NCBI RefSeq assembly: GCF_004010195.1
Contig: NC_057718.1
Coordinates: 89,605,800-89,669,799 of the forward strand
From: Chiloscyllium plagiosum
Lineage: Eukaryota
Direction of reading: 5' to 3'
DNA: 64,000 bases
The translations under genes were made by a program, and so were the position numbers. Of the stretch, positions 1-64,000 are shown one piece after another (positions within the stretch are counted from its first letter, which is position 1; the number at the start of each line of letters is the position of its first letter). The notes beneath the pieces are model-generated. The model did no database searches, was not told where the DNA came from, and worked only from the letters and a program-made list of their open reading frames with translations.

Positions 1-245
1 CAATCTTCTTCCCGATCTCTCTGCCCCCACCCCCTCTCCTGCTTATCACCCTCACCTTAACCTCCTTCCACCTATCGCATCCCCAAGGCCCCTCTTCCAA
101 GTCCCTCCTCCCTACCTTTTATCTTAGCCTGCTGGACACACTTTCTTTATTCCTCAAGAAGGGCTTATGCCCGAAACGTCGATTCTCCTTCTCCTTTGAT
201 GCTGCCTGACCTGCTGTGCTTTTTCAGCAACACATTTTTAAGCTC
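1..245 (+). mobile_element. Penelope-like element 3' end (family A) with degenerate hammerhead core
   Basis: Pyrimidine-rich region then CCTCAAGAAGGGCTTATGCCCGAAACGTCGATT...GATGCTGCCTGACCTGCTGTGC. Confidence 0.7.
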
Positions 246-1495
246 ATGCTGACTATAATCCCAAACTAAACTACTCCCACCTGCCTCCTCCTGGCCCATA
301 TCCCTCCAAACCTTTCCCATTCATGTACTTACCCAAATGTCTTTTAAATGTTCTCAGTGTGCCTGCATCCACCACTTTCTCTGGAAGTTTATTCCACACA
401 CTCTGTGTGAAAATGTTGCCCCTCATGACTTCTTAAAATCTTTCTCCTCTCACCTTAAAAATGCACCTTTTAGTCTTGATATCCCCCACTCTAGGGAAAA
501 GGTACCTGCCATTCACCTTATCTATGCCCCTCATGATTTTATAAACCTCTATAAGGTCACTCCTCAATGTCCTACGCTCCAGTGAAAATAGTCCCAGTCT
601 TTCTTTACAACTCAAACCTTCCATACCCAGCAACATCCTGGTAAATCTCTTCTGAACCCTCTCCATGATGTGGAGGTGCTGGTGTTGGACTGGGGTGGAC
701 AAGGTCAGAAGTCACGCGGCACCAGGTTATAGTCCAACAGGTTTATTTGAAATCACAGGCTTTCGGAGCGCTGCTCACTCATTGGGTGAAGTGGAGGGAA
801 GCACACAGGCATAGAATTTATAGGCAGAGAGATCAAAAGATCTGAGTGGAGTGTCCACAGGCTGAATAATAAGCAGGTGATCAAGAGTGCCAGACAGTGT
901 GAGTAAAGAGTGAACAGCTAAATAGCAGGTGAAGGCATGACCTATAATCCAATTAATTGAGGCCTCAACGTGTAACCCCACCACATTGTCCTGTATCTGT
1001 AAAATCTCCTTACAATCCTGTTTTGATACCATCACCTTGCTAACTTGTTATAATCTCTCTACCTTAATTATTTTGTACAGTTTTGGATTACTCATTCCTT
1101 TGGTCAGGCCCTCGGCATGCAACTCTTACACCTGTCATGTTATTCCAGCCATTTGGTTTGTCTCCAGCACCACCTTATTTTTAATTATCTCTCTGCCTCG
1201 ATTAGTCAGATTATGGGTCATCCTTTCGCTTGCTAATCAGCTGTTGACACTTTACTCACACTGTCTGACACTTCATCATCTGCAACAGACTCATTATTCA
1301 GCCTGTTGACACTTTACACACACCATTTTGATCTCTCCGCCTATAAATTCTGTGCCTGTGTGTTCCTGTTCACTCTCCTGATGAAGGAGCACCACTCCAG
1401 AACCCTCTCCAGCTTAATAACATCCTTCCTATAACAAGGTGACCAGAACATCCTTCCTATAACAAGGTGACCAGAACTGGACACAATACTCCAAG
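245..1495 (-). mobile_element. CR1/HER1-like LINE 3' fragment (interrupted at 666-1399)
   Basis: [47 protein letters not shown]1 ORF2 C-terminus. Confidence 0.88.
666..1399. mobile_element. PLE-derived insertion with inverted ends, inserted into a CR1; 12-bp TSD GAACCCTCTCCA
   Basis: TSD at 654-665 and 1400-1411; CR1 sequence resumes after it; CTGATGAAGGAGC hammerhead-type remnant near 1378. Confidence 0.75.
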
Positions 1496-1970
1496 GAAAC
1501 CTTGTTGTTACTGTTGGTGCTGGAGAGATCATGGGCTTAAATGACTTAAACCCACAACGTGTGAGTTCAGAGACAAGACTGAGAGATCTACGGGCTAACT
1601 GAAGCACTGCTGGTGGGTAGCAGTGTTCTGTGGTAGGGATACAACGGTCTCAGGCCAACTCAACAAAACGCCATTCAAAGAACACAGAATTCCCCCCGAC
1701 CCATTAACTGTTAAAATACAGTTTTCTTTTTATCATCTGTCTGTTACCAGACAGATTCTTCTCAGGTGACATCCTGTGTTGCTTGGCCAATGACCTTGTA
1801 GATCAAACTTTCAGGGAAGGGTAATGCTGGCCTAGTCAGTGAGGCCCAGAGCCCGGTAACGAGTAAAGAGGAAAAGATGGATGGTCAATGATTTTCCCAC
1901 TTGCACACGCCCTGCGCCCTGTGTTTTACACACCCTCAGGCTCTGGCATAAAACAATATGCTGAACAAAC

Positions 1971-2079
1971 CTTCAGAACTGACTGCAACTCTCCGTACTT
2001 TCTGGGATTGGAGGCGTCATTCCGGATCTCCATCAGCTGCTTATTCTTTGTCAGAAGCCATTTTGATTGTTCGGAATAT
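1971..2079 (-). CDS. SYNE1: nesprin-1-like exon: (R)[36 protein letters not shown]
   Basis: 109 nt, ttgcag|A...AAG|gtttgt; completes the AG|A Arg codon of exon 6343-6560; aligns without gaps to the recalled human FSEFSSWISTNETQLKGIKGEAIDTANHGEVKRAVE. Confidence 0.85.
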
Positions 2080-5000
2080 CTGCAAAAGGACGAGAGGGAG
2101 TGTTTTCACACACACAGACGTAGAACAGAATAGTGAAGAAACCGGCCCTTCAGCACAACAAATCCACACCGACCCTCCAAAGAGTATCCCACCCAGACCC
2201 ATTCCCCTATCACTCTACATTTACCCCTGACTAATGCACCTAACCTACACATCCCTGGACACTATGGGTAATTTAGCCTGGCCAAGTCACCTGACTTACA
2301 TATCTTTGGATTATGGGAGGAAACACCCACAGACACAGGGAGAATGTGCAAACTCCACACAGGCAGTTGCCCAAGGCTGGAATCGAACCCAGGTCCCTGG
2401 TGCAGTGAGGCAGCAGTGCTAACCACTGAGCCACTGTGCCGCCCGTTAAACCATGGTGAATGTGGGAATACGGGTATAAGTTGGGATGCTCTTCGAAGGG
2501 TCAGTGCAGACTCAATGGGCCGAATGGCCTCTGTGCACTGCAGGGATACTGTATGGGACAGTCCTTGTACCTGTCTTTCCCGGTCTCCCTCTTGAAGAGT
2601 TCGTCGAAGTGCACCATCTTCTGCCGTGTGATGGTGTGCAGTTTGAGGCGGGGCCGAAGACGGTGCAGGAGCTGCAGGTGGTTATAGAGCCGACCCTTGC
2701 CGTCTCTCCTCATGCAGCTGCTGGGTCCCCAGAAGATGAAGATCGGGTCGCGGCTGGCGTTGAGGAGCTCGCTCCCTTTCTGCAGCAGCCGCTGGATGCT
2801 GGAGTGCGCGACCACCCGCAGGCTGGTCCTGCGGCCCACATCCTCCTGGTAACCCCGTGTCGGGGCGTCGTTCATCCTGATGACGCACTCGGCGCGGTCG
2901 ATCTCTGCTCCCCGCCCGCTCCCGATGAGTTGCCCAGAGCTGGTGACCAGAGCGCAGTCCTTACAGTGGACCTGCAGAGCCTGAAACAACAACAGCAACA
3001 AAACCAGGCCTCAGTCAATCCTTTGCTGAAACAATGAAGGCAGGAGAGCGCCCAAAATACTCCACATGACACTCCCTACTCAGGGGTCACCTGGGAAGGC
3101 AAAGAGTATCCCACCCAGACCCATTCCCCTATCACTCTACATTTACCCCTGACTAATGCACCTAACCTACACATCCCTGGACACTATGGGTAATTTAGCC
3201 TGGCCAAGTCACCTGACTTACATATCTTTGGATTATGGGAGGAAACACCCACAGACACAGGGAGAATGTGCAAACTCCACACAGGCAGTTGCCCAAGGCT
3301 GGAATCGAACCCAGGTCCCTGGTGCTGTGAGGCAGCAGTGCTCACCACTAAGCCACCACACCAACACTTAAAATGCGAAGTACTTCTTGAGGCAGAGCCT
3401 GAATCATCTGTCTAACAACAGCATTGGGTGTGTATTCTGGGAAAACGTATGAGAGGACACATGCAAATATCCTGAAAAGGAATGGGCACACAGCTCCAGT
3501 AGAAGAGCCACCACAGGTATGATTGGTCAAATGGCCTCCTCCAGAGCTGCTGGGTTTCCAAACTGCCCCAAGCTCTCGGTGAGTTCCTGCCTAACATTGT
3601 TTCATCCCCTCCACACCTCTATCTCAAGCAATGCCTCGTGCTTAGGCCTTTCATCCACTCCTGAATTCCTCCTGTCGTCTCTCCTCCAAATTCCCCAAAT
3701 TGTCACTCAACCTCACGTTCACATTAACTCTCCAGAGAGTACACGACCTCCACTTTGCCAAGACCCAGAGCCTCCCTCTCTCTCTCGGATGCCAATCCAG
3801 AGTGGCCCTTCCTGGTTCACCCTCACCATCCACATCGGCCTTTGGGAATCTCTCTCTCACTTGACCCCACGGAAGAATCCCCCAAACTCAGAGGAGCAGA
3901 TGGAGAAGGAGCAGAAGGAGGACATTCAGCCCGTCGAGCCTGCTGCCTGATTCGATGAGATTGCAGTTGAGCTGATTGTAACCTCAAACCCATATTCCCA
4001 CCAAACCCTCTCACCCGGTGGGAAGAGTTAAACTTTGCAATGGTATTCCCCTGGCCAGAGTCATACGGAATGCAGCTACGTCTGGTTACCTTTCTTTCCC
4101 ACTCATCACATTCCCGATCCCAGGCAACTAGTTGGTCAATATGCACTTAGAGAGTCATAGAGTCACACAGCATGGAAACAGACCTCTCAGTCAATGCCGA
4201 ACATAATCCCAGTCTTCTGCCTCCTCACTCCTCATCAATTCCTCCACAGTCTCCAGTTCCAACCTCGTGCTTGATCTCATCACACCTGACAAGACACTTT
4301 ACCTAGTGATCCAGCATCAATCAGGCCTACCGTGAGCAACATGTCTCCAAATCCTCTCGCTATTCCGGAACCTTCTGACCTTCCCTGTCCCTTCGACCTC
4401 TGACCTTTCCCATCAGGGCTTCAGTCGTTTGGTGACTTCCAAAACCAAAACCGACCGCTCACTTGGATTCTACCCAACGTTCCACTGGAGGCCTGCTTGC
4501 ACTGGGAGACCTAGAACATTCCAAGCCGCTAACAACTGCATGGAGCACCAAGGTGGTTTTGAGCCTGGGAGGGGGTCATGTTAATCCTCAGAAACAGGTG
4601 AGCTGAAGTTGAGCCAGATGCTAAATCTTCAGACATCTGAAACCTGACTCCAGCCGGCCCACATCCAGACTTAACACGCTAAACCACTCAGGATTGTGAA
4701 GTAAAAACCAGGTACCAAATTTTGGATTCATGCTACATTTACTTACCAGAACAAAACAATATAAATCTCAGCTTCCTGCCTAGCCAACCCTAAATGCCCC
4801 AGCATACTTACTTCATTCTCATCTTTTCTAATCAACCTGTCCACAGCATAGAATCCCTACAGTGTAGGAACAGGCCCTTCAGCCCAACAAGTCCACACTA
4901 ACCCTCCAAAGAGTAACCCACCCAGACCCATTCCCCTACATTTACCCCTAACAAAAGTACCTAACCTGCACATCCCTGAATACTACAGGCAATTTAGCAT

Positions 5001-8000
5001 GGCCATTTCACCTAACCTGCACATCTTTAGATACCTCTGGAGCAGGTGGGATTTGAACCTAGACCGTCTAGCCCAGAGGTAGGGACATTACCATTGTATG
5101 CAAGAATCCTTATGCCTTTGTCAGCTGTTCTGAAAGTGCTTAATCGATCAATAGCTGTCACCTTTTTTTAACAGTTTTTAACAGTTAAAAAAATTAACAA
5201 TTATTGACATTGGAAGTGTTAATATTTTAAAGTCTAGAACAGAGTAGGAGAAAGCTAAGGCCGTGAGGGCACTATCTGCTGGGCTTAAGTGGACAAGAAC
5301 ATTCAATCCTGGCCCTTTAGCTCCATCACATATGACAAAACCTTAGCCACTTCCCAGTATTCTCAAAGCTCCACCCCATCAGGGGTCACAGCACCTTCAG
5401 GGGTCGGGGATGGGGCATCTCCCACCTCCACAAGCATCCCCAGGTTCCTTCAGAGCAGTCTGGGCCTGTTCCAGAATCCTCCCCACCCGATTTTAAACCA
5501 ATCATGAAGTCTTCCCAGTGGGGATTACATTAAAATGAGAAAGCACTTTGAAACAGAGAAGGCTGAGGTGGGGTGGGGAGGGGAATTTCTGACTGAGGTG
5601 TATAAGATTATGAAGGGCCTGGACAGGGGTGGATAGAGAGCAGCTGTTTCCTTCAGTCAAAGGGTCAATAACAACTGGGCATAATCTTCGAAGCGTAAGA
5701 CAAGAAGTTTAGAGGGGGCGTGAGGAAAAACACCAAGGGTTGGCAGAGGTCTGGAATACAATACATGGGGAGTGCTGTTGAGGTGAGAATCCTCGTAACG
5801 TTTAGAAAGTCATTGGATGAGCACCTGAAGTCCATAACATTCAAGGCTATGGGCCTAGTACGGGTAACTGGGACTAGTGTAGACGGTAGTGGAAAAGTGT
5901 GGTGTTGGAAAAGCACAGCCGGTCAGGCAGCATCTGAGGAGCAGGAGAGTCACCATTTTGAGCATAAGCCCTTCATTAGACTTCCAGATGAAGAGCTTTT
6001 CTTGAAATGTTGACTCTCCTGCTCCTCAGATGCTGCCTGACCTGCTGTGCTTTTCCAGCGCCACACTCTTCAACTCTGTTTTCCAGCATCTGCACTCCTC
6101 ACTTTTTCCTAGTGTAGACAATAGTCTATGTTTGGCAGTACAGGCTAGATGGGCCGAAGAGCCTATTCAGTACGGTATGATTCTATGATTCAAAACTCCG
6201 CAGGACGTGGGGGACAGTGAACTTTGTACTTCCTGGATCAATCTTGTGAGAGACGGCTCCAGTTTGGCCAGGAGCCCACTCCTAAGCTACTTTGAGGGAA
6301 AGTTAATAAACCCCAGGTCACGGTATCACTCATCACTGTTACCTCGTCCTGTACTCCTTCCATTTGTCGGGCTGATCCAATATTTTCTGGTAGGTGGCAT
6401 CAATAAGTCCTTGCAATTCCCTCAGCGTCTTTTTGTCCATTTCGTGTTTTGTCCTGATCCCCTCGTACTTCCGAGATTCCGGCAGCTTCTGACAGAGGTC
6501 TCCGATCACCTTGCCCCGCTTCCTGCACCACTCGAACTTCCCAGTCTCGGAGAAAAACTCCTGAAAAGGGAAATCAGTCGTTGGTGGAGCCCATCAGTCA
6601 TGGTAAGAGGCTGAATGGGATCCCGAGGGACGTCTTCAAATCTGATTCCCCCCCCCCCCCCCAATCCGGGATCTCAAACCCGAGAAGGAGGAGCGCATGA
6701 GTCTAGGGCATGGCCACCGACATGGTGCCATCCAGATGGGAAGCCATATACACGCGCTGGGATAAAGGTGGGACTGGAGAAGCCTCAGAGAAAGGAATTG
6801 GAAAATTGTGCTGGCTAAGCAAATAATATAACATACCCTCGAATCCCTTCAACATGGAAGCAGGCCATTCAGCCCAATCCACACTAACCCTCCAAAGAGC
6901 ATCCCAACCCCCTTTCCCTCCAACCCTGCATGTCCCATGGCTAACCCACCTAGCCTGCACATTATGGGGCAATCTCACATGGCCAATCCCCCAAGCCTGT
7001 ACATCTTTGGACTGTGGGAGGAAACCAGAGCACACCCGACACAGAGAACATGCAAACACCACACAGACAGTTGCCCAAGAGTGGAATCAAACCCAGGTCC
7101 CTGACACTGTGAGGCAGCAGCGCTAATCACTGAGCCATTATGCTGCACCATACCAGTGATGGAATAATGATTTCATTTATTACTGTCACATGTACTGAGA
7201 TACAGTGAAAGGTATTGCCGTGCATGCTAGCTGGACAAATCATACCATACATAAGTCTATCAGGATGAAGGGTGTGTGGAACTCTGGAACCTCACAGAGG
7301 TAAAGTAGACTGTGTAACCAGTGTTGTAAAGGAAAAATAAATAGTAATTCTTGAAGTGCAAATATCGAGCTCATTCCCAGCACATCTTAAAGGGAAACCA
7401 ACAATGTAACTGAGCATTAATCATAAAATAAGTCTGTCTTGAGAGTCAGGATTGTAAAGAAAAATGGGCGGGGACTCAATTCAGAATGAAAATACAGGAT
7501 GATAAACGATCTGGGTAAAATTAGAGGAGATGGCCACTCTGTCCTTAACTGAGTATGAACATGGCTGCCGATGCTCCACCAAGTGGCCGCCTAGTGGAAC
7601 CACATGACCTGATGGTGCCAAGGCTGAGGGCCATGTCATAGAGTCACAGAGATGTATAGCACAGAAACAGACCCTTCGGTCCAACCCGTCCATGCCGACC
7701 AGATATCCCAATCCAATCTAGTCCCACCTGCCAGCACCCAACCCATATCCCTCCAAACCCTTCCTATTCATATACCCATCCAAATGCCTCTTAAATGTTG
7801 CAATTGTAAAAAAGATAGCCGTCCTTGGGTGGGCTCAAACCACCAGCCTTTCAGTTAATAGCCAAACGCACTAACTGATTGCACAACTGTGATTTGGGCA
7901 AATTCAGTGTTCGCAAAATAAGTATGAAATTCATCTGTGACATCATGCAAAATGAAACCATTTAATCTATATAAATCAATGTTGAAATGGCACACTCATT

Positions 8001-11000
8001 TATAAGTGCAAAATGATGCATTTTGTTTGGAAGATAACAAAAGTCACTAAGTCTGCAGGAAGAATGAGTCTAAATGGGGTGCAAGAGCAAAGATGTATAA
8101 GATATCCTAACTCACAAATCATGAAAGGTAGTTACAGATGCTAACAAGGTCATAAACCAAAATAGAATTTGCACTGCAGTTCATTTCTATAGAGAGATTC
8201 ATAGAATCCCTACAGCTCAGAAAGAGGCCATTTGGCCCACTGAGTCAGTAATAACCCTCCAAAGAACATCCCAATCAGAATCAACAACCATTCCACTCCT
8301 GTATTTCCCATGGCTAATCCACCAAAGCTCGTGGACAATTCTGGTCTCCTTCCTATCGGAAAGATGTTGTGAAACTTGAAAGGGTTCAGAAAAGANNNNN
8401 NNNNNNNNNNNNNNNNNNNNNNNNNNNNNNNNNNNNNNNNNNNNNNNNNNNNNNNNNNNNNNNNNNNNNNNNNNNNNNNNNNNNNNNNNNAACATTTAAA
8501 AGGCATCTGGATGGGTATATGAATAGGAAGGGTTTGGAGGGATATGGGCCGAGTGGTGACAGGTGGGACTAGATTGGGTTGGGATATCTGGTCGGCATGG
8601 ACAGGTTGGACCGAAGGGTCTGTTTCCGTGCTGTACATCTCTATGACTCTATGCAGGGGGAAAGCTACACAGACATAGGGAGAACACAAAAACAGTCACC
8701 TCGGAGTGGAATTGAACCTGGATCCTTGAGGCAGCAGTGCTAAATACCGAGCCACCATGCTACCCAGGAGCAGGCCTCCATCTGGGTTGAGACCACGTGG
8801 GCAACTGGATTTGAAGAACTCTCGGGGTATGTTATATTTATACGTGGCTTGGTTTGATCGCAACTTTGGTCTCCACGTTACATAAAAGGATCTAGAGGGA
8901 CTGGAGAAAATTGCTGGCATCCCACACATGTATAAAACAAACGGAGGCCACTCTGTCGCTCGTCAAGTCCTGTCTGGAGACAAGCCAGCAAGTGACCACA
9001 CTCAGTGCTTACCTTGTGTTGTACAATAAGCTCTTCACTGTTGGTGCTGGTTAAGAGCTTGTTCTCCTTTTCCAGTTGTAGTTTACATTCCTCCATCATC
9101 TCCACCAGCTTATTTCTGGCTGCTTCAATCTGGAGGCGGAGCAAGTGGTAGGGGGCTTCAGCCTGAAGGTCCTGAAATAATCCAAGCAGCATCGTGAAAA
9201 TCAAAAGCCAAGGTTTGGAAAGGTATACTGGCGATCACTCGAGACCAGCTCTTCCTGTCACACCATGGGCTTGAGCCACCTCAGGCAGGCTTTACAAACG
9301 TCCGGTGGAATGCAATCCTGGGATTCCCACCCCTTGTCAGCGACTTTGATCCGTAGTGGAATAAGGGTCTCGGTTATCAGCCTGCTTCTGCTGCCCCAAT
9401 CTTGCAAGTTCCAATCTGGGAGTGGGCTTTTCAGATCGTCCCTAATACCACAGAGTGGCACCTCAAGGCAGTGTGCTTTACCCCAGCTCAGGGGCGGGGC
9501 AGGGGCGAACCATGATTAGAGATGGGAAGCGTTTGAGAGTTAAGCTCAAAAGGGGTTGCCAACTTCGTGTGTCGTGTCGGAAGACTATGTGGTAAGGGCT
9601 TCGTTTTGAAAAGGTAAGTGACCATTAAATCAAACAGAATTGTGACACATACATTAGAATTCATCATCCCGCTAGATAAAGTACTACTCTGCACCATACA
9701 ACATTGGAATCAAAATCTGACCATGTAAATTACAGAGGAACCTCGATTATCCGGCATTCAATTATCCAAATTTTGGATTATCTGAACAAGATCGCAAGGT
9801 CCTGATGCTTGGTTAAACTGTGTTACCTGGCATTTGGTTATCCAAACAAAATACTCCCAACCCGTGTCGCTCAGGTAATCGAGGTTCCTCTGTATTGGCT
9901 CAGCCATCTGTTTGGCTGTTTCAAAGCTCCAACAGATGGCTCAGTTTCTGACTGACCTCAAAGGTTTTAATGTATTCGCCTCTAGATGCTTTGTTGACCA
10001 AGTTGATCAATGGGATATCATTATGAATGCTTGCCTGAATTCCAAACTTATTAATGGATTCTGACAGGGTCTATAGGCTTGGATCTAGTGGTAGATTTAT
10101 GAACCATTAAAAGGATTATGTTTTGCAAGTAGATCATGTTGTACTGTTTGATTGCTTTAGCTGATTTATATAGTGGACAGAAATGAATCCTAGAGGGGAC
10201 AAGGTGTCAATGATGGTTAGGGGGCCTCATATTCTGATTCAGAACCAGGCCAATGTCTCAGTACAAAAGGGTGGGCCATATGACCCTACCCTGTGCTCAA
10301 GGGGGTAAACACCACCAGTTGAGTGGCAGGATCATGCTATCAAGACATCTGACCCCTCCCCTGCTCCTGACAATTCCCAATTCCCAATTCCCGGATGAAA
10401 ATCTAGCCCAAGGCCTCAGGATCTTAGTGCTGAGGGACGCCAACTTGTAGATCCATATTATTCTATATTGACAATGACAGTCAGCCTTGCTGTACATTGT
10501 ATCCGTAAACTGAGGGATGCTGGGACTGAAACTCAGGGTTCCTTTAACATATAATACAAAAACCCCTTTAGACTTCAATCACTAACCTCATGCCCCCAAC
10601 ATTATTACCATGTTTACTGTGCAGAAACTCAGACAAAATGGGGTGGCACGGTGGCTCAGTGGTTAGCACTGCTACATCACAGCAGCCAGGACCCAGGTTT
10701 GGTTCCACCCTTGGGTGACTGCCTGTGTAGAGTTTTCATGTCCACCCTGTGTCTGCGTGGGTATCCCCCGGGTGCTCCGGTTTCCTCCTACAGTCCAAAG
10801 ATGTGCATGTTAGGTGGATTGGCCCTGCTAAATTGCCCATAATGCCCAGGAATGTGCAGGTTAGGTGGACTGGCTATGCTAAATTCCCCATAATGCCCAG
10901 GGATATGCAGGTTAGGTGGATTGGTTATGGGAAATGCAGGGTTATGGGGTAGGGGATATATCTGGGTGAGATGCTCTTCGGAGGGTCGGTGTGGACTCGA

Positions 11001-14000
11001 TGGGCTGAACAGTCTACTTCCACACTGTAGAGATTCTATAAATAAAAGCCTAATCGAACATCAGTCTTTATTTTTGAAGGGGCCTGAGTCCAAAAGGGGG
11101 TGAAGGGGTGCTTCAGAATCTCCACGAGTCCAAAAGGGGGTGAAGGGGTGCTTCAGAATCTCCACGAGTTTTGAGAAGATTTGTGGCTCACGTTGAGGTT
11201 CTGGATGTAGGTTTGTTCGCTGAGCTGGAAGGTTCATTTCCAGACATTTCGTCACCCTACTAGGTAACATCTTCAGTGGGCCTCCGGGCAAAGCACTGTT
11301 CATGATTCCTGCTTTCTATTTATATGTTTGGGTTTCTTTGGGTTGATGATGTCATTTCCTGTGGTGATGTCATTTCCTGTTCCTTTTCTCAATCTATCAA
11401 CAAACACACCGAGTTAGACCCCATCTAGCACCCCGTTAGAGTCTAACTCAGTGTGTTTGTTGATAGATTGAGAAAAAGAACAGGAAATGACATCACCACA
11501 GGAAATGAAATCACCAACCCAAAGAAATCCAAACATATAAATAGAAAGCAGGAATCATGAACAGTGCTTCGACCAGAGGACCACTGAAAATGTTACCCAG
11601 TTGGGTGACGAAACGTCTGGAAATGAACCTTCCAGCTTAGCGAACAAACCTACATCCAGTTTCAGTATCTCGCTTCAACCCTTGGTCAGAGTCAATTTGA
11701 GCACAGTATTTAGTTCTGGACAAAGTTGGGTTGCGAGGTTTATGAAATTTAAAAGTATTTGATATCAGTTCCTGAGCCCTGGTGAGTCAGCCGTGATCTA
11801 AGTGAAGGAGGCCTGAGTGGCTAATTGAGCTTCCTGGTGTTCCTGATGTCTCCAGTCCCATTACCTATTCCCCCATCCCACAGTATTCCCGAGTTTCTGC
11901 AGCACTGACCTTCCACTGCTTGTGCAGACTGCGGACAGTATCCTGCAGGCCTTGCTGCTCCTGTTCAGGGAGGATGTCAGTCAGCTCATCGCAAGCCTTC
12001 AGAAAAGCATTCAATGTTCTCTGATCTAGCTGGCCAAAGAACTCCTGGGAGGAAGCAATTAGACCATGAATAAGATTAACCATCATCAACTAATGTATGT
12101 CTCAGCACTGTAAATCCACCTAATAAAAACTGAAAGAACTGCAGATACCGTAAATCAGAAACAGAAGTTGCTGGAAAAGCTTGGCAGATTTGGCAGCATC
12201 TGTGAAGAGAAATCAGAGTTAACGTTTCGGATTCAGTGACCTGTTCTGAGGGGGTGAACCTGAAACGTTAACTCTGATTTCTCTTCACAGATGCTGCCAG
12301 GCCTGCTGAGCTTTTCCAGCAACTTCTGTTTTCATTTGTGGTTGCCAATCCACCAACTGGCTCTCATATACTCCGCCCCGGAGGCTCTCAGCCTCATTCC
12401 TGAGGAAGGGCTCCTGCCCAAAACGTCGATTTTCCTGCTTCTCGGATGCCACCTGACCTGCTGTGCTTTTCCAGCACCGCTCTAATCTTGACTCTGATCT
12501 CCAGCATCTGCAGTCCTCACTTTTGCCTCATGTACTCTATGCCAAGCACAAATTTAATTCTCAATCAATTAATAGATTTACAGGATAAGTTTATTTCAGC
12601 AGAATACAGCATAACCTGGAGCAGATGGACTGCAGCAGGTGGAGAAGGGATGGACACAAAAATTGTCCCATATCCTGTGAAACATTTTTTTTTAAAAAAA
12701 CCTCTAATAGCTCTTCCTCAACGGCACCATGATTTTTCCCAGGGACCAAATTCCATCCCAGATCCATGCTGAGTAAACTGGTCATCACCAGGATGGGGTT
12801 ACTTACAAAGTGCCCTCAGCAACCCTGGATAGGTTCTGTTATGAGTTCTGACAAAGGGTCACTGGACACGAAACGTTAACTCCTTTTCTCTCTCCACAGA
12901 TGCTGCCACGCCTGCTGAGTTTCTCCAACACCTGCTGTTTTTGTTTGCGGTTACATTGGGATGGTTTGGGTTGATAGCTTCAGCCAGGGCTTTGGTGGGG
13001 GCACTGGGACTCATCCCAGCATCCCAGAGAGTAGGGTGAGACTTGTCAGTGAAGGACAGAATGAAAGAGAGAGTGTGAGAAAGAGAGTAAGGGGGACAAA
13101 CAGAGAGAGACAAAGTTCGTGGGTGAGTGTTTGAGTGAATGAGTGAGACTGAATAGTGAATGGGTGTATGAGTGTGCATGTGTGTGTGTGAATGAGTGAG
13201 ACTGAACTGGAGTGTGTGTTGTGTGTGTGTCAGTCTGTCTGTATGTCTATGAATAAGAATGCATATTTGTAACGGTGTGCGTGTGTGTCATCGTGTATGT
13301 GCGTAAACCACGAAACTATCATTAATTTTGATAAAGGATCTGGTTCACTCGGGTCCTTTAAGGGAAGGATATCAGCTGTCCTTACCCAGTCTGGTCGACA
13401 CACCTTTCCAGATCCACAGTGATTTGGCTGATTTCTAACTGCCCTGTGAAAAGCTAGTTCAGTTCAAGGGCAATGAGGAAAGGGCACCAAATACAGGCTT
13501 GCCAGCAATGCCCACAATCACAGGAAAGAATTGACCCAAAGCTCAATTTAATTTGCAAACGGGTCCATTCAAATAATTCTCAGGAATGTCTGGTCCATAC
13601 AAACCTAACGAGTTGCGATTTCAGCACCACCTTTTAGTTCCCCATATGTGCTTGTGTTCATACATCTGCTTCTGTGTGCGGGTTTATCACATTACTGCAC
13701 CTATCCCTCCGGTAGGATGTTACCGAATAATGTGTACATGGGAAATTTAACAGTAGTCGCATGACTCATGGGTGTGTGCGTGTGCTTATATGTGTGTGTG
13801 AGAGTGAGAGTGTGTGTGTGTATATGTATGTGACTCATGGGTGTGTGTGTGCATATATGTGTGTGTGTGAGTGTGTGTGTGAGAGTGTGTGTGTATATGT
13901 GTGTGTGAGTGTGTGTGTATGTGTGTGTGAGTGTGTGTGTAAAACAGCAGATAAAAACAGGAGCAGGCTTTATGGGCCAGTTAAATTTTTACCATTCATT

Positions 14001-17000
14001 TTCAGGGATTTTATTGCTATTAGTATCTATATCTGGTTAATAGTTTTGACAACCAGTTTTAATGGTTGGTCAATTACAAGCTCCAACTAGTGTGAAAACG
14101 TCATCACAGCCTGCTCTCTCGTGAGCGAAAGATGGTTGGTAGTGATTTAACCTGAGAGTGACCACACCTCAGGCAAGGGGAGAGATTGAGGACGGTCCAT
14201 AATGGCAACCTCAGCTGGAGTAGGAATAGACCCCATGCTGTTGTTATCACTGTGTAATACAAACAAGCTGTCCAGCCAACTGAGCTAACCAACTGCTTGC
14301 ATGCAGCTCAGCTGGCATGAACTGAAAGCATTATCACTAACTCTGTCACTAACAAGAGTTTGTAAGTCCTCTTCAGTGATTGATGCTGTCTCCCTATGAG
14401 TTAATAACTGAGCTGAACCTGCTTTATGGGGTCAGATTAGCAACACACAGAAGAGGACCATAGGGGTAAATCTGCGCAATGTTGGTAAATTCTCTAATTT
14501 GGAATCTCTCCACATGGATTCTCATCCACAAACAGTAAACATGGATAATCCGCCCAAAAACCCAAAATATTAATGGTCCAGAAGTCGCAGGTTGGACATA
14601 TGCAATGGGTTCCCGATGGGTGGCGCACCATCCCAATCAGAAAACACGCCCCTGTTCTAGAAAGCAAAATACTGTGAATCTGAAATATGAGCAGAAAAAT
14701 GCTTGAAACATTTGTCAATCAGGCAACGTTACCCGGAACAAGAAAGCTCTTGCGAGGATATCAAATCAATGATTCACACAGAGTCATAGAGTCATACAGC
14801 AAAGAAACAGATAACCAGCCCATGCTGACCATAGTCCCAAACTAAACTAGTCCCACTAGCCTGCGCTTGGCCCATATCCCTCCAAACATTTCTTATTCAT
14901 GGACCTATCTAACTGCCTTTTGAACGTTGTAACAATACCCGCATCCACCACTTCCTGTGGAAGTTCATTCCACACTCGGAGCACTCTGTGTAAAAAAGTC
15001 GCCCCTCATGTCCTTTTTAAATCTTCTCTCATTTTAAAAATATGTCCCCAGTCTTGAAATCCCCAACCCTGCCATTCCTCTTATCTATACCCCTCATGAT
15101 TTTATAAACCTCTGTAAGGTCACCTCTCAACATCCTATGCTCCAGTGAAAAAAGTCCCAGCCAATCCATCCTGTCTTTATAACTCAAACCCTCCAATATC
15201 AACAATATCCTGATAAACCTCTTCCGAACCCTCTTCGGCTTAATAATATCCTCCCTATAACCGGGCGATCAGAACTGTGCACAGCACACCAGAAAAGGCT
15301 TCACCAACATCCTGTACAACTTCAACCTGACATCCCAACTCCTATACTCAGTCCTACAGTGCTCTCCAGCTTCCACGTGCTCTAACCCCACATGAGGTTC
15401 TGGATCGGACTGCATAGCGACAGAGGTGTCTATCTTACAGCTCGGCCTCCTCAGAGGCTCCCCACTTCTCACCGTGTGCCTCGCCAAAAGCCGATCGGGG
15501 TTCCCCACTTCCGCCATGGCTGTCTGGGTCGATTGCAGGACCATTTCCAGATCCTTCCTGCAGTCTTCGAATCTCTTCAGCAGATTACTGTTTGTTTCCA
15601 TACGCGTCCTCCACTCCGCTCCCTGCTTCACCAGTTCCTGTCGGATAACAGTGTGCAAGATGCAGGTTCATAACGAGAAACAGAGCTTGTTGCAAAGTCC
15701 TGTGGGCTGCTTCTGAAGTGTTGGATTGTGGGAAACATAGCAGCCAAATTGGGCACAGCTTGATCTCACTAACATCATCATGAGCATCATTTTCTGTTTT
15801 AGTTATGGACTGAGGGATAACTATTGGCCAGGATGTTGAGAAAGCTGCCTGACTCACATTCAATAATCATCGGATCTTACATATCATCCTGAAAACTATT
15901 GGTGGGAAAACTTTGGGATGTTCTGAGGTTGTGAGAAGACTCTGAATAATACAATCTCTTTCATTTGAAACATGAATGAAATAAATGAATTATGTATCGG
16001 TTGAGGGGTGAATGAGGCTGTAATTGTTCCCTTACCAATAACGCCAGGGATCTTCCACACCTACCTGAGGGGTAGAGAGGAACCTGGTTTATAACATTCA
16101 GCTGAATGCACATTTGTGACTATCTAATTCTCTTTCTTTCTTTAATCCTAACTCTTTGGATACGCATTTGGTCAGCTCCAAGTCTATCTTGGTGACTCAG
16201 TGTCAATGGTGCTTCCGGGGATGTTTTACTTTCCACTTTGCGGCATTACCTGCGCTATATAAAATCAGCTTGTTGTTGTAAACATCACAGTGGTCAGCCT
16301 TGCCTTTCTGTGTGACCTCTGAAACATTGAAACATCGAAATGAGGAGCAGGAGTAGGCCATTCGGCCCTTCGACCCTGCTCTGCCATTCAAGGCTGATCC
16401 TCTATTTCAATACCATATTCCCACTTTATGCCCATGCCCCTTGAAGCCCTCTGTGTGGGTCACACTCCGGCTGAATTTCCACATTGTTTCTCCTATCTTA
16501 CAGCCTCACAGCCTGCCACACAAATCCAGGAAAGATAGCCTAAATGGTGTTGGCCATTTCTCTTGAGTTTTTACAAATTCTTCCCCTCAGAGTTAGGCAG
16601 CTGGACTTCCACAGAAGCTTGTGGGAATCAATGGCTGAACTAGGGATCATGTGGAGTTGTAGATAATGCAGAAGGATGTTGTAGATAACAGAGGGACATA
16701 GATAAGCTGCAGGGCTGGGCTGAGAGGTGGCAAATGGAGTTTAATGTGGACAAGTGTGAGGTCATTCACTTTGGAAGGGGCAACAGGAATAAAGAGTACT
16801 GGGTTAATGGTAAGTTCTTGGTAGTGTAGATGAGCAGAGAGATCTCGGTGTTCATATACATAGATCCTTGCAAGTTGCCACCCAAGTTCATCGGGTTATA
16901 AAGAAGGCACACAACGTGTTAGCTTTTATTAGTAGAGGGATCGAGTTTCATAAGATCATGTTGCAGCTGTACAAAACTCTGGGGTGGCTGCACTTGGAGT

Positions 17001-20000
17001 ATTGCTTATAGTTCTGGTTACCACATTATAGGAGGGATGTGGAAGCTTTGGAAAGAGTTCAGAGGAGATTTACTAGAGATGTCGCCTGCTCTGTAGGGAA
17101 GGTCTTATGAGGAAAGGCTGAGGAACTTGCGGCTGTTTTCATTAGAGAGAAGAAGTTTGAGAGGTGACTAAATCGAGACATAGAAGATAATCAGAGGGTT
17201 AGATGGGATCGACAGTGAGAGCCTTTTTCCTTGGATAGTGATGGCTAGCATGAGGGGACACAGCTTTAAATTGAGGAGTGATAGATATAGGACAAATGTC
17301 AGAGGTAGTTTCTTTGTTCAGAGAGTATTAGGGACATGGAACACACTGCCTGCAACAGTAGTCGACTCACCAACCTTAAGGCATTTAAATGGTCACTAGA
17401 TAGTTATATGGACGAAAATGAAACAGAATAGGTTAGACAGGCTTCAGATTGGTTTCACAGGTAGGCGCAGCATTGAGGGCCGAAGGGCCTGTACTGCACT
17501 GTGTTATGAAGATGTGGGTGTACTTTAAGAGAGTTAAAAGTAGCAGAACTACCGGACACAGCACCCAAGTGTTCTCAATAAGGTAACAATGTAACACTTG
17601 GTCGAACAACTTGATTAGCTCATTGTTTGGAGACAAAAACAAAGTTGAATTTGGCGAATCAGTTTCAATTCTACCCCGAAAAATATCAAGCTCCAATCCA
17701 GTTTGAATTGAGTATACTGACAATCTTAAAAGCCAATGACACCATCTGATGCTTTGAGGGTAAAAGACCAGAGAAAATTGAACAGTTGAGAGGAGATCTG
17801 CCAAACCCTGCAAGTAAACAGACTGCTTGAAAAATAGCTGTCTTAAAAGTACCTTTTCGATCAGTAATCTGTGACACAGAAATTCCGAAGAAGAAGAAAA
17901 GAAGACACAGAAAGATTGGAATAGAAGAACGAAAGCTGCCTGGTTTGGAGATAAGAAGGGTGGCTTTGTAAATCTGAACTGGGAGTTTTATCGGACTAGT
18001 ATTATTGAAGGAAAGTTCAAAGATAGGTTAGAGGAAGAAATTGTAAATAGTGGTTAGTTAATTATTCTCTGTTATACTTTAAGAAATAAAGTTGTTAATT
18101 TTTACTTTAAATAGTTCTTGGCCACTCGGAGTTTTACAGATTACTGCATGGAACAAATCTTTTCTGTATTGCTGGTTTTAAATTAAGCAGGAGGGTTTAC
18201 CACGTATCATAACAGCTGTAATGTTCTATGTTCTACTGAAATATTTAAGAACAATAAGTGATGGAAGGAAATGTGGAGCATAGGGACATGGGAAAGTGGG
18301 ATTAGGATAGTGTGCCTATGAAGGATGGACTAGAGACAAGCCAGAGGTGCTGTAATTTCTGTATAATTCACTGAACCCTTACACTTGATATGCAGCATCT
18401 ACCTTTACTGCTCACTGGCAACTGGGTTCACCTCTGTGATAGGTTTTACTACACTGATAAGAATCCCCACTTTCTCTCTGTGTCTGTGAGGCCAGATGAC
18501 ACAAATTAACATCTGCAAGGGTGATAGGGCCCTCCTGTGGTGCAGTGGTAGTGTCCCTACCCCTGAACCAGGCAGCCTCGGTTCAAGTTCCATGTGCTCC
18601 AAAGGTGCACAAAAACATCTCTGAACAAGTTGAATGAGAAAAATAGGCTTAATAATAAAACAAAGCTCCCTGTGTTGAGAGTAGTCTTACCATCACTCTC
18701 AGTGGATGAAGCTCTATGCCAGAGATAAATGCTAATTGATTAAAATAGCTGCCCTAAATTATAAACCTTACACAGGTAAAGAATGCATTTTTTCCAGGCT
18801 GATACTTGAGCTGGAATTTTATATTAGGTATATCAAGGAGGACAACCATTTCATAAGCCGTAGTGTCGCAACCCAATCCCAGATGTAATGTCCTTGAAAT
18901 GAGTTCTAGCCTACCTGGTCTACTGTAGATAAGGTTAGATAGTAGATAAAGATACCTGCACAGTTCATTTCAGCCTGCCCATTTTAATTGATAATTTCTT
19001 CTGAATCAAGTATTAGCAGCTAAAATTAATCAATTTAAAACAGTCACTAAGAGAGAGGCTAGGGATCATTTTGACACTTCGCTGGTGCACAATATGGCTT
19101 CCACCTCAATATGGCTTCCACCTGGGAGCATTTGACAGAAAGAGCATTGTGCCTGTGATGGAAAATTTGGGAAATGTATTCTGGCAGAGAAAGACACAAC
19201 GCTATGGTGAAAACGCAAGGGAGAGAGTTCACTTTTAAATTGATACAAGGATCTGGGGAGAGATTGGGGCAGTGGGGTTAGTTTTAGATTGACTCAGAGC
19301 TCTGGGGAGAGATTGGGGCTGTGGGATTAGTTTGAGATTGGTACAGGGCTACAGGGAGAGATTGGGGCAGTGGGGTTAGTTTTAGATTGACTCAGGGCTG
19401 TGGGGAGAGTTTGGGGCTGTGGGATTAGTTTGAGATTGGTACAGGGCTACGGGGAGACATTGGGGCAGTGGGGTTAGTTTTAGATTAGTTTGGGGCTGTG
19501 GGATTAGTTTGAGATTGGTACAGGGCTACGGGGAGAGTTTGGGGCTGTGGGACTAATTTGGTTGCTTGAACAAAGCTGACACAGAGACAATGGAACACAT
19601 GGCCTCTGAGCTATAAATGTGCTCTGATTCCAAACTTGCAAGCATTCCCCTTCACAGTGAGTAACACTGAGTAAACACTTGCTTCTCTGTCCAATGGGTT
19701 TAGGGTTCCAGTTGGAGAGCAGTGTAAATGAAGGTTTGAAGACCGGTTCAGTTCGCAGTAATGGAGAGTCACCTGGAATGCTGCCTGAATATGAAGGATT
19801 TTCTTCTGAAGAATGGAGAAATCCAAGTGCCGCAGGACTTTGCTGTCACTCAGCAGGCTCTGAACGACTTGCATGTTCCTCTCTGCCGCAATCGCTGCTT
19901 GTTTGCAATCCTCCTGGCAATCTGCCAATTCCTGTATTGGGGGAAAAGGAGCAAGGGTTTTAGTTCCAAGACACCATCGTCAAACCCTGCTGCCCTCCGG

Positions 20001-23000
20001 TGGGATTGGCACCAACCTGGTGTCTCGCCTTGAAACCGGCTACGGAGTGACCCTCAGCTTCCCCCGGGGAGGTAATTTGATTGGCATGATTCAACGACTC
20101 AAAGAAAGCTGTGATTTCCTTCTCCAGTTCATCCAGGGGACTCAGCAACTGCTGAGCTTCCAGGAGCAAACACTGACAGCGCTCCCGAACCTATAGAGAA
20201 GGGCAGACATTAACATCAGACAGTGAGAGACACACCGAGTGTGACTTATTCAACATCAAGTCACTTTCTCAACATTTGTATTGGAACAGACATTTTCAAC
20301 ACCAACCTCTTAAAAGTTTGATTTGGAGTTTTAACCACTGAGGGAGTGCTGCACTATCTAGGGGTCAGTACTGAGGGAGTGCTGCACTGTCATCAGGTCA
20401 GTACTGAGGGAGTGCTGCAGTGTCGTCGGGTCAGTACTGAGGGAGTGCTACACTGTCGTCGGGTCAGTACTGAGGGAGTGCTGCACTGTCGTCGGGTCAG
20501 TACTGAGGGAGCGCTCTATTGTCATAGGGTCAGCACTGAGGGAGTGCTGCACTGTTGGAGGGTCAGTACTGAGGGAGTGCTGCACTATCAGAGGATCAGT
20601 ACTGAGGGAGTGCTGCACTATAAGAGGGTCAGTACTGAGGGAGTGCTGCACTATAAGAGGGTCAGTACTGAAGGAGTGCTGCACTGTCAGAGGGTTAGTA
20701 CTGAGGGAGCGCTCCATTGTCAGAGGGTCAGTACTGACGGAGTGCTGCACTATCAGAGGGTCAGTACTGAGGGAGTGCTGCACTGTCAGAAAGTCAGGAC
20801 TAATGGAGTGCTGCACTTTCAGAGGGTCAGTACTTAGGGAGTGCTGCACTGTCGAAGGGACAGTACTGAGGGAGTGCTGCACTGTCACAGAGTCAGTACT
20901 GAGGGTGTGCTGCACTGTCACAGGGTCAGTACTGACAGAGTGCCGCACTGTCAGAAGGTTAGTAGTGAGGGAGTGCAACACTGTCGGAGAGTCAGTTCTG
21001 TGGGAGTGCCACACTGTCAGAGAGTCGATACTGAGGGAGCACTGCACTGTCACAGGGTCAGTACTGAGGGAGTGCTGCACTGTCGGAGAGTCAGTACTGA
21101 GGGAGTGTTGCAATGTCACAGAGACAGCATTGAGTGAGTGCTGCACTATTGGAAGGTCAGTACTGAGTGAGTGCTGCACTGTTGGAGGATCAGTACTGAG
21201 GGAGTGCTGCACTGTCAAAGGGTCAGCACTGAGGGAGTGCTGCACTGTCAAAGAGTCAGTACTGAGGGAATAATGCACTCTCGGAGGGTCAGTACTGAGG
21301 GAGTGCTGCACTGTCAAAGGGTCAGCACTGAGGGAGTGCTGCACTGTCAAAGGGTCAGTACTGAGGGAGTGTTGCACTGTCAAAGGGTCAGTACTGAGGG
21401 AGTGCTGCACTGTTGGATGGTTAGTACTGAGGAAGCAATGCACTGGTAAAAGTGTTGTATCTCAGGTGAGAATACAAAGGGTATATAATCCCTTTATCCA
21501 GGTGGAAGATTAAGACACTATTGTACTGTAAGAGGAAGCCATTTTCCTAGAATTGTGGCCTACATTTATCCCTCATCCAAACACAGAGAACCATCTTACT
21601 TTTCGTTTGTGGGAACTGGATCCTGTGTTGACCTGCTTGAGACAATATGATGTGAAGACAATAAACTACATCAGAACAAATGCTTATTCACCCCTGGGGG
21701 TGGGGAATGAGTTTCACCATTTAACACCATCTGGATAGGTACAAAAGCAAATCAAAGAAAGATTTTTAAATTATGCAGATTAAACTTTTCAAGAGGGGGC
21801 AATGGAAAACTACAAAAGTGAAAAAACCAGAACAAAAAGTCACAATTGCAGTTTAAAATACCTTTAACCGTGAGGGTAAACCCACCTCCTGAGAAGGGGT
21901 GGGGCATTGGAGACGAGGGGACAACTCTGTGGAACAGGGTTTTAGAACAAGGTTCCTTCTGACTGGAATTCCCTGGGGGATGTGGGACTGGTGAATGTAT
22001 CCATTATTGAATAATGTCGAACTGTCGAACTTGTATGATATGACTGACGATAAAGCTCAATTCTCTCAGTCTCACATCCCTTTCTGTAGGGAGCTCAGAG
22101 TGACTGAGAAGGTACAGGGCTAGGACAGTTTAATACTGTTCTGTTTATCATTCGCTGTCTCCGCAAAACTCTTCAGCTTGTCCACTTCATCCCCCTGCGA
22201 GTACTGCCTGAGGCAGAGAACCTGGCATGGACCACTCTACAGGTTGTTCTGTTATAATGCGACAGTTCTGTTTTTCTGCGGCCCCAGTACTATTGAAAAT
22301 CACGACTACGGAAAACCGTGACAGAAAATCGCACTGCAGAGAATTGTTAAGAAAAAAAATCACTTCAGTAGAAAGGTTGCACTATCCAAACAACGTCCAC
22401 AATTCGTCAATTGTGTTCCAGCCAATTTGCGCTGACGAAACGCACGTTACAGCAGAACGGCCTGTACTCGCACTGGACAAAATGAACCACGGTGCTCAGA
22501 ATGGTTCACCCTGGTCAGGTGGACACATGATTCATCGGACACCCATTGACCATCGCTGACCAGAAGGCCACACTGGTCAGATTGAGCACACAATTGGTCT
22601 TCTTCAGACTGGTCTAACTGTTTCACTCCTACCCTGAGGCACATGTTAATTGCTGAGTCCTGATTAAAACTCTCCCATTTACTCAGAACTCTGAGCTTCC
22701 CTCATTCTGAGGCTGATCCTTACTTTTATCAGCTGATCCTTAATGGTGGACATCGTGGACAGCATCTGTGTTACTTCATCCTGCGGGGTGTCCTTTGTTA
22801 ACTGCTGAGCTGTCTTGGAAACCAGTTTGTACTGAGCTTCCATTATTGGCACCTTTTGTTTTATAACCTGCACAGGACACCAGAAAAACAAACATCAGCT
22901 CGTAACAATCGTACATCCAGCAACCAGCACTTTAAAACTAACGTCAAGGAAGAAAGACCTTTTAGAGACACCTGCCTTTATACATCAATGGATCAAAGTG

Positions 23001-26000
23001 GCTCCATTTACTGTGCAATTCAGGTAAACAGTGTTAGCACTACTTGTGATTTAATTTCAATTTACTCACAGGGTGAGGGCATCACTGGCGAGGCTAGTAT
23101 TTATGACCCATTCCTAATTGCCCAGAGGGCAGTTAGGAGTCAACCACATTGCTATGTGTCTGGAATCACATGTAGGCCCGACCAGGTAAAGATGGCAGAT
23201 TTCTTTCCCAAAAGAATATTAGTTAACCGGATGGGCTTTTCCAGCAATTGACAATGGCTTCATGATCAGCATTAGATCCTTAATTCCAGATTCCTTATTG
23301 AATTCAAATTCTGCCACATGCAATGGCAGGATTTGAATCTGGGTCCCCAGAACATTAGCAGAGCTTCTGGATTAATAGACTAGCAATAGTATCACTAGGC
23401 CACCACCTCCCGATAATATATTCAAACCCATTCATCAATGATAAATAAAAATCACAAGGTCTTTCAAGACCTGCACCAAACAGGCATACAGTCTGCCAAC
23501 ATTGGCTTTTTCTGAATCTGTTTTCTGTCCATCTTGGGTGTTAGTTTTATGACTACTCACATCCCCACTGCACGTACACATGCAAATGCAATGAGACATT
23601 TGTAAATGTGCACGTAGTACAAGTACTCAAAGACACACATGCACAATGCAGTGATTGTAACGAGGTCAGCCAGCTGGCTCGCATTGGATATGAGTTCCCT
23701 GACTGGGGCTGTTAGCCTGGTCCAATCTGGGAGCACTGGCTGACAGATTAAAAAGGGGAGTGGTTAAGTCCGACTGCCTGCCCCTCTTCCATGGTTACGT
23801 TAGAGCCCGGGTGTCCTTGGAGAAGGAGCACGCGGTATCCACCAATACCCTGGAGTTGTTCAGGGAGAGGTGGGTGCCGCAGGGAGTGGAGTGCATTATT
23901 TCCCTCTCCAACTCTATTTTGATTTAATCCCTGCCCTCCCCTTCACTGTTTGATCACACAGCACTGCCCTTTGATGTGAAGGGCACTGCTTGTCACTGGC
24001 CACTCGGGTGTTTTCCAATCTTCCTGGTGGTGGAAATTGAATAAAGATTTGTGCACCTTGTGTCTTTCACTGTGTCTCACACCTGCACACACACAACATG
24101 GGTGCTGGGGAAAAAATAAAAAGGGGAGTGTCAGAGATGCTGACACTGTGATAGCTGGCTCTGAATGAGGCCGTATTAAAGTTTGTGTGTGAGTAAGTGG
24201 AGACTTGGTGACAGGATACCAGCCTCTATGGGGAGTTATTTCACAGGCACACATTCTTCAAATATGTCAGTTAAGGAGAGAAACATTTCACATGTGGGTC
24301 TCTTTGCTATTTTGCTTTTAAGGAATATTCCTGCTGAATCTCTCCTTATGTGCTATTTACTTGAAATTTTTACCTCAATATTCTGGATGCAACCGTCCAC
24401 ACGAAATAAAATTGCATCTAACAGTTACTTCAGAATATATACTCAACAGCTTGACTCCACCCAGGGCAATGCAGCTCACTTGATCAGCACCACAGCCATA
24501 AACATCCACCCCCTCCACCACCAACACTCAGTAGTAGCAGTGTGTACCACGTACCAGATGTACTGCAGAAACTCACCAAGGTTCCTTCCACAGCACCTTC
24601 CACTTCGACATAGAAAGGCAAGGGCAGCAGGTAGATGGGAACACCAGTAATTACAAGCTCCCCTCCACAATGCTCACCATCCTGACTTGAAAATATACCG
24701 CTGCTCTTCAGTGTCACTGGAAATGCCCCCTGTAATGGCGTTGTGGATCTACCTAAAGCACATAGACTGCAGAGGTTCAAGAAGGCAGCTCACCAACACC
24801 TTCACAAGGGCAACTAGGGACAGGCAATAAATGCTGGGCCCAGCCAGCGATGCCCACGTTGTCTGAATGAATTATAAAAAAGTTGTTTCTCTTTCTCCGT
24901 CTCTCTAACTCTTACTTCAATTGGTCACAACAAATGTCAATCATCCACTCTCACCTGAAAGTGCTCCTGGGTTAGATTTCCAGCAGGGGTTGGGTATTAA
25001 GCTGACATTGCGGAGCATGCCAACTGCAATCCAGTGTTATACCCAGGTGCCACGTCTGCCCCACACGTACGTACCTCCATATCTTGCACGTAAGTCTTGA
25101 TATTGAGAAAAGACACATCGACTGGTGAGTTCTGTTTCTCATTCGCTGTCTCCACGAAACTCTTCAGAGCCGATACTCCGTCCAGATACTCCTTCTTCAG
25201 CTTGTCCACTTCATCCGCCCGGGCGTACTGCAACGGGGACATGACACAGTTAGCTCAGAGGTTGGAAGGCAATCATACCCTCCACTAATAGAGTTGGGAA
25301 GAGTATCACCCCCTAACCCAGCTGGCTCCAAGCTTACTTCACAATACAACCCCATTCATCTCCAAATACCCAGAAATAATGTTTCTGTCTCCTCCTTATA
25401 CTTCAATACAAGCTGCTGGAAGACACAGGTTCCACACAGGAAATTTGCGTCCCTTAGTCGTGGGGGCAAGAACCAGGAGAGACAGACTCAAAATAAGGGT
25501 CAGGTTGATTGGCGATAAGGAGGAATTTGTTCATTCAGAGGCCGGTGAGTCTTTGGAAATATAAACAGAAAATTCAGCAGGTCTGGCAGCGTCTGCCGAG
25601 AGAAACCAGAGTTAACGTTCTGAGGAAGGGTCACTGGACCCAGACGTTAATTCGGATTTCTCTCCACAGATGCTGCCGGACCTGCTGAGCTTTTCCAGCA
25701 ATTTCTGATTTCGTTTCTGATTTACAGCATCCGCAATTCTTTCAGGTTTTACTTGGTAAATCTTTGGAGTTTTCTACGCTCGAGTGTCGGGAGAGCTCAA
25801 TCATTGACTACGTTCCAGACAAGGATTGATAGATTTCGCGAGACTGAACCTATCAAGGGATAGTGTTGGAAAATGACACTGAGATAGAAAACCAGACATG
25901 ATCTAATTGAAGGGTGGAGCAGGTTTGAGGGGCTGAATGGCCTCTTCCTGGAGCTATTTCCTGGAAGATATTTTCCTAATCAATCTGGTCAGAGATGTTA

Positions 26001-29000
26001 CAATGCCTCTGAAGCAGGGGGACTTGATCCAGAAGCTCCTGCTTCAGAGGTAGGGACATTACCACTGCACCATAAGAGCCCTTCATACAATAGCTATCCT
26101 TGAATAGTGGTGACCATGAATTGGTTCCCTCTAAAGTGTTCTGATTAAACAGCAACATCTCATCACTTTTCAAAGATCCACTTAGTATCACAGAATCCCT
26201 GCAGTGTGGAAAGAGACAATTCGACCCATCAAGTCTGCACTAACTCTCTGAAGGGTACTCACCCTAACTCTATATCCCCGGATATTCCCATGGCTAACCC
26301 ACCTAACCTACACATTCCTGGGCACTATGGGGCAATATAGCATGGCCAATCCACCTGACCTGCACATCTTTGGACTGTGGGAGGAAACCGGAGCACCCCC
26401 ACGCAGACACGGGGAGAAAGTGCAAACTCTACACAGTCAGTCACCCGAAGCTGGAATCGAACCCGGGTCCCTGTGGCTGTGAGGCAATAGCACTAACCAC
26501 TGAGCTATCCTCTGGGACAGTGGGATGGAGATGATAAAAAGGTTCCTCTCCTGAAAATTGTCAAATTTGTTGTAAAAATCCGAGAAATCCTTATGCTAAT
26601 AGGATGAATATCCAGCAATGTCTCCTTGGACATGAGCACACAGGTGACTCCTGTCCAACCGCAGAAGCTTGGTTTTTAATGCAACCTGAAGTGACCTCGC
26701 AAACCACTCCACTGATGCAAGAACGAGGATTAGTGTCATCTTCAAAAGGCATCAGATGATTCAGAATAATTACTGGCCACAAACAGCATAATGGTGGCCG
26801 CTCCCACTCTTTGAATAGCCCTGAACACAGAGCCCTTCCAAGCTGCGAGTTGTCCCTTTCTCCCGTGTCATCCAGCACTGCTGGCCTCTGGGATTTTCCA
26901 ATTCTAAAAGGAGGCGAAATTGGACCTGGATCGACCTACATGTTTCACTTTGACGAAGAGCTCCCTCCAACGCCCGTTCAGTAACAGCAGCTGCTGTTTG
27001 AGATCTCGGGAGACTGATTCGTCGCATGTCTCGATGAGGAAATTCCCAGCATCATTCATGACGGAGTGCTGTTGGATCCAGTGAGGGAGGTGTCGGAAGA
27101 AGTCCTTCAAACACAAACGTATAAATAACGAATGTTAAATACGAGTGATTGGTGCAACAGCCCAAAATGATGTCCCCTTCACAGAGGACATTGGGAGGCA
27201 ACAGGCGCATCAACTTTTTTCTTTCGAATCCCTACAGTAGGGAAACAGGCCCTTCGGCCCAACAAGTCCACACTGACCCTCCAAAGAGTACACCACCCAG
27301 ACCCATTCCCCAACCCTATTACTCTACATTTACCCCCAACTAATGCACCCAACCTACACACCCCTGAACACTATAGGCAATTTAGTATGACCAATTCACC
27401 AAACCTGCACATCTTTGGTTCATGGGAGGAAACTAGAGCACCCAAAAGATGCTTATTATTCTATTATTCCTTGTCCCTCAGTACACCTAGAGGAAATCCA
27501 CACAGACAGGGGGAGAAAGTGCAAACTCCACACACAGTGGTCCAAGGCTGGAACTGAACCCAAATCCCTGCTGCGAGGCAGCAGTGCTAACCACTGATCC
27601 ACTGTGATGCCCACAACCTGCTTAAAGTGAAGTCTTGGGTGTTGTGACTTTAAGCCAGAAGGATATGCTCCAGTGCTCAAGCCAATGGCCTCACTGAGGA
27701 AGAGATGGACATTAAGGGATTCCGTCCTCCTGAAGAAAATGCATTGAAACCCTGGCGATATGACGTCAAACAGCCCGAGTGAAAAAAAACCAATACTTCA
27801 ACATTCAACCTTCAACCTTCAACCGCTACCAAAGGCAAGTTAATGTTGACATTCAACAAACCATCATTAATGGGATCTTGCTTTGCATGTAATGGCTATC
27901 ATATCTGCTTGCAGAATGACAATGGTTTCACTCCAAAGTCACTAATCTGAAGAGGTGGTTGTGAGTGGTCCGCAACTTAAAACACATTTGGGCTCTTTAA
28001 TCCAGGGCTGAATACCTGTGATAGTCACAGTCAGCAAGTCAGGCACAGACTGTGCTGAAAACTGCATTTACTTTTCAAAGCTAAGTTACGGTACAGGTTT
28101 CCAATTGATGCTATTTGTAGAATCACAACTGTAAAATCTCCCATGAACCTTCTTTGTGGAATGGAACTGTCTATTATTTTCTGAAAGGAACATTCCTTTG
28201 AATGTTCAGGAGTGGTAACATACTGTGACACATGGGGCTGCAAGTAAGTTTGTAATTAAAAACAACCAGTTTTAACAACAGAAATACTCCTGCCACCGAA
28301 TAATCTGATTTTAATTCAATAAAAATAGCTTCATTAAAAAGCATTTATTACCTGAAGAAATTAAATGTTAAGTATACTTATTAAAATAACTTTTAAAAGT
28401 TAAAAATGTAATGTTTAAAAACTTGTGTAAAATGCCTACTGGGTGTCCCTGCATCCAAAAATATGTTTAAGTTAAAGAGACTTCTTGTACGTTTACAGTG
28501 GAGCACAAATGCCAGAAACTCAGGATGCTAACTGATTCAATCTGATGTGTGGTCAGTTCTCCAGACAGTCTTTTGAAATCAATGGTAAAAATTGCAGAAA
28601 CTCGATATACAGTGAGTGTGATTTGTGCTTGAAATATCCTGTTCGTTCATGGTGATTTTGGGATCACGACAAGTTCACTGTCCAGATTAAGCTCTTAATT
28701 TCCACATACAGCTTGCTCTGCTAAGTTGCGCATTTTGTTCACACAAGTTCGTTCGAACACGATTGCCGAATTGGGGATACTGCTTCTAAAGTGCACGTGT
28801 ATTGGTTACAAGGCGATTGCAGTCCCATTAGTTTCAATGGTGCTGCTATTGTTCCATTTTCGTATGACACAGGATCACACCAGAACGGAAATGCCATGTC
28901 ACAGCAGAACTGACTGTAGAAGCATTTGAACCAAAATATGCAGTAAATTCTGATTTGCCTCACTCCCACTGCTCCTGGATTCCTCCCAGATGCTAAACCC

Positions 29001-32000
29001 ATCTCAAGTCCTCACACTCCAGGATGATATCAATCTGTGTCAGCATCATGTGATATTCACAAGGGGGTTAATTCTATACTCATTGATGTTTCAATTCATA
29101 CAAGCCTGCTGTTAACCAACAGAAGCTCACTATTATCGGATGTCAGTTCAGTCTCACCCCATACCAGCTCACCACTTCCCTATTATCCAACTGTTTTTTT
29201 TAAAATTAATTCTCGGGATCAGGGTGATCCCTGGCTAGACCCATCAGGCAGTTAAGAGTCAACCCCATCGCTGTGGGTCTGGAGTCACATGTAAGCCAGA
29301 CCAGGTAAGGATGGCACTTTCCTCCCCGAGAGGGCATTAGTGAACCAGATGGGTTTTGCACCCCCCCCACAAACATGGTCACCATTAGAATCTTCGTTCC
29401 ATTTTTTATAACACCTCATAGAGTCATACAGCACAGAAACGGACCCTTCATTCCAACTTATCCATGGCGACCAGATATCCTAACCTAAGCTAACTTGGCC
29501 CATGTCCCTCTAAACCCTTCCTATTCATATCCCCATCCAGATGCCCTTTAAATGCTGTAATTATACCAGCCTCCACCACTTCCTCTGGAGGCTCATTCCA
29601 TACTCCAAACACTTAGTGGGGTTTGAACCTGGGTCCCCAGAGCATTAACCGAGTTTCTGGACTAATAGTCGAGTGATAATACCAGTAGGCCACTGTCTCC
29701 CCACTGATCACAATCCTGCATTTGCACCGGATTAGCCTGACATCAATGTATTGTCACCACTGCCTGCTATCACTCACCTATTGCCCCTTTTTTTTTAGAT
29801 TACTTACAGTGTGGAAACAGGCCCTTCGGCCCAACAAATCCACACCGACCTGCCGAATCGCACCCACCCAGACCCATTCCCCTACATTTACCCCTGCACC
29901 TAACACTACAGGCAATTTAGCGTGGCCAATTCACCTAACCTGCACATTTTTGGAGTGTGGGAGGAAACCGGAGCACCCGGAGGAAACCCACGCAGACACG
30001 GGGAGAATGTGCAAACTCCACACAGTCGGTCGCCTGAGGCGGGAATTGAACCCGGGTCTCTGGAGCTGTGAGGCAGCAGTGCTAACCACTGTGCCACCGT
30101 GCCGCCCACTTTTCCAGCTCACTGTTACCCAGTGCCTGCTCACTGCTTCTCCTGTACCCCTTCACTTTGTCATTACACTGATGGTTCAGTTGTCTTTAAA
30201 AAGAGAAGGGAGAAGACTCCCATTGTACAGGTTTTACCTTCTTGACGAGTTCTGGCTGATTCAGCATTTTCTCGCCGTCTTCCAGCCAGGCCTGGAGAGT
30301 TGCCACTGTGCTGCTGTACCTGTCCCAGTTGGTGACCACCTCCTCCAGCATGCTCCTCACACTGCGCACCTCCACTGACAGATTGCGCCACTGCACCGTC
30401 GAGTCGCTCAGGAACTTGCTGACGGTCTCTCTCTCTTCAGCTGCAGGGGACAAGACGAGACAGGGTGAGATCCTCGAGTACAGCGGGCAGAGGATGCGGG
30501 CAAAGATGCCAGCCCCCGGCGCCCAGAGGTAGCGGTTACCTGAGTTTTCGACTTTCAGGTAAGCATCGGCCGCGTGCTTCAGAGACTGGAAGGTGACCTC
30601 ATAGTGTCCAAAGAACTTGTTGCCTTCCACAAATGACTGCAGAGAAAGATCAAAGCTGTCAACGGGGGATTTGGGAGTCTTTTACACTGAAAAACTAATA
30701 AGCTAACTTTGAAAAAAACAATGGACTGATTCGAGAGTGATGTGCTGGAAAAGCACAGCAGGCCGGGTAGCATTTGAGGAGCAGGAGAATCGACATTTTG
30801 GGCATAAGCCCTTCATCAGGAATGAGGATCAACCGCGCCCAACAGACTGATGCCGATAAGTCAAGAGGGAATTGTAAAGGGGAGGAACTGAAGTCATGCA
30901 GAATCTCAGTGACATTTCCCAGATTTCCACACCCTGTTTTTCCTTTGTAAACAACAGCTTCCTGATACTACCCCAGAATGGTCTGGTTCTAAGATTAAGG
31001 GAATGCTCTTCTGCTGAACGATTGCCTTCCATTCTGGTCAGCACATGACGGGGTCGATGTGGAAGCTCTGGAGAGGGTGTGGAAGAGGTTTACCAGGATG
31101 CTGCCTGGATTAGAGGCTACAAGCTGTCAGGAGAGGCTGGATAGACTGGGGTTGTTTTCTCTGACGTGGCGGAGGCTGAGGGAAGGCTTGATAGAATTCC
31201 ATAAAATAATGAGATGCATAGATAGGATTGACAGTCCGAATCTTTCTTCCCCAGAGTTGAAATATCTCATACTCAGGGGCACACAATAAAGGTGAGAGGG
31301 GGAAAGTTCAAAGGAGATGTGAGGGACAAGGTTGTTACACACAGTGTGGTAGGAGTCTGGAACGCACTACCAGGGGTGGTAGCAGAGGCAGTTACAATAG
31401 GGCTGTTTAAGGGGCTTTTAGATAAGCACATGAATATGCGAGAAATGGAGGGATATGGACTAAGGGAAGGTAGAAGGGATTAAGTTAATTTGGCGCCATG
31501 TTCAGCACAATCTCGTGGGCTGAAGGGCCTGTACCTGTGCTGTACAGGTCTCCATTCTATACATTACCCCTGAATGGCCTGGCTCTAATATTAAGGAAAT
31601 GTCCCTTGCTTGTGGAACAGCCCCTCCTGCCACCCTGTCAATTTCTAAGTAAAAACAATGACTGCAGATGCTGGAAACCAGATTCTGGATTAGTGGTGCT
31701 GGAAGAGCACAGCAGTTCAGGCAGCATCCAAGGAGCTTCGAAATCGACGTTTCGGGCAAAAGCCCTTTATCAGGAATAAAGGCAGTGAGCCTGAAGTGTG
31801 GAGAGATAAGCTAGAGGAGGGTGACCCTGTCAGTTTCTCTCTGTCCACCCTGTCAGTTTCTCTCTGTCCACCCTGTCAGTTTCTCTCTGTCCACCCTGTC
31901 AGTTTCTCTCTGTCCACCCTGTCAGTTTCTCTCTGTCCACCCTGTCAGTTTCTCTCTGTCCACCCTGTCAGTTTCTCTCTGTCCACCCTGTCAGTTTCTC

Positions 32001-35000
32001 TCTGTCCACCCTGTCAGTTTCTCTCTGTCCACCCTGTCAGTTTCTCTCTGTCCACCCTGTCAGTTTCTCTCTGTCCACCCTGTCAGTTTCTCTCTGTCCA
32101 CCCTGTCAGTTTCTCTCTGTCCACCCTGTCAGTTTCTCTCTGTCCACCCTGTCAGTTTCTCTCTGTCCACCCTGTCAGTTTCTCTCTGTCCACCCTGTCA
32201 GTTTCTCTCTGTCCACCCTGTCAGTTTCTCTCTGTCCACCCTGTCAGTTTCTCTCTGTCCACCCTGTCAGTTTCTCTCTGTCCACCCTGTCAGTTTCTCT
32301 CTGTCCACCCTGTCAGTTTCTCTCTGTCCACCCTGTCAGTTTCTCTCTGTCCACCCTGTCAGTTTCTCTCTGTCCACCCTGTCAGTTTCTCTCTGTCCAC
32401 CCTGTCAGTTTCTCTCTGTCCACCCTGTCAGTTTCTCTCTGTCCACCCTGTCAGTTTCTCTCTGTCCACCCTGTCAGTTTCTCTCTGTCCACCCTGTCAG
32501 TTTCTCTCTGTCCACCCTGTCAGTTTCTCTCTGTCCACCCTGTCAGTTTCTCTCTGTCCACCCTGTCAGTTTCTCTCTGTCCACCCTGTCAGTTTCTCTC
32601 TGTCCACCCTGTCAGTTTCTCTCTGTCCACCCTGTCAGTTTCTCTCTGTCCACCCTGTCAGTTTCTCTCTGTCCACCCTGTCAGTTTCTCTCTGTCCACC
32701 CTGTCAGTTTCTCTCTGTCCACCCTGTCAGTTTCTCTCTGTCCACCCTGTCAGTTTCTCTCTGTCCACCCTGTCAGTTTCTCTCTGTCCACCCTGTCAGT
32801 TTCTCTCTGTCCACCCTGTCAGTTTCTCTCTGTCCACCCTGTCAGTTTCTCTCTGTCCACCCTGTCAGTTTCTCTCTGTCCACCCTGTCAGTTTCTCTCT
32901 GTCCACCCTGTCAGTTTCTCTCTGTCCACCCTGTCAGTTTCTCTCTGTCCACCCTGTCAGTTTCTCTCTGTCCACCCTGTCAGTTTCTCTCTGTCCACCC
33001 TGTCAGTTTCTCTCTGTCCACCCTGTCAGTTTCTCTCTGTCCACCCTGTCAGTTTCTCTCTGTCCACCCTGTCAGTTTCTCTCTGTCCACCCTGTCAGTT
33101 TCTCTCTGTCCACCCTGTCAGTTTCTCTCTGTCCACCCTGTCAGTTTCTCTCTGTCCACCCTGTCAGTTTCTCTCTGTCCACCCTGTCAGTTTCTCTCTG
33201 TCCACCCTGTCAGTTTCTCTCTGTCCACCCTGTCAGTTTCTCTCTGTCCACCCTGTCAGTTTCTCTCTGTCCACCCTGTCAGTTTCTCTCTGTCCACCCT
33301 GTCAGTTTCTCTCTGTCCACCCTGTCAGTTTCTCTCTGTCCACCCTGTCAGTTTCTCTCTGTCCACCCTGTCAGTTTCTCTCTGTCCACCCTGTCAGTTT
33401 CTCTCTGTCCACCCTGTCAGTTTCTCTCTGTCCACCCTGTCAGTTTCTCTCTGTCCACCCTGTCAGTTTCTCTCTGTCCACCCTGTCAGTTTCTCTCTGT
33501 CCACCCTGTCAGTTTCTCTCTGTCCACCCTGTCAGTTTCTCTCTGTCCACCCTGTCAGTTTCTCTCTGTCCACCCTGTCAGTTTCTCTCTGTCCACCCTG
33601 TCAGTTTCTCTCTGTCCACCCTGTCAGTTTCTCTCTGTCCACCCTGTCAGTTTCTCTCTGTCCACCCTGTCAGTTTCTCTCTGTCCACCCTGTCAGTTTC
33701 TCTCTGTCCACCCTGTCAGTTTCTCTCTGTCCACCCTGTCAGTTTCTCTCTGTCCACCCTGTCAGTTTCTCTCTGTCCACCCTGTCAGTTTCTCTCTGTC
33801 CACCCTGTCAGTTTCTCTCTGTCCACCCTGTCAGTTTCTCTCTGTCCACCCTGTCAGTTTCTCTCTGTCCACCCTGTCAGTTTCTCTCTGTCCACCCTGT
33901 CAGTTTCTCTCTGTCCACCCTGTCAGTTTCTCTCTGTCCACCCTGTCAGTTTCTCTCTGTCCACCCTGTCAGTTTCTCTCTGTCCACCCTGTCAGTTTCT
34001 CTCTGTCCACCCTGTCAGTTTCTCTCTGTCCACCCTGTCAGTTTCTCTCTGTCCACCCTGTCAGTTTCTCTCTGTCCACCCTGTCAGTTTCTCTCTGTCC
34101 ACCCTGTCAGTTTCTCTCTGTCCACCCTGTCAGTTTCTCTCTGTCCACCCTGTCAGTTTCTCTCTGTCCACCCTGTCAGTTTCTCTCTGTCCACCCTGTC
34201 AGTTTCTCTCTGTCCACCCTGTCAGTTTCTCTCTGTCCACCCTGTCAGTTTCTCTCTGTCCACCCTGTCAGTTTCTCTCTGTCCACCCTGTCAGTTTCTC
34301 TCTGTCCACCCTGTCAGTTTCTCTCTGTCCACCCTGTCAGTTTCTCTCTGTCCACCCTGTCAGTTTCTCTCTGTCCACCCTGTCAGTTTCTCTCTGTCCA
34401 CCCTGTCAGTTTCTCTCTGTCCACCCTGTCAGTTTCTCTCTGTCCACCCTGTCAGTTTCTCTCTGTCCACCCTGTCAGTTTCTCTCTGTCCACCCTGTCA
34501 GTTTCTCTCTGTCCACCCTGTCAGTTTCTCTCTGTCCACCCTGTCAGTTTCTCTCTGTCCACCCTGTCAGTTTCTCTCTGTCCACCCTGTCAGTTTCTCT
34601 CTGTCCACCCTGTCAGTTTCTCTCTGTCCACCCTGTCAGTTTCTCTCTGTCCACCCTGTCAGTTTCTCTCTGTCCACCCTGTCAGTTTCTCTCTGTCCAC
34701 CCTGTCAGTTTCTCTCTGTCCACCCTGTCAGCTTTTTCCTTTTCACCCTGTCAGTTTCTCTCTGACCACCCTGTCAGTTTCTCTCTGTCCACCCTGTCAG
34801 TTTCTCTCTGTCCACCCTGTCAGTTTCTCTCACCCATCCTGTCAGTTTCTCTCTGTCCACCCTGTCAGTTTCTCTCTGTCCACCCTGTCAGTTTCTCTCT
34901 ATCAACCCTGTCAGTTTCTCTCTATCAACCCTGTCAGTTTCTCTCACCCATCGAGTCAGTTTCTCTCTATCAACCCTGTCAATTTCTCTCTGTCCACCCT

Positions 35001-38000
35001 GTCAGTTTCTCTCTGACCACCCTGTCAATTTCTCTCTGTCCACCCTGTCAGTTTCTCTCTGTCCACCCTGTCAGTTTCTCTCTGTCCACCCTGTCAGTTT
35101 CTCTCCAGTCCTGGAGAAGAGTCTTACCAACCTCAAAACGTTAACTCTGTTTCTCTCTCCAAAGATACGGCCAGACCTGCTGAGTTTCTCCAGCACCTTC
35201 CGGGTCTTTTTTTTTTGGTCAAAACCTTGGATCATCTAGAACACCTGAACACACCGCCTCTGCCCAGCCGGCTGAGATTTTCTAAGTAATTTCTGTTTTC
35301 GTTTCTGATTTCCAGCCGACGCTGTTTTGTTTGAATCTCGTGATCTTCCGTACGCGGGGCAAGTCAAACTAAGTTAATGCAAGTTACCCTTGCAATTTAA
35401 CCCTTTTAGCCCCAATGTCATTCTGATAAATCTACACTGCACCACGCTTGAGGTCAATGTATCCTTCCTGAGGTATGGTGCGCAATCCTCAATTCAGTCT
35501 CTGAAATGAAGGTCTAACCAGGCGCTCATACAACACATTGAGTTCATGGTCACTAACCCAACATTATGGGCATTAACTACTTTGACATACTCATGGACTG
35601 CTGCACCATTCCTGAATATAATCTACATCCAATTCTTCTTCCTTCCACCACCTCATGAGACAGACAAAGCACACGCCTGTTCAAACAACTATCTTTGACT
35701 TGAGAGGTACTACTCTGGGTCAATTCACAGAATCTCTGTGGAGAAGGCCATTCAGCCCATCACATCCACACCAACCCTCCAAACAGCATCCCATGCGGAC
35801 CCACCCCCTATTTCCTGTGGCTAACTTACTTAGATTGGACACTATGGAAAACGTAGCGCAGCCAAACCACTGCATGTCCTTGGAAGGTAACCAGAGCACC
35901 CGGAGGAAACTCACATCAACACGGGGAGAATGTGTGAACTCCACACAGACAGACACCCCGAGGCTGGAATTGAACACAGGTCCCTGGCGCTGTGAGGCAG
36001 CAGTGCTAATCACTGAGCCACCATGTCGCCCAACTAGCAACGCAACATCTGCTCAAATAGCTACCTTTTACAGGGCATTGGCAAGACTGTGGCTTGAGAG
36101 GTACTACTCTGGGTCAAGTGTCAAGACACACCTCTGTTCTCACTACCTTCCAGAGGTGTATCAGAAAGACCTACAGGTTTCCAATCAATGGCTGTAGGAC
36201 TGTTACGAACGCATCATCCGTGGCCAACAAATGAGGGTCCAAACAGGAGGCAAGGAGTGTACTGCAAGCCCTCCCCTCCACCTATCAGTGACATTCCTGA
36301 TGACGTGGGTCTCACTGAAATATTCCTCACAATGTAATTTTGGAGGAGATGCTGCACGGATTCCTTCCTGCCGTATTTGATGATCCACGATTTGAGTTTG
36401 GTTTCAGCCAGCACCAGGAAGGCCAGGAGGCGATACTTCAACTCCAGAAAGTCCAGTCTCGTTAAATGGAGCTTGGAGGCGGTCGTAATGAATTCGAACC
36501 TGGGGAGAGCAAGCGGACGCAAGGTTATCACTGAGGGGGCGGGGGGGGGGGGCAGACCATGGCCAAAGAGATATGCAGACATATAAACGGGGAGTAAGTG
36601 GCATCCACCATCACCTTAGCCACAGGAAATGGTAAGGAAAGCTGACAGCTAGACAGTGCCTTGAATGATTTCAGAAGGTTCCAAATTTTTTCCTAGGGTC
36701 GGGGGTGTGCAAAACTAGAGGGCATAGGTTGAAGGTGAGAGGGGACCCAAGGGGCAACACTTTCACACAGAGGGCGGTGCGTGTGTGGGATGCACTGCTA
36801 GAGGAGGTGGTCGATGCGGGTACAGTGACAACATTTGAAAGACATTTGGACAGGCACATGGATAGGAAAGGTTTCGAGGGATGTGGACCAAATGCAGGCA
36901 AATGGGTCTCGTTCAGTTTAGGAATCCTGGTCACCGAGTTGGACCAAAGGGTTTGTTTCCGTGCTGCGTGACTCTACAACTCTCTACAGCTATTCCGCGA
37001 TGTAGTCTCTGCTGGAAACGGCAGCAGCTCATTTGCGCACAGCAAGATCCCACAATCCAAAATCTGTCGATGAAAACAAAAAAAAATCTGTTTCCGTGCT
37101 AACGGTTGACAGATCAATATTTTCCGGGGCAACGGAGAAGCAGTGCGCAGGGTCAGCTCCTTCAAAACGACGCCAGGCAACCTTTGAGCCGAGACGGCAG
37201 GCAGGGCCTAATGTCTCAGCCGAGGAACCGTGCCGTCGAACGGCACAGAATTCCCTCGCCACCAAGCCTAGACGTTGTCCTCAAGTCTCCAGGATCGGGC
37301 TCAAACTCACATCCGAAGGGGGTGAGAAAATGTTACCCAGCAGAGCCACAGGACAAAAACAGCCAAAAGGAAAATCTACCCAAGACTGAAGGTGGGAAGG
37401 TGCCACCATCCAGATGCAATATGGGTTGTCTGCTTCCAGAGAAGTGGTCCCCTGTTATACTGATGTAATGGATAAGTCCAAATAGCACATCTCAGCTCAG
37501 CATCACCTGGGTGGGTCAACATGCATTGCTCAACAAAATGAGATTATCAACTCGTTACCTTGCTGCCTTTATTGAGATCTTGCTGTGCACAGGGCAGCTG
37601 CCGACCTCACAGCTACACTGCGAAGGCGTCATTGATCGCGCAACTTGGAGACATCGTGAGAATCGACGCAAGGTGCTACGCAAATGCAGACTTTCACTGC
37701 CCTTCAACTAGCTACCAGGATGAGCTCAATCGGGTATTCATTTGCAAAATCTGAAATCTGGCACCGCCAAGTCCCACAAAGACTCAGCGGGACACGCGCC
37801 AGTCTCTTGGTCAGCACGTCGTTTTATTTTCAGTATTAGTTGCAGCAACCCCCCCTCCCTCCGAAGTTTACATCGAAAATGTGACATAAGAGAAAGGTTA
37901 GGGCTCCCACCGTTTAACCGGACGCAGTGCTTTTCAGACACAGAGTTAACAGGGTTTACTGATGAGCCGCATGGACAGTTACTCACCGCTCTGCAATATC

Positions 38001-41000
38001 CTCCAGCTGGTCTGCTGGGATTGGGACCCCATTCACAGATCCTGCCCTGTGGATCTGGTGGAAGATTTGTTTGTGACCTTCTAACGCCTTTATCACGTCC
38101 TGGCAAGGAAACAAATACAAGTTAGCGCTGGAAAAAGATCAAAACTGAATCCGTGCTGAAAACAACAAAGCACTGGAGATCACAGCGGGTCCGGCAGCAT
38201 CCACGGAGAGAGAGCAAGCTAACGTTACTAGTCCAGGTGACTCTTCACCACAGCTGAGCTTTACTCTGGATAGTCACTCATTACATCACAAAACAAAAGC
38301 AGCTGCTTAGGGGTGGCATGGTGGCTCAGTGGTTAGCACTGCTGTCTTGCAGCACCAGGGTCCCAGGTTCGATTCTGGCCTCAGGTGACTGTCTGTGTGG
38401 AGTTTGCACATTCTCCCCGTGTCTGCTGTGGGTTTCCTCTCACAGTCACAAAGATGTGCAGGTCAGGTGAATTGCCCATTGTGTTAGTGTGAGGAGGGAA
38501 ATGGGTCTGGGTTTTTGGGCCAAAGGGCCTGTTTCCACACTGTAGGGAATCTAAATACTATGAATGCACAATTCATAGCCAACAGATCAGACTCTGGGTG
38601 TGACTCCAGATGATTCATAAAATTGAGGAGTTAGATTAGTCCCATATTCCAATGGGATCCTCACTGGCCGCAGGATGACAGCAACTGAGACAAGGCGGCT
38701 TTGTCTCAAGTTGAAACCTGGGGGTTTCCACAGTGCTCCCCAGCAGACAGACATCAGATTATTGCGGACGGTAACGGACTCAGCTCTGACTCAGGAGGTT
38801 GCTGGGATTCAAGCCCCACTCCAGAGACATGAAAGTGAGGGCGAGGGTGACACTCCAGTGCCCTGGCTGTAAGAGCTGAGCTGGGGCCCAGCCTGTGCTC
38901 ACAGACAATGAAGATCCCGGAAAAACGGGAGCCCTGACCTGTCCCAAGCTCATGTGTGTGCTCCAGAAGTCAGTCTTTGTCTGTGAAGCACTTTGGGCTG
39001 TGCTGCTAATGCAAAAGGTGCTAGACAAATGCAAGTCCTGCCTCAAACACTGCCGGGAGAAAGTGAGGACTGCTGATGCTTCCACTGTGTCATCGTTTAC
39101 GCTTCCTTCTTTGCCCTCATTAACAAGCCAGCCCCTTCTCCTCTGCCGCTAAAATTCTTACTTCTGGTCTGCCAGCTGAGAGATTTACATGGGTTAATGT
39201 TGCTGGAGTTGATACAGAGCCTCACACCAGCTGACCGAGAACCACTCAGCCCAGGAACTTCCTGTCATATTTTGCCTAGGCTCCTTTCTCTCTCTGCCCG
39301 GTTTGATCTGGGGCCTGGACTCCAAATTGGGTTTGGTCAAACTTTCATGGCTTGTGGGAGTGGACCACCAGAAGACCAGGGTTGCTTGCCAATTGTGGAT
39401 CGTCCAGTCTGCACATCCCTGGGCAGTTTAGCAAGGTGGCACGGTGGCTCGTGGTTAGCACTGCGACCTCACAGCACCAGGGACCCAGATATAGGCCTGG
39501 CATTGCCCAGCGACGGCTCCCAACACTTCCTCCGCCAACCCGCCCACCACCACCACAGAAGCCCACCACAAACTCACCTTATGTAGCTCCAGTTTCCTGT
39601 GGATGATGTTGGCCGTCTCATCGTGGGCCTGCTGGATGACAATCTCTTCCCCGAGAATAGTCTCCACTCTGTGCAGCCAGGCTCCGATGGTGCCCAGGGG
39701 CGAGGGCAGTGACTTGTCCAGCATGATGTGCCAATCCAGAAGCTGAGGAATGGAAAAATCAGCATGTAACAGCCTTCCTATTTCTTACAATCAGGGGAAA
39801 AGCAACTTGGGCTCAGTGACATCGTACCAGCTTGCTGCCCATAAAATAATCCCTACAGCATGGGATCAGGCCATTTGGCCCATCGAGTCCACACTGACCC
39901 TCTGAAAAGAGTCCCACCCATAATCCCCCCATCCCTGTAACCCCCGTGGCTAACGCACCCAGCCTTCACATTCCTGAACACTATGGGCAGTGGTTAGCAC
40001 TGTGGCTTCATGGCGCCAGGGACCCAGGTTCGATTCCAGCCTCAGGATGACTGTGTGTGTGGAGTTCTCACGTTTTCCCCATGTCTGCGTGGATTTCCGC
40101 CGGGTGCTCTGTTTACCTTCTAAAGGTGTGCAGTGGATTGGCCACGCTACATTTTCCATAGTGTCCGGGCTAAGTAGGTTAGTCACAGAAAGTACAGAGC
40201 TCAGTGGTTAGCACTGCTGCCTCACAGCGCTAGGGACCGAGGTTCGATTCCAGCCTCGGGCGACTTTCCTCTGGGTTCCTCCCACAATCCAAAGACGTGC
40301 AGGGTGAGGTGAACTGGCCACGTAGTGCCCAGGGATGTGTAGGTTAGGTACATTAATGTAGAATAATAGGGGAAGGGAATGGGTCACTCTTCGGAAGGTC
40401 AATGTGGACTTGTTGGGCCAAAGAGCCTGTTTCCACACTGTAGGGAATTGTATGATTGAATCCACTTAACCGCTACCTCTTTGGACTGCTAGAGGAAACC
40501 CAGGCAGAACATGCAAACTCCATACAGACAGTCACCCGAGGCTAGAATCGAACCCAGATCCCTGGCCCTTTGAGGCAGCAGCACTGACTACTGAGCCACT
40601 GTGTTCCTGCAGGTACAGCACCCTGCCAACAAACCCCTTTGTCCTCAGTCCATGGTGATCGTTTTGACAATTTGCCTGCCTCAGAGAGATTAAAAACACA
40701 TTGTGAAAGGCAAACGGAGGACATTCTCAAAACTGTATCCCCGGACACAATGAAGGAACAACTCCAACTCTCCGTATAGCTGAGGATGTTAGAGAGTGAT
40801 CAGAAATAAATGTGGGGGAAGAAAGACATTTATTCCCACACCCATATTCACATGTAAACCAGATTCTAAACACTCTACGTCATAGATTCACTGCGGGTGC
40901 TCCCACAGTTACTGAAGTACAATCAAAGAAATTATATTTTCATTTGAATTTGTTCATTTAAATTTTGAATATTGAGTATTATTATAATGCCCCTTGAAGA

Positions 41001-44000
41001 GACTAGCATCTTTTAATTTGGCTTATTTGATTCAATTTGGTTTAATTTAATTTAATGTGATTAACTGGCTTTAAGAGCTTTAAAGGAGTTTTGACATCAG
41101 GAAGGCTGGTTATTTGCAGCCAACTTAAGGCGATGAACAGTCTCTTTGGTAGGATGTTGAGAGTTCAAGTCCCGCCCCCGACACTCAATCTTGGCTAGTA
41201 TTTCACTGGAATCCTGACAGAGTGCTGCACACTGGAGGATCTACTGGAAGTGTTGCTGAGACTGAGGTAAATGAAGCTGTTGGGCTACCTGCAGAAGAGC
41301 TCAGAGTTCTATCCTGGAGACAATTTATGCAGTTTCTTACAGCTTAGAAAAAAGGTTCTTCAGCCCATTGTACTACACTGGTCATCAAGCATCTAACTAC
41401 TCCAGTCTAGTTTTCCAAGACTTGGCCTGCGGCCTTGTGTCCAATGACATGTCGAGGGTTCATCCAAATAGGTTTTAAATGTCTTGAGGGTTCCTGCCTC
41501 CACAAAGCAAAAGGCAGTGAATTATACCTCACAGGCAAAGACAGAAGTTGCTGGAAAAGCTCAGCGGGTCTGGCAGCATCCGTGAAGAAAAATCAGAGTT
41601 GACGTTTCACATTCAGTGACCCTTCCTCAGAACTGGACCCAAAATGTTAACTTTGAGTTCTCTCGACAGACCCTGCCAGACCCGCTGAGCTTTTCCTGCC
41701 GTTTCTGGGGTTTTTTCTGATTTACAGCACCCGCAGTTCTCTCGGTTTTTATTCAGTGAATTCCACCTGCTGGGTGAAACAGATTCTCTTCAAACTCTTT
41801 CCAAACCTCCTGCTCCTCCTCTTGAAGTTCCGGCCCAGGGTATTGACTCTTTTACTAAGGAGATTGATCCCTCAGCCAACACCACCAAGAGAACACACCC
41901 AGCCGATGTGTGGGTCCTTACTGCGTAATTGTTGGCTACTGTTTATTACAGGGAGAAAGTGAGCAGACGCTGGAGATCAGAGTCGAGAGCGTGGTGCTGG
42001 AAAAGCACAGCAGGTCAGGCAGCATCTGAGGAGCAGGAGAGTCGACGTTTCAGGCCGGAGCCCTTCGTCATGAAGGGCCATCAGGAAGGAACTGGCCATT
42101 CCTGATGAAGGACTCTTGCCCGAAACGTCTATTCTCCTGCTCCTCGGATGCTGCCTGACCTGCTGTGCTTTTCCAGCAACACACTCTCGACTGTTCATCC
42201 ACAATCAACTTCAAAAAGAAGCGATTGTGAAGATGAAAAGGGTTCTGTTCAAATATAACGTCTTCCATGTTTATTTTATTGACTCATCTGACTCCAGGCA
42301 TGAGGATGGAATGGAAATTTATGAGCAGAAGACAGCGGCATTGCTGGGCACACAAAGTCTGTGACCACAAAGACTAACACCCGTCTCTAGAAGGCTCTCA
42401 CTTACTGCTCCCGCTCCGAGTGCAAATCATCAGATGGTACTGCACACAAAGACTGGCAGGAGAAAGGAAAAGACTGGAGTATGACCTTGCGGAGTCCGTG
42501 CTCTGAAAACTCACCCTGGCCGACACTCTCTCCCAGACTTGCTTAACCGTGACTTGATCCAGCGACAGTTTCCCATCTTTCTGTGAGGGCTGAATTAAAA
42601 CCTCCACGTGCTTCTTTTTAACCTCGTACTGGCCTCGAAAACTCTTGAACAACTAAAGAAAAGTACGGACAAAGGCAACGGCATAAAACAGAGCGATGGA
42701 ATCAAAACAGGAAGTCATTGCTGCATTAACGCATGAGGTGCTCAGTTAGCTCAGGCAGCTAGTGAGTGATGCCAACAGCATGGGTTCAATTCCCACATTG
42801 GCTGCTGTAACCAGGAAGGACTCTCCTTCTCAACTTCTCCTCCTGTCTGAAGGTGTGCTTACCCTCAGGTCACACCACCTCCAGCGATCTCTCTCTGACG
42901 AGAGAGCAGTCTGGTAGGGTTATGGTGACTTTAATGTATTCACACATAGACTGACTTCCCACTGGCTTGAAATTCTGAATAGGTTTCAGAATCATTCAGG
43001 GTTGTCCTGTTAAATCAGCAAACAGCTCTGCCAGTCGAGTAGAGACTGAGGTGAAGATGGCCCTGCATTCAGGCAACACGGTGGCTCAGTGGTTAGCACT
43101 GCTGCCTCACGGCACCAGGGACCTGGGTTTGATTCCAGCCTCAGGTGACTGTCTGCATGGAGTTTGCACATTCTCCCCGTGTCTGCGTGGGTTTCCTCCA
43201 ATTTTCTCCCACAGTCCAAAGATGTGCAGGTTAAGTGAATTGGCCGTGCTAAGTTGCCCATAGTGTTCATGTATGTTTATGCATGGGGTAAATATAGGGG
43301 AATGGGCTGGGTGGGTTACTCTCTGGAGGGTCAGTGTGGACTTGTTGGGCCAAATGGCCTGTTTCCACACTGTAGGGAATCTAATCTTAACTGACCAATA
43401 TTACAGAGACAGAGCTTTTTCTGCTAAGATATCAAGCAGTTAGAATGATGGGGGTGTGTTATAAATCCAGGCTTGAGGTGTGGCTGTTGGTTTTCATGCC
43501 TACTTGCTCTTGAGAAAGGGGGGTGGGTGGGAGTGGGAGTGTGTGCGCAGGCCCTCCTATGGATGGTATACTCTGCAGCCGCAGTGTAATGGCTCTGGAG
43601 CAAGTCAACATTGGCAAACAGACTGCCCATCACACCAACTACTTTGACCTGGATGCTGGCGAATTGCTCGAAGCTTGGCACAGTTGCAGGTGGATGGATT
43701 GCAAATAAAGCAGAACCACACGCCCCCCCCCCCCCCCCCCCCAGCTATGACTCACAAGAGTTCATCCTGTCAGTGTGTGGTCTGTGTGCACTGGTCTCAG
43801 TTCGTGCTGTCTTCAGCGTCCACTGGCTGGAGGAGGGGAAATTGCTGGTAGGGAATTCCCATTTCTTAGAAATTCCAGCAGGGGCCCTCGGCCGTCAGTC
43901 CCCCTTCCTGCTCAGCGTCAGTGAATCTGTGGACGCCCAGCACTGAGATTAACATAAAGCGAGTGACCAAGCAGATGAAGGGTTGACGGTCCACTGTGAA

Positions 44001-47000
44001 AATGAGATAGCGACGGTGGTGTCATGGTAAACCAAATGCCCCAGCTTAAGCTCTGAGGGACATGCTCCACTCCCACTGCAACTCAGTCTCTCGGGATATG
44101 GGTTCAGGTCCCACCAAGATGACATGTGGAATTTAATCATAGGATTATAGCATTAAACAGGCCCTTTGGCCCACACCAACCCTCCAAATGTAACCCACCC
44201 AGACCTATTACTCTACGTTTACCTCAGACTAACGCACCTAACCTACACATCCCTAAATACTATGGGGTAATTTAGCATGGCCAATTTACCTAAACTACAC
44301 ATCTTTGGTGTGTTAGAGAAAATCCACACAGACATGGGGAGAACATACAAACTCCACACAGACAGTCACCCAGGGCTGGAATCGAACCCAGGTCCCTGTC
44401 GATATGAGGCAGCAGTGCTAAGTACTGAGCCACTGTGCACAGCGCTGGAGGAGCAGCCTCAATAGCAGTTATGAGCGATTAATCTGATCCATTAATGCCT
44501 TTTAGTTGACTCTTAATGGCCCTCTGAAATAACTCACTTAGTTCAATCACAATCAGGTTGGTAATCAAATCCTAACCTTGCCGGCAACACCCACATCCCA
44601 TGAAAGATTGAAGATGGGGCAATGGGAGAAAATGGGCAAGGTCTTTCAGAACAGGAGTCCATTCAGACCCTCAAGCCTGCTGTTGGTTTGTAACTGAGTT
44701 GTTCCTTAATTCCACTCACAACACTCGAAAGCACATTCCAACAAGAATCAGCCCCTTGAGATTTAGTTCAGCCCCAAAAAGCACAGCCTTGTCAAGGAGG
44801 GAGAGTGGCAAATGTTGACTTTTTATGAGTGAAGTATCTCGAGACCTGACCTTACGTTTATTTTAAGGTCACGTTCCCCTGTTCTGGATCCTTCCACAAG
44901 AAGGGAGCATTTTCTTTCTGTCTGCCTGTATTGTCGCAAAGGGATCGCTTTGACCGTCCCTGAGAAAAGATGCAAGAAGTGGACGGTGCTGACCCACCTC
45001 GTATCGTTCCTGGAGCCCAGCCTCGGCCACTTGCATCCTCGTGATATCTCTTTCGAACTGCTCAAGCCACGCTCTCGCCTCCCTCAGCATCAGTCTGTCT
45101 TCTCGCTGATGGGCCGCAAACAGAAGCAACAGTGCAAATAAACGTCAGGAGGCGCTCCGCGTTATTAGAGTCTATCGCGATGGGGTTCTCCGTTGTCCTG
45201 ATCGTCCGCACCAACAGACTCCAAACTAAATGGCCCATTCCCTGCTCCTTCTGCCATCAAGCCTTCACTAAATACACCCATACCCCCCCACCCCCCCCAC
45301 CCCACCCCCACCCCCCGCCATTTCACCCTTTGAAAGGGGCCATTCACCTCGTGGACACTCTGATCCCATTCCTAATCCGTCCTCAATTGAACCCCAAAGA
45401 GTGTGTTAAGTGACTTTTTAACCTCCTCTGTCTTACTGCGTCAAGCTCCAAACACTTCCACCAGGTGAAAAAGCAATTTACTTGTACTTCTTTCTATTTA
45501 ATAGGGGGGAGGAGAAAGGGTGGTGGTGGTGGTGGTTTAGAGTTAGATGATACAACTGCTTTGCACAGCACCTCTGTTCAGATTGTGATGTTGAGCTTCC
45601 ACTCACTTGTCATTTTAATTCTCCGCTATTGTGATGATACTGTGGCTTTAAGAGCTATGGTTTCCTTTAGAGAGAGATAGTGGGGGATGGGAGGCGGCAA
45701 GTCGTCAATGAGACGATAGACAACTTGTGAAGCCTTGGGTTTTTTTTTAAAAGCTGGAACAGTAGAAGCTGCCTGACCGGGTGTGGTCCCACTCCCACCC
45801 ACAGAACTAGGGGTCTTAGGTTTAGCTTTCAACAGCTGCTGTTGTGAGCTTGAAGAAGTAGAAGTTATTCTTCCCTCTCTGGATTCCAGCCTAAAGCTGG
45901 GGGTTCTTTTCCAAGGCTGCTGGTTTGCATCTGAGACAATCTGTGTTCTGAATTTTATGAGATATTACCATATTGGAACAGTTAATTAGTAAGAGTCACT
46001 GTTAAGTTTTTTTTTCAAAAAAGTTAAGTTAATCAATTAATTCTTTCCTTTGTAGTATTTAACTGCAGTGTTTGAATAAATTGAGTATTGCTTAACGTTG
46101 AGTGGTTTGACAAATCAAATTGCATCTGCAGTAAAGCTCCTGATATTTACTTTCAAAATAAGAAAAAGTTAGAGTGGAGACTACCATCTTAATATATTTT
46201 GAGGGGGTCTGGTTGGTCCACACCACTATTCTGCTATCCCCATCTCCAATCCCTCCATGTACATTGTTTCATTTCTTATCCTGTTACTGTCTGTTTTGCC
46301 CTTGCACTATCATCCCTTTTATCAGTTAATCTCTCTGGTCACAGTTTACACCCTTCTCTTTCCTGTCACACCCCTCCGTTTTGCTGAGTTTGCTGATAAA
46401 CAGTTACACCTTTAAGCTCCCCCCAGTCCCGACAAAGGCTCGTTCAAGCTGAAACATTGACTCCACGCCTCCCTCTGACGCTGAGAAATCTGCTGTGTCC
46501 AGCATTTTCTCTCTTTACCATTGTCGATTCCTAGTCGGGGTCACTCAAACCCAAACTCGCAACGTTCCATAAATTTGCGATAAACCTCACAGTTTGTTGT
46601 GAATGAGGCAGATACAAACCCTCAGGAGAGAATTAGGGAGCCATTTCCCGAAGAGATCAAAGTGGGTCAGGAAGCATCCATGGAGAGAGAGCAAGCTAAT
46701 GTTACCAGCCATTTGCACTCGAAACATTAGCTTGCTCTCTCTCCACTGATGCTGCCTGGCCCACTGTGATCGGCAGCATTTTTTGTTTCCAGTACAGATT
46801 CCAGCATATGCAGTATTTTGCTCCTATATTTGCCAAACACAATGCTCAAAAACACCAAGTTAACTTGGCAACTAACTGAGCACACGAGAGAACAGAAGAG
46901 AGCAGCTGATCTTATATTGGGGTACCATGTCTAAACCAATTTGCACCTTGAAGGACAAGGGCAGCAGATATTTTGCAATGTCAGCACTTGTCAATTCCCC

Positions 47001-50000
47001 TCCATGCTACTCAGCATCTTGACTTGGAAATACAATATACACTCGTGCAAAAGTCAAATTTGTTAGACTATAGTTGAAGGTTAAATTTATGGGGTCAACT
47101 ATTACATGGATACTAGTTCTAAAGGACTGAAATTCATGTTACAGTTCAAAATACTGTATTGGACGGCACGGTGGCTCGTGGTTAGCACTGCTGCCTCACA
47201 GCGCCAGGGACCCGGGTTCAGTTCCCACTTCGGGCAACTGTCTGTGTGGAGTTTGCACATTTTCCCTATTTCTGCGTGGGTTTCCTCTGGGTGCTCTGGC
47301 TTCCTCCCACAATCCAAAGACTGGCCATGCTAAATTACCCGTAGTGTTCAGTGATGTGTAGGTCAGGGGTGAATGTAGGGATCTGGGTGGGTTACTCTTC
47401 AGAGGGTTGGGTGTGGACTTGTTGGGCTGAAGGGCCTGTTTCCACACTGTAGGGAATCTAATTCAAAATAAAATCTAAAAATCATGAGCAGAAGCCCAAT
47501 TGATCTCTAAGCAAATAGTTGGCTTCTCTGGAACTTTTAATAACTGAGTTTAAACGCTGCTGTATATTTTTTTGTTTTTTTCTGGAGGGCATTTTTTACA
47601 CAAAACAATGAAGAAATTTCAAAACCTCAGCTAGGCATATGACTGTATCCCTCGAGTGTTGCAGGGAGAGTGAGCTCAGCTGAGCTGCACACAAAGGGAG
47701 GTTGTCACCTGACTCTGACCTGATGTGTCTTAAACTTGCACTCCAAGGTCTTCCAATTCCCTCCGTTTTCTCTTGCTTTTCTCTCGATAATACCTTGACT
47801 CACAAATGTTAAGCTGTTATCTGTGAAGAACTAGGGTTGATTTTTACATGAGCCAGGGGAGGAACTCCAGATGTTTTGACCAAAAATAGGGATGAAGAAG
47901 GGCTTATGCCCGAAACGTCGATTCTCCTGCTCCTCGGATGCTGCCTGGCCTGCTGCGCTTTTCCAGCGCCACACCTTTCAACTCTGGTCTCCAGCATCTG
48001 CAGTCCTCACTTTCTCCAAAAATAGGGGGTCAGCTTTTGCATGAGGTTGACTTTTACTCGAGTATATACGGTATACTGCCATTCCCATGCTAGCGCTGGG
48101 AGTTCCCTTCCCGACAGCACTGACATTGACTCAGGGATGATAGTGATAGATTTACCAAGGTATAGGGCTGGGTAAATCTAGGAAGTTATGATAAATCTTC
48201 ACAAAGTCTAAACTGAAGTATTACGTTCCATCACACATTGAGAAGGATGTCAGAGCAAAGGGATATAGATAGAGTCGACGTTCAGAATCCTTTTTCCCAG
48301 AACTGAATCACCGAAGGAGCATGTATTTAAGGTGTGAGTGGGGCAAGTTCAGAGGAGAGGTGAGGGGCAAGTTTTTTTACACAGAGAGTGGTAGGAGTCT
48401 GGAATGTGGTGCCAGAGGGTGGTGGTTGAGGCAGACACAATAAGGGCATTTCAGAACTTTTAGATAAACACATGAACATGTAAGCAATGGAGAGATATGG
48501 ACCAAGGGCAGGCAGAAGGGATTAGTTTAATTTGCGTCATGTTCAGCACAACATCACGGGCCGAAGGGCCTGTTCCTGTTCCGTGCTATACTGTTCCGTG
48601 TTTTATAAAAGCCACAATAGAAATTTATTAGAATGGTACCGAAATAAAGAACGTGCACCTTCAGTCATGTGAGGAAACGGAAGGAGCTGGTTTGTTCTCC
48701 CTCGGACTGAGAGGTTTAAGAGATCTTACTGAGGTGACCATAATCAGCGTCAATAAGGAGAAATTGTTTTCAACAGCAGGAGGACAGAGGTTGGGAAAAG
48801 AAAGGGAAACCACATGTTTAAACAAACATTCACACAGCAAACAGCGACAACCAGGGACCTGCTTAATGGAAGGGCGGTGGAAACAAAGTCAACAGTCAAC
48901 AGTCAGAATACTGTTAATACTTGAAGAGAATAAATATGCACATAGCTGCAGGAAGAGAGCAGGCAGCTGGGAGTAGTTGGAATTCTCTTCCAGCAGGGCT
49001 AAATGGCCTCCTATTGTACTGTATCATTCATTGAATTTGAAGTGAAATTGAAAGGGAAACAGCGCAAAACACTTACCTCTTCCTCAAGAGGTTCATTCTC
49101 CGTCTCGCGTGGATTTGGATAATGTTTCAGGAACTGAGCCACATAGGTCATGATTGACTTCTCGTCGGGTTTGTCAACATCCACATCTGTACATAAAGTA
49201 TCACTCCGTTAGAAACAGGGGTTCTGCTCCTCTACTGAAATGCAGTCACTTCTACAGCAAGCTGGGAGCTGCCTGAGGGGTAAGTGTCACTGGAGTTGTT
49301 TTCCTTTGTGGCCAGCGACACAGAGGACCTACCTCCCTAACAACAACGGAAGCCTGCTTTTACATAGCACCTTGAACACAGTGTAATGTCCCAAGATGCT
49401 ACATGGCTGTACATCAGACAGAATTTGACAGCAGACCGAATAAGGAGGTATTAGGGCAGGTGACCCAAAGCTGAGACTAAAAACAGGTTTAAAGGATTGT
49501 CTCAAAGATGGAGAGAGATAGGTGAGGTGAGTTGGTGACAGCCAGTGACAGGAGTGGAACAGGGTGGTGGCCTAGCACAGAGCGTGGTGACAGTCAGTGA
49601 CAGGAGTGGAACAGGGTGGTGGCCTAGTACAGAGCGTGGTGACAGCCAGTGACAGGGGTGGAACAGGGTGGGGGCCTAGCACAGAGCGTGGTGACAGCCA
49701 GTGACAGGAGTGGAACAGGGTGGTGGCCTAGCACAAAGCGTGGTGACAGCCAGTGCTAGGAGTGGAACAGGGTGGGGCCTAGCACAGAGCGTGGTGACAG
49801 CCAGTGACAGGAGTGGAACAGGGTGGTGGCCTAGTACAGAGCGTGGTGACAGCCAGTGACAGGAGTGGAACAGGGTAGTGGCCTAGCACAGAGCATGGTG
49901 ATAGCCAGTGACAGGAGTGGAACAGGGTGGTGGCCTAGCACAGAGCGTGGTGACAGCCAGTGATAGGAGTGGAACAGGGTGGGGCCTAGTACAGAGCGTG

Positions 50001-53000
50001 GTGACAGCCAGTGACAGGAGTGGAACAGGATGGTGGCCTAGTACAGAGCGTGGTGATAGCCAGTGATAGGAGTGGAACAGGGTGGTGGCCTAGCACAGAG
50101 CGTGGTGACAGCCAGTGACAGGAGTGGAACAGGGTGGGGTCTAGCACAGAGCATGGTGACAGCCAGTGATAGGAGTGGAACAGGGTGGGGCCTAGCACAG
50201 AGCGTGCTGACAGCCAGTGAGTGGAGTGGAACAGGGTGCTGGCCTAGTACAGAGCGTGGTGACAGCCAGTGACAGGAGTGGAACAGGGTGGTGGCCTAGT
50301 ACAGAGCGTGGTGATAGCCAGTGATAGGAGTTGAACAGGATGGTGGCCTAGTACAGAGCGTGGTGACAGCCAGTGACAGGAGTGGAACAGAGTGGTGGCC
50401 TAGTACAGAGCGTGGTGACAGCCAGTGACAGGAGTGGAACAGGGTGGGGCCTAGCACAGAGCGTGGTGACAGCCAAGGACTGGAGTGGAACAGGGTGGTG
50501 CCCTAGTACAGCGGTGTCTTCCAGGGACTGAAGTGGAATGGGGGTAAGCGGCCTAGTACAGAGGTGGCAGCCAGTGATTTGAGTGGAACGGTAGTGGGGG
50601 GAGGGCCTCGTACAGTGGTGGCAGCCAGCGGTCAGACCACATGGAGCCCCCATGCGCTGTTTTCTTCACTTCGTTATTCTGTAACTAAGGATAGTACCTG
50701 GATACGTTTGTAACTAAGATGGCGCTTTAAGTAGTGGCTTATAAACTTTTCACTGTACTCATTTGAGTGCATGTGACAAGAAAACTAATTCAATTCAATC
50801 CAATTTAATTCATGTGTCCATAACTTCAGTTGGCTATACCACAAACTCTGGACTTCCCTCCCTGCATCTCTTCGTCTCTCTCCCTCCCCTTCCACCTTTA
50901 ATTTATACCTTTCAACCTTCTTTTGCTCTAACAAAGTTCTTATTCGCCTGATCTAATATCTCTTTATGTAGTTTGGTGTCATACTTTGTTTCCTAACCCT
51001 TCTGTGAAGTACCCTGGGATATTTCATGACGTGAAAGCTGCTATATAAATATAAATCATTGTTGTTGTACGGAGAGAAATCCGGAGATTAGGAGCAGGGC
51101 TCCGGAAGGCAGAGTCATCAGCATTGAGGTCATGGAAACCGGGGACGACAAAGAAGTGTTGAGATCTCAGAGACATATTGGACTGCAAGAGGATATAGGT
51201 GGTAGAGAACAGCCCGTGTGTGTGACCAAAAGGTGTGGAGAAGAACAAGCAGTGGTCCTTACAGCTAGGCCTTGATATCAACTTTTCTGGGCAGGGACTG
51301 TCAGCTCCTATAGAGTCATAGATTTATACAGCACAGAAACAGACCCTTAGATCCAACTCAGTCATGTTGACCAGATGTCCTAAATTAATCTAGTCCCATT
51401 TGCCACCATTTGGCCCCTATCCCTCTAAACCCTTCCTATTCGTATACCCATCCAGATGCCTTTTAAATACTGTAATTGTACCAGCCTCTACCACTTCCTC
51501 TAACAGCTCATTCCAGACATGCACCATCTTCTGCGTGAAAAAGTTGCCCCTTAGGCCCCTTTTATATCTTTCCCCTCTCTAGGTTTGGACTCCCCTACCC
51601 TGGGAAAATGACCTTATTTGCCATATCTATGCCCCTCATGAACCTCTATAAGATCACCCCTCAGCCTCCAACGTTCCAGGGAAAATAGCCTATTCAGACT
51701 CTCCCCATAGCTCAAACCCTCCAACCCTGGCAACATCTTTGTAAATCTTTTCTGAACCCATTCAAGTTTCACAATTTGTTTCCTGTAGCAGGGAGACCGG
51801 AATTGCACACACTATTCCAAAAGTGGCCTAACCAATGTACTGCCCAACTGTAACATGGCTTCCTAACTCTTATAGTCAATGCACTGACCAATAAAGGCAA
51901 GCATACCAATTGCCTTCTTCTCCATTTGTCTATCTGAGGCACCACCTTCAAGGAACTATGAACCTGCACTCCAAGGTCTCTTCATGCAGCAACACTTCCC
52001 AGGACCCTAAGTCCTGCCCTCATCTGCCTTTCCAAAATACACACTTCCCAATTATTTAAATTAAACTCCATCTGCCATTTCTCAGCCCATCTGGTCAACG
52101 CCCCAGAGTACTCTGAGGTAACCTTCTTCACTGTCCACTACACCTCCAATTTTGGTGTCGTCTGCAAACTCACTAACCATACCTCCCATGCTCAGACCTT
52201 ATGGCATCTAAACAGTGTGGTGCAGGAATGAGCTCCGACCAGATCACCTCCCGTGAGGAAACATTGTGTGGCTGCCCTGAAAGGTGATTGGCTAGTTAGA
52301 ATTGAAGGGTCAGTGGTCCAGTCTGCAGCACTGGTCAACAGGGTGGTTGCCAACTCTGCCTGAAACTGGCTTTGTTCAGCTCAGGCTCGACAACACCCAG
52401 TCTGACACTCTTGACATTTTTCTTCCTCTTCTGAAATGCCAGACAGTCATTTCCACACATCTCTCTCAGCAAGCTGGCTGCCACTTGAGCGGAAAGTTGT
52501 TTTCCTGGTGATACAGAGGATATCTATATCCCTGACAACAATCGAAAAACTGCTTTTCCATAGCACCTTGAACTATCCCATGATGCACCATGGCTGTACA
52601 GCAGACAAACTTTGACACCAAACCAAATAAGGAGGTGTTAAGGCACCACCAAGTACCCCAGGTAGCATTCCACCCCGACTCCCCCCACCAAATCCCACCT
52701 CCCTCCCAACTCCCACGGCTGGCACGGTGGCTCAGTGGTTAGCACTGCTGCCTCACAGCGCCAGGGACCCAGATTCGATTCCGACCTGGGGCGACTGTCT
52801 GTGTGGAGTTTGCACATTCTCCCCGTGTCTGCGTGGGTTTCCTCCGGGTGCTCCAGTTTCCTCCCACAATCGAAAGACGTGCAGGTCAGATGAAGTGGCC
52901 GTGCTAAATTGCCCATAATGTTAGCTACGTTAGTCAGGGGTAAATATAGGGTAGGGAAATGAGTTTGGGTGGGTTACTCTTCAGAGGGTCAGTGTGGTCT

Positions 53001-56000
53001 TGTTCATAGAGTCATAGAGATGTACAGCACGGAAACAGACCCTTCGGTCCAACCTGTCCATGCCGACCAGATATCCCAACCCAATCTAGTCCCACCTGCC
53101 AGCACCCAGCCCATATCCCTCCAAACCCTTCCTATTCATATACCCATCCAAATGCCTCTTAAATGTTGTAATTGTACCAGCCTCCACCACTTCCTCTGGC
53201 AGCTCATCCCATACAGATACCACCCTCTGCGTTAAAAAGTTGCCCCTTAGGTCTCTTTTATATCTTCCCCTCTCACCCTAAAGCTATGCCCTCTAGTTCT
53301 GGAGTCCCCGACCCCAGGGAAAAGACTTTGTCCAATTATCCTATCCATGCCCCTCATGATTTTGTAAACCTCGATAAGGTCACCCCTCAGCCTCCGACAC
53401 TCCAGGGAAAACAACCCCAGCCTGTTCTTGGGCCAAAGGGCCTGTTTCCACACTGTAGGGAATCTAATCTAATCTAGAAAGCCCCAGTGTGGAAGAAGCA
53501 TCAATCCTTCCCTTAGTCCAATACATTCTAAAGTAGTCACAGTCTTCAAAGCCCCAGCTGGGAACTACCTAAGGTCAAGTAGTGCAGAAAACCTAAAGGT
53601 CAAGGGGCTGGGAAGCTGGGGATAGAATCCGCCCCAGTGATGCAGTCACATAAATATGTAGAATAGTTCATGGATTTCAGGATTCAGGTGTAAGCAGAGG
53701 TGGCTCAAGTGGAACAACCACAATCTGCTATTTTCAAATTAATGTATTTATAAATCAGCAACCAATTCTGCGACCACTACTCCAAACCAGGCCTGGAACA
53801 TTCAGAAATACAGTCAGAGTACAGTAAAATTTGAGCTATAGGGAGAGATTGAATGCGCGAGGGCTGTTTTCCCTGAGTGCTGGAGGCTGAGGGGTGACAT
53901 TACAGAGGTTTATAAAATCATGAGGGGCATGGATAGGGTAAATAGACAAGGTCTTTTCCCTGGGGTGGGGGAGTCCAGAACGAGAGGGCATAGGTCTAGA
54001 GTGAGAAGGGAAAGATATAAAAATGACCTAAGGGGCAGCTTTTTCACGCAGAGGATGGTGCGTGTATGGAATGAGCTGCCAGAGGAAGTGGTGGAGGCTG
54101 GTACAATTGCAACATTTCAAAGGCATCTGGATGGGTATATGAATAGGAAGGGTTTGGAGGAATATGGGCCAAGTGCTGACAAATGGGACTAGATTGGGTT
54201 GACATGGACAAGTTGGACCGAAGGGTTTGTTTCCATGCTGTACATCTATATGACTCTATGACTGTAAGTAGATTGTCTACAGTGAAGAGACTGGGAAGAG
54301 ATTAAGGAACACAGGACTTGAGTAGTTCTGAGAAAATGCGCACTTACAATGCATGAAGGAAGAGCACTGATTGGTTGGCAATTAGAGTCCAGGGGTATTC
54401 TTGCAAATTGGCCTGATGAGCTCAAGGTAAAAAGCTTTGATAAAGTGTGCACTTTCTCAGAAATAGAATAGATGCAAATATATAGACTCATTAAAGGGAG
54501 ATTAACCAATTTTAGTTGGGATGCATTGATTTAATGTTAGATTAAGTGGACATTATTAAAAATATAACCACAGTTATTTCCATTCCAAAGGATGCTGCTT
54601 TTTGAAAACTCTATGAAATGCTGATATGTTCTCTTTGGCATTTGGAAATTAGTTTCTCAAGAAACTGTTCAGTTAGTTTGCTTTGGGAAAACCCGTGTAT
54701 GAATCTCCATGAATAATTTGCTGATTGTCTCATTCTTGGAAATTATTTGATGAAAAGTACTTTCAAAATATAAGCACAATTTAAAATCCTACGTAGCTGT
54801 AGATATTGTTTACTATTACAATAGCTTTTCTTTGTATCAAATGATGATTTAAGAAAGCAGAGTTTTCAAAAAAAGAAAACAAAAAAATTAAAAATGCAAC
54901 CATAAGAAGTCCTCAGGGTCTTTTAATATGGTTTTAGCATTAGCAGTATCTGGCACATTAGCAATGTGCTAAAGGAGATATATATTCCTGTATTCCTGAT
55001 GAAGGGCTTCTGCCCGAAACGTCGATTTTACTGCTCATCGGATGCTGCCTGAACTGCTGTGCTTTTCCAGCACCACTCTAATCTAGACTAAAGGAGTTTT
55101 ATGGCTATATACACATTATTGTCATGTTCACAGGATGTAAGTCAGAGATTCCCTACATTGTGAAAGTAAGCCAATCAAACTGACAAACTGAAGAGTATCC
55201 CGCCCAGCCCCCTACCCTATATTTACCATTTCCTGAAGAAGGGCTCATGCCCGAAACGTCGATTCTCCTGCTCCTTGGATGCTGCCTGACCTGCTGCGCT
55301 TTTCCAGCAACACATTTTCAGCTCTGATCTCCAGCATCTGCAGTCCTCACTTTCTCCTATATTTACCATGGCCAATCCACCTAAACTGCACACCTTTGGA
55401 CTGTGGGAGGAAACCGGAGCACTCGGAGGAAACCCACGCAGACACGGGGAGAATGTGCAAACCCCATACAGACAGTCGCCTGTGGCTGGAATTGAACCCA
55501 GGTCCCAAGGGGTGTCAGTGCCAAACACTGAGCCACCGTGACACCCTAAATGGCTGTGTTTATTATCTCATCAACCTGTAAGTGGAGAGAAGATATTTCC
55601 ACTTGGACATAACACCAACCTGAGCCAAACAGCCTGTTTCTGTGCTGTAAATTCAAAAACACTGTATGATAAATCTGACAGTATAAACGTGTACCAGAAT
55701 CGAGGTAGTCCTGAATGTACGGGGCAGCCAAGCACATCAGAGAAGTCCCAAGTTCAAAGTGAGGGTTCACATACTGCTCTGAGGGATGAGAGAGGTTTAC
55801 CTGCCTGCCTTAGCCACGGTAGGTACTGCTGGCTGAGACTGAACCTTCAATGACGTTCCTGAATTTGAAGAAATTCTCCATCAACAGGCATCTCAGAAAC
55901 AGCCTGCCCTTCGAATGCATCTATCTCACACCCTCATGAGAACCCAGATCACTTTCCAGCAATTAATTATTCTTTGAAACGTTGGCATGATTTCACAAAT

Positions 56001-59000
56001 GAATGCCTGCCTAATTGTCTTGTTGGGTGACGAAGGGGAGGTGCTATAGATTAAGGGTTAAATGTTAGATTAGATTCCCTACAGTGTGGAAACAGGCCCT
56101 TCGGCCCAACAGGTCCACACTGACCCTCCGAAGAGTAACCCACCCAGACCCATTCCACTACCTTTACCCCAGACTAATATACGTAACATGATGGGCAATT
56201 TAGCATGGCCAATTCACCTGACCTGCACTTGTCTGGATTGTAGGAGGAAACCAGAGCAAACCCACACAGACACAGGGGCGAACATGCAAACTCCAGACAG
56301 ACAGTCACCCAAGGTGGGAATGGAACCTGGGTACCTAGCGCTGTGAGGTAACAGTGCTAACCACTGTGCTAACCATTTCCCACAAATGTCGGCCAGCATC
56401 TTGAGACACATCCACTGAGGCCCAGGGGTCTCAGAGTAATGCCTTACCTAAAATACAGCACCACCCTCCCTGACAATGCAGCACTCCCTCAGTACTGAAG
56501 CTAATAGCGCACTCAACTTCTGGACAATGGGGTTGGGATTTGTCCCGGTTACTTGCACTGACTCTGCCTGGAAGACCTCTTGAATAAAGCTGGACTCCCA
56601 CTGGTTTGATAGTGGCTGAAAGGGGTCATCATAGAAGAGCTGAGCTCAGAAGAGGGCAATCACGATTAAACACATTCTTACAAAACTAGCTAGCCCCATT
56701 CTGCGGCTCTTTCCCCACATACTTATAATCTTTCTCTCCTTCATGCCTTTATTCAATTCCATTTGAAGGTGACTATTGAATTTGCATCCACAGTCTATCA
56801 AACACAGCATTCCTTAGCCTTTCACTTGTGTTTTTATAGCACCGTTGCCCATGTTGCCTCTCTCTTTTTTAACCAATCCCCTTAAGTCTGGGTCTTCTGG
56901 TTGCTCACCCATCATCTGTTGGAGATTATTTCTCTTTATGGACTTTATTCAAACCCTTCATAATTTTACAATCTCCCCTTTCCTTTCTCTGCTCTAAGAA
57001 CAGTAATCCCAGCTTCTCCAGTCTATCTACATAACCTTAAAACCTTATCCATTGTATTATTTTCACATCAAACCATGTGAGTAAATCTCTGCTGCACACT
57101 CTTCAAAGTCTTTATGGCCATCCTAAATCCACAGGATGTTACGGTCATCCTAAATCCCTTTGGAATTCCAGGAGATTTCCAACCTGATAATACTGTCAGG
57201 TTTAGATGGAGCTTCAAACTAACCAAGAGCCAAAGTCAGGTACCTTCAGGATCGAGGATCCTCGGAATTCCCAGGTGATTTTCAGCGATGGAGAAAGCAC
57301 TTTCCAAGTTTTCCCGGTTCGACCGGCTCCGGACCTTCTCCAAGTCTGTCAGATCCGGGCGGATAGCGTGAATGACGGAATGAAAGGCGAATCCATTCCT
57401 CCAGCTCTGCCCAAAATCCTTCACCTCGATACCAATTCGCCTTCAAAACAGACAGCACGCGCTTGTGAGCAGCCACGTTACATTAGAACACTTGAGGTGA
57501 AACCCTACAGGGGTCAAAGGTCAGAGGGCAGAGCGCAAAGAGTAGAGTCATAATCCACAACAAAGCTCCCCCCCAACCACCGGATTTCTAAAGGCTGGAA
57601 ACCAGCCCCAGTGATGGAGGGGGTTGCAGATCAGATCTACTGAAATTTACTAGCTTCCCCATGACCTTCCTTGACTGTTACAAACAGCCACTGTCCAGTG
57701 AATTTGTCCACATCCTCACAAAGGGTTGGAGCTTAGGAGAATCCCTGGGCCATCCTAGAATTCTGATGGGAGCTGAAAACCCATCCACTGGGTATCAGGA
57801 AGACTCCATTCGGAGGTCTTTTCAACCTCAACACTCTCAGGAATCTTTAAAGAAGCAGCTTTTGTTGTTTACACTGCCCTGCCTTCTCTAATCTAATAGT
57901 GAGCTCAAAGACAAGGCACCATTCCCACAAATAGGAGCTGCTTCAAGCCGACCACAGTCACTAACGCCTCCGCACGCTCCATTTAAAGTCAAATTGAAAG
58001 CTGTGCATCCAAACTGGGAGTGGAGCCAGGCCATGCACCTAAAACAGTGCCACGGGCCTGCGTTACAGTTCCCTGGGTCCCCCCCCTCCGGCCCATTCCA
58101 GGACGTTTTCACAGAGCCAGGCATTGGGAATCCACACCCTGAGGCAGAAGTGGGTACTGCAGATGCTGGAGATTAGAGTCAAGGTTAAAATGCTGCTGGA
58201 AAAGCACAGCAGGTCAGGCAGCATCCGGGGAGCAGGGAAATCGACGTTTCGGGCAAAAGCCTTTTATCAGGAGCCCATTCCTGATGAAGGGCTTTTGTCC
58301 AAAACGTCGATTTTCCTGCTCCCCGGATGCTGCTGTGCTTTTCCAGCACCACTCTAATCTTGAATCCACACCCTGATGCAGCCAATACTCCATCCAGGTC
58401 TGAAGACCAATGAAAGAAAGCCCGGTGGGATCCTTCCATTCAGCCTGCAAGGTTCCCACAGGCCATAGGACAGGTTTAGTCACTCAGAGGCAGGCCTCAC
58501 TCACACCCTGGATGTTCCCTTTGTCCTCTCCCAAAGGGATGGCCTGGCTGGACATTCACTCATGGATTGAGGACATCATTGGCAAGGCCTGCATTTATTG
58601 TCCATGCTTAATTGCCAATTAAGAGTCAACCAAATCGCTGTGGCTCTGGGGTGACATGTAGGCCTGACCAGGTCAGGATGGCAGCTTCCCTACCCTAAAG
58701 GTCATAGAGAACCGGGTGGGTCTTTACAACAATTGTTAGATGCTCGCCATTAGACTTCCTGTTTTAAAAGTCAAGGGGGAGAAATTGAGGACTGCAGATG
58801 CTGGACACCGCAATCAAAAAGTGTGGTGCTGGAAAAGCACAGCCGGTCAGGCAGCATCTGAGGAGCAGGAGAGTCACCGTTCTGAGCATAAGCCCTTCAT
58901 CAGGAATGTCTGATGAAGTGCTTATGCTTGAAATGGCGATTCTCCTGCTCCTTGGATGCTACCTCACTAGCTGTGCTTTTTCAGCACCATACTTTTTGAC

Positions 59001-62000
59001 TTTAAAAATCAAGGCCCAATTTGAAATTAGAGAACAAAATCCGGGCTGTAGGGTGCCCAGGCGAAAGATTGGGTGTGAGGGCGCTTTAAAAGCACATGAG
59101 CTTTTTTTGGGAGGGGTCAGGTGTCAGTGGCACAGACTAATCCAGCTCAGAGACCCGATCGCTGAGGCCGACAGAGCCTGCCTGCCTTCAATTGTCTCTT
59201 GTAGCCCTCAGTGTTTGAACCTCTCCTCCCACCAGGCCCACTCAACAACTCTCCCCCACTCCCACCATCTCCACAAGCTTCAGTCTGGCCTCGCACCAAG
59301 TATGAAGCATTAAATGGGCATCCCAAGCGGCAGCAACACGTTTGGGACGGGCGACACAAATCACGGTGATAAAGAGCACAGAACAGTCCTGCACAGTAAC
59401 AGGCCCTTCGGCCCACCAAGCCTGCACTAACATGGGACACCTTTCTGCAACTATAAACCTCTTGCCTCCACACTATCCATATCTCCTGATGCTGCCTGCC
59501 TTGGTGTGCTCTTCCAGCCTCCAGCTTGTCTACTTTGGATTCCAGCACTTGCAGTTTTTCTTTGTCTCTATTCATGCACCTGTCGGGATGCCTCTTAAGT
59601 CTTGTATTGGCTTTCACCTCTGGCAGCACATTCCAAGCACTTACTGCCCTCTGTATAAAAAAAACCTGCCTCTCACATCTCCTTTAAATTTTCCCCCTTT
59701 TACCTTAAACCCATGCTGCCAAATATTGACATTTCTACCATGGGAGAAAGATTCCATCTGAGGTCCTGGGGAGTGTTGCTGAACAAAGAGACCTTGGAAT
59801 GCAGGTTCATAGCTCCTTGAAAGTGGAGTCACAGGTAGATAGGATAGTGAAGGAGGCGTTTGGTATGCTTTCCTTTATTGGTCAGAGTATTGAGTACAGG
59901 AGTTGGGAGGTCATGTTGCAGCTGTACAGGACATTGGTTAGGCCACTGGAGGCTGAGGGGTGACCTTATAGAGGTTTATAAAATCATTAGGGACATAGAT
60001 AGGGTAAATAGGAAAGGTCTTTTTCCTGGGGTGTGGGAGTCCATAACTAGAGGGCATAGGTTTAGGGTGAGAGGGAAAAGATAGAAAAGGGACCTAAGGG
60101 GAAACTTTTACATGCAGAGGGTGGTAGGTGCATGGAATGAGCTGCCAGAGGATGTGGTGGAGGCTGGTACAATTACAACATTTAAAGGCATTTGGATGGG
60201 TATATGAATAGGAAGGGTTTAGAGGGATATGGGCCGGGTGCTGGCAAATGGGACTAGATTGGGTTGGGATATCTGGTCGGCATGGACGGGTTGGACCAAA
60301 GGGTCTGTTTCCATGCCGTACATCTCTATGATTCCATGACTCTTCTGATCCTGACCGTGCCTTTCGTAATTTTGTAAATTTCTATCAGGTCTCCCCTCTG
60401 CCTCCGACGTTCAAGAGAAAACAAAGCAGGTTTGTCCAATCTCTCTTCGTTACAAATACCCTCCAAACCAGGCAACATCCTGGTAAATCATTTCTGTACC
60501 CTCACTAAAGCCTCCACAGGCTTCTGATTTGAATCAGTCCATAAAGGGTTTGAATATTTTGTCACAGCCCAAGCAGGGAGAGAAGGGAAATAGAAAACAA
60601 TGATATTTGGAAATGAATGTACATTGAAGGGCTCCATTGAAGGATACAGCCCTTGTCAGACCATAATGTCTCACTCATACATCTTACCAGTTCTTCCTTC
60701 TGGGAGAACGTGATTTTCGCCTGAAATTAATTTGTCTCACTGATGCAAGGTTGGACACATGCATGACTTTCAACCGGGGGAATTAGGAGGTGTTTAGATT
60801 AGATTACTTAAAGTGTGGAAACAGGCCCTTTGGCCCAACAAGTCCACACCGACCCGCCGAAGTGCAACCCACCCATTCCCCTACATTTACCCCTTTACCT
60901 AACACTACGGGTAATTTAGCATGGCCAATTCACCTGACCTGCACATCTTTGGACTGTGGGAGGAAGCCGGAGCACCCGGAGGAAACCCACGCAGACACGG
61001 GGAGAACGTGCAAACTCCACACAGTCAGTCGCCTGAGTCGGGAATTGAACCCAGGTCTCTGGCATTGTGAGGCAGCAGTGCTAACCACTGTGCCACCGTG
61101 CCACCCACAACTGAGTTGCCTCAACTGAGGCCAGATCTTATCCAGCTAAGAATAATATCAGAACATCAGTCATTTGGGAACAAAGACATTTTGGTACCAA
61201 ACTAGGAAGGCTGAAGCAGGAGCAGCTCAGATTCCACATCCTCCATTTTCCAACTTCCAATGAAATGACAGTTGATCTGTGGCCTAACTCCATGTAGCCA
61301 CATTCCACTTGGGAAAGGGTGATTTCAATCTCAGCTCTAGTCCCGCGGCCGTAGTGGAGGGATGATGTTGGCAGGGGTGGGAGGGCACTGAGATTGCTTT
61401 TCCCACACTCTGATCATGACTTTGCCATTTTCTGAGCAGGGGGATGGGGAGTTTGAATCAAATTACCTCCCACAGAAAAGTGGCAAGTGTCAACTGGAAG
61501 TAATACCACAGCCAGGCCCTTAGCATCTCCAAACTCCACATGCTTCCCCAGACCAGACACTGAGCACTAGTGACAGAGAGTGGAAGAGAGGGAAGTCAGG
61601 CAGACAATGTAGGAAAGGAAAGATAGATAGACAGATAGACAGACAGCCAGACATATAGTTGGATAGAGACAGACAGATGAAGATGGAAAGCAAGCAATGG
61701 AGGTAGAGAGAGGGAGGTGAAGAGAAATATAGACAGAGACAGAAATGGAGATAGAGAGAGAGGGAGAGATAGAGAGACAGAAAGAGAGAAGGAGTGATTT
61801 AGAGATAGAGAGAGATAGAAAGTGCAAGAACTAAAGGAAAAGAGAGCAAGAAAGAGCTAGAGAGAGAGAAAGAGAGTAGGCTGCATTTTCCATCCGTGAG
61901 TGAGAAGTAAAAGTTGGGACTGTTTCTGGGTCCCGAACCTTGGGTGGTAAATGGTCAATAACTGGGATATTCAATAGGGCATCACCTTCATTGACATAGC

Positions 62001-62803
62001 AACAAGATCTCTGTCCAGGTAAAGGTAGTGGGAACGCCATCAAAGCTGCAGGATCAATCAGAGTTCTTCCAGTAGAAGGTGACAGCAAGTAAGTAAAGGG
62101 TGAGGGATGGCAGGCGGGCACTTTAAGATCTATCATCAAAGATTCTGCAGCAGGGGCCATCACCCCGAGTGGCAGATCCTGTCGTCAGGGTAACGTGGGA
62201 CTGTTTCTGCACTGGGGCCTACCTCGAGGAACAGGCCCCTGTCAGCACATTGAGCTGGATAGCAACTGAAAAATCTCACCCTGGCATCTGATCCCAGTCC
62301 CAGAGAGAGCTGAAAATCTGAACTTCAGGCCCAAACACAACAGCAGCACAAAATGTCAGAAAAAACAAACGATAACGCAACGCATGTCATCTGCTTATCC
62401 GCTGGAAGGAGGTGTGAAGTGACACTCACTTTCCCACAGTGTAATGCACCCATTTCAGGAGAGCCTTCTTGGCACTGCCCTTGAATTTGGTGACGACCTT
62501 CCTCTTGGACGGGGGGCTCCCAGTCTCAGAGTTGGCAGTACTGTCCACGGAGGAGGTGCTGCCGGAAAGCGATGACAGCAGCGACAGATTACTGGTCAGC
62601 TCCTCGATCTGTGGGTTGGAAGAGAAACCATATTGAAAATAACACTGGTCCCAGAACACACAGCTGCTCAGTCAAAAATGGGGTGGTGTAAAGAGACCCA
62701 GAATTCCAACCTGGAAGTACAAGATGATGGTCCAGATCAAACCCAGCACAATCGATGGCCTCCCATCAACGATGTCAGTGGAATTGATGTTGACCAGTTT
62801 AAT
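1971..62803 (-). CDS. SYNE1: Nesprin-1-like gene, partial: 21 spliced coding exons (end of CH1, CH2, N-terminal spectrin repeats); extends beyond both window edges
   Basis: Exon peptides are colinear with the human nesprin-1 N-terminus as I recall it; all introns are GT-AG; phases join into one 3153-nt frame. Orthologue vs paralogue not resolved. Confidence 0.93.
2178..3325. repeat. Identical 226-bp direct repeat (2178-2403 and 3100-3325) flanking the sialyltransferase exon
   Basis: Base-by-base match at offset 922, including a private deletion relative to other HE1 copies. Confidence 0.92.
2571..2980 (-). CDS. ST6GALNAC5: Isolated alpha-2,6-sialyltransferase (GT29) exon with sialylmotif L, ST6GALNAC5-like; orphan exon inside a nesprin intron
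   Basis: 410 nt, tttcag|GCT...AG|gtacaa; [16 protein letters not shown]...[18 protein letters not shown]...[10 protein letters not shown]...FIFWGP...[12 protein letters not shown](R); no stops; no other ST6GALNAC exon seen in the window. Confidence 0.9.
5885..6108. mobile_element. Palindromic PLE-end insertion (family A), 11-bp TSD CTAGTGTAGAC
   Basis: Inverted arms; TSD at 5874-5884 and 6109-6119. Confidence 0.75.
6343..6560 (-). CDS. SYNE1: nesprin-1-like exon: [12 protein letters not shown]...[20 protein letters not shown](R)
   Basis: 218 nt, phase 0 to 2, tttcag|GAG...AG|gtaaca; resembles human ...IDSTYRKLMEDPDKWKDYTSR; not in the ORF track. Confidence 0.9.
7820..7893 (-). pseudogene. 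tRNA-Asn pseudogene (anticodon GTT mutated to ATT) with 3' trailer and T6 terminator
   Basis: Minus strand ...GTGCAATCAGTTAGTGCGTTTGGCTATTAACTGAAAGGCTGGTGGTTTGAGCCCACCCAAGGACG then GCTATCTTTTTT; matches vertebrate tRNA-Asn with many CpG-type changes. Confidence 0.85.
8396..8490. other. Assembly gap (95 N) inside a CR1 fragment
   Basis: N run with CR1 sequence on both sides. Confidence 0.99.
9013..9171 (-). CDS. SYNE1: nesprin-1-like exon: [16 protein letters not shown]...EELIVQHK
   Basis: 159 nt, tttcag|GAC...AAG|gtaagc. Confidence 0.93.
9733..9892. mobile_element. Tc1/mariner (pogo/Tigger-type) MITE
   Basis: TA-CAGAGGAACCTCGATTA...TAATCGAGGTTCCTCTG-TA. Confidence 0.9.
10640..11040 (+). 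mobile_element. HE1-type V-SINE with internal tandem expansion
   Basis: Head, V-domain, repeated GTTAGGTGGATTGG block. Confidence 0.85.
11201..11659. mobile_element. 459-bp palindrome of PLE-type termini with a hammerhead core in each arm
   Basis: Arms 11201-11419 and 11441-11659, 21-nt spacer. Confidence 0.85.
11240..11279 (-). ncRNA. Minimal type I hammerhead ribozyme motif
   Basis: CCA-CUGAAGA-U-GUUACCU-AGUA-GGGUGAC-GAAA-U-GUC-UGG: core, 7-bp stem II, CCA/UGG stem I. Confidence 0.6.
11910..12044 (-). CDS. SYNE1: nesprin-1-like exon: [34 protein letters not shown]...HKQWK
   Basis: 135 nt, tcccag|GAG...AAG|gtcagt; highly conserved segment. Confidence 0.95.
12121..12335. mobile_element. 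Palindromic PLE-end element (family B, GAAACGTTAACTC type); relatives at about 12845, 25560-25750, 35105, 38150, 41535-41750
   Basis: Inverted arms around ...GTTAACGTTTC...GAAACGTTAAC... Confidence 0.65.
13762..13940. repeat. Imperfect (GT)n microsatellite
   Basis: Direct reading. Confidence 0.9.
14780..15350 (-). mobile_element. CR1 LINE 3' fragment
   Basis: CR1 3' sequence with CTCTATGA-type tail. Confidence 0.85.
15473..15637 (-). CDS. SYNE1: nesprin-1-like exon: [25 protein letters not shown]...LLARHT
   Basis: 165 nt, cgacag|GAA...ACG|gtgaga. Confidence 0.92.
16650..17501 (+). mobile_element. CR1 LINE 3' fragment (decayed ORF2 C-terminus)
   Basis: [20 protein letters not shown] motif; stops and frameshifts. 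Confidence 0.88.
17502..18214 (+). mobile_element. Solo LTR (Gypsy-like) inserted in a CR1 tail
   Basis: TGTTATGA...TCATAACA termini, ACTG/GCTG 4-bp flanks, internal AATAAA; CR1 tail resumes after it. Confidence 0.8.
19254..19560. repeat. 49-bp G-rich tandem repeat, about 6 copies
   Basis: Unit starts at 19254, 19303, 19352. Confidence 0.9.
19773..19931 (-). CDS. SYNE1: nesprin-1-like exon: [10 protein letters not shown]...IQAAFQ
   Basis: 159 nt, atacag|GAA...CAG|gtgact. Confidence 0.92.
20017..20190 (-). CDS. SYNE1: nesprin-1-like exon: [25 protein letters not shown]...FKARHQ
   Basis: 174 nt, ctatag|GTT...CAG|gttggt. Confidence 0.92.
20337..21446. repeat. 33-bp minisatellite (AGTACTGAGGGAGTGCTGCACTGTCAGAGGGTC), about 33 copies
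   Basis: Direct reading; 11-aa periodicity in the ORF track. Confidence 0.95.
22120..22203 (-). pseudogene. Partial, internally deleted duplicate of nesprin exon 25075-25227 (pseudo-exon or alternative last exon)
   Basis: Reads [27 protein letters not shown] vs [11 protein letters not shown][[11 protein letters not shown]][15 protein letters not shown] acceptor retained. Confidence 0.8.
22240..22464. mobile_element. Tigger-type MITE
   Basis: TA-CAGGTTGTTCTG...CAGAACGGCCTG-TA. Confidence 0.75.
22724..22867 (-). CDS. SYNE1: nesprin-1-like exon: [20 protein letters not shown]...KDQLIK
   Basis: 144 nt, gtgcag|GTT...AAA|gtaagg. Confidence 0.93.
23763..24117 (+). mobile_element. 5'-truncated Tx1/L1-clade LINE 3' end, 13-bp TSD AAAAAGGGGAGTG, inside a short LTR-like element (about 23657-24243)
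   Basis: ORF2-like C-terminus [34 protein letters not shown]...*, A-rich tail, TSD at 23750-23762 and 24118-24130. Confidence 0.75.
25075..25227 (-). CDS. SYNE1: nesprin-1-like exon: [17 protein letters not shown]...VQDME
   Basis: 153 nt, ttgcag|TAC...GAG|gtacgt. Confidence 0.93.
26940..27104 (-). CDS. SYNE1: nesprin-1-like exon: [13 protein letters not shown]...[14 protein letters not shown]
   Basis: 165 nt, ttgaag|GAC...CAT|gtaggt. Confidence 0.95.
28709..28916. mobile_element. Tigger-type MITE (degenerate)
   Basis: TA-CAGCTTGCTCTGC...GCAGAACTGACTG-TA. Confidence 0.6.
29796..30107 (-). mobile_element. HE1-type V-SINE, full length (example of about 20 copies, e.g. near 2130, 6840, 26190, 27225, 35720, 38310, 39850-40610, 44140, 47160, 55145, 56065)
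   Basis: tRNA-like head GGGCGGCACGGTGGCACAGTGGTTAGC, V-domain TGTGTGGAGTTTGCACATTCTCCCCGTG, CR1-like tail. Confidence 0.9.
30238..30440 (-). CDS. SYNE1: nesprin-1-like exon: EERETV...[20 protein letters not shown]...LVKK
   Basis: 203 nt, ctgcag|CT...AAG|gtaaaa. Confidence 0.94.
30540..30636 (-). CDS. SYNE1: nesprin-1-like exon: [32 protein letters not shown]
   Basis: 97 nt, ctgcag|TCA...G|gtaacc. Confidence 0.92.
31055..31560 (+). mobile_element. CR1 LINE 3' fragment
   Basis: [17 protein letters not shown]...[11 protein letters not shown]. Confidence 0.88.
31647..31823 (-). mobile_element. PLE 3' end (family A) inserted in the first 23-bp repeat unit
   Basis: Flanked by ACCCTGTCA(A/G)TTTCT on both sides. 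Confidence 0.7.
31824..35106. repeat. 23-bp minisatellite (ACCCTGTCAGTTTCTCTCTGTCC)n, about 143 copies, first ~126 apparently perfect
   Basis: Direct reading; first deviation near 34732. Confidence 0.98.
36331..36499 (-). CDS. SYNE1: nesprin-1-like exon: [12 protein letters not shown]...[23 protein letters not shown]
   Basis: 169 nt, ccccag|G...ATT|gtgagg. Confidence 0.94.
37000..37710. mobile_element. Two old DeuSINE-like remnants in opposite orientation
   Basis: Deu-like core (GAGATCTTGCTGTGCAC..GCTGCC and its reverse CATTTGCGCACAGCAAGATCCCACA); recognised from memory. Confidence 0.5.
37987..38099 (-). CDS. SYNE1: nesprin-1-like exon: [37 protein letters not shown](R)
   Basis: 113 nt, tgccag|GAC...CG|gtgagt; frame not in the ORF track. 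Confidence 0.92.
39578..39742 (-). CDS. SYNE1: nesprin-1-like exon: [23 protein letters not shown]...RKLELHK
   Basis: 165 nt, cctcag|CTT...AAG|gtgagt. Confidence 0.94.
41952..42192. mobile_element. Palindromic PLE-end insertion (family A)
   Basis: Inverted arms; CTGATGAAGGACTCTTGCCCGAAACGTC near 42102. Confidence 0.75.
42515..42652 (-). CDS. SYNE1: nesprin-1-like exon: [10 protein letters not shown]...DGKLSLDQ...WERVSAR
   Basis: 138 nt, ctttag|TTG...AGG|gtgagt. Confidence 0.93.
43073..43388 (+). mobile_element. HE1-type V-SINE
   Basis: Head, V-domain and tail. Confidence 0.88.
44998..45105 (-). CDS. SYNE1: nesprin-1-like exon: [21 protein letters not shown]...LQERYE
   Basis: 108 nt, catcag|CGA...GAG|gtgggt. 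Confidence 0.9.
45630..46225 (+). mobile_element. Solo LTR, 4-bp TSD CTAT
   Basis: TG...CA termini, CTAT on both sides, AATAAA; similar to the element at 63602. Confidence 0.75.
47033..48071. mobile_element. pogo-type non-autonomous DNA transposon with nested SINE and PLE insertions
   Basis: Degenerate TIRs ATATACACTCGTGCAAAAGTCAA / TTGACTTTTACTCGAGTATATACGG, TA flanks. Confidence 0.6.
47892..48015 (+). mobile_element. Short PLE-end insertion (family A), 12-bp TSD CCAAAAATAGGG
   Basis: TSD at 47880-47891 and 48016-48027; begins within the hammerhead core. Confidence 0.8.
49077..49186 (-). CDS. SYNE1: nesprin-1-like exon (end of CH2): [24 protein letters not shown]...
   Basis: 110 nt, tacag|AT...GAG|gtaagt; not in the ORF track. 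Confidence 0.95.
49534..50630. repeat. 51/52-bp minisatellite (GGTGACAGCCAGTGACAGGAGTGGAACAGGGTGGTGGCCTAGCACAGAGCGT), about 21 copies
   Basis: Unit starts at 49534, 49586...; degenerate at the right end. Confidence 0.95.
51310..52190 (-). mobile_element. CR1 LINE 3' fragment
   Basis: [21 protein letters not shown]...LRGDLIEV. Confidence 0.88.
52720..53476 (+). mobile_element. HE1-type V-SINE interrupted by a minus-strand CR1 end (about 53003-53426)
   Basis: SINE tail resumes after the CR1 piece. Confidence 0.82.
53830..54262 (+). mobile_element. CR1 LINE 3' end
   Basis: [24 protein letters not shown]...[14 protein letters not shown]. Confidence 0.88.
54992..55027 (+). ncRNA. Minimal type I hammerhead ribozyme motif in a PLE end (insertion 54978-55087, TSD CTAAAGGAG)
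   Basis: CUGAUGA-A-GGGC-UUCU-GCCC-GAAA-C-GUC; palindromic ACGU at stem III. Confidence 0.65.
55229..55264 (+). ncRNA. Minimal type I hammerhead ribozyme motif in a PLE end (insertion 55230-55355, TSD CCTATATTTACCAT)
   Basis: CUGAAGA-A-GGGC-UCAU-GCCC-GAAA-C-GUC. Confidence 0.65.
57244..57440 (-). CDS. SYNE1: nesprin-1-like exon (CH2): [19 protein letters not shown]...[10 protein letters not shown]
   Basis: 197 nt, ttgaag|G...G|gtacct. Confidence 0.95.
58143..58361. mobile_element. Palindromic PLE-end insertion (family A), 15-bp TSD GAATCCACACCCTGA
   Basis: TSD at 58128-58142 and 58362-58376. Confidence 0.8.
58777..59000. mobile_element. Palindromic PLE-end insertion (family A), about 14-bp TSD
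   Basis: TTTAAAAGTCAAGG / TTTAAAAATCAAGG flanks; inverted arms. Confidence 0.7.
59370..60525. mobile_element. Nested CR1 fragments (plus-strand copy about 59761-60340 inside a minus-strand copy)
   Basis: CR1 C-terminal peptides on both strands. Confidence 0.8.
60795..61106 (-). mobile_element. HE1-type V-SINE, full length
   Basis: Closely similar to 29796-30107. Confidence 0.9.
61570..61877. repeat. Purine-rich (GA/GATA/GACA) low-complexity tract
   Basis: Direct reading. Confidence 0.85.
62430..62608 (-). CDS. SYNE1: nesprin-1-like exon: IEELTSNL...SPPSKRKVV...[13 protein letters not shown]
   Basis: 179 nt, cacag|ATC...AA|gtgagt; Ser-rich CH1-CH2 linker typical of nesprin-1. Confidence 0.95.
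62711..62803 (-). CDS. SYNE1: nesprin-1-like exon (end of CH1): [31 protein letters not shown]
   Basis: 93 nt, ttacag|ATT...CAG|gttgga; calponin-homology motif. Confidence 0.95.
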
Positions 62804-62967
62804 CTGTAAGAAAAATGCAGCTTGTTTTCAACATCCCATTGTGTAATTCACAAATCCTCCACAGAGTGAACTTAATACATCATACCATAACTTCCGTCTT
62901 TATCAAACTCATCTCCATGACTGCTATCTTTGCTCCTTCACACACCAATGAGCTCCGATGGAAGTAG

Positions 62968-63350
62968 TTGGAGGCTGAGAGCTGAGGTTTACAAAATCAC
63001 TAGGGACATGGATAGGGTGAACAGACAAGGCCTTTTCCCCAGGGTAGGGGAGGCCAAAACTAGAGGGAATAGGTTTAAAGTGGGAGGGGCAAGATTTAAA
63101 ACGAACCTATGTTTTTACTCAGATGGTGGTGTGTGTATGAAATGAGCTGCCAGAGGAAGTGGTGGAGGCTGGTACAATCACAGCAATTAAAAGGCATCTG
63201 GATGGGTACATGCACAAGAAGGGTTTAGAGGGATACGGGCCAAGTGCTGGCAAGTGCGACTAGATTACTTTAGGATATCTGGTTAGCATGGACAAGTTGG
63301 ACCAAAGGGTCTGTTTCTGAGCTGTACGTCTCTATGACCCCATGACTCTA
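62968..63350 (+). mobile_element. CR1 LINE 3' end
   Basis: [30 protein letters not shown] tail. Confidence 0.85.
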
Positions 63351-63601
63351 GGAAATGGTCTTGCCTCCTCTGGCCATTGTTAAAAAATAGAATGAAACAC
63401 TGTTCATTTACATAGCACCATTAGCAACATCAGGACATCCCAAATGACTTCGCTACCAATGAGGTAAACTGTCCCGCTGCCCACCCACAAGGTGAATGTG
63501 AGGGATCCCATGGAATCCTACAGGGGAGATCAGTCCGGTCACCTCGCAAATTACTTCATTAGAAGTCTTAATTTAATTGTTGTTTGTGGAAGTTTTACTG
63601 A

Positions 63602-64000
63602 TGTGACGATGCTGTGGTTTTAAGAGGGGCGTTTTGTCCTGGTTTATTTTACAGAGAGAGTGAGGAACAGGCGCTGAGCAGCTCTGAGAAGATAAACAGC
63701 TTACAACGTCTTGGGTGTTTTTCAGTCAGAACAATAGAAGCAGCCTGAATGGGTGTGGTCGAGTGCTCACAGAACCAGAATTTCTGGTTGCTCTCGCGGT
63801 CTTGAAGGGGTGGAAGCTATTTTTTCTCTCTCTCATTTACAGCCAAAACTGAGTGTTCTCTGCCTGCTATGGGAGTCGCATGTGAGACAATCTGTTTTCT
63901 GAATTTGCCTTTTGCCAAGGGTGTGCTTATGAGATGTTACTAGATTGGAACAGTTAATTAGTAATAGGTCCTGTATCTATTACGTTGTCAAGTTTTTCAA
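63602..64000 (+). mobile_element. LTR of the same family as 45630-46225, cut by the window end
   Basis: Shared TGTGA(C/T)GAT..CTGTGG.TTTAAGAG start and GAGACAATCTG...TTGGAACAGTTAATTAGTAA block. Confidence 0.7.

What the first reader, a model, noticed from the sequence alone, without database searches (positions are those of the whole stretch)
1971..9171. The foreign exon is phase-matched to its nesprin neighbour: in-frame swap or poison exon
Seen: nesprin exon 6343-6560 (218 nt) and the sialyltransferase exon (410 nt) both start in phase 0 and both end in a split Arg codon (AG|). Splicing exon 9013-9171 to 2571-2980 to 1971-2079 gives a continuous frame ...[14 protein letters not shown]...[13 protein letters not shown]..., a nesprin carrying a sialylmotif-L module in place of part of a spectrin repeat. 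Including both exons shifts the frame to [36 protein letters not shown] (stop at 2872-2874), giving NMD or a KASH-less truncation. Inference: either outcome would matter, but a partial GT29 fold in the cytosol is unlikely to be catalytic.
Basis: partly seen in the sequence, partly recalled or inferred. Interest (0 to 1): 0.7.

Follow-up and report, generated by a model that had tools for sequence, protein, structure and literature searches.

The report
Stray sialyltransferase exon in shark nesprin
An unchanged copy of one exon of a shark sugar-transferase gene sits between two near-identical repeat copies in an intron of the nesprin-1 gene; it is likely a recent DNA-repair patch or an assembly error, and its reading-frame match to the neighbouring exon is likely coincidence, not a designed swap.

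Summary
Coordinates, phases and both translations are right. The 410-nt exon is a native ST6GALNAC5 exon: 136/136 residues match the Chiloscyllium plagiosum protein, and its 0/2 phase comes from that gene. No other ST6GALNAC5 exon is in the window. The unit is very young or not real. The phase match is unremarkable: 6 of 20 introns (24% of intron length) would give it, and 14 of 21 exons end in AG. The nesprin exon it would replace is present in 17 of 18 nesprin-1 proteins, and none carries sialyltransferase sequence. Best reading: a recent SINE-guided templated insertion, a passenger, poisonous if spliced in (0.5). Rivals: assembly artefact (0.35), regulated swap or poison exon (0.06). No read-level test of DNA or RNA junctions was obtained, so real versus artefact stays open. 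The scan noted similar exon patches elsewhere in this genome (unchecked notes).

The parts
9013..9171 (-). SYNE1 (nesprin-1) coding exon, phase 0/0, residues 976-1028 of P0121
6343..6560 (-). SYNE1 coding exon, 218 nt, phase 0/2, conserved in vertebrate nesprin-1
   Evidence: (72/72 identical to P0121)
3100..3368 (-). SINE copy A (HE1/V-SINE type; name recalled, family listed in PMC3747384): diverged head, then a 226-nt body that breaks off at 3100 without its tail
2981..3099 (-). 119 nt of unique intron sequence, inferred to come from ST6GALNAC5, with a branch-point candidate (A at -35) and a strong acceptor
2571..2980 (-). Copy of a native ST6GALNAC5 exon (third coding exon, inferred from isoforms), 410 nt, phase 0/2, sialylmotif L; 63% GC, 32 CpG; weak donor
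2872..2874 (-). TGA reached when both the 218-nt and the 410-nt exon are included; 301 nt upstream of the next junction
2446..2570 (-). 125 nt of downstream intron, inferred to come from ST6GALNAC5, holding an antisense repeat-tail fragment
2113..2445 (-). SINE copy B: near-consensus head, 226-nt body (2178-2403) identical to copy A, and tail
1971..2079 (-). SYNE1 coding exon, phase 2/0, residues 1102-1137 of P0121

Best explanation
A 410-nt ST6GALNAC5 exon with short intron flanks sits between two near-identical SINE copies in a SYNE1 intron, likely as a recent DNA-repair or replication patch copied from the ST6GALNAC5 gene, and it would act as an unregulated poison exon, not a swap, if ever spliced in. 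Inferred mechanism: synthesis left one SINE at position 3100, copied about 0.7 kb of the donor gene, and came back through SINE-SINE homology upstream of where it left, repeating 226-257 nt (a small 'cycle' of templated insertion). A variant is synthesis 1.25 times round a 922-nt circle. The phase match is inherited from the donor gene. The normal message likely joins 6343 to 2079. Any message with both exons meets a stop 301 nt before the next junction and is predicted to be degraded.
For: Shown: peptide 136/136 identical to C. plagiosum ST6GALNAC5 and 133/136 to C. punctatum, with 32 CpGs intact, so no decay. No other ST6GALNAC5 exon in 64 kb. Direct repeat 254/257 identical, all three mismatches in the SINE head. 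All 47 body columns that depart from the local consensus are shared by A and B, against 1-24 of 47 in 14 other copies, so the two bodies are one copy duplicated. No poly(A), poly(A) signal or short target-site duplication, which argues against retrotransposition. An older copy of part of another SYNE1 exon, about 90% identical, at 22138-22207 cannot be an assembly error and shows such copying occurs here. A 3.3-kb 98%-pure satellite is assembled without a gap, which suggests long-range data behind the assembly (inference). Known class: cycles re-replicate host sequence, and SINE-to-SINE junctions are enriched (PMC7025897, passages). Unchecked notes report real or polymorphic exon patches in this genome.
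Against: No read or contig evidence for either junction was obtained. Zero divergence fits an assembly error equally well. The donor locus was not available, so homology at the 3100 junction and retention of the donor copy in the same individual are untested. It is unresolved whether the shared body comes from the host or the donor SINE (Fisher p 0.06-0.39). The cited cycles are somatic events in human cancer, not germline events in fish. The window has a 95-N gap, so the assembly is not gap-free.
Confidence: 0.5

Rival explanations
1. The 922-nt unit is an assembly or gap-filling error: the path entered the ST6GALNAC5 locus through one SINE and came back through another, writing the SINE body twice; in the animal the intron is 3,341 nt and holds one SINE.
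For: Zero protein divergence from the native exon and 226/226 identical repeat bodies; both ends lie in the commonest repeat of the window (24 blastn hits); removing 922 nt restores one complete head-body-tail SINE; the window has an N gap; no swapped protein of 239-2000 aa turned up, though it would rank at the top.
Against: Inference: a k-mer path would need long exact matches to a SINE body full of private changes at both ends (47 columns); the 3100 junction leaves the SINE in mid-element into unique sequence, not into another SINE tail; an older diverged exon fragment in the same gene is real; other repeats in the window, including a 3.3-kb satellite, are assembled through.
Confidence: 0.35
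2. The insertion is real, fixed and exonised, and the cell uses it as a regulated poison exon or as an in-frame alternative to the 218-nt nesprin exon, with NMD removing double-inclusion messages.
For: Open frame in the swap and early stop in double inclusion; strong acceptor (only 3 of 21 SYNE1 acceptors score higher), branch-point candidate and GC-rich exon; NMD is a recognised way to enforce mutual exclusion (PMC6071210, passages); repeat arms could pair around the 218-nt exon (I3-I6).
Against: 24% prior for the phase match; exons unrelated, 3,362 nt apart, both with ordinary GT-AG sites; weak donor (20 of 21 SYNE1 donors score higher on a crude 21-site matrix); the 218-nt exon is present in 17 of 18 nesprin-1 proteins, none with sialyltransferase similarity at E<=1; too young for adaptation to show; the fragment lacks motifs S, III and VS and the L-S disulfide partner.
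Confidence: 0.06
3. ST6GALNAC5 pre-mRNA ending in a SINE tail was reverse-transcribed by the partner LINE and inserted, with a template jump producing the second SINE body.
For: The unit ends in a complete SINE tail in sense orientation; shark HE1 SINEs are paired with the HER1 LINE (table in PMC3747384); an unchecked note describes an intron retrocopy ending in a SINE tail 1.2 Mb away (e1-8021412). Head B is as close to the body in divergence as head A plus tail.
Against: No target-site duplication (longest shared word 4-5 nt), no A-tract; the two heads differ, so one template does not explain both copies.
Confidence: 0.06
4. This is the only copy of the exon, and ST6GALNAC5 is interleaved on the same strand with SYNE1, with its other exons outside the window.
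For: Protein identity of 100%; the genome could not be searched for a second copy.
Against: No other ST6GALNAC5 exon in 64 kb; does not explain the identical direct repeat; the two genes lie in different synteny blocks in other vertebrates (recalled, not tested).
Confidence: 0.03

Closest known systems
Cycles of templated insertions (Li et al. 2020, PMC7025897; passages read)
   Same: A distant template is copied in and the path returns to the host chromosome with a segment re-replicated; SINE-to-SINE junctions are enriched; the paper notes foreign exons inserted into RB1, presumably giving non-functional transcripts.
   Different: Described as somatic events in human cancers from read data; here a single sub-kilobase template in a reference assembly, with no read support obtained, and it is unresolved whether the duplicated segment is host or donor.
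Templated sequence insertion polymorphisms, class 1 and class 2 (Onozawa and Aplan 2016, PMC5110952; passages read)
   Same: Germline insertion of a short stretch copied from a distant locus, donor left intact.
   Different: No poly(A) tract or signal as in class 1; a 226-257-nt duplication, whereas class 2 has none; polymorphism not tested.
Mutually exclusive exons and NMD-coupled poison exons (PMC6071210; passages read)
   Same: Same phase pair as the neighbouring exon, and double inclusion gives a premature stop.
   Different: Not a tandem duplicate, long separating intron, no U2/U12 mix, no conservation seen, no inclusion shown.
ST6GALNAC5 of Chiloscyllium plagiosum (XP_043554618.1, P0001; GT29, PF00777)
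   Same: Residues 72-207 identical; same exon borders and phases.
   Different: Only this exon is present: no membrane anchor, no sialylmotifs S, III or VS.

Membership tests
Cycle of templated insertion | Foreign template flanked on both sides by the host locus in order | tested here: met
   21 SYNE1 exons give one open 3,153-nt frame across the insert; met in the assembly only
Cycle of templated insertion | Host segment re-replicated at the insertion | tested here: inconclusive
   A 226-257-nt duplication exists; host or donor origin unresolved
Cycle of templated insertion | Donor copy retained (copy-number gain) | tested here: inconclusive
   A complete ST6GALNAC5 with this exon is annotated for the species; no genome held for this window
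Cycle of templated insertion | Junctions supported by reads | not tested
   No read-level result was obtained
Class 1 TSIP / LINE-mediated retrocopy | Poly(A) tract after a cryptic signal, short target-site duplication | tested here: not met
   No AATAAA/ATTAAA, longest A run 4, longest shared flank word 4-5 nt
Class 2 TSIP | No duplication of flanking sequence | tested here: not met
   257-nt direct repeat
Class 2 TSIP | Microhomology or untemplated bases at the junctions | not testable with these tools
   Donor locus DNA not available
Mutually exclusive exon pair | Same reading-frame phases, either exon keeps the frame | tested here: met
   prior about 24%
Mutually exclusive exon pair | Homology from tandem exon duplication | tested here: not met
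   One exon is GT29, the other nesprin; no similarity between ST6GALNAC5 and 18 nesprins at E<=1
Mutually exclusive exon pair | Enforcing mechanism: very short intron, U2/U12 mix, RNA pairing or NMD | tested here: inconclusive
   Intron 3,362 nt and ordinary GT-AG sites rule out the first two; repeat-derived inverted arms exist but are generic; NMD is possible
Mutually exclusive exon pair | Both isoforms seen in RNA | not tested
   No read-level result was obtained
Regulated poison exon | Stop well upstream of a later exon junction | tested here: met
   301 nt; the 50-55-nt rule is recalled
Regulated poison exon | Conservation of the exon at this place in other species | tested here: inconclusive
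   No trace in 18 nesprin proteins, but a poison exon would not appear in proteins; orthologous introns not available
GT29 sialyltransferase enzyme | Sialylmotifs L, S, III and VS with catalytic His; type II membrane anchor | tested here: not met
   The exon covers P0001 72-207 (motif L, 77-125); anchor 8-27, S 213-240, III 253-256 and VS 279-285 lie outside (definitions from PMC10225777)

The most novel reading that the evidence does not exclude
A complete, splice-ready exon of a Golgi sialyltransferase was copied by SINE-guided repair into nesprin-1 after the C. plagiosum / C. punctatum split, is fixed, and is already used: as an NMD switch on CH-bearing nesprin-1 messages, or in frame in place of a conserved spectrin-region exon. 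That would be exon shuffling between unrelated genes caught at birth.
Probability: 0.06. Interest if true: 0.65.

Novelty: new member of a known kind. Interest (0 to 1): 0.2.

Why it matters
If real, it is a natural, very young case of a whole foreign exon with working splice signals landing in sense orientation in an essential gene, so one PCR and one RNA-seq count would show whether such a patch is ignored, poisons the message or is swapped in. It would also add to signs that SINE-guided templated copying moves exons in shark genomes. If it is an assembly error, it matters only as a warning for annotation of this locus. The phase match alone carries little information.

Tried and rejected
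No whole genome is held for this window, so the donor locus could not be read. The run search listed 24 runs: no listed holder is on record as RNA, and shares were 0.26-0.80 for 15 DNA-like rows and 0.05-0.12 for 5 possible RNA rows. Earlier-finding look-ups near the site, by the ST6GALNAC5 protein and by gene words found nothing; a look-up for misassembly notes gave nothing relevant among 8 shown of 54. The full-library phmmer with a nesprin stretch (54 hits) gave no other close shark nesprin. Fused proteins were searched only at 239-2000 aa from the sialyltransferase side (120 of 671 listed) and at 2553-5000 aa from the nesprin side, so full-length giant isoforms were not seen. Paper searches for ST6GALNAC5 + shark (8 listed), SYNE1 + ST6GALNAC5 + exon (5 listed) and TSI + DSB + TSD showed no report of this insertion, judged from listings only. 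Assigning the shared SINE body to host or donor by divergence was inconclusive. Pfam hits on long ORFs elsewhere in the window were weak repeat-derived noise or absent. No structure prediction was run: the missing motifs already answer the catalysis question.
Full report
Observation. The 218-nt and the 410-nt exon both run from phase 0 to phase 2. The swap gives an open frame. Double inclusion reaches TGA at 2872-2874, 301 nt before the next junction.

What the two genes are. The host is SYNE1 (nesprin-1). Twenty-one exons from 62803 to 1971 give one open frame of 1,051 residues, 98% identical to Hemiscyllium nesprin-1-like P0121 and about 61% to two mammalian and one teleost nesprin-1, against 32-35% to two more distant unnamed relatives. 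The foreign exon is GT29. It is identical in 136 of 136 residues to Chiloscyllium plagiosum ST6GALNAC5 and in 133 of 136 to C. punctatum. tblastn with five shark or ray ST6GALNAC5 proteins finds no other exon of that gene in the 64 kb.

The phase match is inherited and common. I compared 29 chosen ST6GALNAC5 proteins (all shark and ray hits plus a few bony vertebrates, not all 120 listed). In 7 of them an unrelated upstream sequence joins at exactly the first codon of this exon. All 29 end it with ETGKD-R, and 6 diverge or skip right after that Arg. So the borders and the 0/2 phase are those of the donor gene. In the host, 6 of 20 introns and 24% of intron bases adjoin a 0/2 exon, and 14 of 21 exons end in AG, which is simply the donor-site consensus. 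A random landing in sense orientation would give the 'match' about one time in four.

The exon lies in a 922-nt unit bounded by a direct repeat, 2178-2434 and 3100-3356, 254 of 257 identical. The three mismatches are all in the SINE head; 226 nt are identical, which bounds divergence at about 1.3%. Fourteen other copies of this SINE in the window are 68-86% identical to it and share 1-24 of the 47 columns where it departs from the local consensus; copy A shares all 47. The next most similar repeat pairs in the window are 96% over 163-173 nt, so young repeats exist but none matches perfectly. Copy A stops in mid-element at 3100 and runs into 119 nt of unique sequence, the exon, 125 nt more, and copy B with a different head and a full tail. 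Removing 922 nt leaves one ordinary SINE in a 3,341-nt intron. There is no poly(A), no signal and no short target-site duplication. Divergence from consensus is 8/41 for head A, 2/41 for head B, 22/207 for the body and 9/50 for the tail; this leans slightly to a donor origin of the body but is not significant (p 0.06-0.39). The SINE name HE1 is recalled; PMC3747384 lists HE1/HER1 for sharks in a table (passages), and I did not compare sequences with it.

How it most likely arose (inferred). Synthesis left a SINE, copied about 0.7 kb of ST6GALNAC5, and returned by SINE homology upstream of the exit point; or it ran 1.25 times round a small circle. This is the layout that PMC7025897 calls a cycle of templated insertion, where a host segment is re-replicated and SINE junctions are enriched (passages). 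It fits neither class of PMC5110952 fully (passages). In favour of a real event: an older copy of part of the SYNE1 exon 25075-25227 lies at 22138-22207, with 34/38 and 36/39 matches and a 33-nt deletion; a 3.3-kb satellite is assembled without a gap; and unchecked notes describe other exon patches in this genome, two said to be real. I began at 65% artefact and end at about 50% real and 35% artefact; the earlier notes contributed to that shift and are not independent proof. No genome and no read-level result were available, so this question and all junction counts remain open. The run listing is not used as evidence.

What it would do. The acceptor is strong (3 of 21 host acceptors score higher) with a branch-point candidate at -35; the donor is weak (20 of 21 score higher; 11% of all GT sites on the strand score as well), on a crude matrix built from 21 sites. 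The default outcome of recognising an extra exon is double inclusion, hence a stop after about residue 1,136 and predicted NMD (rule recalled). KASH-less CH-bearing nesprin-1 isoforms exist naturally (PMC3388047, passages), so an escaped product would not be a new kind of protein. A swap needs skipping of the 218-nt exon, which is present in 17 of 18 nesprin-1 proteins examined; the exception, a draft C. punctatum model, lacks about 164 residues there and has no sialyltransferase sequence either. Of the mechanisms for mutual exclusion listed in PMC6071210 (passages), a short intron and a U2/U12 mix do not apply, tandem duplication does not apply, and only NMD or generic repeat pairing remain. 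The swapped module has sialylmotif L only. The anchor, motifs S, III and VS with the catalytic His, and the second cysteine of the L-S disulfide are outside it (PMC10225777, passages). No swapped protein of 239-2000 aa appeared, but giant isoforms were outside the lengths searched.

Novelty. Searches showed no report of this insertion (listings only; supplements not read). The kind of event is known, and the scan has met it elsewhere in this genome. Verdict: observation confirmed, functional reading mostly unsupported, most likely a young passenger insertion or an assembly error. Interest 0.2.

Noticed in passing
window 22138-22207 (-): Older partial copy of the SYNE1 exon 25075-25227, starting at its acceptor, about 90% identical, with a 33-nt deletion between two 7-nt repeats; 3 kb downstream of its source, in a later intron.
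   Followed up: partly
window 31824-35105: Satellite of 143 copies of a 23-nt unit, 98% pure and assembled without a gap; it gives three spurious ORFs of over 1,000 codons.
   Followed up: partly
window 11201-11659: 459-nt self-inverted (fold-back) stretch, 91% identical, in the intron upstream of exon 9013-9171; possibly a retroelement end.
   Followed up: no
window 8396-8490: 95-N assembly gap next to a 163-nt repeat tail that is 93-96% identical to copies at 7637-7799 and 53005-53167.
   Followed up: no
window 20337-21432 and 49533-50511: Minisatellites of 33 nt x 33 and 52 nt x 19; the first gives a 337-codon ORF with only noise-level Pfam hits.
   Followed up: partly
window 1419-1477 and 11086-11169: Perfect two-copy tandem duplications of 28 and 40 nt: recent slippage or assembly overlaps.
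   Followed up: no
window 19773-20190, 30238-30636, 62430-62803: Three very short SYNE1 introns (85, 99 and 102 nt) in a gene whose other introns run to kilobases.
   Followed up: no
P0146 (C. punctatum draft nesprin-1 model): Lacks about 164 residues covering the 218-nt exon and the next exons; probably a draft-assembly gap, not tested.
   Followed up: no

What the first reader, a model, noticed from the sequence alone, without database searches (positions are those of the whole stretch)
2404..3099. Intact sialyltransferase (ST6GALNAC5-like) exon stranded inside a nesprin-1 intron, same strand
Seen: a 410-nt exon encoding GT29 sialylmotif L, with an open frame, a pyrimidine-rich AG acceptor and a GT donor. 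It lies between nesprin exons 6343-6560 and 1971-2079, which join each other in phase (AG|A = Arg). No transmembrane/stem exon or sialylmotif S/VS exon is visible in the window. Known: in human, ST6GALNAC5 and SYNE1 are unlinked genes. Inference: about 0.7 kb of genomic DNA (exon plus both intron flanks, so not a retrocopy) was recently copied from another locus. This looks like exon shuffling caught at an early stage.
Basis: partly seen in the sequence, partly recalled or inferred. Interest (0 to 1): 0.88.

Follow-up and report, generated by a model that had tools for sequence, protein, structure and literature searches.

The report
Copied sialyltransferase exon in nesprin intron
A perfect copy of one exon of a shark sialyltransferase gene, with its intron edges, sits inside an intron of the unlinked nesprin-1-like gene; it looks like a very young scar of DNA copying guided by a dispersed repeat, would break the host reading frame if spliced in, and is not yet confirmed by reads.

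Summary
On the minus strand, 2980..2571 is an open 410-nt exon with AG acceptor and GT donor. Its 136 residues match Pfam GT29 and are 100% identical to a shark ST6GALNAC5 protein. It lies between nesprin-1-like exons 6560..6343 and 2079..1971, which join in phase.

The assembly holds one other copy, identical over 772 bp (window 2328-3099), inside a complete four-block ST6GALNAC5 gene on another scaffold.

The left joint lies in a 76-bp block shared by a resident old SINE-like repeat and the donor's repeat. The right joint (3099|3100) is blunt. 150-226 bp of the resident repeat is duplicated, and the insertion totals 922 bp.

Best reading: a very young templated insertion made by break repair or replication template switching (0.55). 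Rivals: the same event copied from unspliced RNA (0.15); an assembly artefact (0.22).

"Exon shuffling" is only partly supported: inclusion would shift the frame and stop after 35 new residues following the junction Arg codon. No read or RNA evidence could be obtained. The scan has noted similar exon patches before, one in this genome. This is a new member of a known kind.

The parts
6343..6560 (-). Upstream host exon (nesprin-1-like), 218 nt, ends with AG of a split codon
   Evidence: (100% identical to P0121 over 72 aa)
1971..2079 (-). Downstream host exon (nesprin-1-like), 109 nt, starts with the third base of the split codon
   Evidence: the joint 6343>2079 reproduces [17 protein letters not shown] of P0121, 17 of 17
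2132..2177 (-). Tail part of the resident SINE-like repeat, present once
   Evidence: family D5; family matches start at about 2130-2132
2178..2327 (-). Body of the resident repeat, first copy. Identical to 3100-3249, but 29 mismatches to the donor's repeat
2328..2403 (-). 76-bp block identical in the resident repeat (both copies) and the donor's repeat. The left joint lies somewhere in it
   Evidence: last mismatch to donor at 2327; first mismatch to the second copy at 2404
2404..2440 (-). Head of the donor's repeat. At 2404, 2421 and 2428 it carries the donor's bases, not those of the resident repeat
2441..2570 (-). First 130 nt of the donor intron that follows the exon, copied with it. 2449-2553 is itself an old repeat
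2571..2980 (-). Copy of the second coding block of ST6GALNAC5 (aa 72-207 plus 2 nt), GT29 domain part, open frame
2981..3099 (-). Last 119 nt of the donor intron before the exon, with pyrimidine tract (15 of 20) and AG
3099..3100 (.). Right joint, blunt: donor ...CCTGGGAAGG | CAAAGAGTATCCC... resident repeat restarting at the equivalent of 2178. No shared bases
3100..3325 (-). Second copy of the resident repeat's body, identical to 2178-2403 (226 of 226)
3326..3364 (-). Resident repeat's own head, running into single-copy flank
   Evidence: (D2)

Best explanation
This is a real, very young germline templated insertion.

Before the event (inferred), the host intron held one old SINE-like repeat in the same orientation as the gene.

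The event (inferred): a broken or stalled DNA end inside that repeat paired with a 76-bp identical block of another copy of the repeat family. That copy lies in the intron after the second coding block of ST6GALNAC5, on another scaffold. Synthesis copied 696-772 bp of donor DNA: repeat head, 130 nt of intron, the whole 410-nt exon and 119 nt of upstream intron. It then left the donor and was joined, without homology, back to the resident repeat 150-226 bp behind the point of departure. That part of the repeat is therefore duplicated.

This is the pattern of replication template switching (FoSTeS/MMBIR-like), or of one-sided strand invasion finished by end joining.

Shown: the sequence relations, the joints and the intact donor gene.
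Inferred: the order of events, DNA as the template, and that the event happened in the animal and not in the assembler.

Consequence (inferred): the exon arrives as a complete splicing unit in sense orientation. If used, it shifts the nesprin frame to a stop after 35 new residues following the junction Arg codon. It is therefore either skipped, and nearly neutral, or acts as a weak poison exon for the giant isoforms. It is not a working new domain.
For: Donor and copy:
- Window 2441-3095 has exactly one other full-length match in the 3.56-Gb assembly, on C11, at 100%. Identity runs 2328-3099 without a mismatch, while the preceding 190 bp of repeat differ at 37 sites.
- The donor sits in a complete gene. 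P0001 matches C11 in four ordered blocks (aa 5-73, 71-209, 207-245, 243-321), and the window holds only aa 71-209.

Joints:
- The first repeat copy is a chimera. 2178-2403 equals the second copy at 226 of 226, and 2404, 2421 and 2428 carry donor bases.
- The right joint is blunt and lies in sequence that is unique in the donor for about 100 nt beyond it. No repeat boundary there would make an assembler stop.

Age of the resident repeat:
- It is old. The best other copies scored were 89% identical or less (40 scored of 3862 candidates). The perfect pair is therefore a duplication of this copy, not two fresh retrotranspositions.

Host gene:
- All 18 host introns in the window resolve with GT-AG and reproduce the relative's protein.
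- The copied exon's donor matches 6 of 9 consensus positions (host range 6-9). Its acceptor tract is 15 of 20 pyrimidines (host range 9-17).

Known processes of this kind:
- Templated insertions from distant loci (PMC5110952; abstract and sections 4, 5, 8, 9 read).
- Repeat-guided template switching that leaves a chimeric repeat (PMC6071635; passages read).
Against: - No read-level support.
- No second contig with an empty or filled allele exists in the assembly.
- The assembly is gapped. There are 95 N at window 8396-8490, and 384 N only 244 bp from the donor breakpoint. Perfect identity is also what a misassembly would give.
- Another exon patch in this same genome was left unconfirmed by an earlier agent. 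That could mean a recurrent process or a recurrent artefact.
- A 150-226 bp target duplication is not explained by a simple two-ended break. It needs staggered ends or a replicative switch.
- DNA cannot be told from unspliced RNA as the template from sequence alone.
Confidence: 0.55

Rival explanations
1. Assembly artefact. The 696-772 donor bases and the duplicated repeat part were put into the nesprin intron by contig joining, scaffolding or gap filling through the shared repeat block. The animal would have only the single resident repeat there.
For: - Both duplicated parts are perfect: 772 of 772 to the donor and 226 of 226 between the repeat copies.
- The assembly has 101,977 contigs and N gaps of differing sizes near both loci.
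- The left joint lies in a block shared by a family with thousands of copies.
- No independent data confirm the joints.
- A similar unconfirmed case exists in this genome.
Against: - The right joint has no shared bases. In the donor it falls in unique sequence, about 100 nt before the next repeat. A graph path or contig end has no reason to stop there or to rejoin the resident repeat at 2178.
- Among at least 3862 family candidates, the filler would have had to pick this one donor.
- There is no N within 5 kb of the insertion on the window side.
- It is the only such pair in 64 kb.
Confidence: 0.22
2. Same insertion, but copied from unspliced ST6GALNAC5 pre-mRNA by a reverse transcriptase. A nicked top-strand end in the resident repeat anneals to the repeat copy embedded, in sense, in the pre-mRNA. 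It primes cDNA through the intron, exon and intron. A second nick 150-226 bp away then yields a long target duplication. This would be a target-primed or break-patch event.
For: - The donor repeat, the exon and the host gene all read on the same strand. The pre-mRNA is therefore complementary to the strand that would prime.
- The copy ends abruptly inside an intron, as a 5'-truncated cDNA would.
- The target is duplicated.
- The review of templated insertions reports that patches at breaks are enriched for transcribed sequence and are reduced more than three-fold by reverse-transcriptase inhibitors (PMC5110952, section 5 read).
Against: - There is no poly(A) or A-rich end at either joint.
- The duplication is far longer than the duplications of 'at least 5 bp' described for class 1 events (PMC5110952, section 9).
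- Priming would be internal to the repeat, not at its tail.
- Germline expression of the donor gene is unknown.
- Nothing in the sequence requires RNA.
Confidence: 0.15
3. Retrotransposition of the donor's repeat with upstream (5') flanking sequence carried along, inserted by the partner LINE machinery.
For: In the donor the exon lies directly upstream of a repeat copy in the same orientation.
Against: - The body and tail of the repeat next to the copy (2138-2327) differ from the donor's at 37 of 190 sites, and its body (2178-2327) equals the resident copy. The donor's repeat as a whole was therefore not inserted.
- No short target duplication or tail was seen at the ends of the 922 bp.
Confidence: 0.03
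4. A working arrangement: interleaved genes, or a true alternative exon of the nesprin-1-like gene or of ST6GALNAC5.
For: Open frame, canonical splice sites, sense orientation.
Against: - The parent gene keeps its own identical exon on C11, and its other blocks are on that scaffold only.
- Inclusion in the host shifts the frame to a stop.
- The relative's protein joins the flanking exons directly.
- In the search with the upstream host exon, the only protein of 127-2000 aa found was P0121, so no truncated form with this exon is on record.
Confidence: 0.02

Closest known systems
Templated sequence insertion polymorphisms (TSIPs), class 2, of the human genome (Onozawa and Aplan 2016, PMC5110952; abstract and sections 4, 5, 8, 9 read)
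   Same: A few hundred bases are copied from a distant, still intact locus into an unrelated site. Intronic sequence can be the template. At least one joint looks like end joining. The event is thought to be a germline break-repair scar and is often polymorphic.
   Different: One joint here uses 76 bp of repeat homology. 150-226 bp of target is duplicated, whereas class 2 has no target duplication and class 1 has short ones with poly(A). The experimental insertions described there were 73-414 bp, and this one is 696-772 bp. Polymorphism is untested here.
Alu/Alu-mediated rearrangements with a chimeric Alu at the joint, ascribed to template switching/MMBIR or MMEJ (Song et al. 2018, PMC6071635; passages read)
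   Same: Two diverged copies of a SINE family pair over a stretch of identity and leave a full-length chimeric repeat. The proposed mechanism is replicative template switching.
   Different: Those events are deletions or duplications between two repeats on one chromosome. Here only one of the two joints is in a repeat, the partner is on another scaffold, and the outcome is a small insertion carrying an exon.
Exon shuffling by L1 3' transduction, and gene-fragment capture by Pack-MULEs or Helitrons (recalled, not read here)
   Same: A piece of one gene, possibly an exon, is moved into another gene's intron.
   Different: No transposon ends, tail or short target duplication bracket the piece. 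The repeat beside it is the resident one, not the carrier.
Poison exons: cassette exons that bring a premature stop and trigger nonsense-mediated decay (recalled)
   Same: If spliced in, the 410-nt exon would bring a stop after 35 new residues, far upstream of the last host exon junction.
   Different: Known poison exons are regulated and often conserved. Here no use of the exon has been shown.
Earlier notes of this scan on exon copies pasted into introns (e1-7789024 in this genome; e1-7469782 and others elsewhere)
   Same: A single exon with its intron edges sits inside another gene's intron and is read as a break-repair patch.
   Different: Those notes are unchecked by me. This case is longer, perfect in identity, and has a repeat-homology joint plus a long target duplication.

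Membership tests
GT29 sialyltransferase (ST6GALNAC5), as a gene | Sequence match to the family's catalytic domain | tested here: met
   PF00777 at E 1.6e-21, 77 bits against a cut-off of 23. 100% identical to P0001.
GT29 sialyltransferase (ST6GALNAC5), as a gene | Complete protein: membrane anchor/stem block and the C-terminal catalytic blocks at the same locus | tested here: not met
   Only aa 71-209 of 321 match on this scaffold. The other three blocks are on C11 only. The copy is a gene fragment, not a family member in function.
Nesprin-1 (host gene) | N-terminal CH domains followed by nesprin-type spectrin repeats, exons colinear | tested here: met
   19 colinear minus-strand matches to aa 86-1137 of P0121. 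P0121 has CH and PF25034 Spectrin_SYNE1. The name nesprin-1-like is its source's. KASH end and synteny were not examined.
Processed retrocopy | Introns removed, poly(A) tail | tested here: not met
   130 and 119 nt of flanking intron are kept, and there is no A tract at either end.
Class 1 TSIP / LINE-mediated insertion | Short target duplication, poly(A) and a polyadenylation signal | tested here: not met
   None seen at the ends of the 922 bp. The duplication is 150-226 bp. Criteria taken from PMC5110952, section 9.
Class 2 TSIP / break-repair patch | Template from a distant locus that remains intact | tested here: met
   The donor on C11 is intact within a complete gene.
Class 2 TSIP / break-repair patch | End-joining features at both joints and no target duplication | tested here: not met
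   The right joint is blunt. The left joint lies in 76 bp of identity, and the target is duplicated. It works like a patch but departs from the class as defined.
Class 2 TSIP / break-repair patch | Polymorphic among individuals | not testable with these tools
Repeat-mediated template switching (Alu/Alu-type) | Chimeric repeat at the joint, with identity around the switch point | tested here: met
   The first repeat copy is resident up to 2327, shared over 2328-2403, and donor from 2404.
Repeat-mediated template switching (Alu/Alu-type) | Both breakpoints in a pair of repeats | tested here: not met
   On the donor side the second breakpoint lies in unique intron sequence.

The most novel reading that the evidence does not exclude
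Dispersed SINE copies serve as homology handles that let break repair transplant a whole, splice-ready exon between unlinked genes. Here the result would be a young, possibly still polymorphic allele whose copied exon is recognised in nesprin-1-like pre-mRNA. That would truncate or destabilise only the giant actin-binding isoforms. It would be a natural time-zero case of DNA-level exon shuffling whose fate (loss, poison exon, or later reframing) could be followed in a population.
Probability: 0.2. Interest if true: 0.65.

Novelty: new member of a known kind. Interest (0 to 1): 0.42.

Why it matters
Exon shuffling through introns is a textbook idea, but the first step is rarely seen before mutation blurs the joints. 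Here both joints can be read to the base, if the insertion is real. One uses 76 bp of identity between two 81%-alike repeat copies. The other is blunt. A stretch of target is duplicated. This would show that ordinary repair or replication errors, guided by interspersed repeats, can drop a complete splicing unit into another gene without any transposon.

It also shows why most such events fail: the exon's length and phase do not fit the host. In mouse, isoforms of nesprin 1 that carry the CH domains are dispensable for viability (PMC5496623, section 6 read). A frame-breaking exon at this N-terminal position could therefore be tolerated.

The practical point is that annotation pipelines could mis-score this locus, and that perfect short inter-scaffold copies need read-level checks.

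Tried and rejected
Nothing was laid, so there is no evidence on the joints, on polymorphism or on splicing.
- The look-up of sequencing runs listed no RNA holder.
- A protein search with the only long frame that crosses the right joint (3038-3190, 51 aa) found no candidate. An exact 41-base joint pattern found 0 stretches in metagenome contigs. Neither collection is expected to hold this DNA, so neither is evidence.
- Rfam (E up to 1) and ARAGORN gave 0 hits on the repeat. Calling it tRNA-derived rests only on A-box-like and B-box-like words that I recall and see. I therefore call it SINE-like, on its roughly 300-bp unit and at least 3862 candidates.
- A search for a second contig carrying the right flank found only the window itself at full length, 1 of 40 scored.
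- Circle integration by one crossover was rejected. It predicts a donor-type body in the second repeat copy, and that body is resident-type.
- Two independent retrotranspositions of a master repeat were rejected because the best other copies scored are 89% or less.
- Earlier notes near this place: none. By sequence: none.
- I did not compare the orthologous intron in other species, because no such genome is held here.
- I did not look up how the assembly was made.
Full report
**What is there**

The window is part of scaffold C9 of a 3.56-Gb, 101,977-contig vertebrate assembly. On the minus strand, 2980..2571 is a 410-nt exon. It has a pyrimidine-rich AG acceptor (ttgttgtttcag|GCT) and a GT donor (GACAG|gtacaa), inside a 169-codon open frame.

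Its 136 whole codons match Pfam GT29 (PF00777, E 1.6e-21, profile 52-118 of 272). They are 100% identical to P0001, a 321-aa protein that its source names ST6GALNAC5 isoform X2 of a bamboo shark. The ST6GALNAC5 proteins of the other cartilaginous fishes listed are 83-92% identical, one chimaera entry 71%.

**The host gene**

The upstream exon is 100% identical to P0121, a 1458-aa protein of a sister genus that its source names nesprin-1-like. P0121 itself carries CH domains and Pfam Spectrin_SYNE1.

The window holds aa 86-1137 of that protein in 19 colinear minus-strand matches. All 18 introns between them resolve with GT-AG and reproduce the protein across each joint. This includes 6343>2079, at 17 of 17 residues.

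**Where the exon comes from**

Window 2441-3095 has exactly one other full-length match in the assembly, at C11:11547969-11548623, with 655 of 655 identical. The other 38 scored matches are 100-nt pieces of an old repeat at 78-89%.

P0001 matches C11 in four ordered blocks on one strand:
- aa 5-73 at 11.504 Mb
- aa 71-209 at 11.548 Mb
- aa 207-245 at 11.560 Mb
- aa 243-321 at 11.575 Mb

On C9 it matches only aa 71-209. A 44%-identical paralogue lies upstream on C11.

The parent gene is therefore complete and keeps its own exon. The window has a copy of its second coding block with 119 nt of the intron before it and 130 nt of the intron after it. This refutes the 'interleaved genes' alternative and rules out a processed retrocopy.

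**The joints**

The copy sits between two copies of a SINE-like repeat that reads on the same strand as both genes. Base-by-base comparison gives:
- 2138-2327: window and donor differ at 37 of 190 sites. Both are old members of one repeat family.
- 2328-3099: window and donor are identical, 772 of 772.
- From 3100: they are unrelated.
- 2178-2403: the two window copies (offset 922) are identical, 226 of 226.
- 2404, 2421 and 2428: the two window copies differ, and the first copy carries the donor's bases. Past 2435 they part completely.

The first repeat copy is therefore a chimera:
- resident sequence up to 2327
- a 76-bp block common to all three (2328-2403)
- donor sequence from 2404

The right joint is blunt. 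Donor ...CCTGGGAAGG is followed by CAAAGAGTATCCC, which is the resident repeat restarting at the equivalent of 2178. The donor goes on with AGATGTGG, and the resident repeat has CCCTC before that point, so no bases are shared.

The insertion is 922 bp. It consists of 696-772 bp of donor plus 150-226 bp of duplicated target, depending on where in the shared block the switch fell. The inferred empty allele is the window without 2404-3325.

**Age and kind of the repeat**

The best other genomic copies of the resident repeat body that were scored are 89% identical or less (40 scored of 3862 candidates). The resident copy is therefore old, and the perfect pair is a duplication of that copy, not two new retrotranspositions.

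It is the only dispersed pair of 120 bp or more at 97% or more in the 64-kb window. Three pairs reach 95%.

With 0 differences in 922 compared bases, the rule of three puts divergence below about 0.3% (inference). The event is very recent, or was made by the assembler.

**How it most likely arose**

A homology joint, a blunt joint and a duplicated target together are what replication template switching gives. The steps would be:
1. A nascent strand copies the resident repeat.
2. It moves to the donor through the shared block.
3. It copies about 0.7 kb.
4. It returns, without homology, to a point 150-226 bp behind where it left.

One-sided invasion from a staggered break, finished by end joining, gives the same product.

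Repeat-guided switching that leaves a chimeric repeat is described for Alu pairs (PMC6071635, passages read). Insertions templated from distant intact loci are described as TSIPs (PMC5110952, abstract and sections 4, 5, 8, 9 read).

That review reports that experimental patches are enriched for transcribed sequence and are reduced more than three-fold by reverse-transcriptase inhibitors. Here the donor repeat, the exon and the host gene are all in sense, so unspliced ST6GALNAC5 pre-mRNA could equally have been the template. The nicked resident repeat would then be the primer, and the duplication a long target-site duplication. No poly(A) or short duplication supports a classical LINE event. 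Sequence alone cannot tell DNA from RNA as the template.

Two models fail:
- Carrying the exon along with the donor's repeat fails because the adjacent repeat body is resident-type.
- Integration of a donor circle fails because the second copy's body is resident-type.

**What it would do**

The copy brings its own acceptor region and donor site. By crude measures these lie within the host's range:

| Measure | Copied exon | 18 host sites |
|---|---|---|
| Donor, consensus positions matched (of 9) | 6 | 6-9, mean 7.3 |
| Acceptor tract, pyrimidines (of 20) | 15 | 9-17, mean 14.1 |
| Exon length (nt) | 410 | up to 399 |

Spliced after 6343, the split codon AG|G still gives Arg. The frame then reads 35 new residues and stops. 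410 is also not a multiple of three. It cannot add a sialyltransferase module to nesprin.

At most it is a poison exon for isoforms that start at the CH-domain end. Transcripts starting further downstream would not contain it (inference). In mouse, loss of CH-domain isoforms of nesprin 1 leaves viability and muscle function intact (PMC5496623, section 6 read), so tolerance is plausible.

The relative's protein joins the flanking exons directly. The search with the upstream exon found no protein of 127-2000 aa other than P0121.

**Could it be an artefact?**

This is the main open point.

For an artefact:
- Identity is perfect.
- The assembly is gapped. There are 95 N at window 8396-8490, and 384 N only 244 bp from the donor breakpoint.
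- No second contig carries either allele.

Against an artefact:
- The blunt joint shares no bases.
- On the donor side it falls in sequence that stays unique for about 100 nt more. Neither a graph path nor a contig end should stop there.
- A filler would have had to choose this one donor among thousands of repeat copies.

Runs of the same organism label from at least four samples, and of a related one, were listed. Two long-shot searches for the joint elsewhere found nothing and carry no weight.

**Verdict**

'Exon shuffling at an early stage' is only partly supported, because the exon does not fit the host frame and its use is untested.

| Reading | Weight |
|---|---|
| Real templated insertion copied from DNA | 0.55 |
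| Same event copied from unspliced RNA | 0.15 |
| Assembly artefact | 0.22 |
| All other readings | about 0.05 |

The kind is known: templated insertions and repeat-guided template switching. This scan has noted such exon patches before on other DNA. What is particular here is the clean hybrid anatomy and the intact, sense-oriented splicing unit.

Noticed in passing
window 31824-35105: A 23-bp tandem array of about 143 copies at 98% matches (unit ACCCTGTCAGTTTCTCTCTGTCC) inside a host intron. Long stretches are perfectly identical. It could be a real minisatellite or an assembly expansion.
   Followed up: partly
window 49533-50511 and 20337-21432: Two further minisatellites in host introns: a 52-nt unit (about 19 copies, 92%) and a 33-nt unit (about 33 copies, 84%). 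Both give long spurious open frames on the minus strand.
   Followed up: no
window 8396-8490, with 7636-7808 and 8491-8653: A 95-N assembly gap. Beside it, two inverted copies of one repeat each match 53004-53176 at 96%. The gap sits in a palindromic repeat pair.
   Followed up: no
L001 869-1252 (C11, 244 bp from the donor breakpoint): A 384-N gap in the donor intron, preceded by a high-copy repeat that is 90-94% identical to many loci and often occurs in inverted pairs.
   Followed up: partly
G000 C11:11196325-11341699 and C30:39636388-39641544: Paralogous GT29 blocks, 37-44% identical to P0001 upstream on C11 and 47-69% on C30. The C11 one upstream of ST6GALNAC5 fits the ST6GALNAC3-ST6GALNAC5 tandem that I recall from human 1p31.
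   Followed up: no
window 2449-2553: Part of the copied intron is itself an old interspersed repeat, 78-89% identical to at least 38 other loci. The donor intron was already repeat-rich on both sides of the exon.
   Followed up: no
same genome, about 88.66 Mb before the window on the same scaffold (note e1-7789024): An earlier agent reported a 213-base copy of a WDR70 exon with intron edges inside a Penelope element in an NCOA1 intron, joints unconfirmed. Two exon patches among 22 annotated windows suggest either a recurrent process or a recurrent artefact in this assembly.
   Followed up: no
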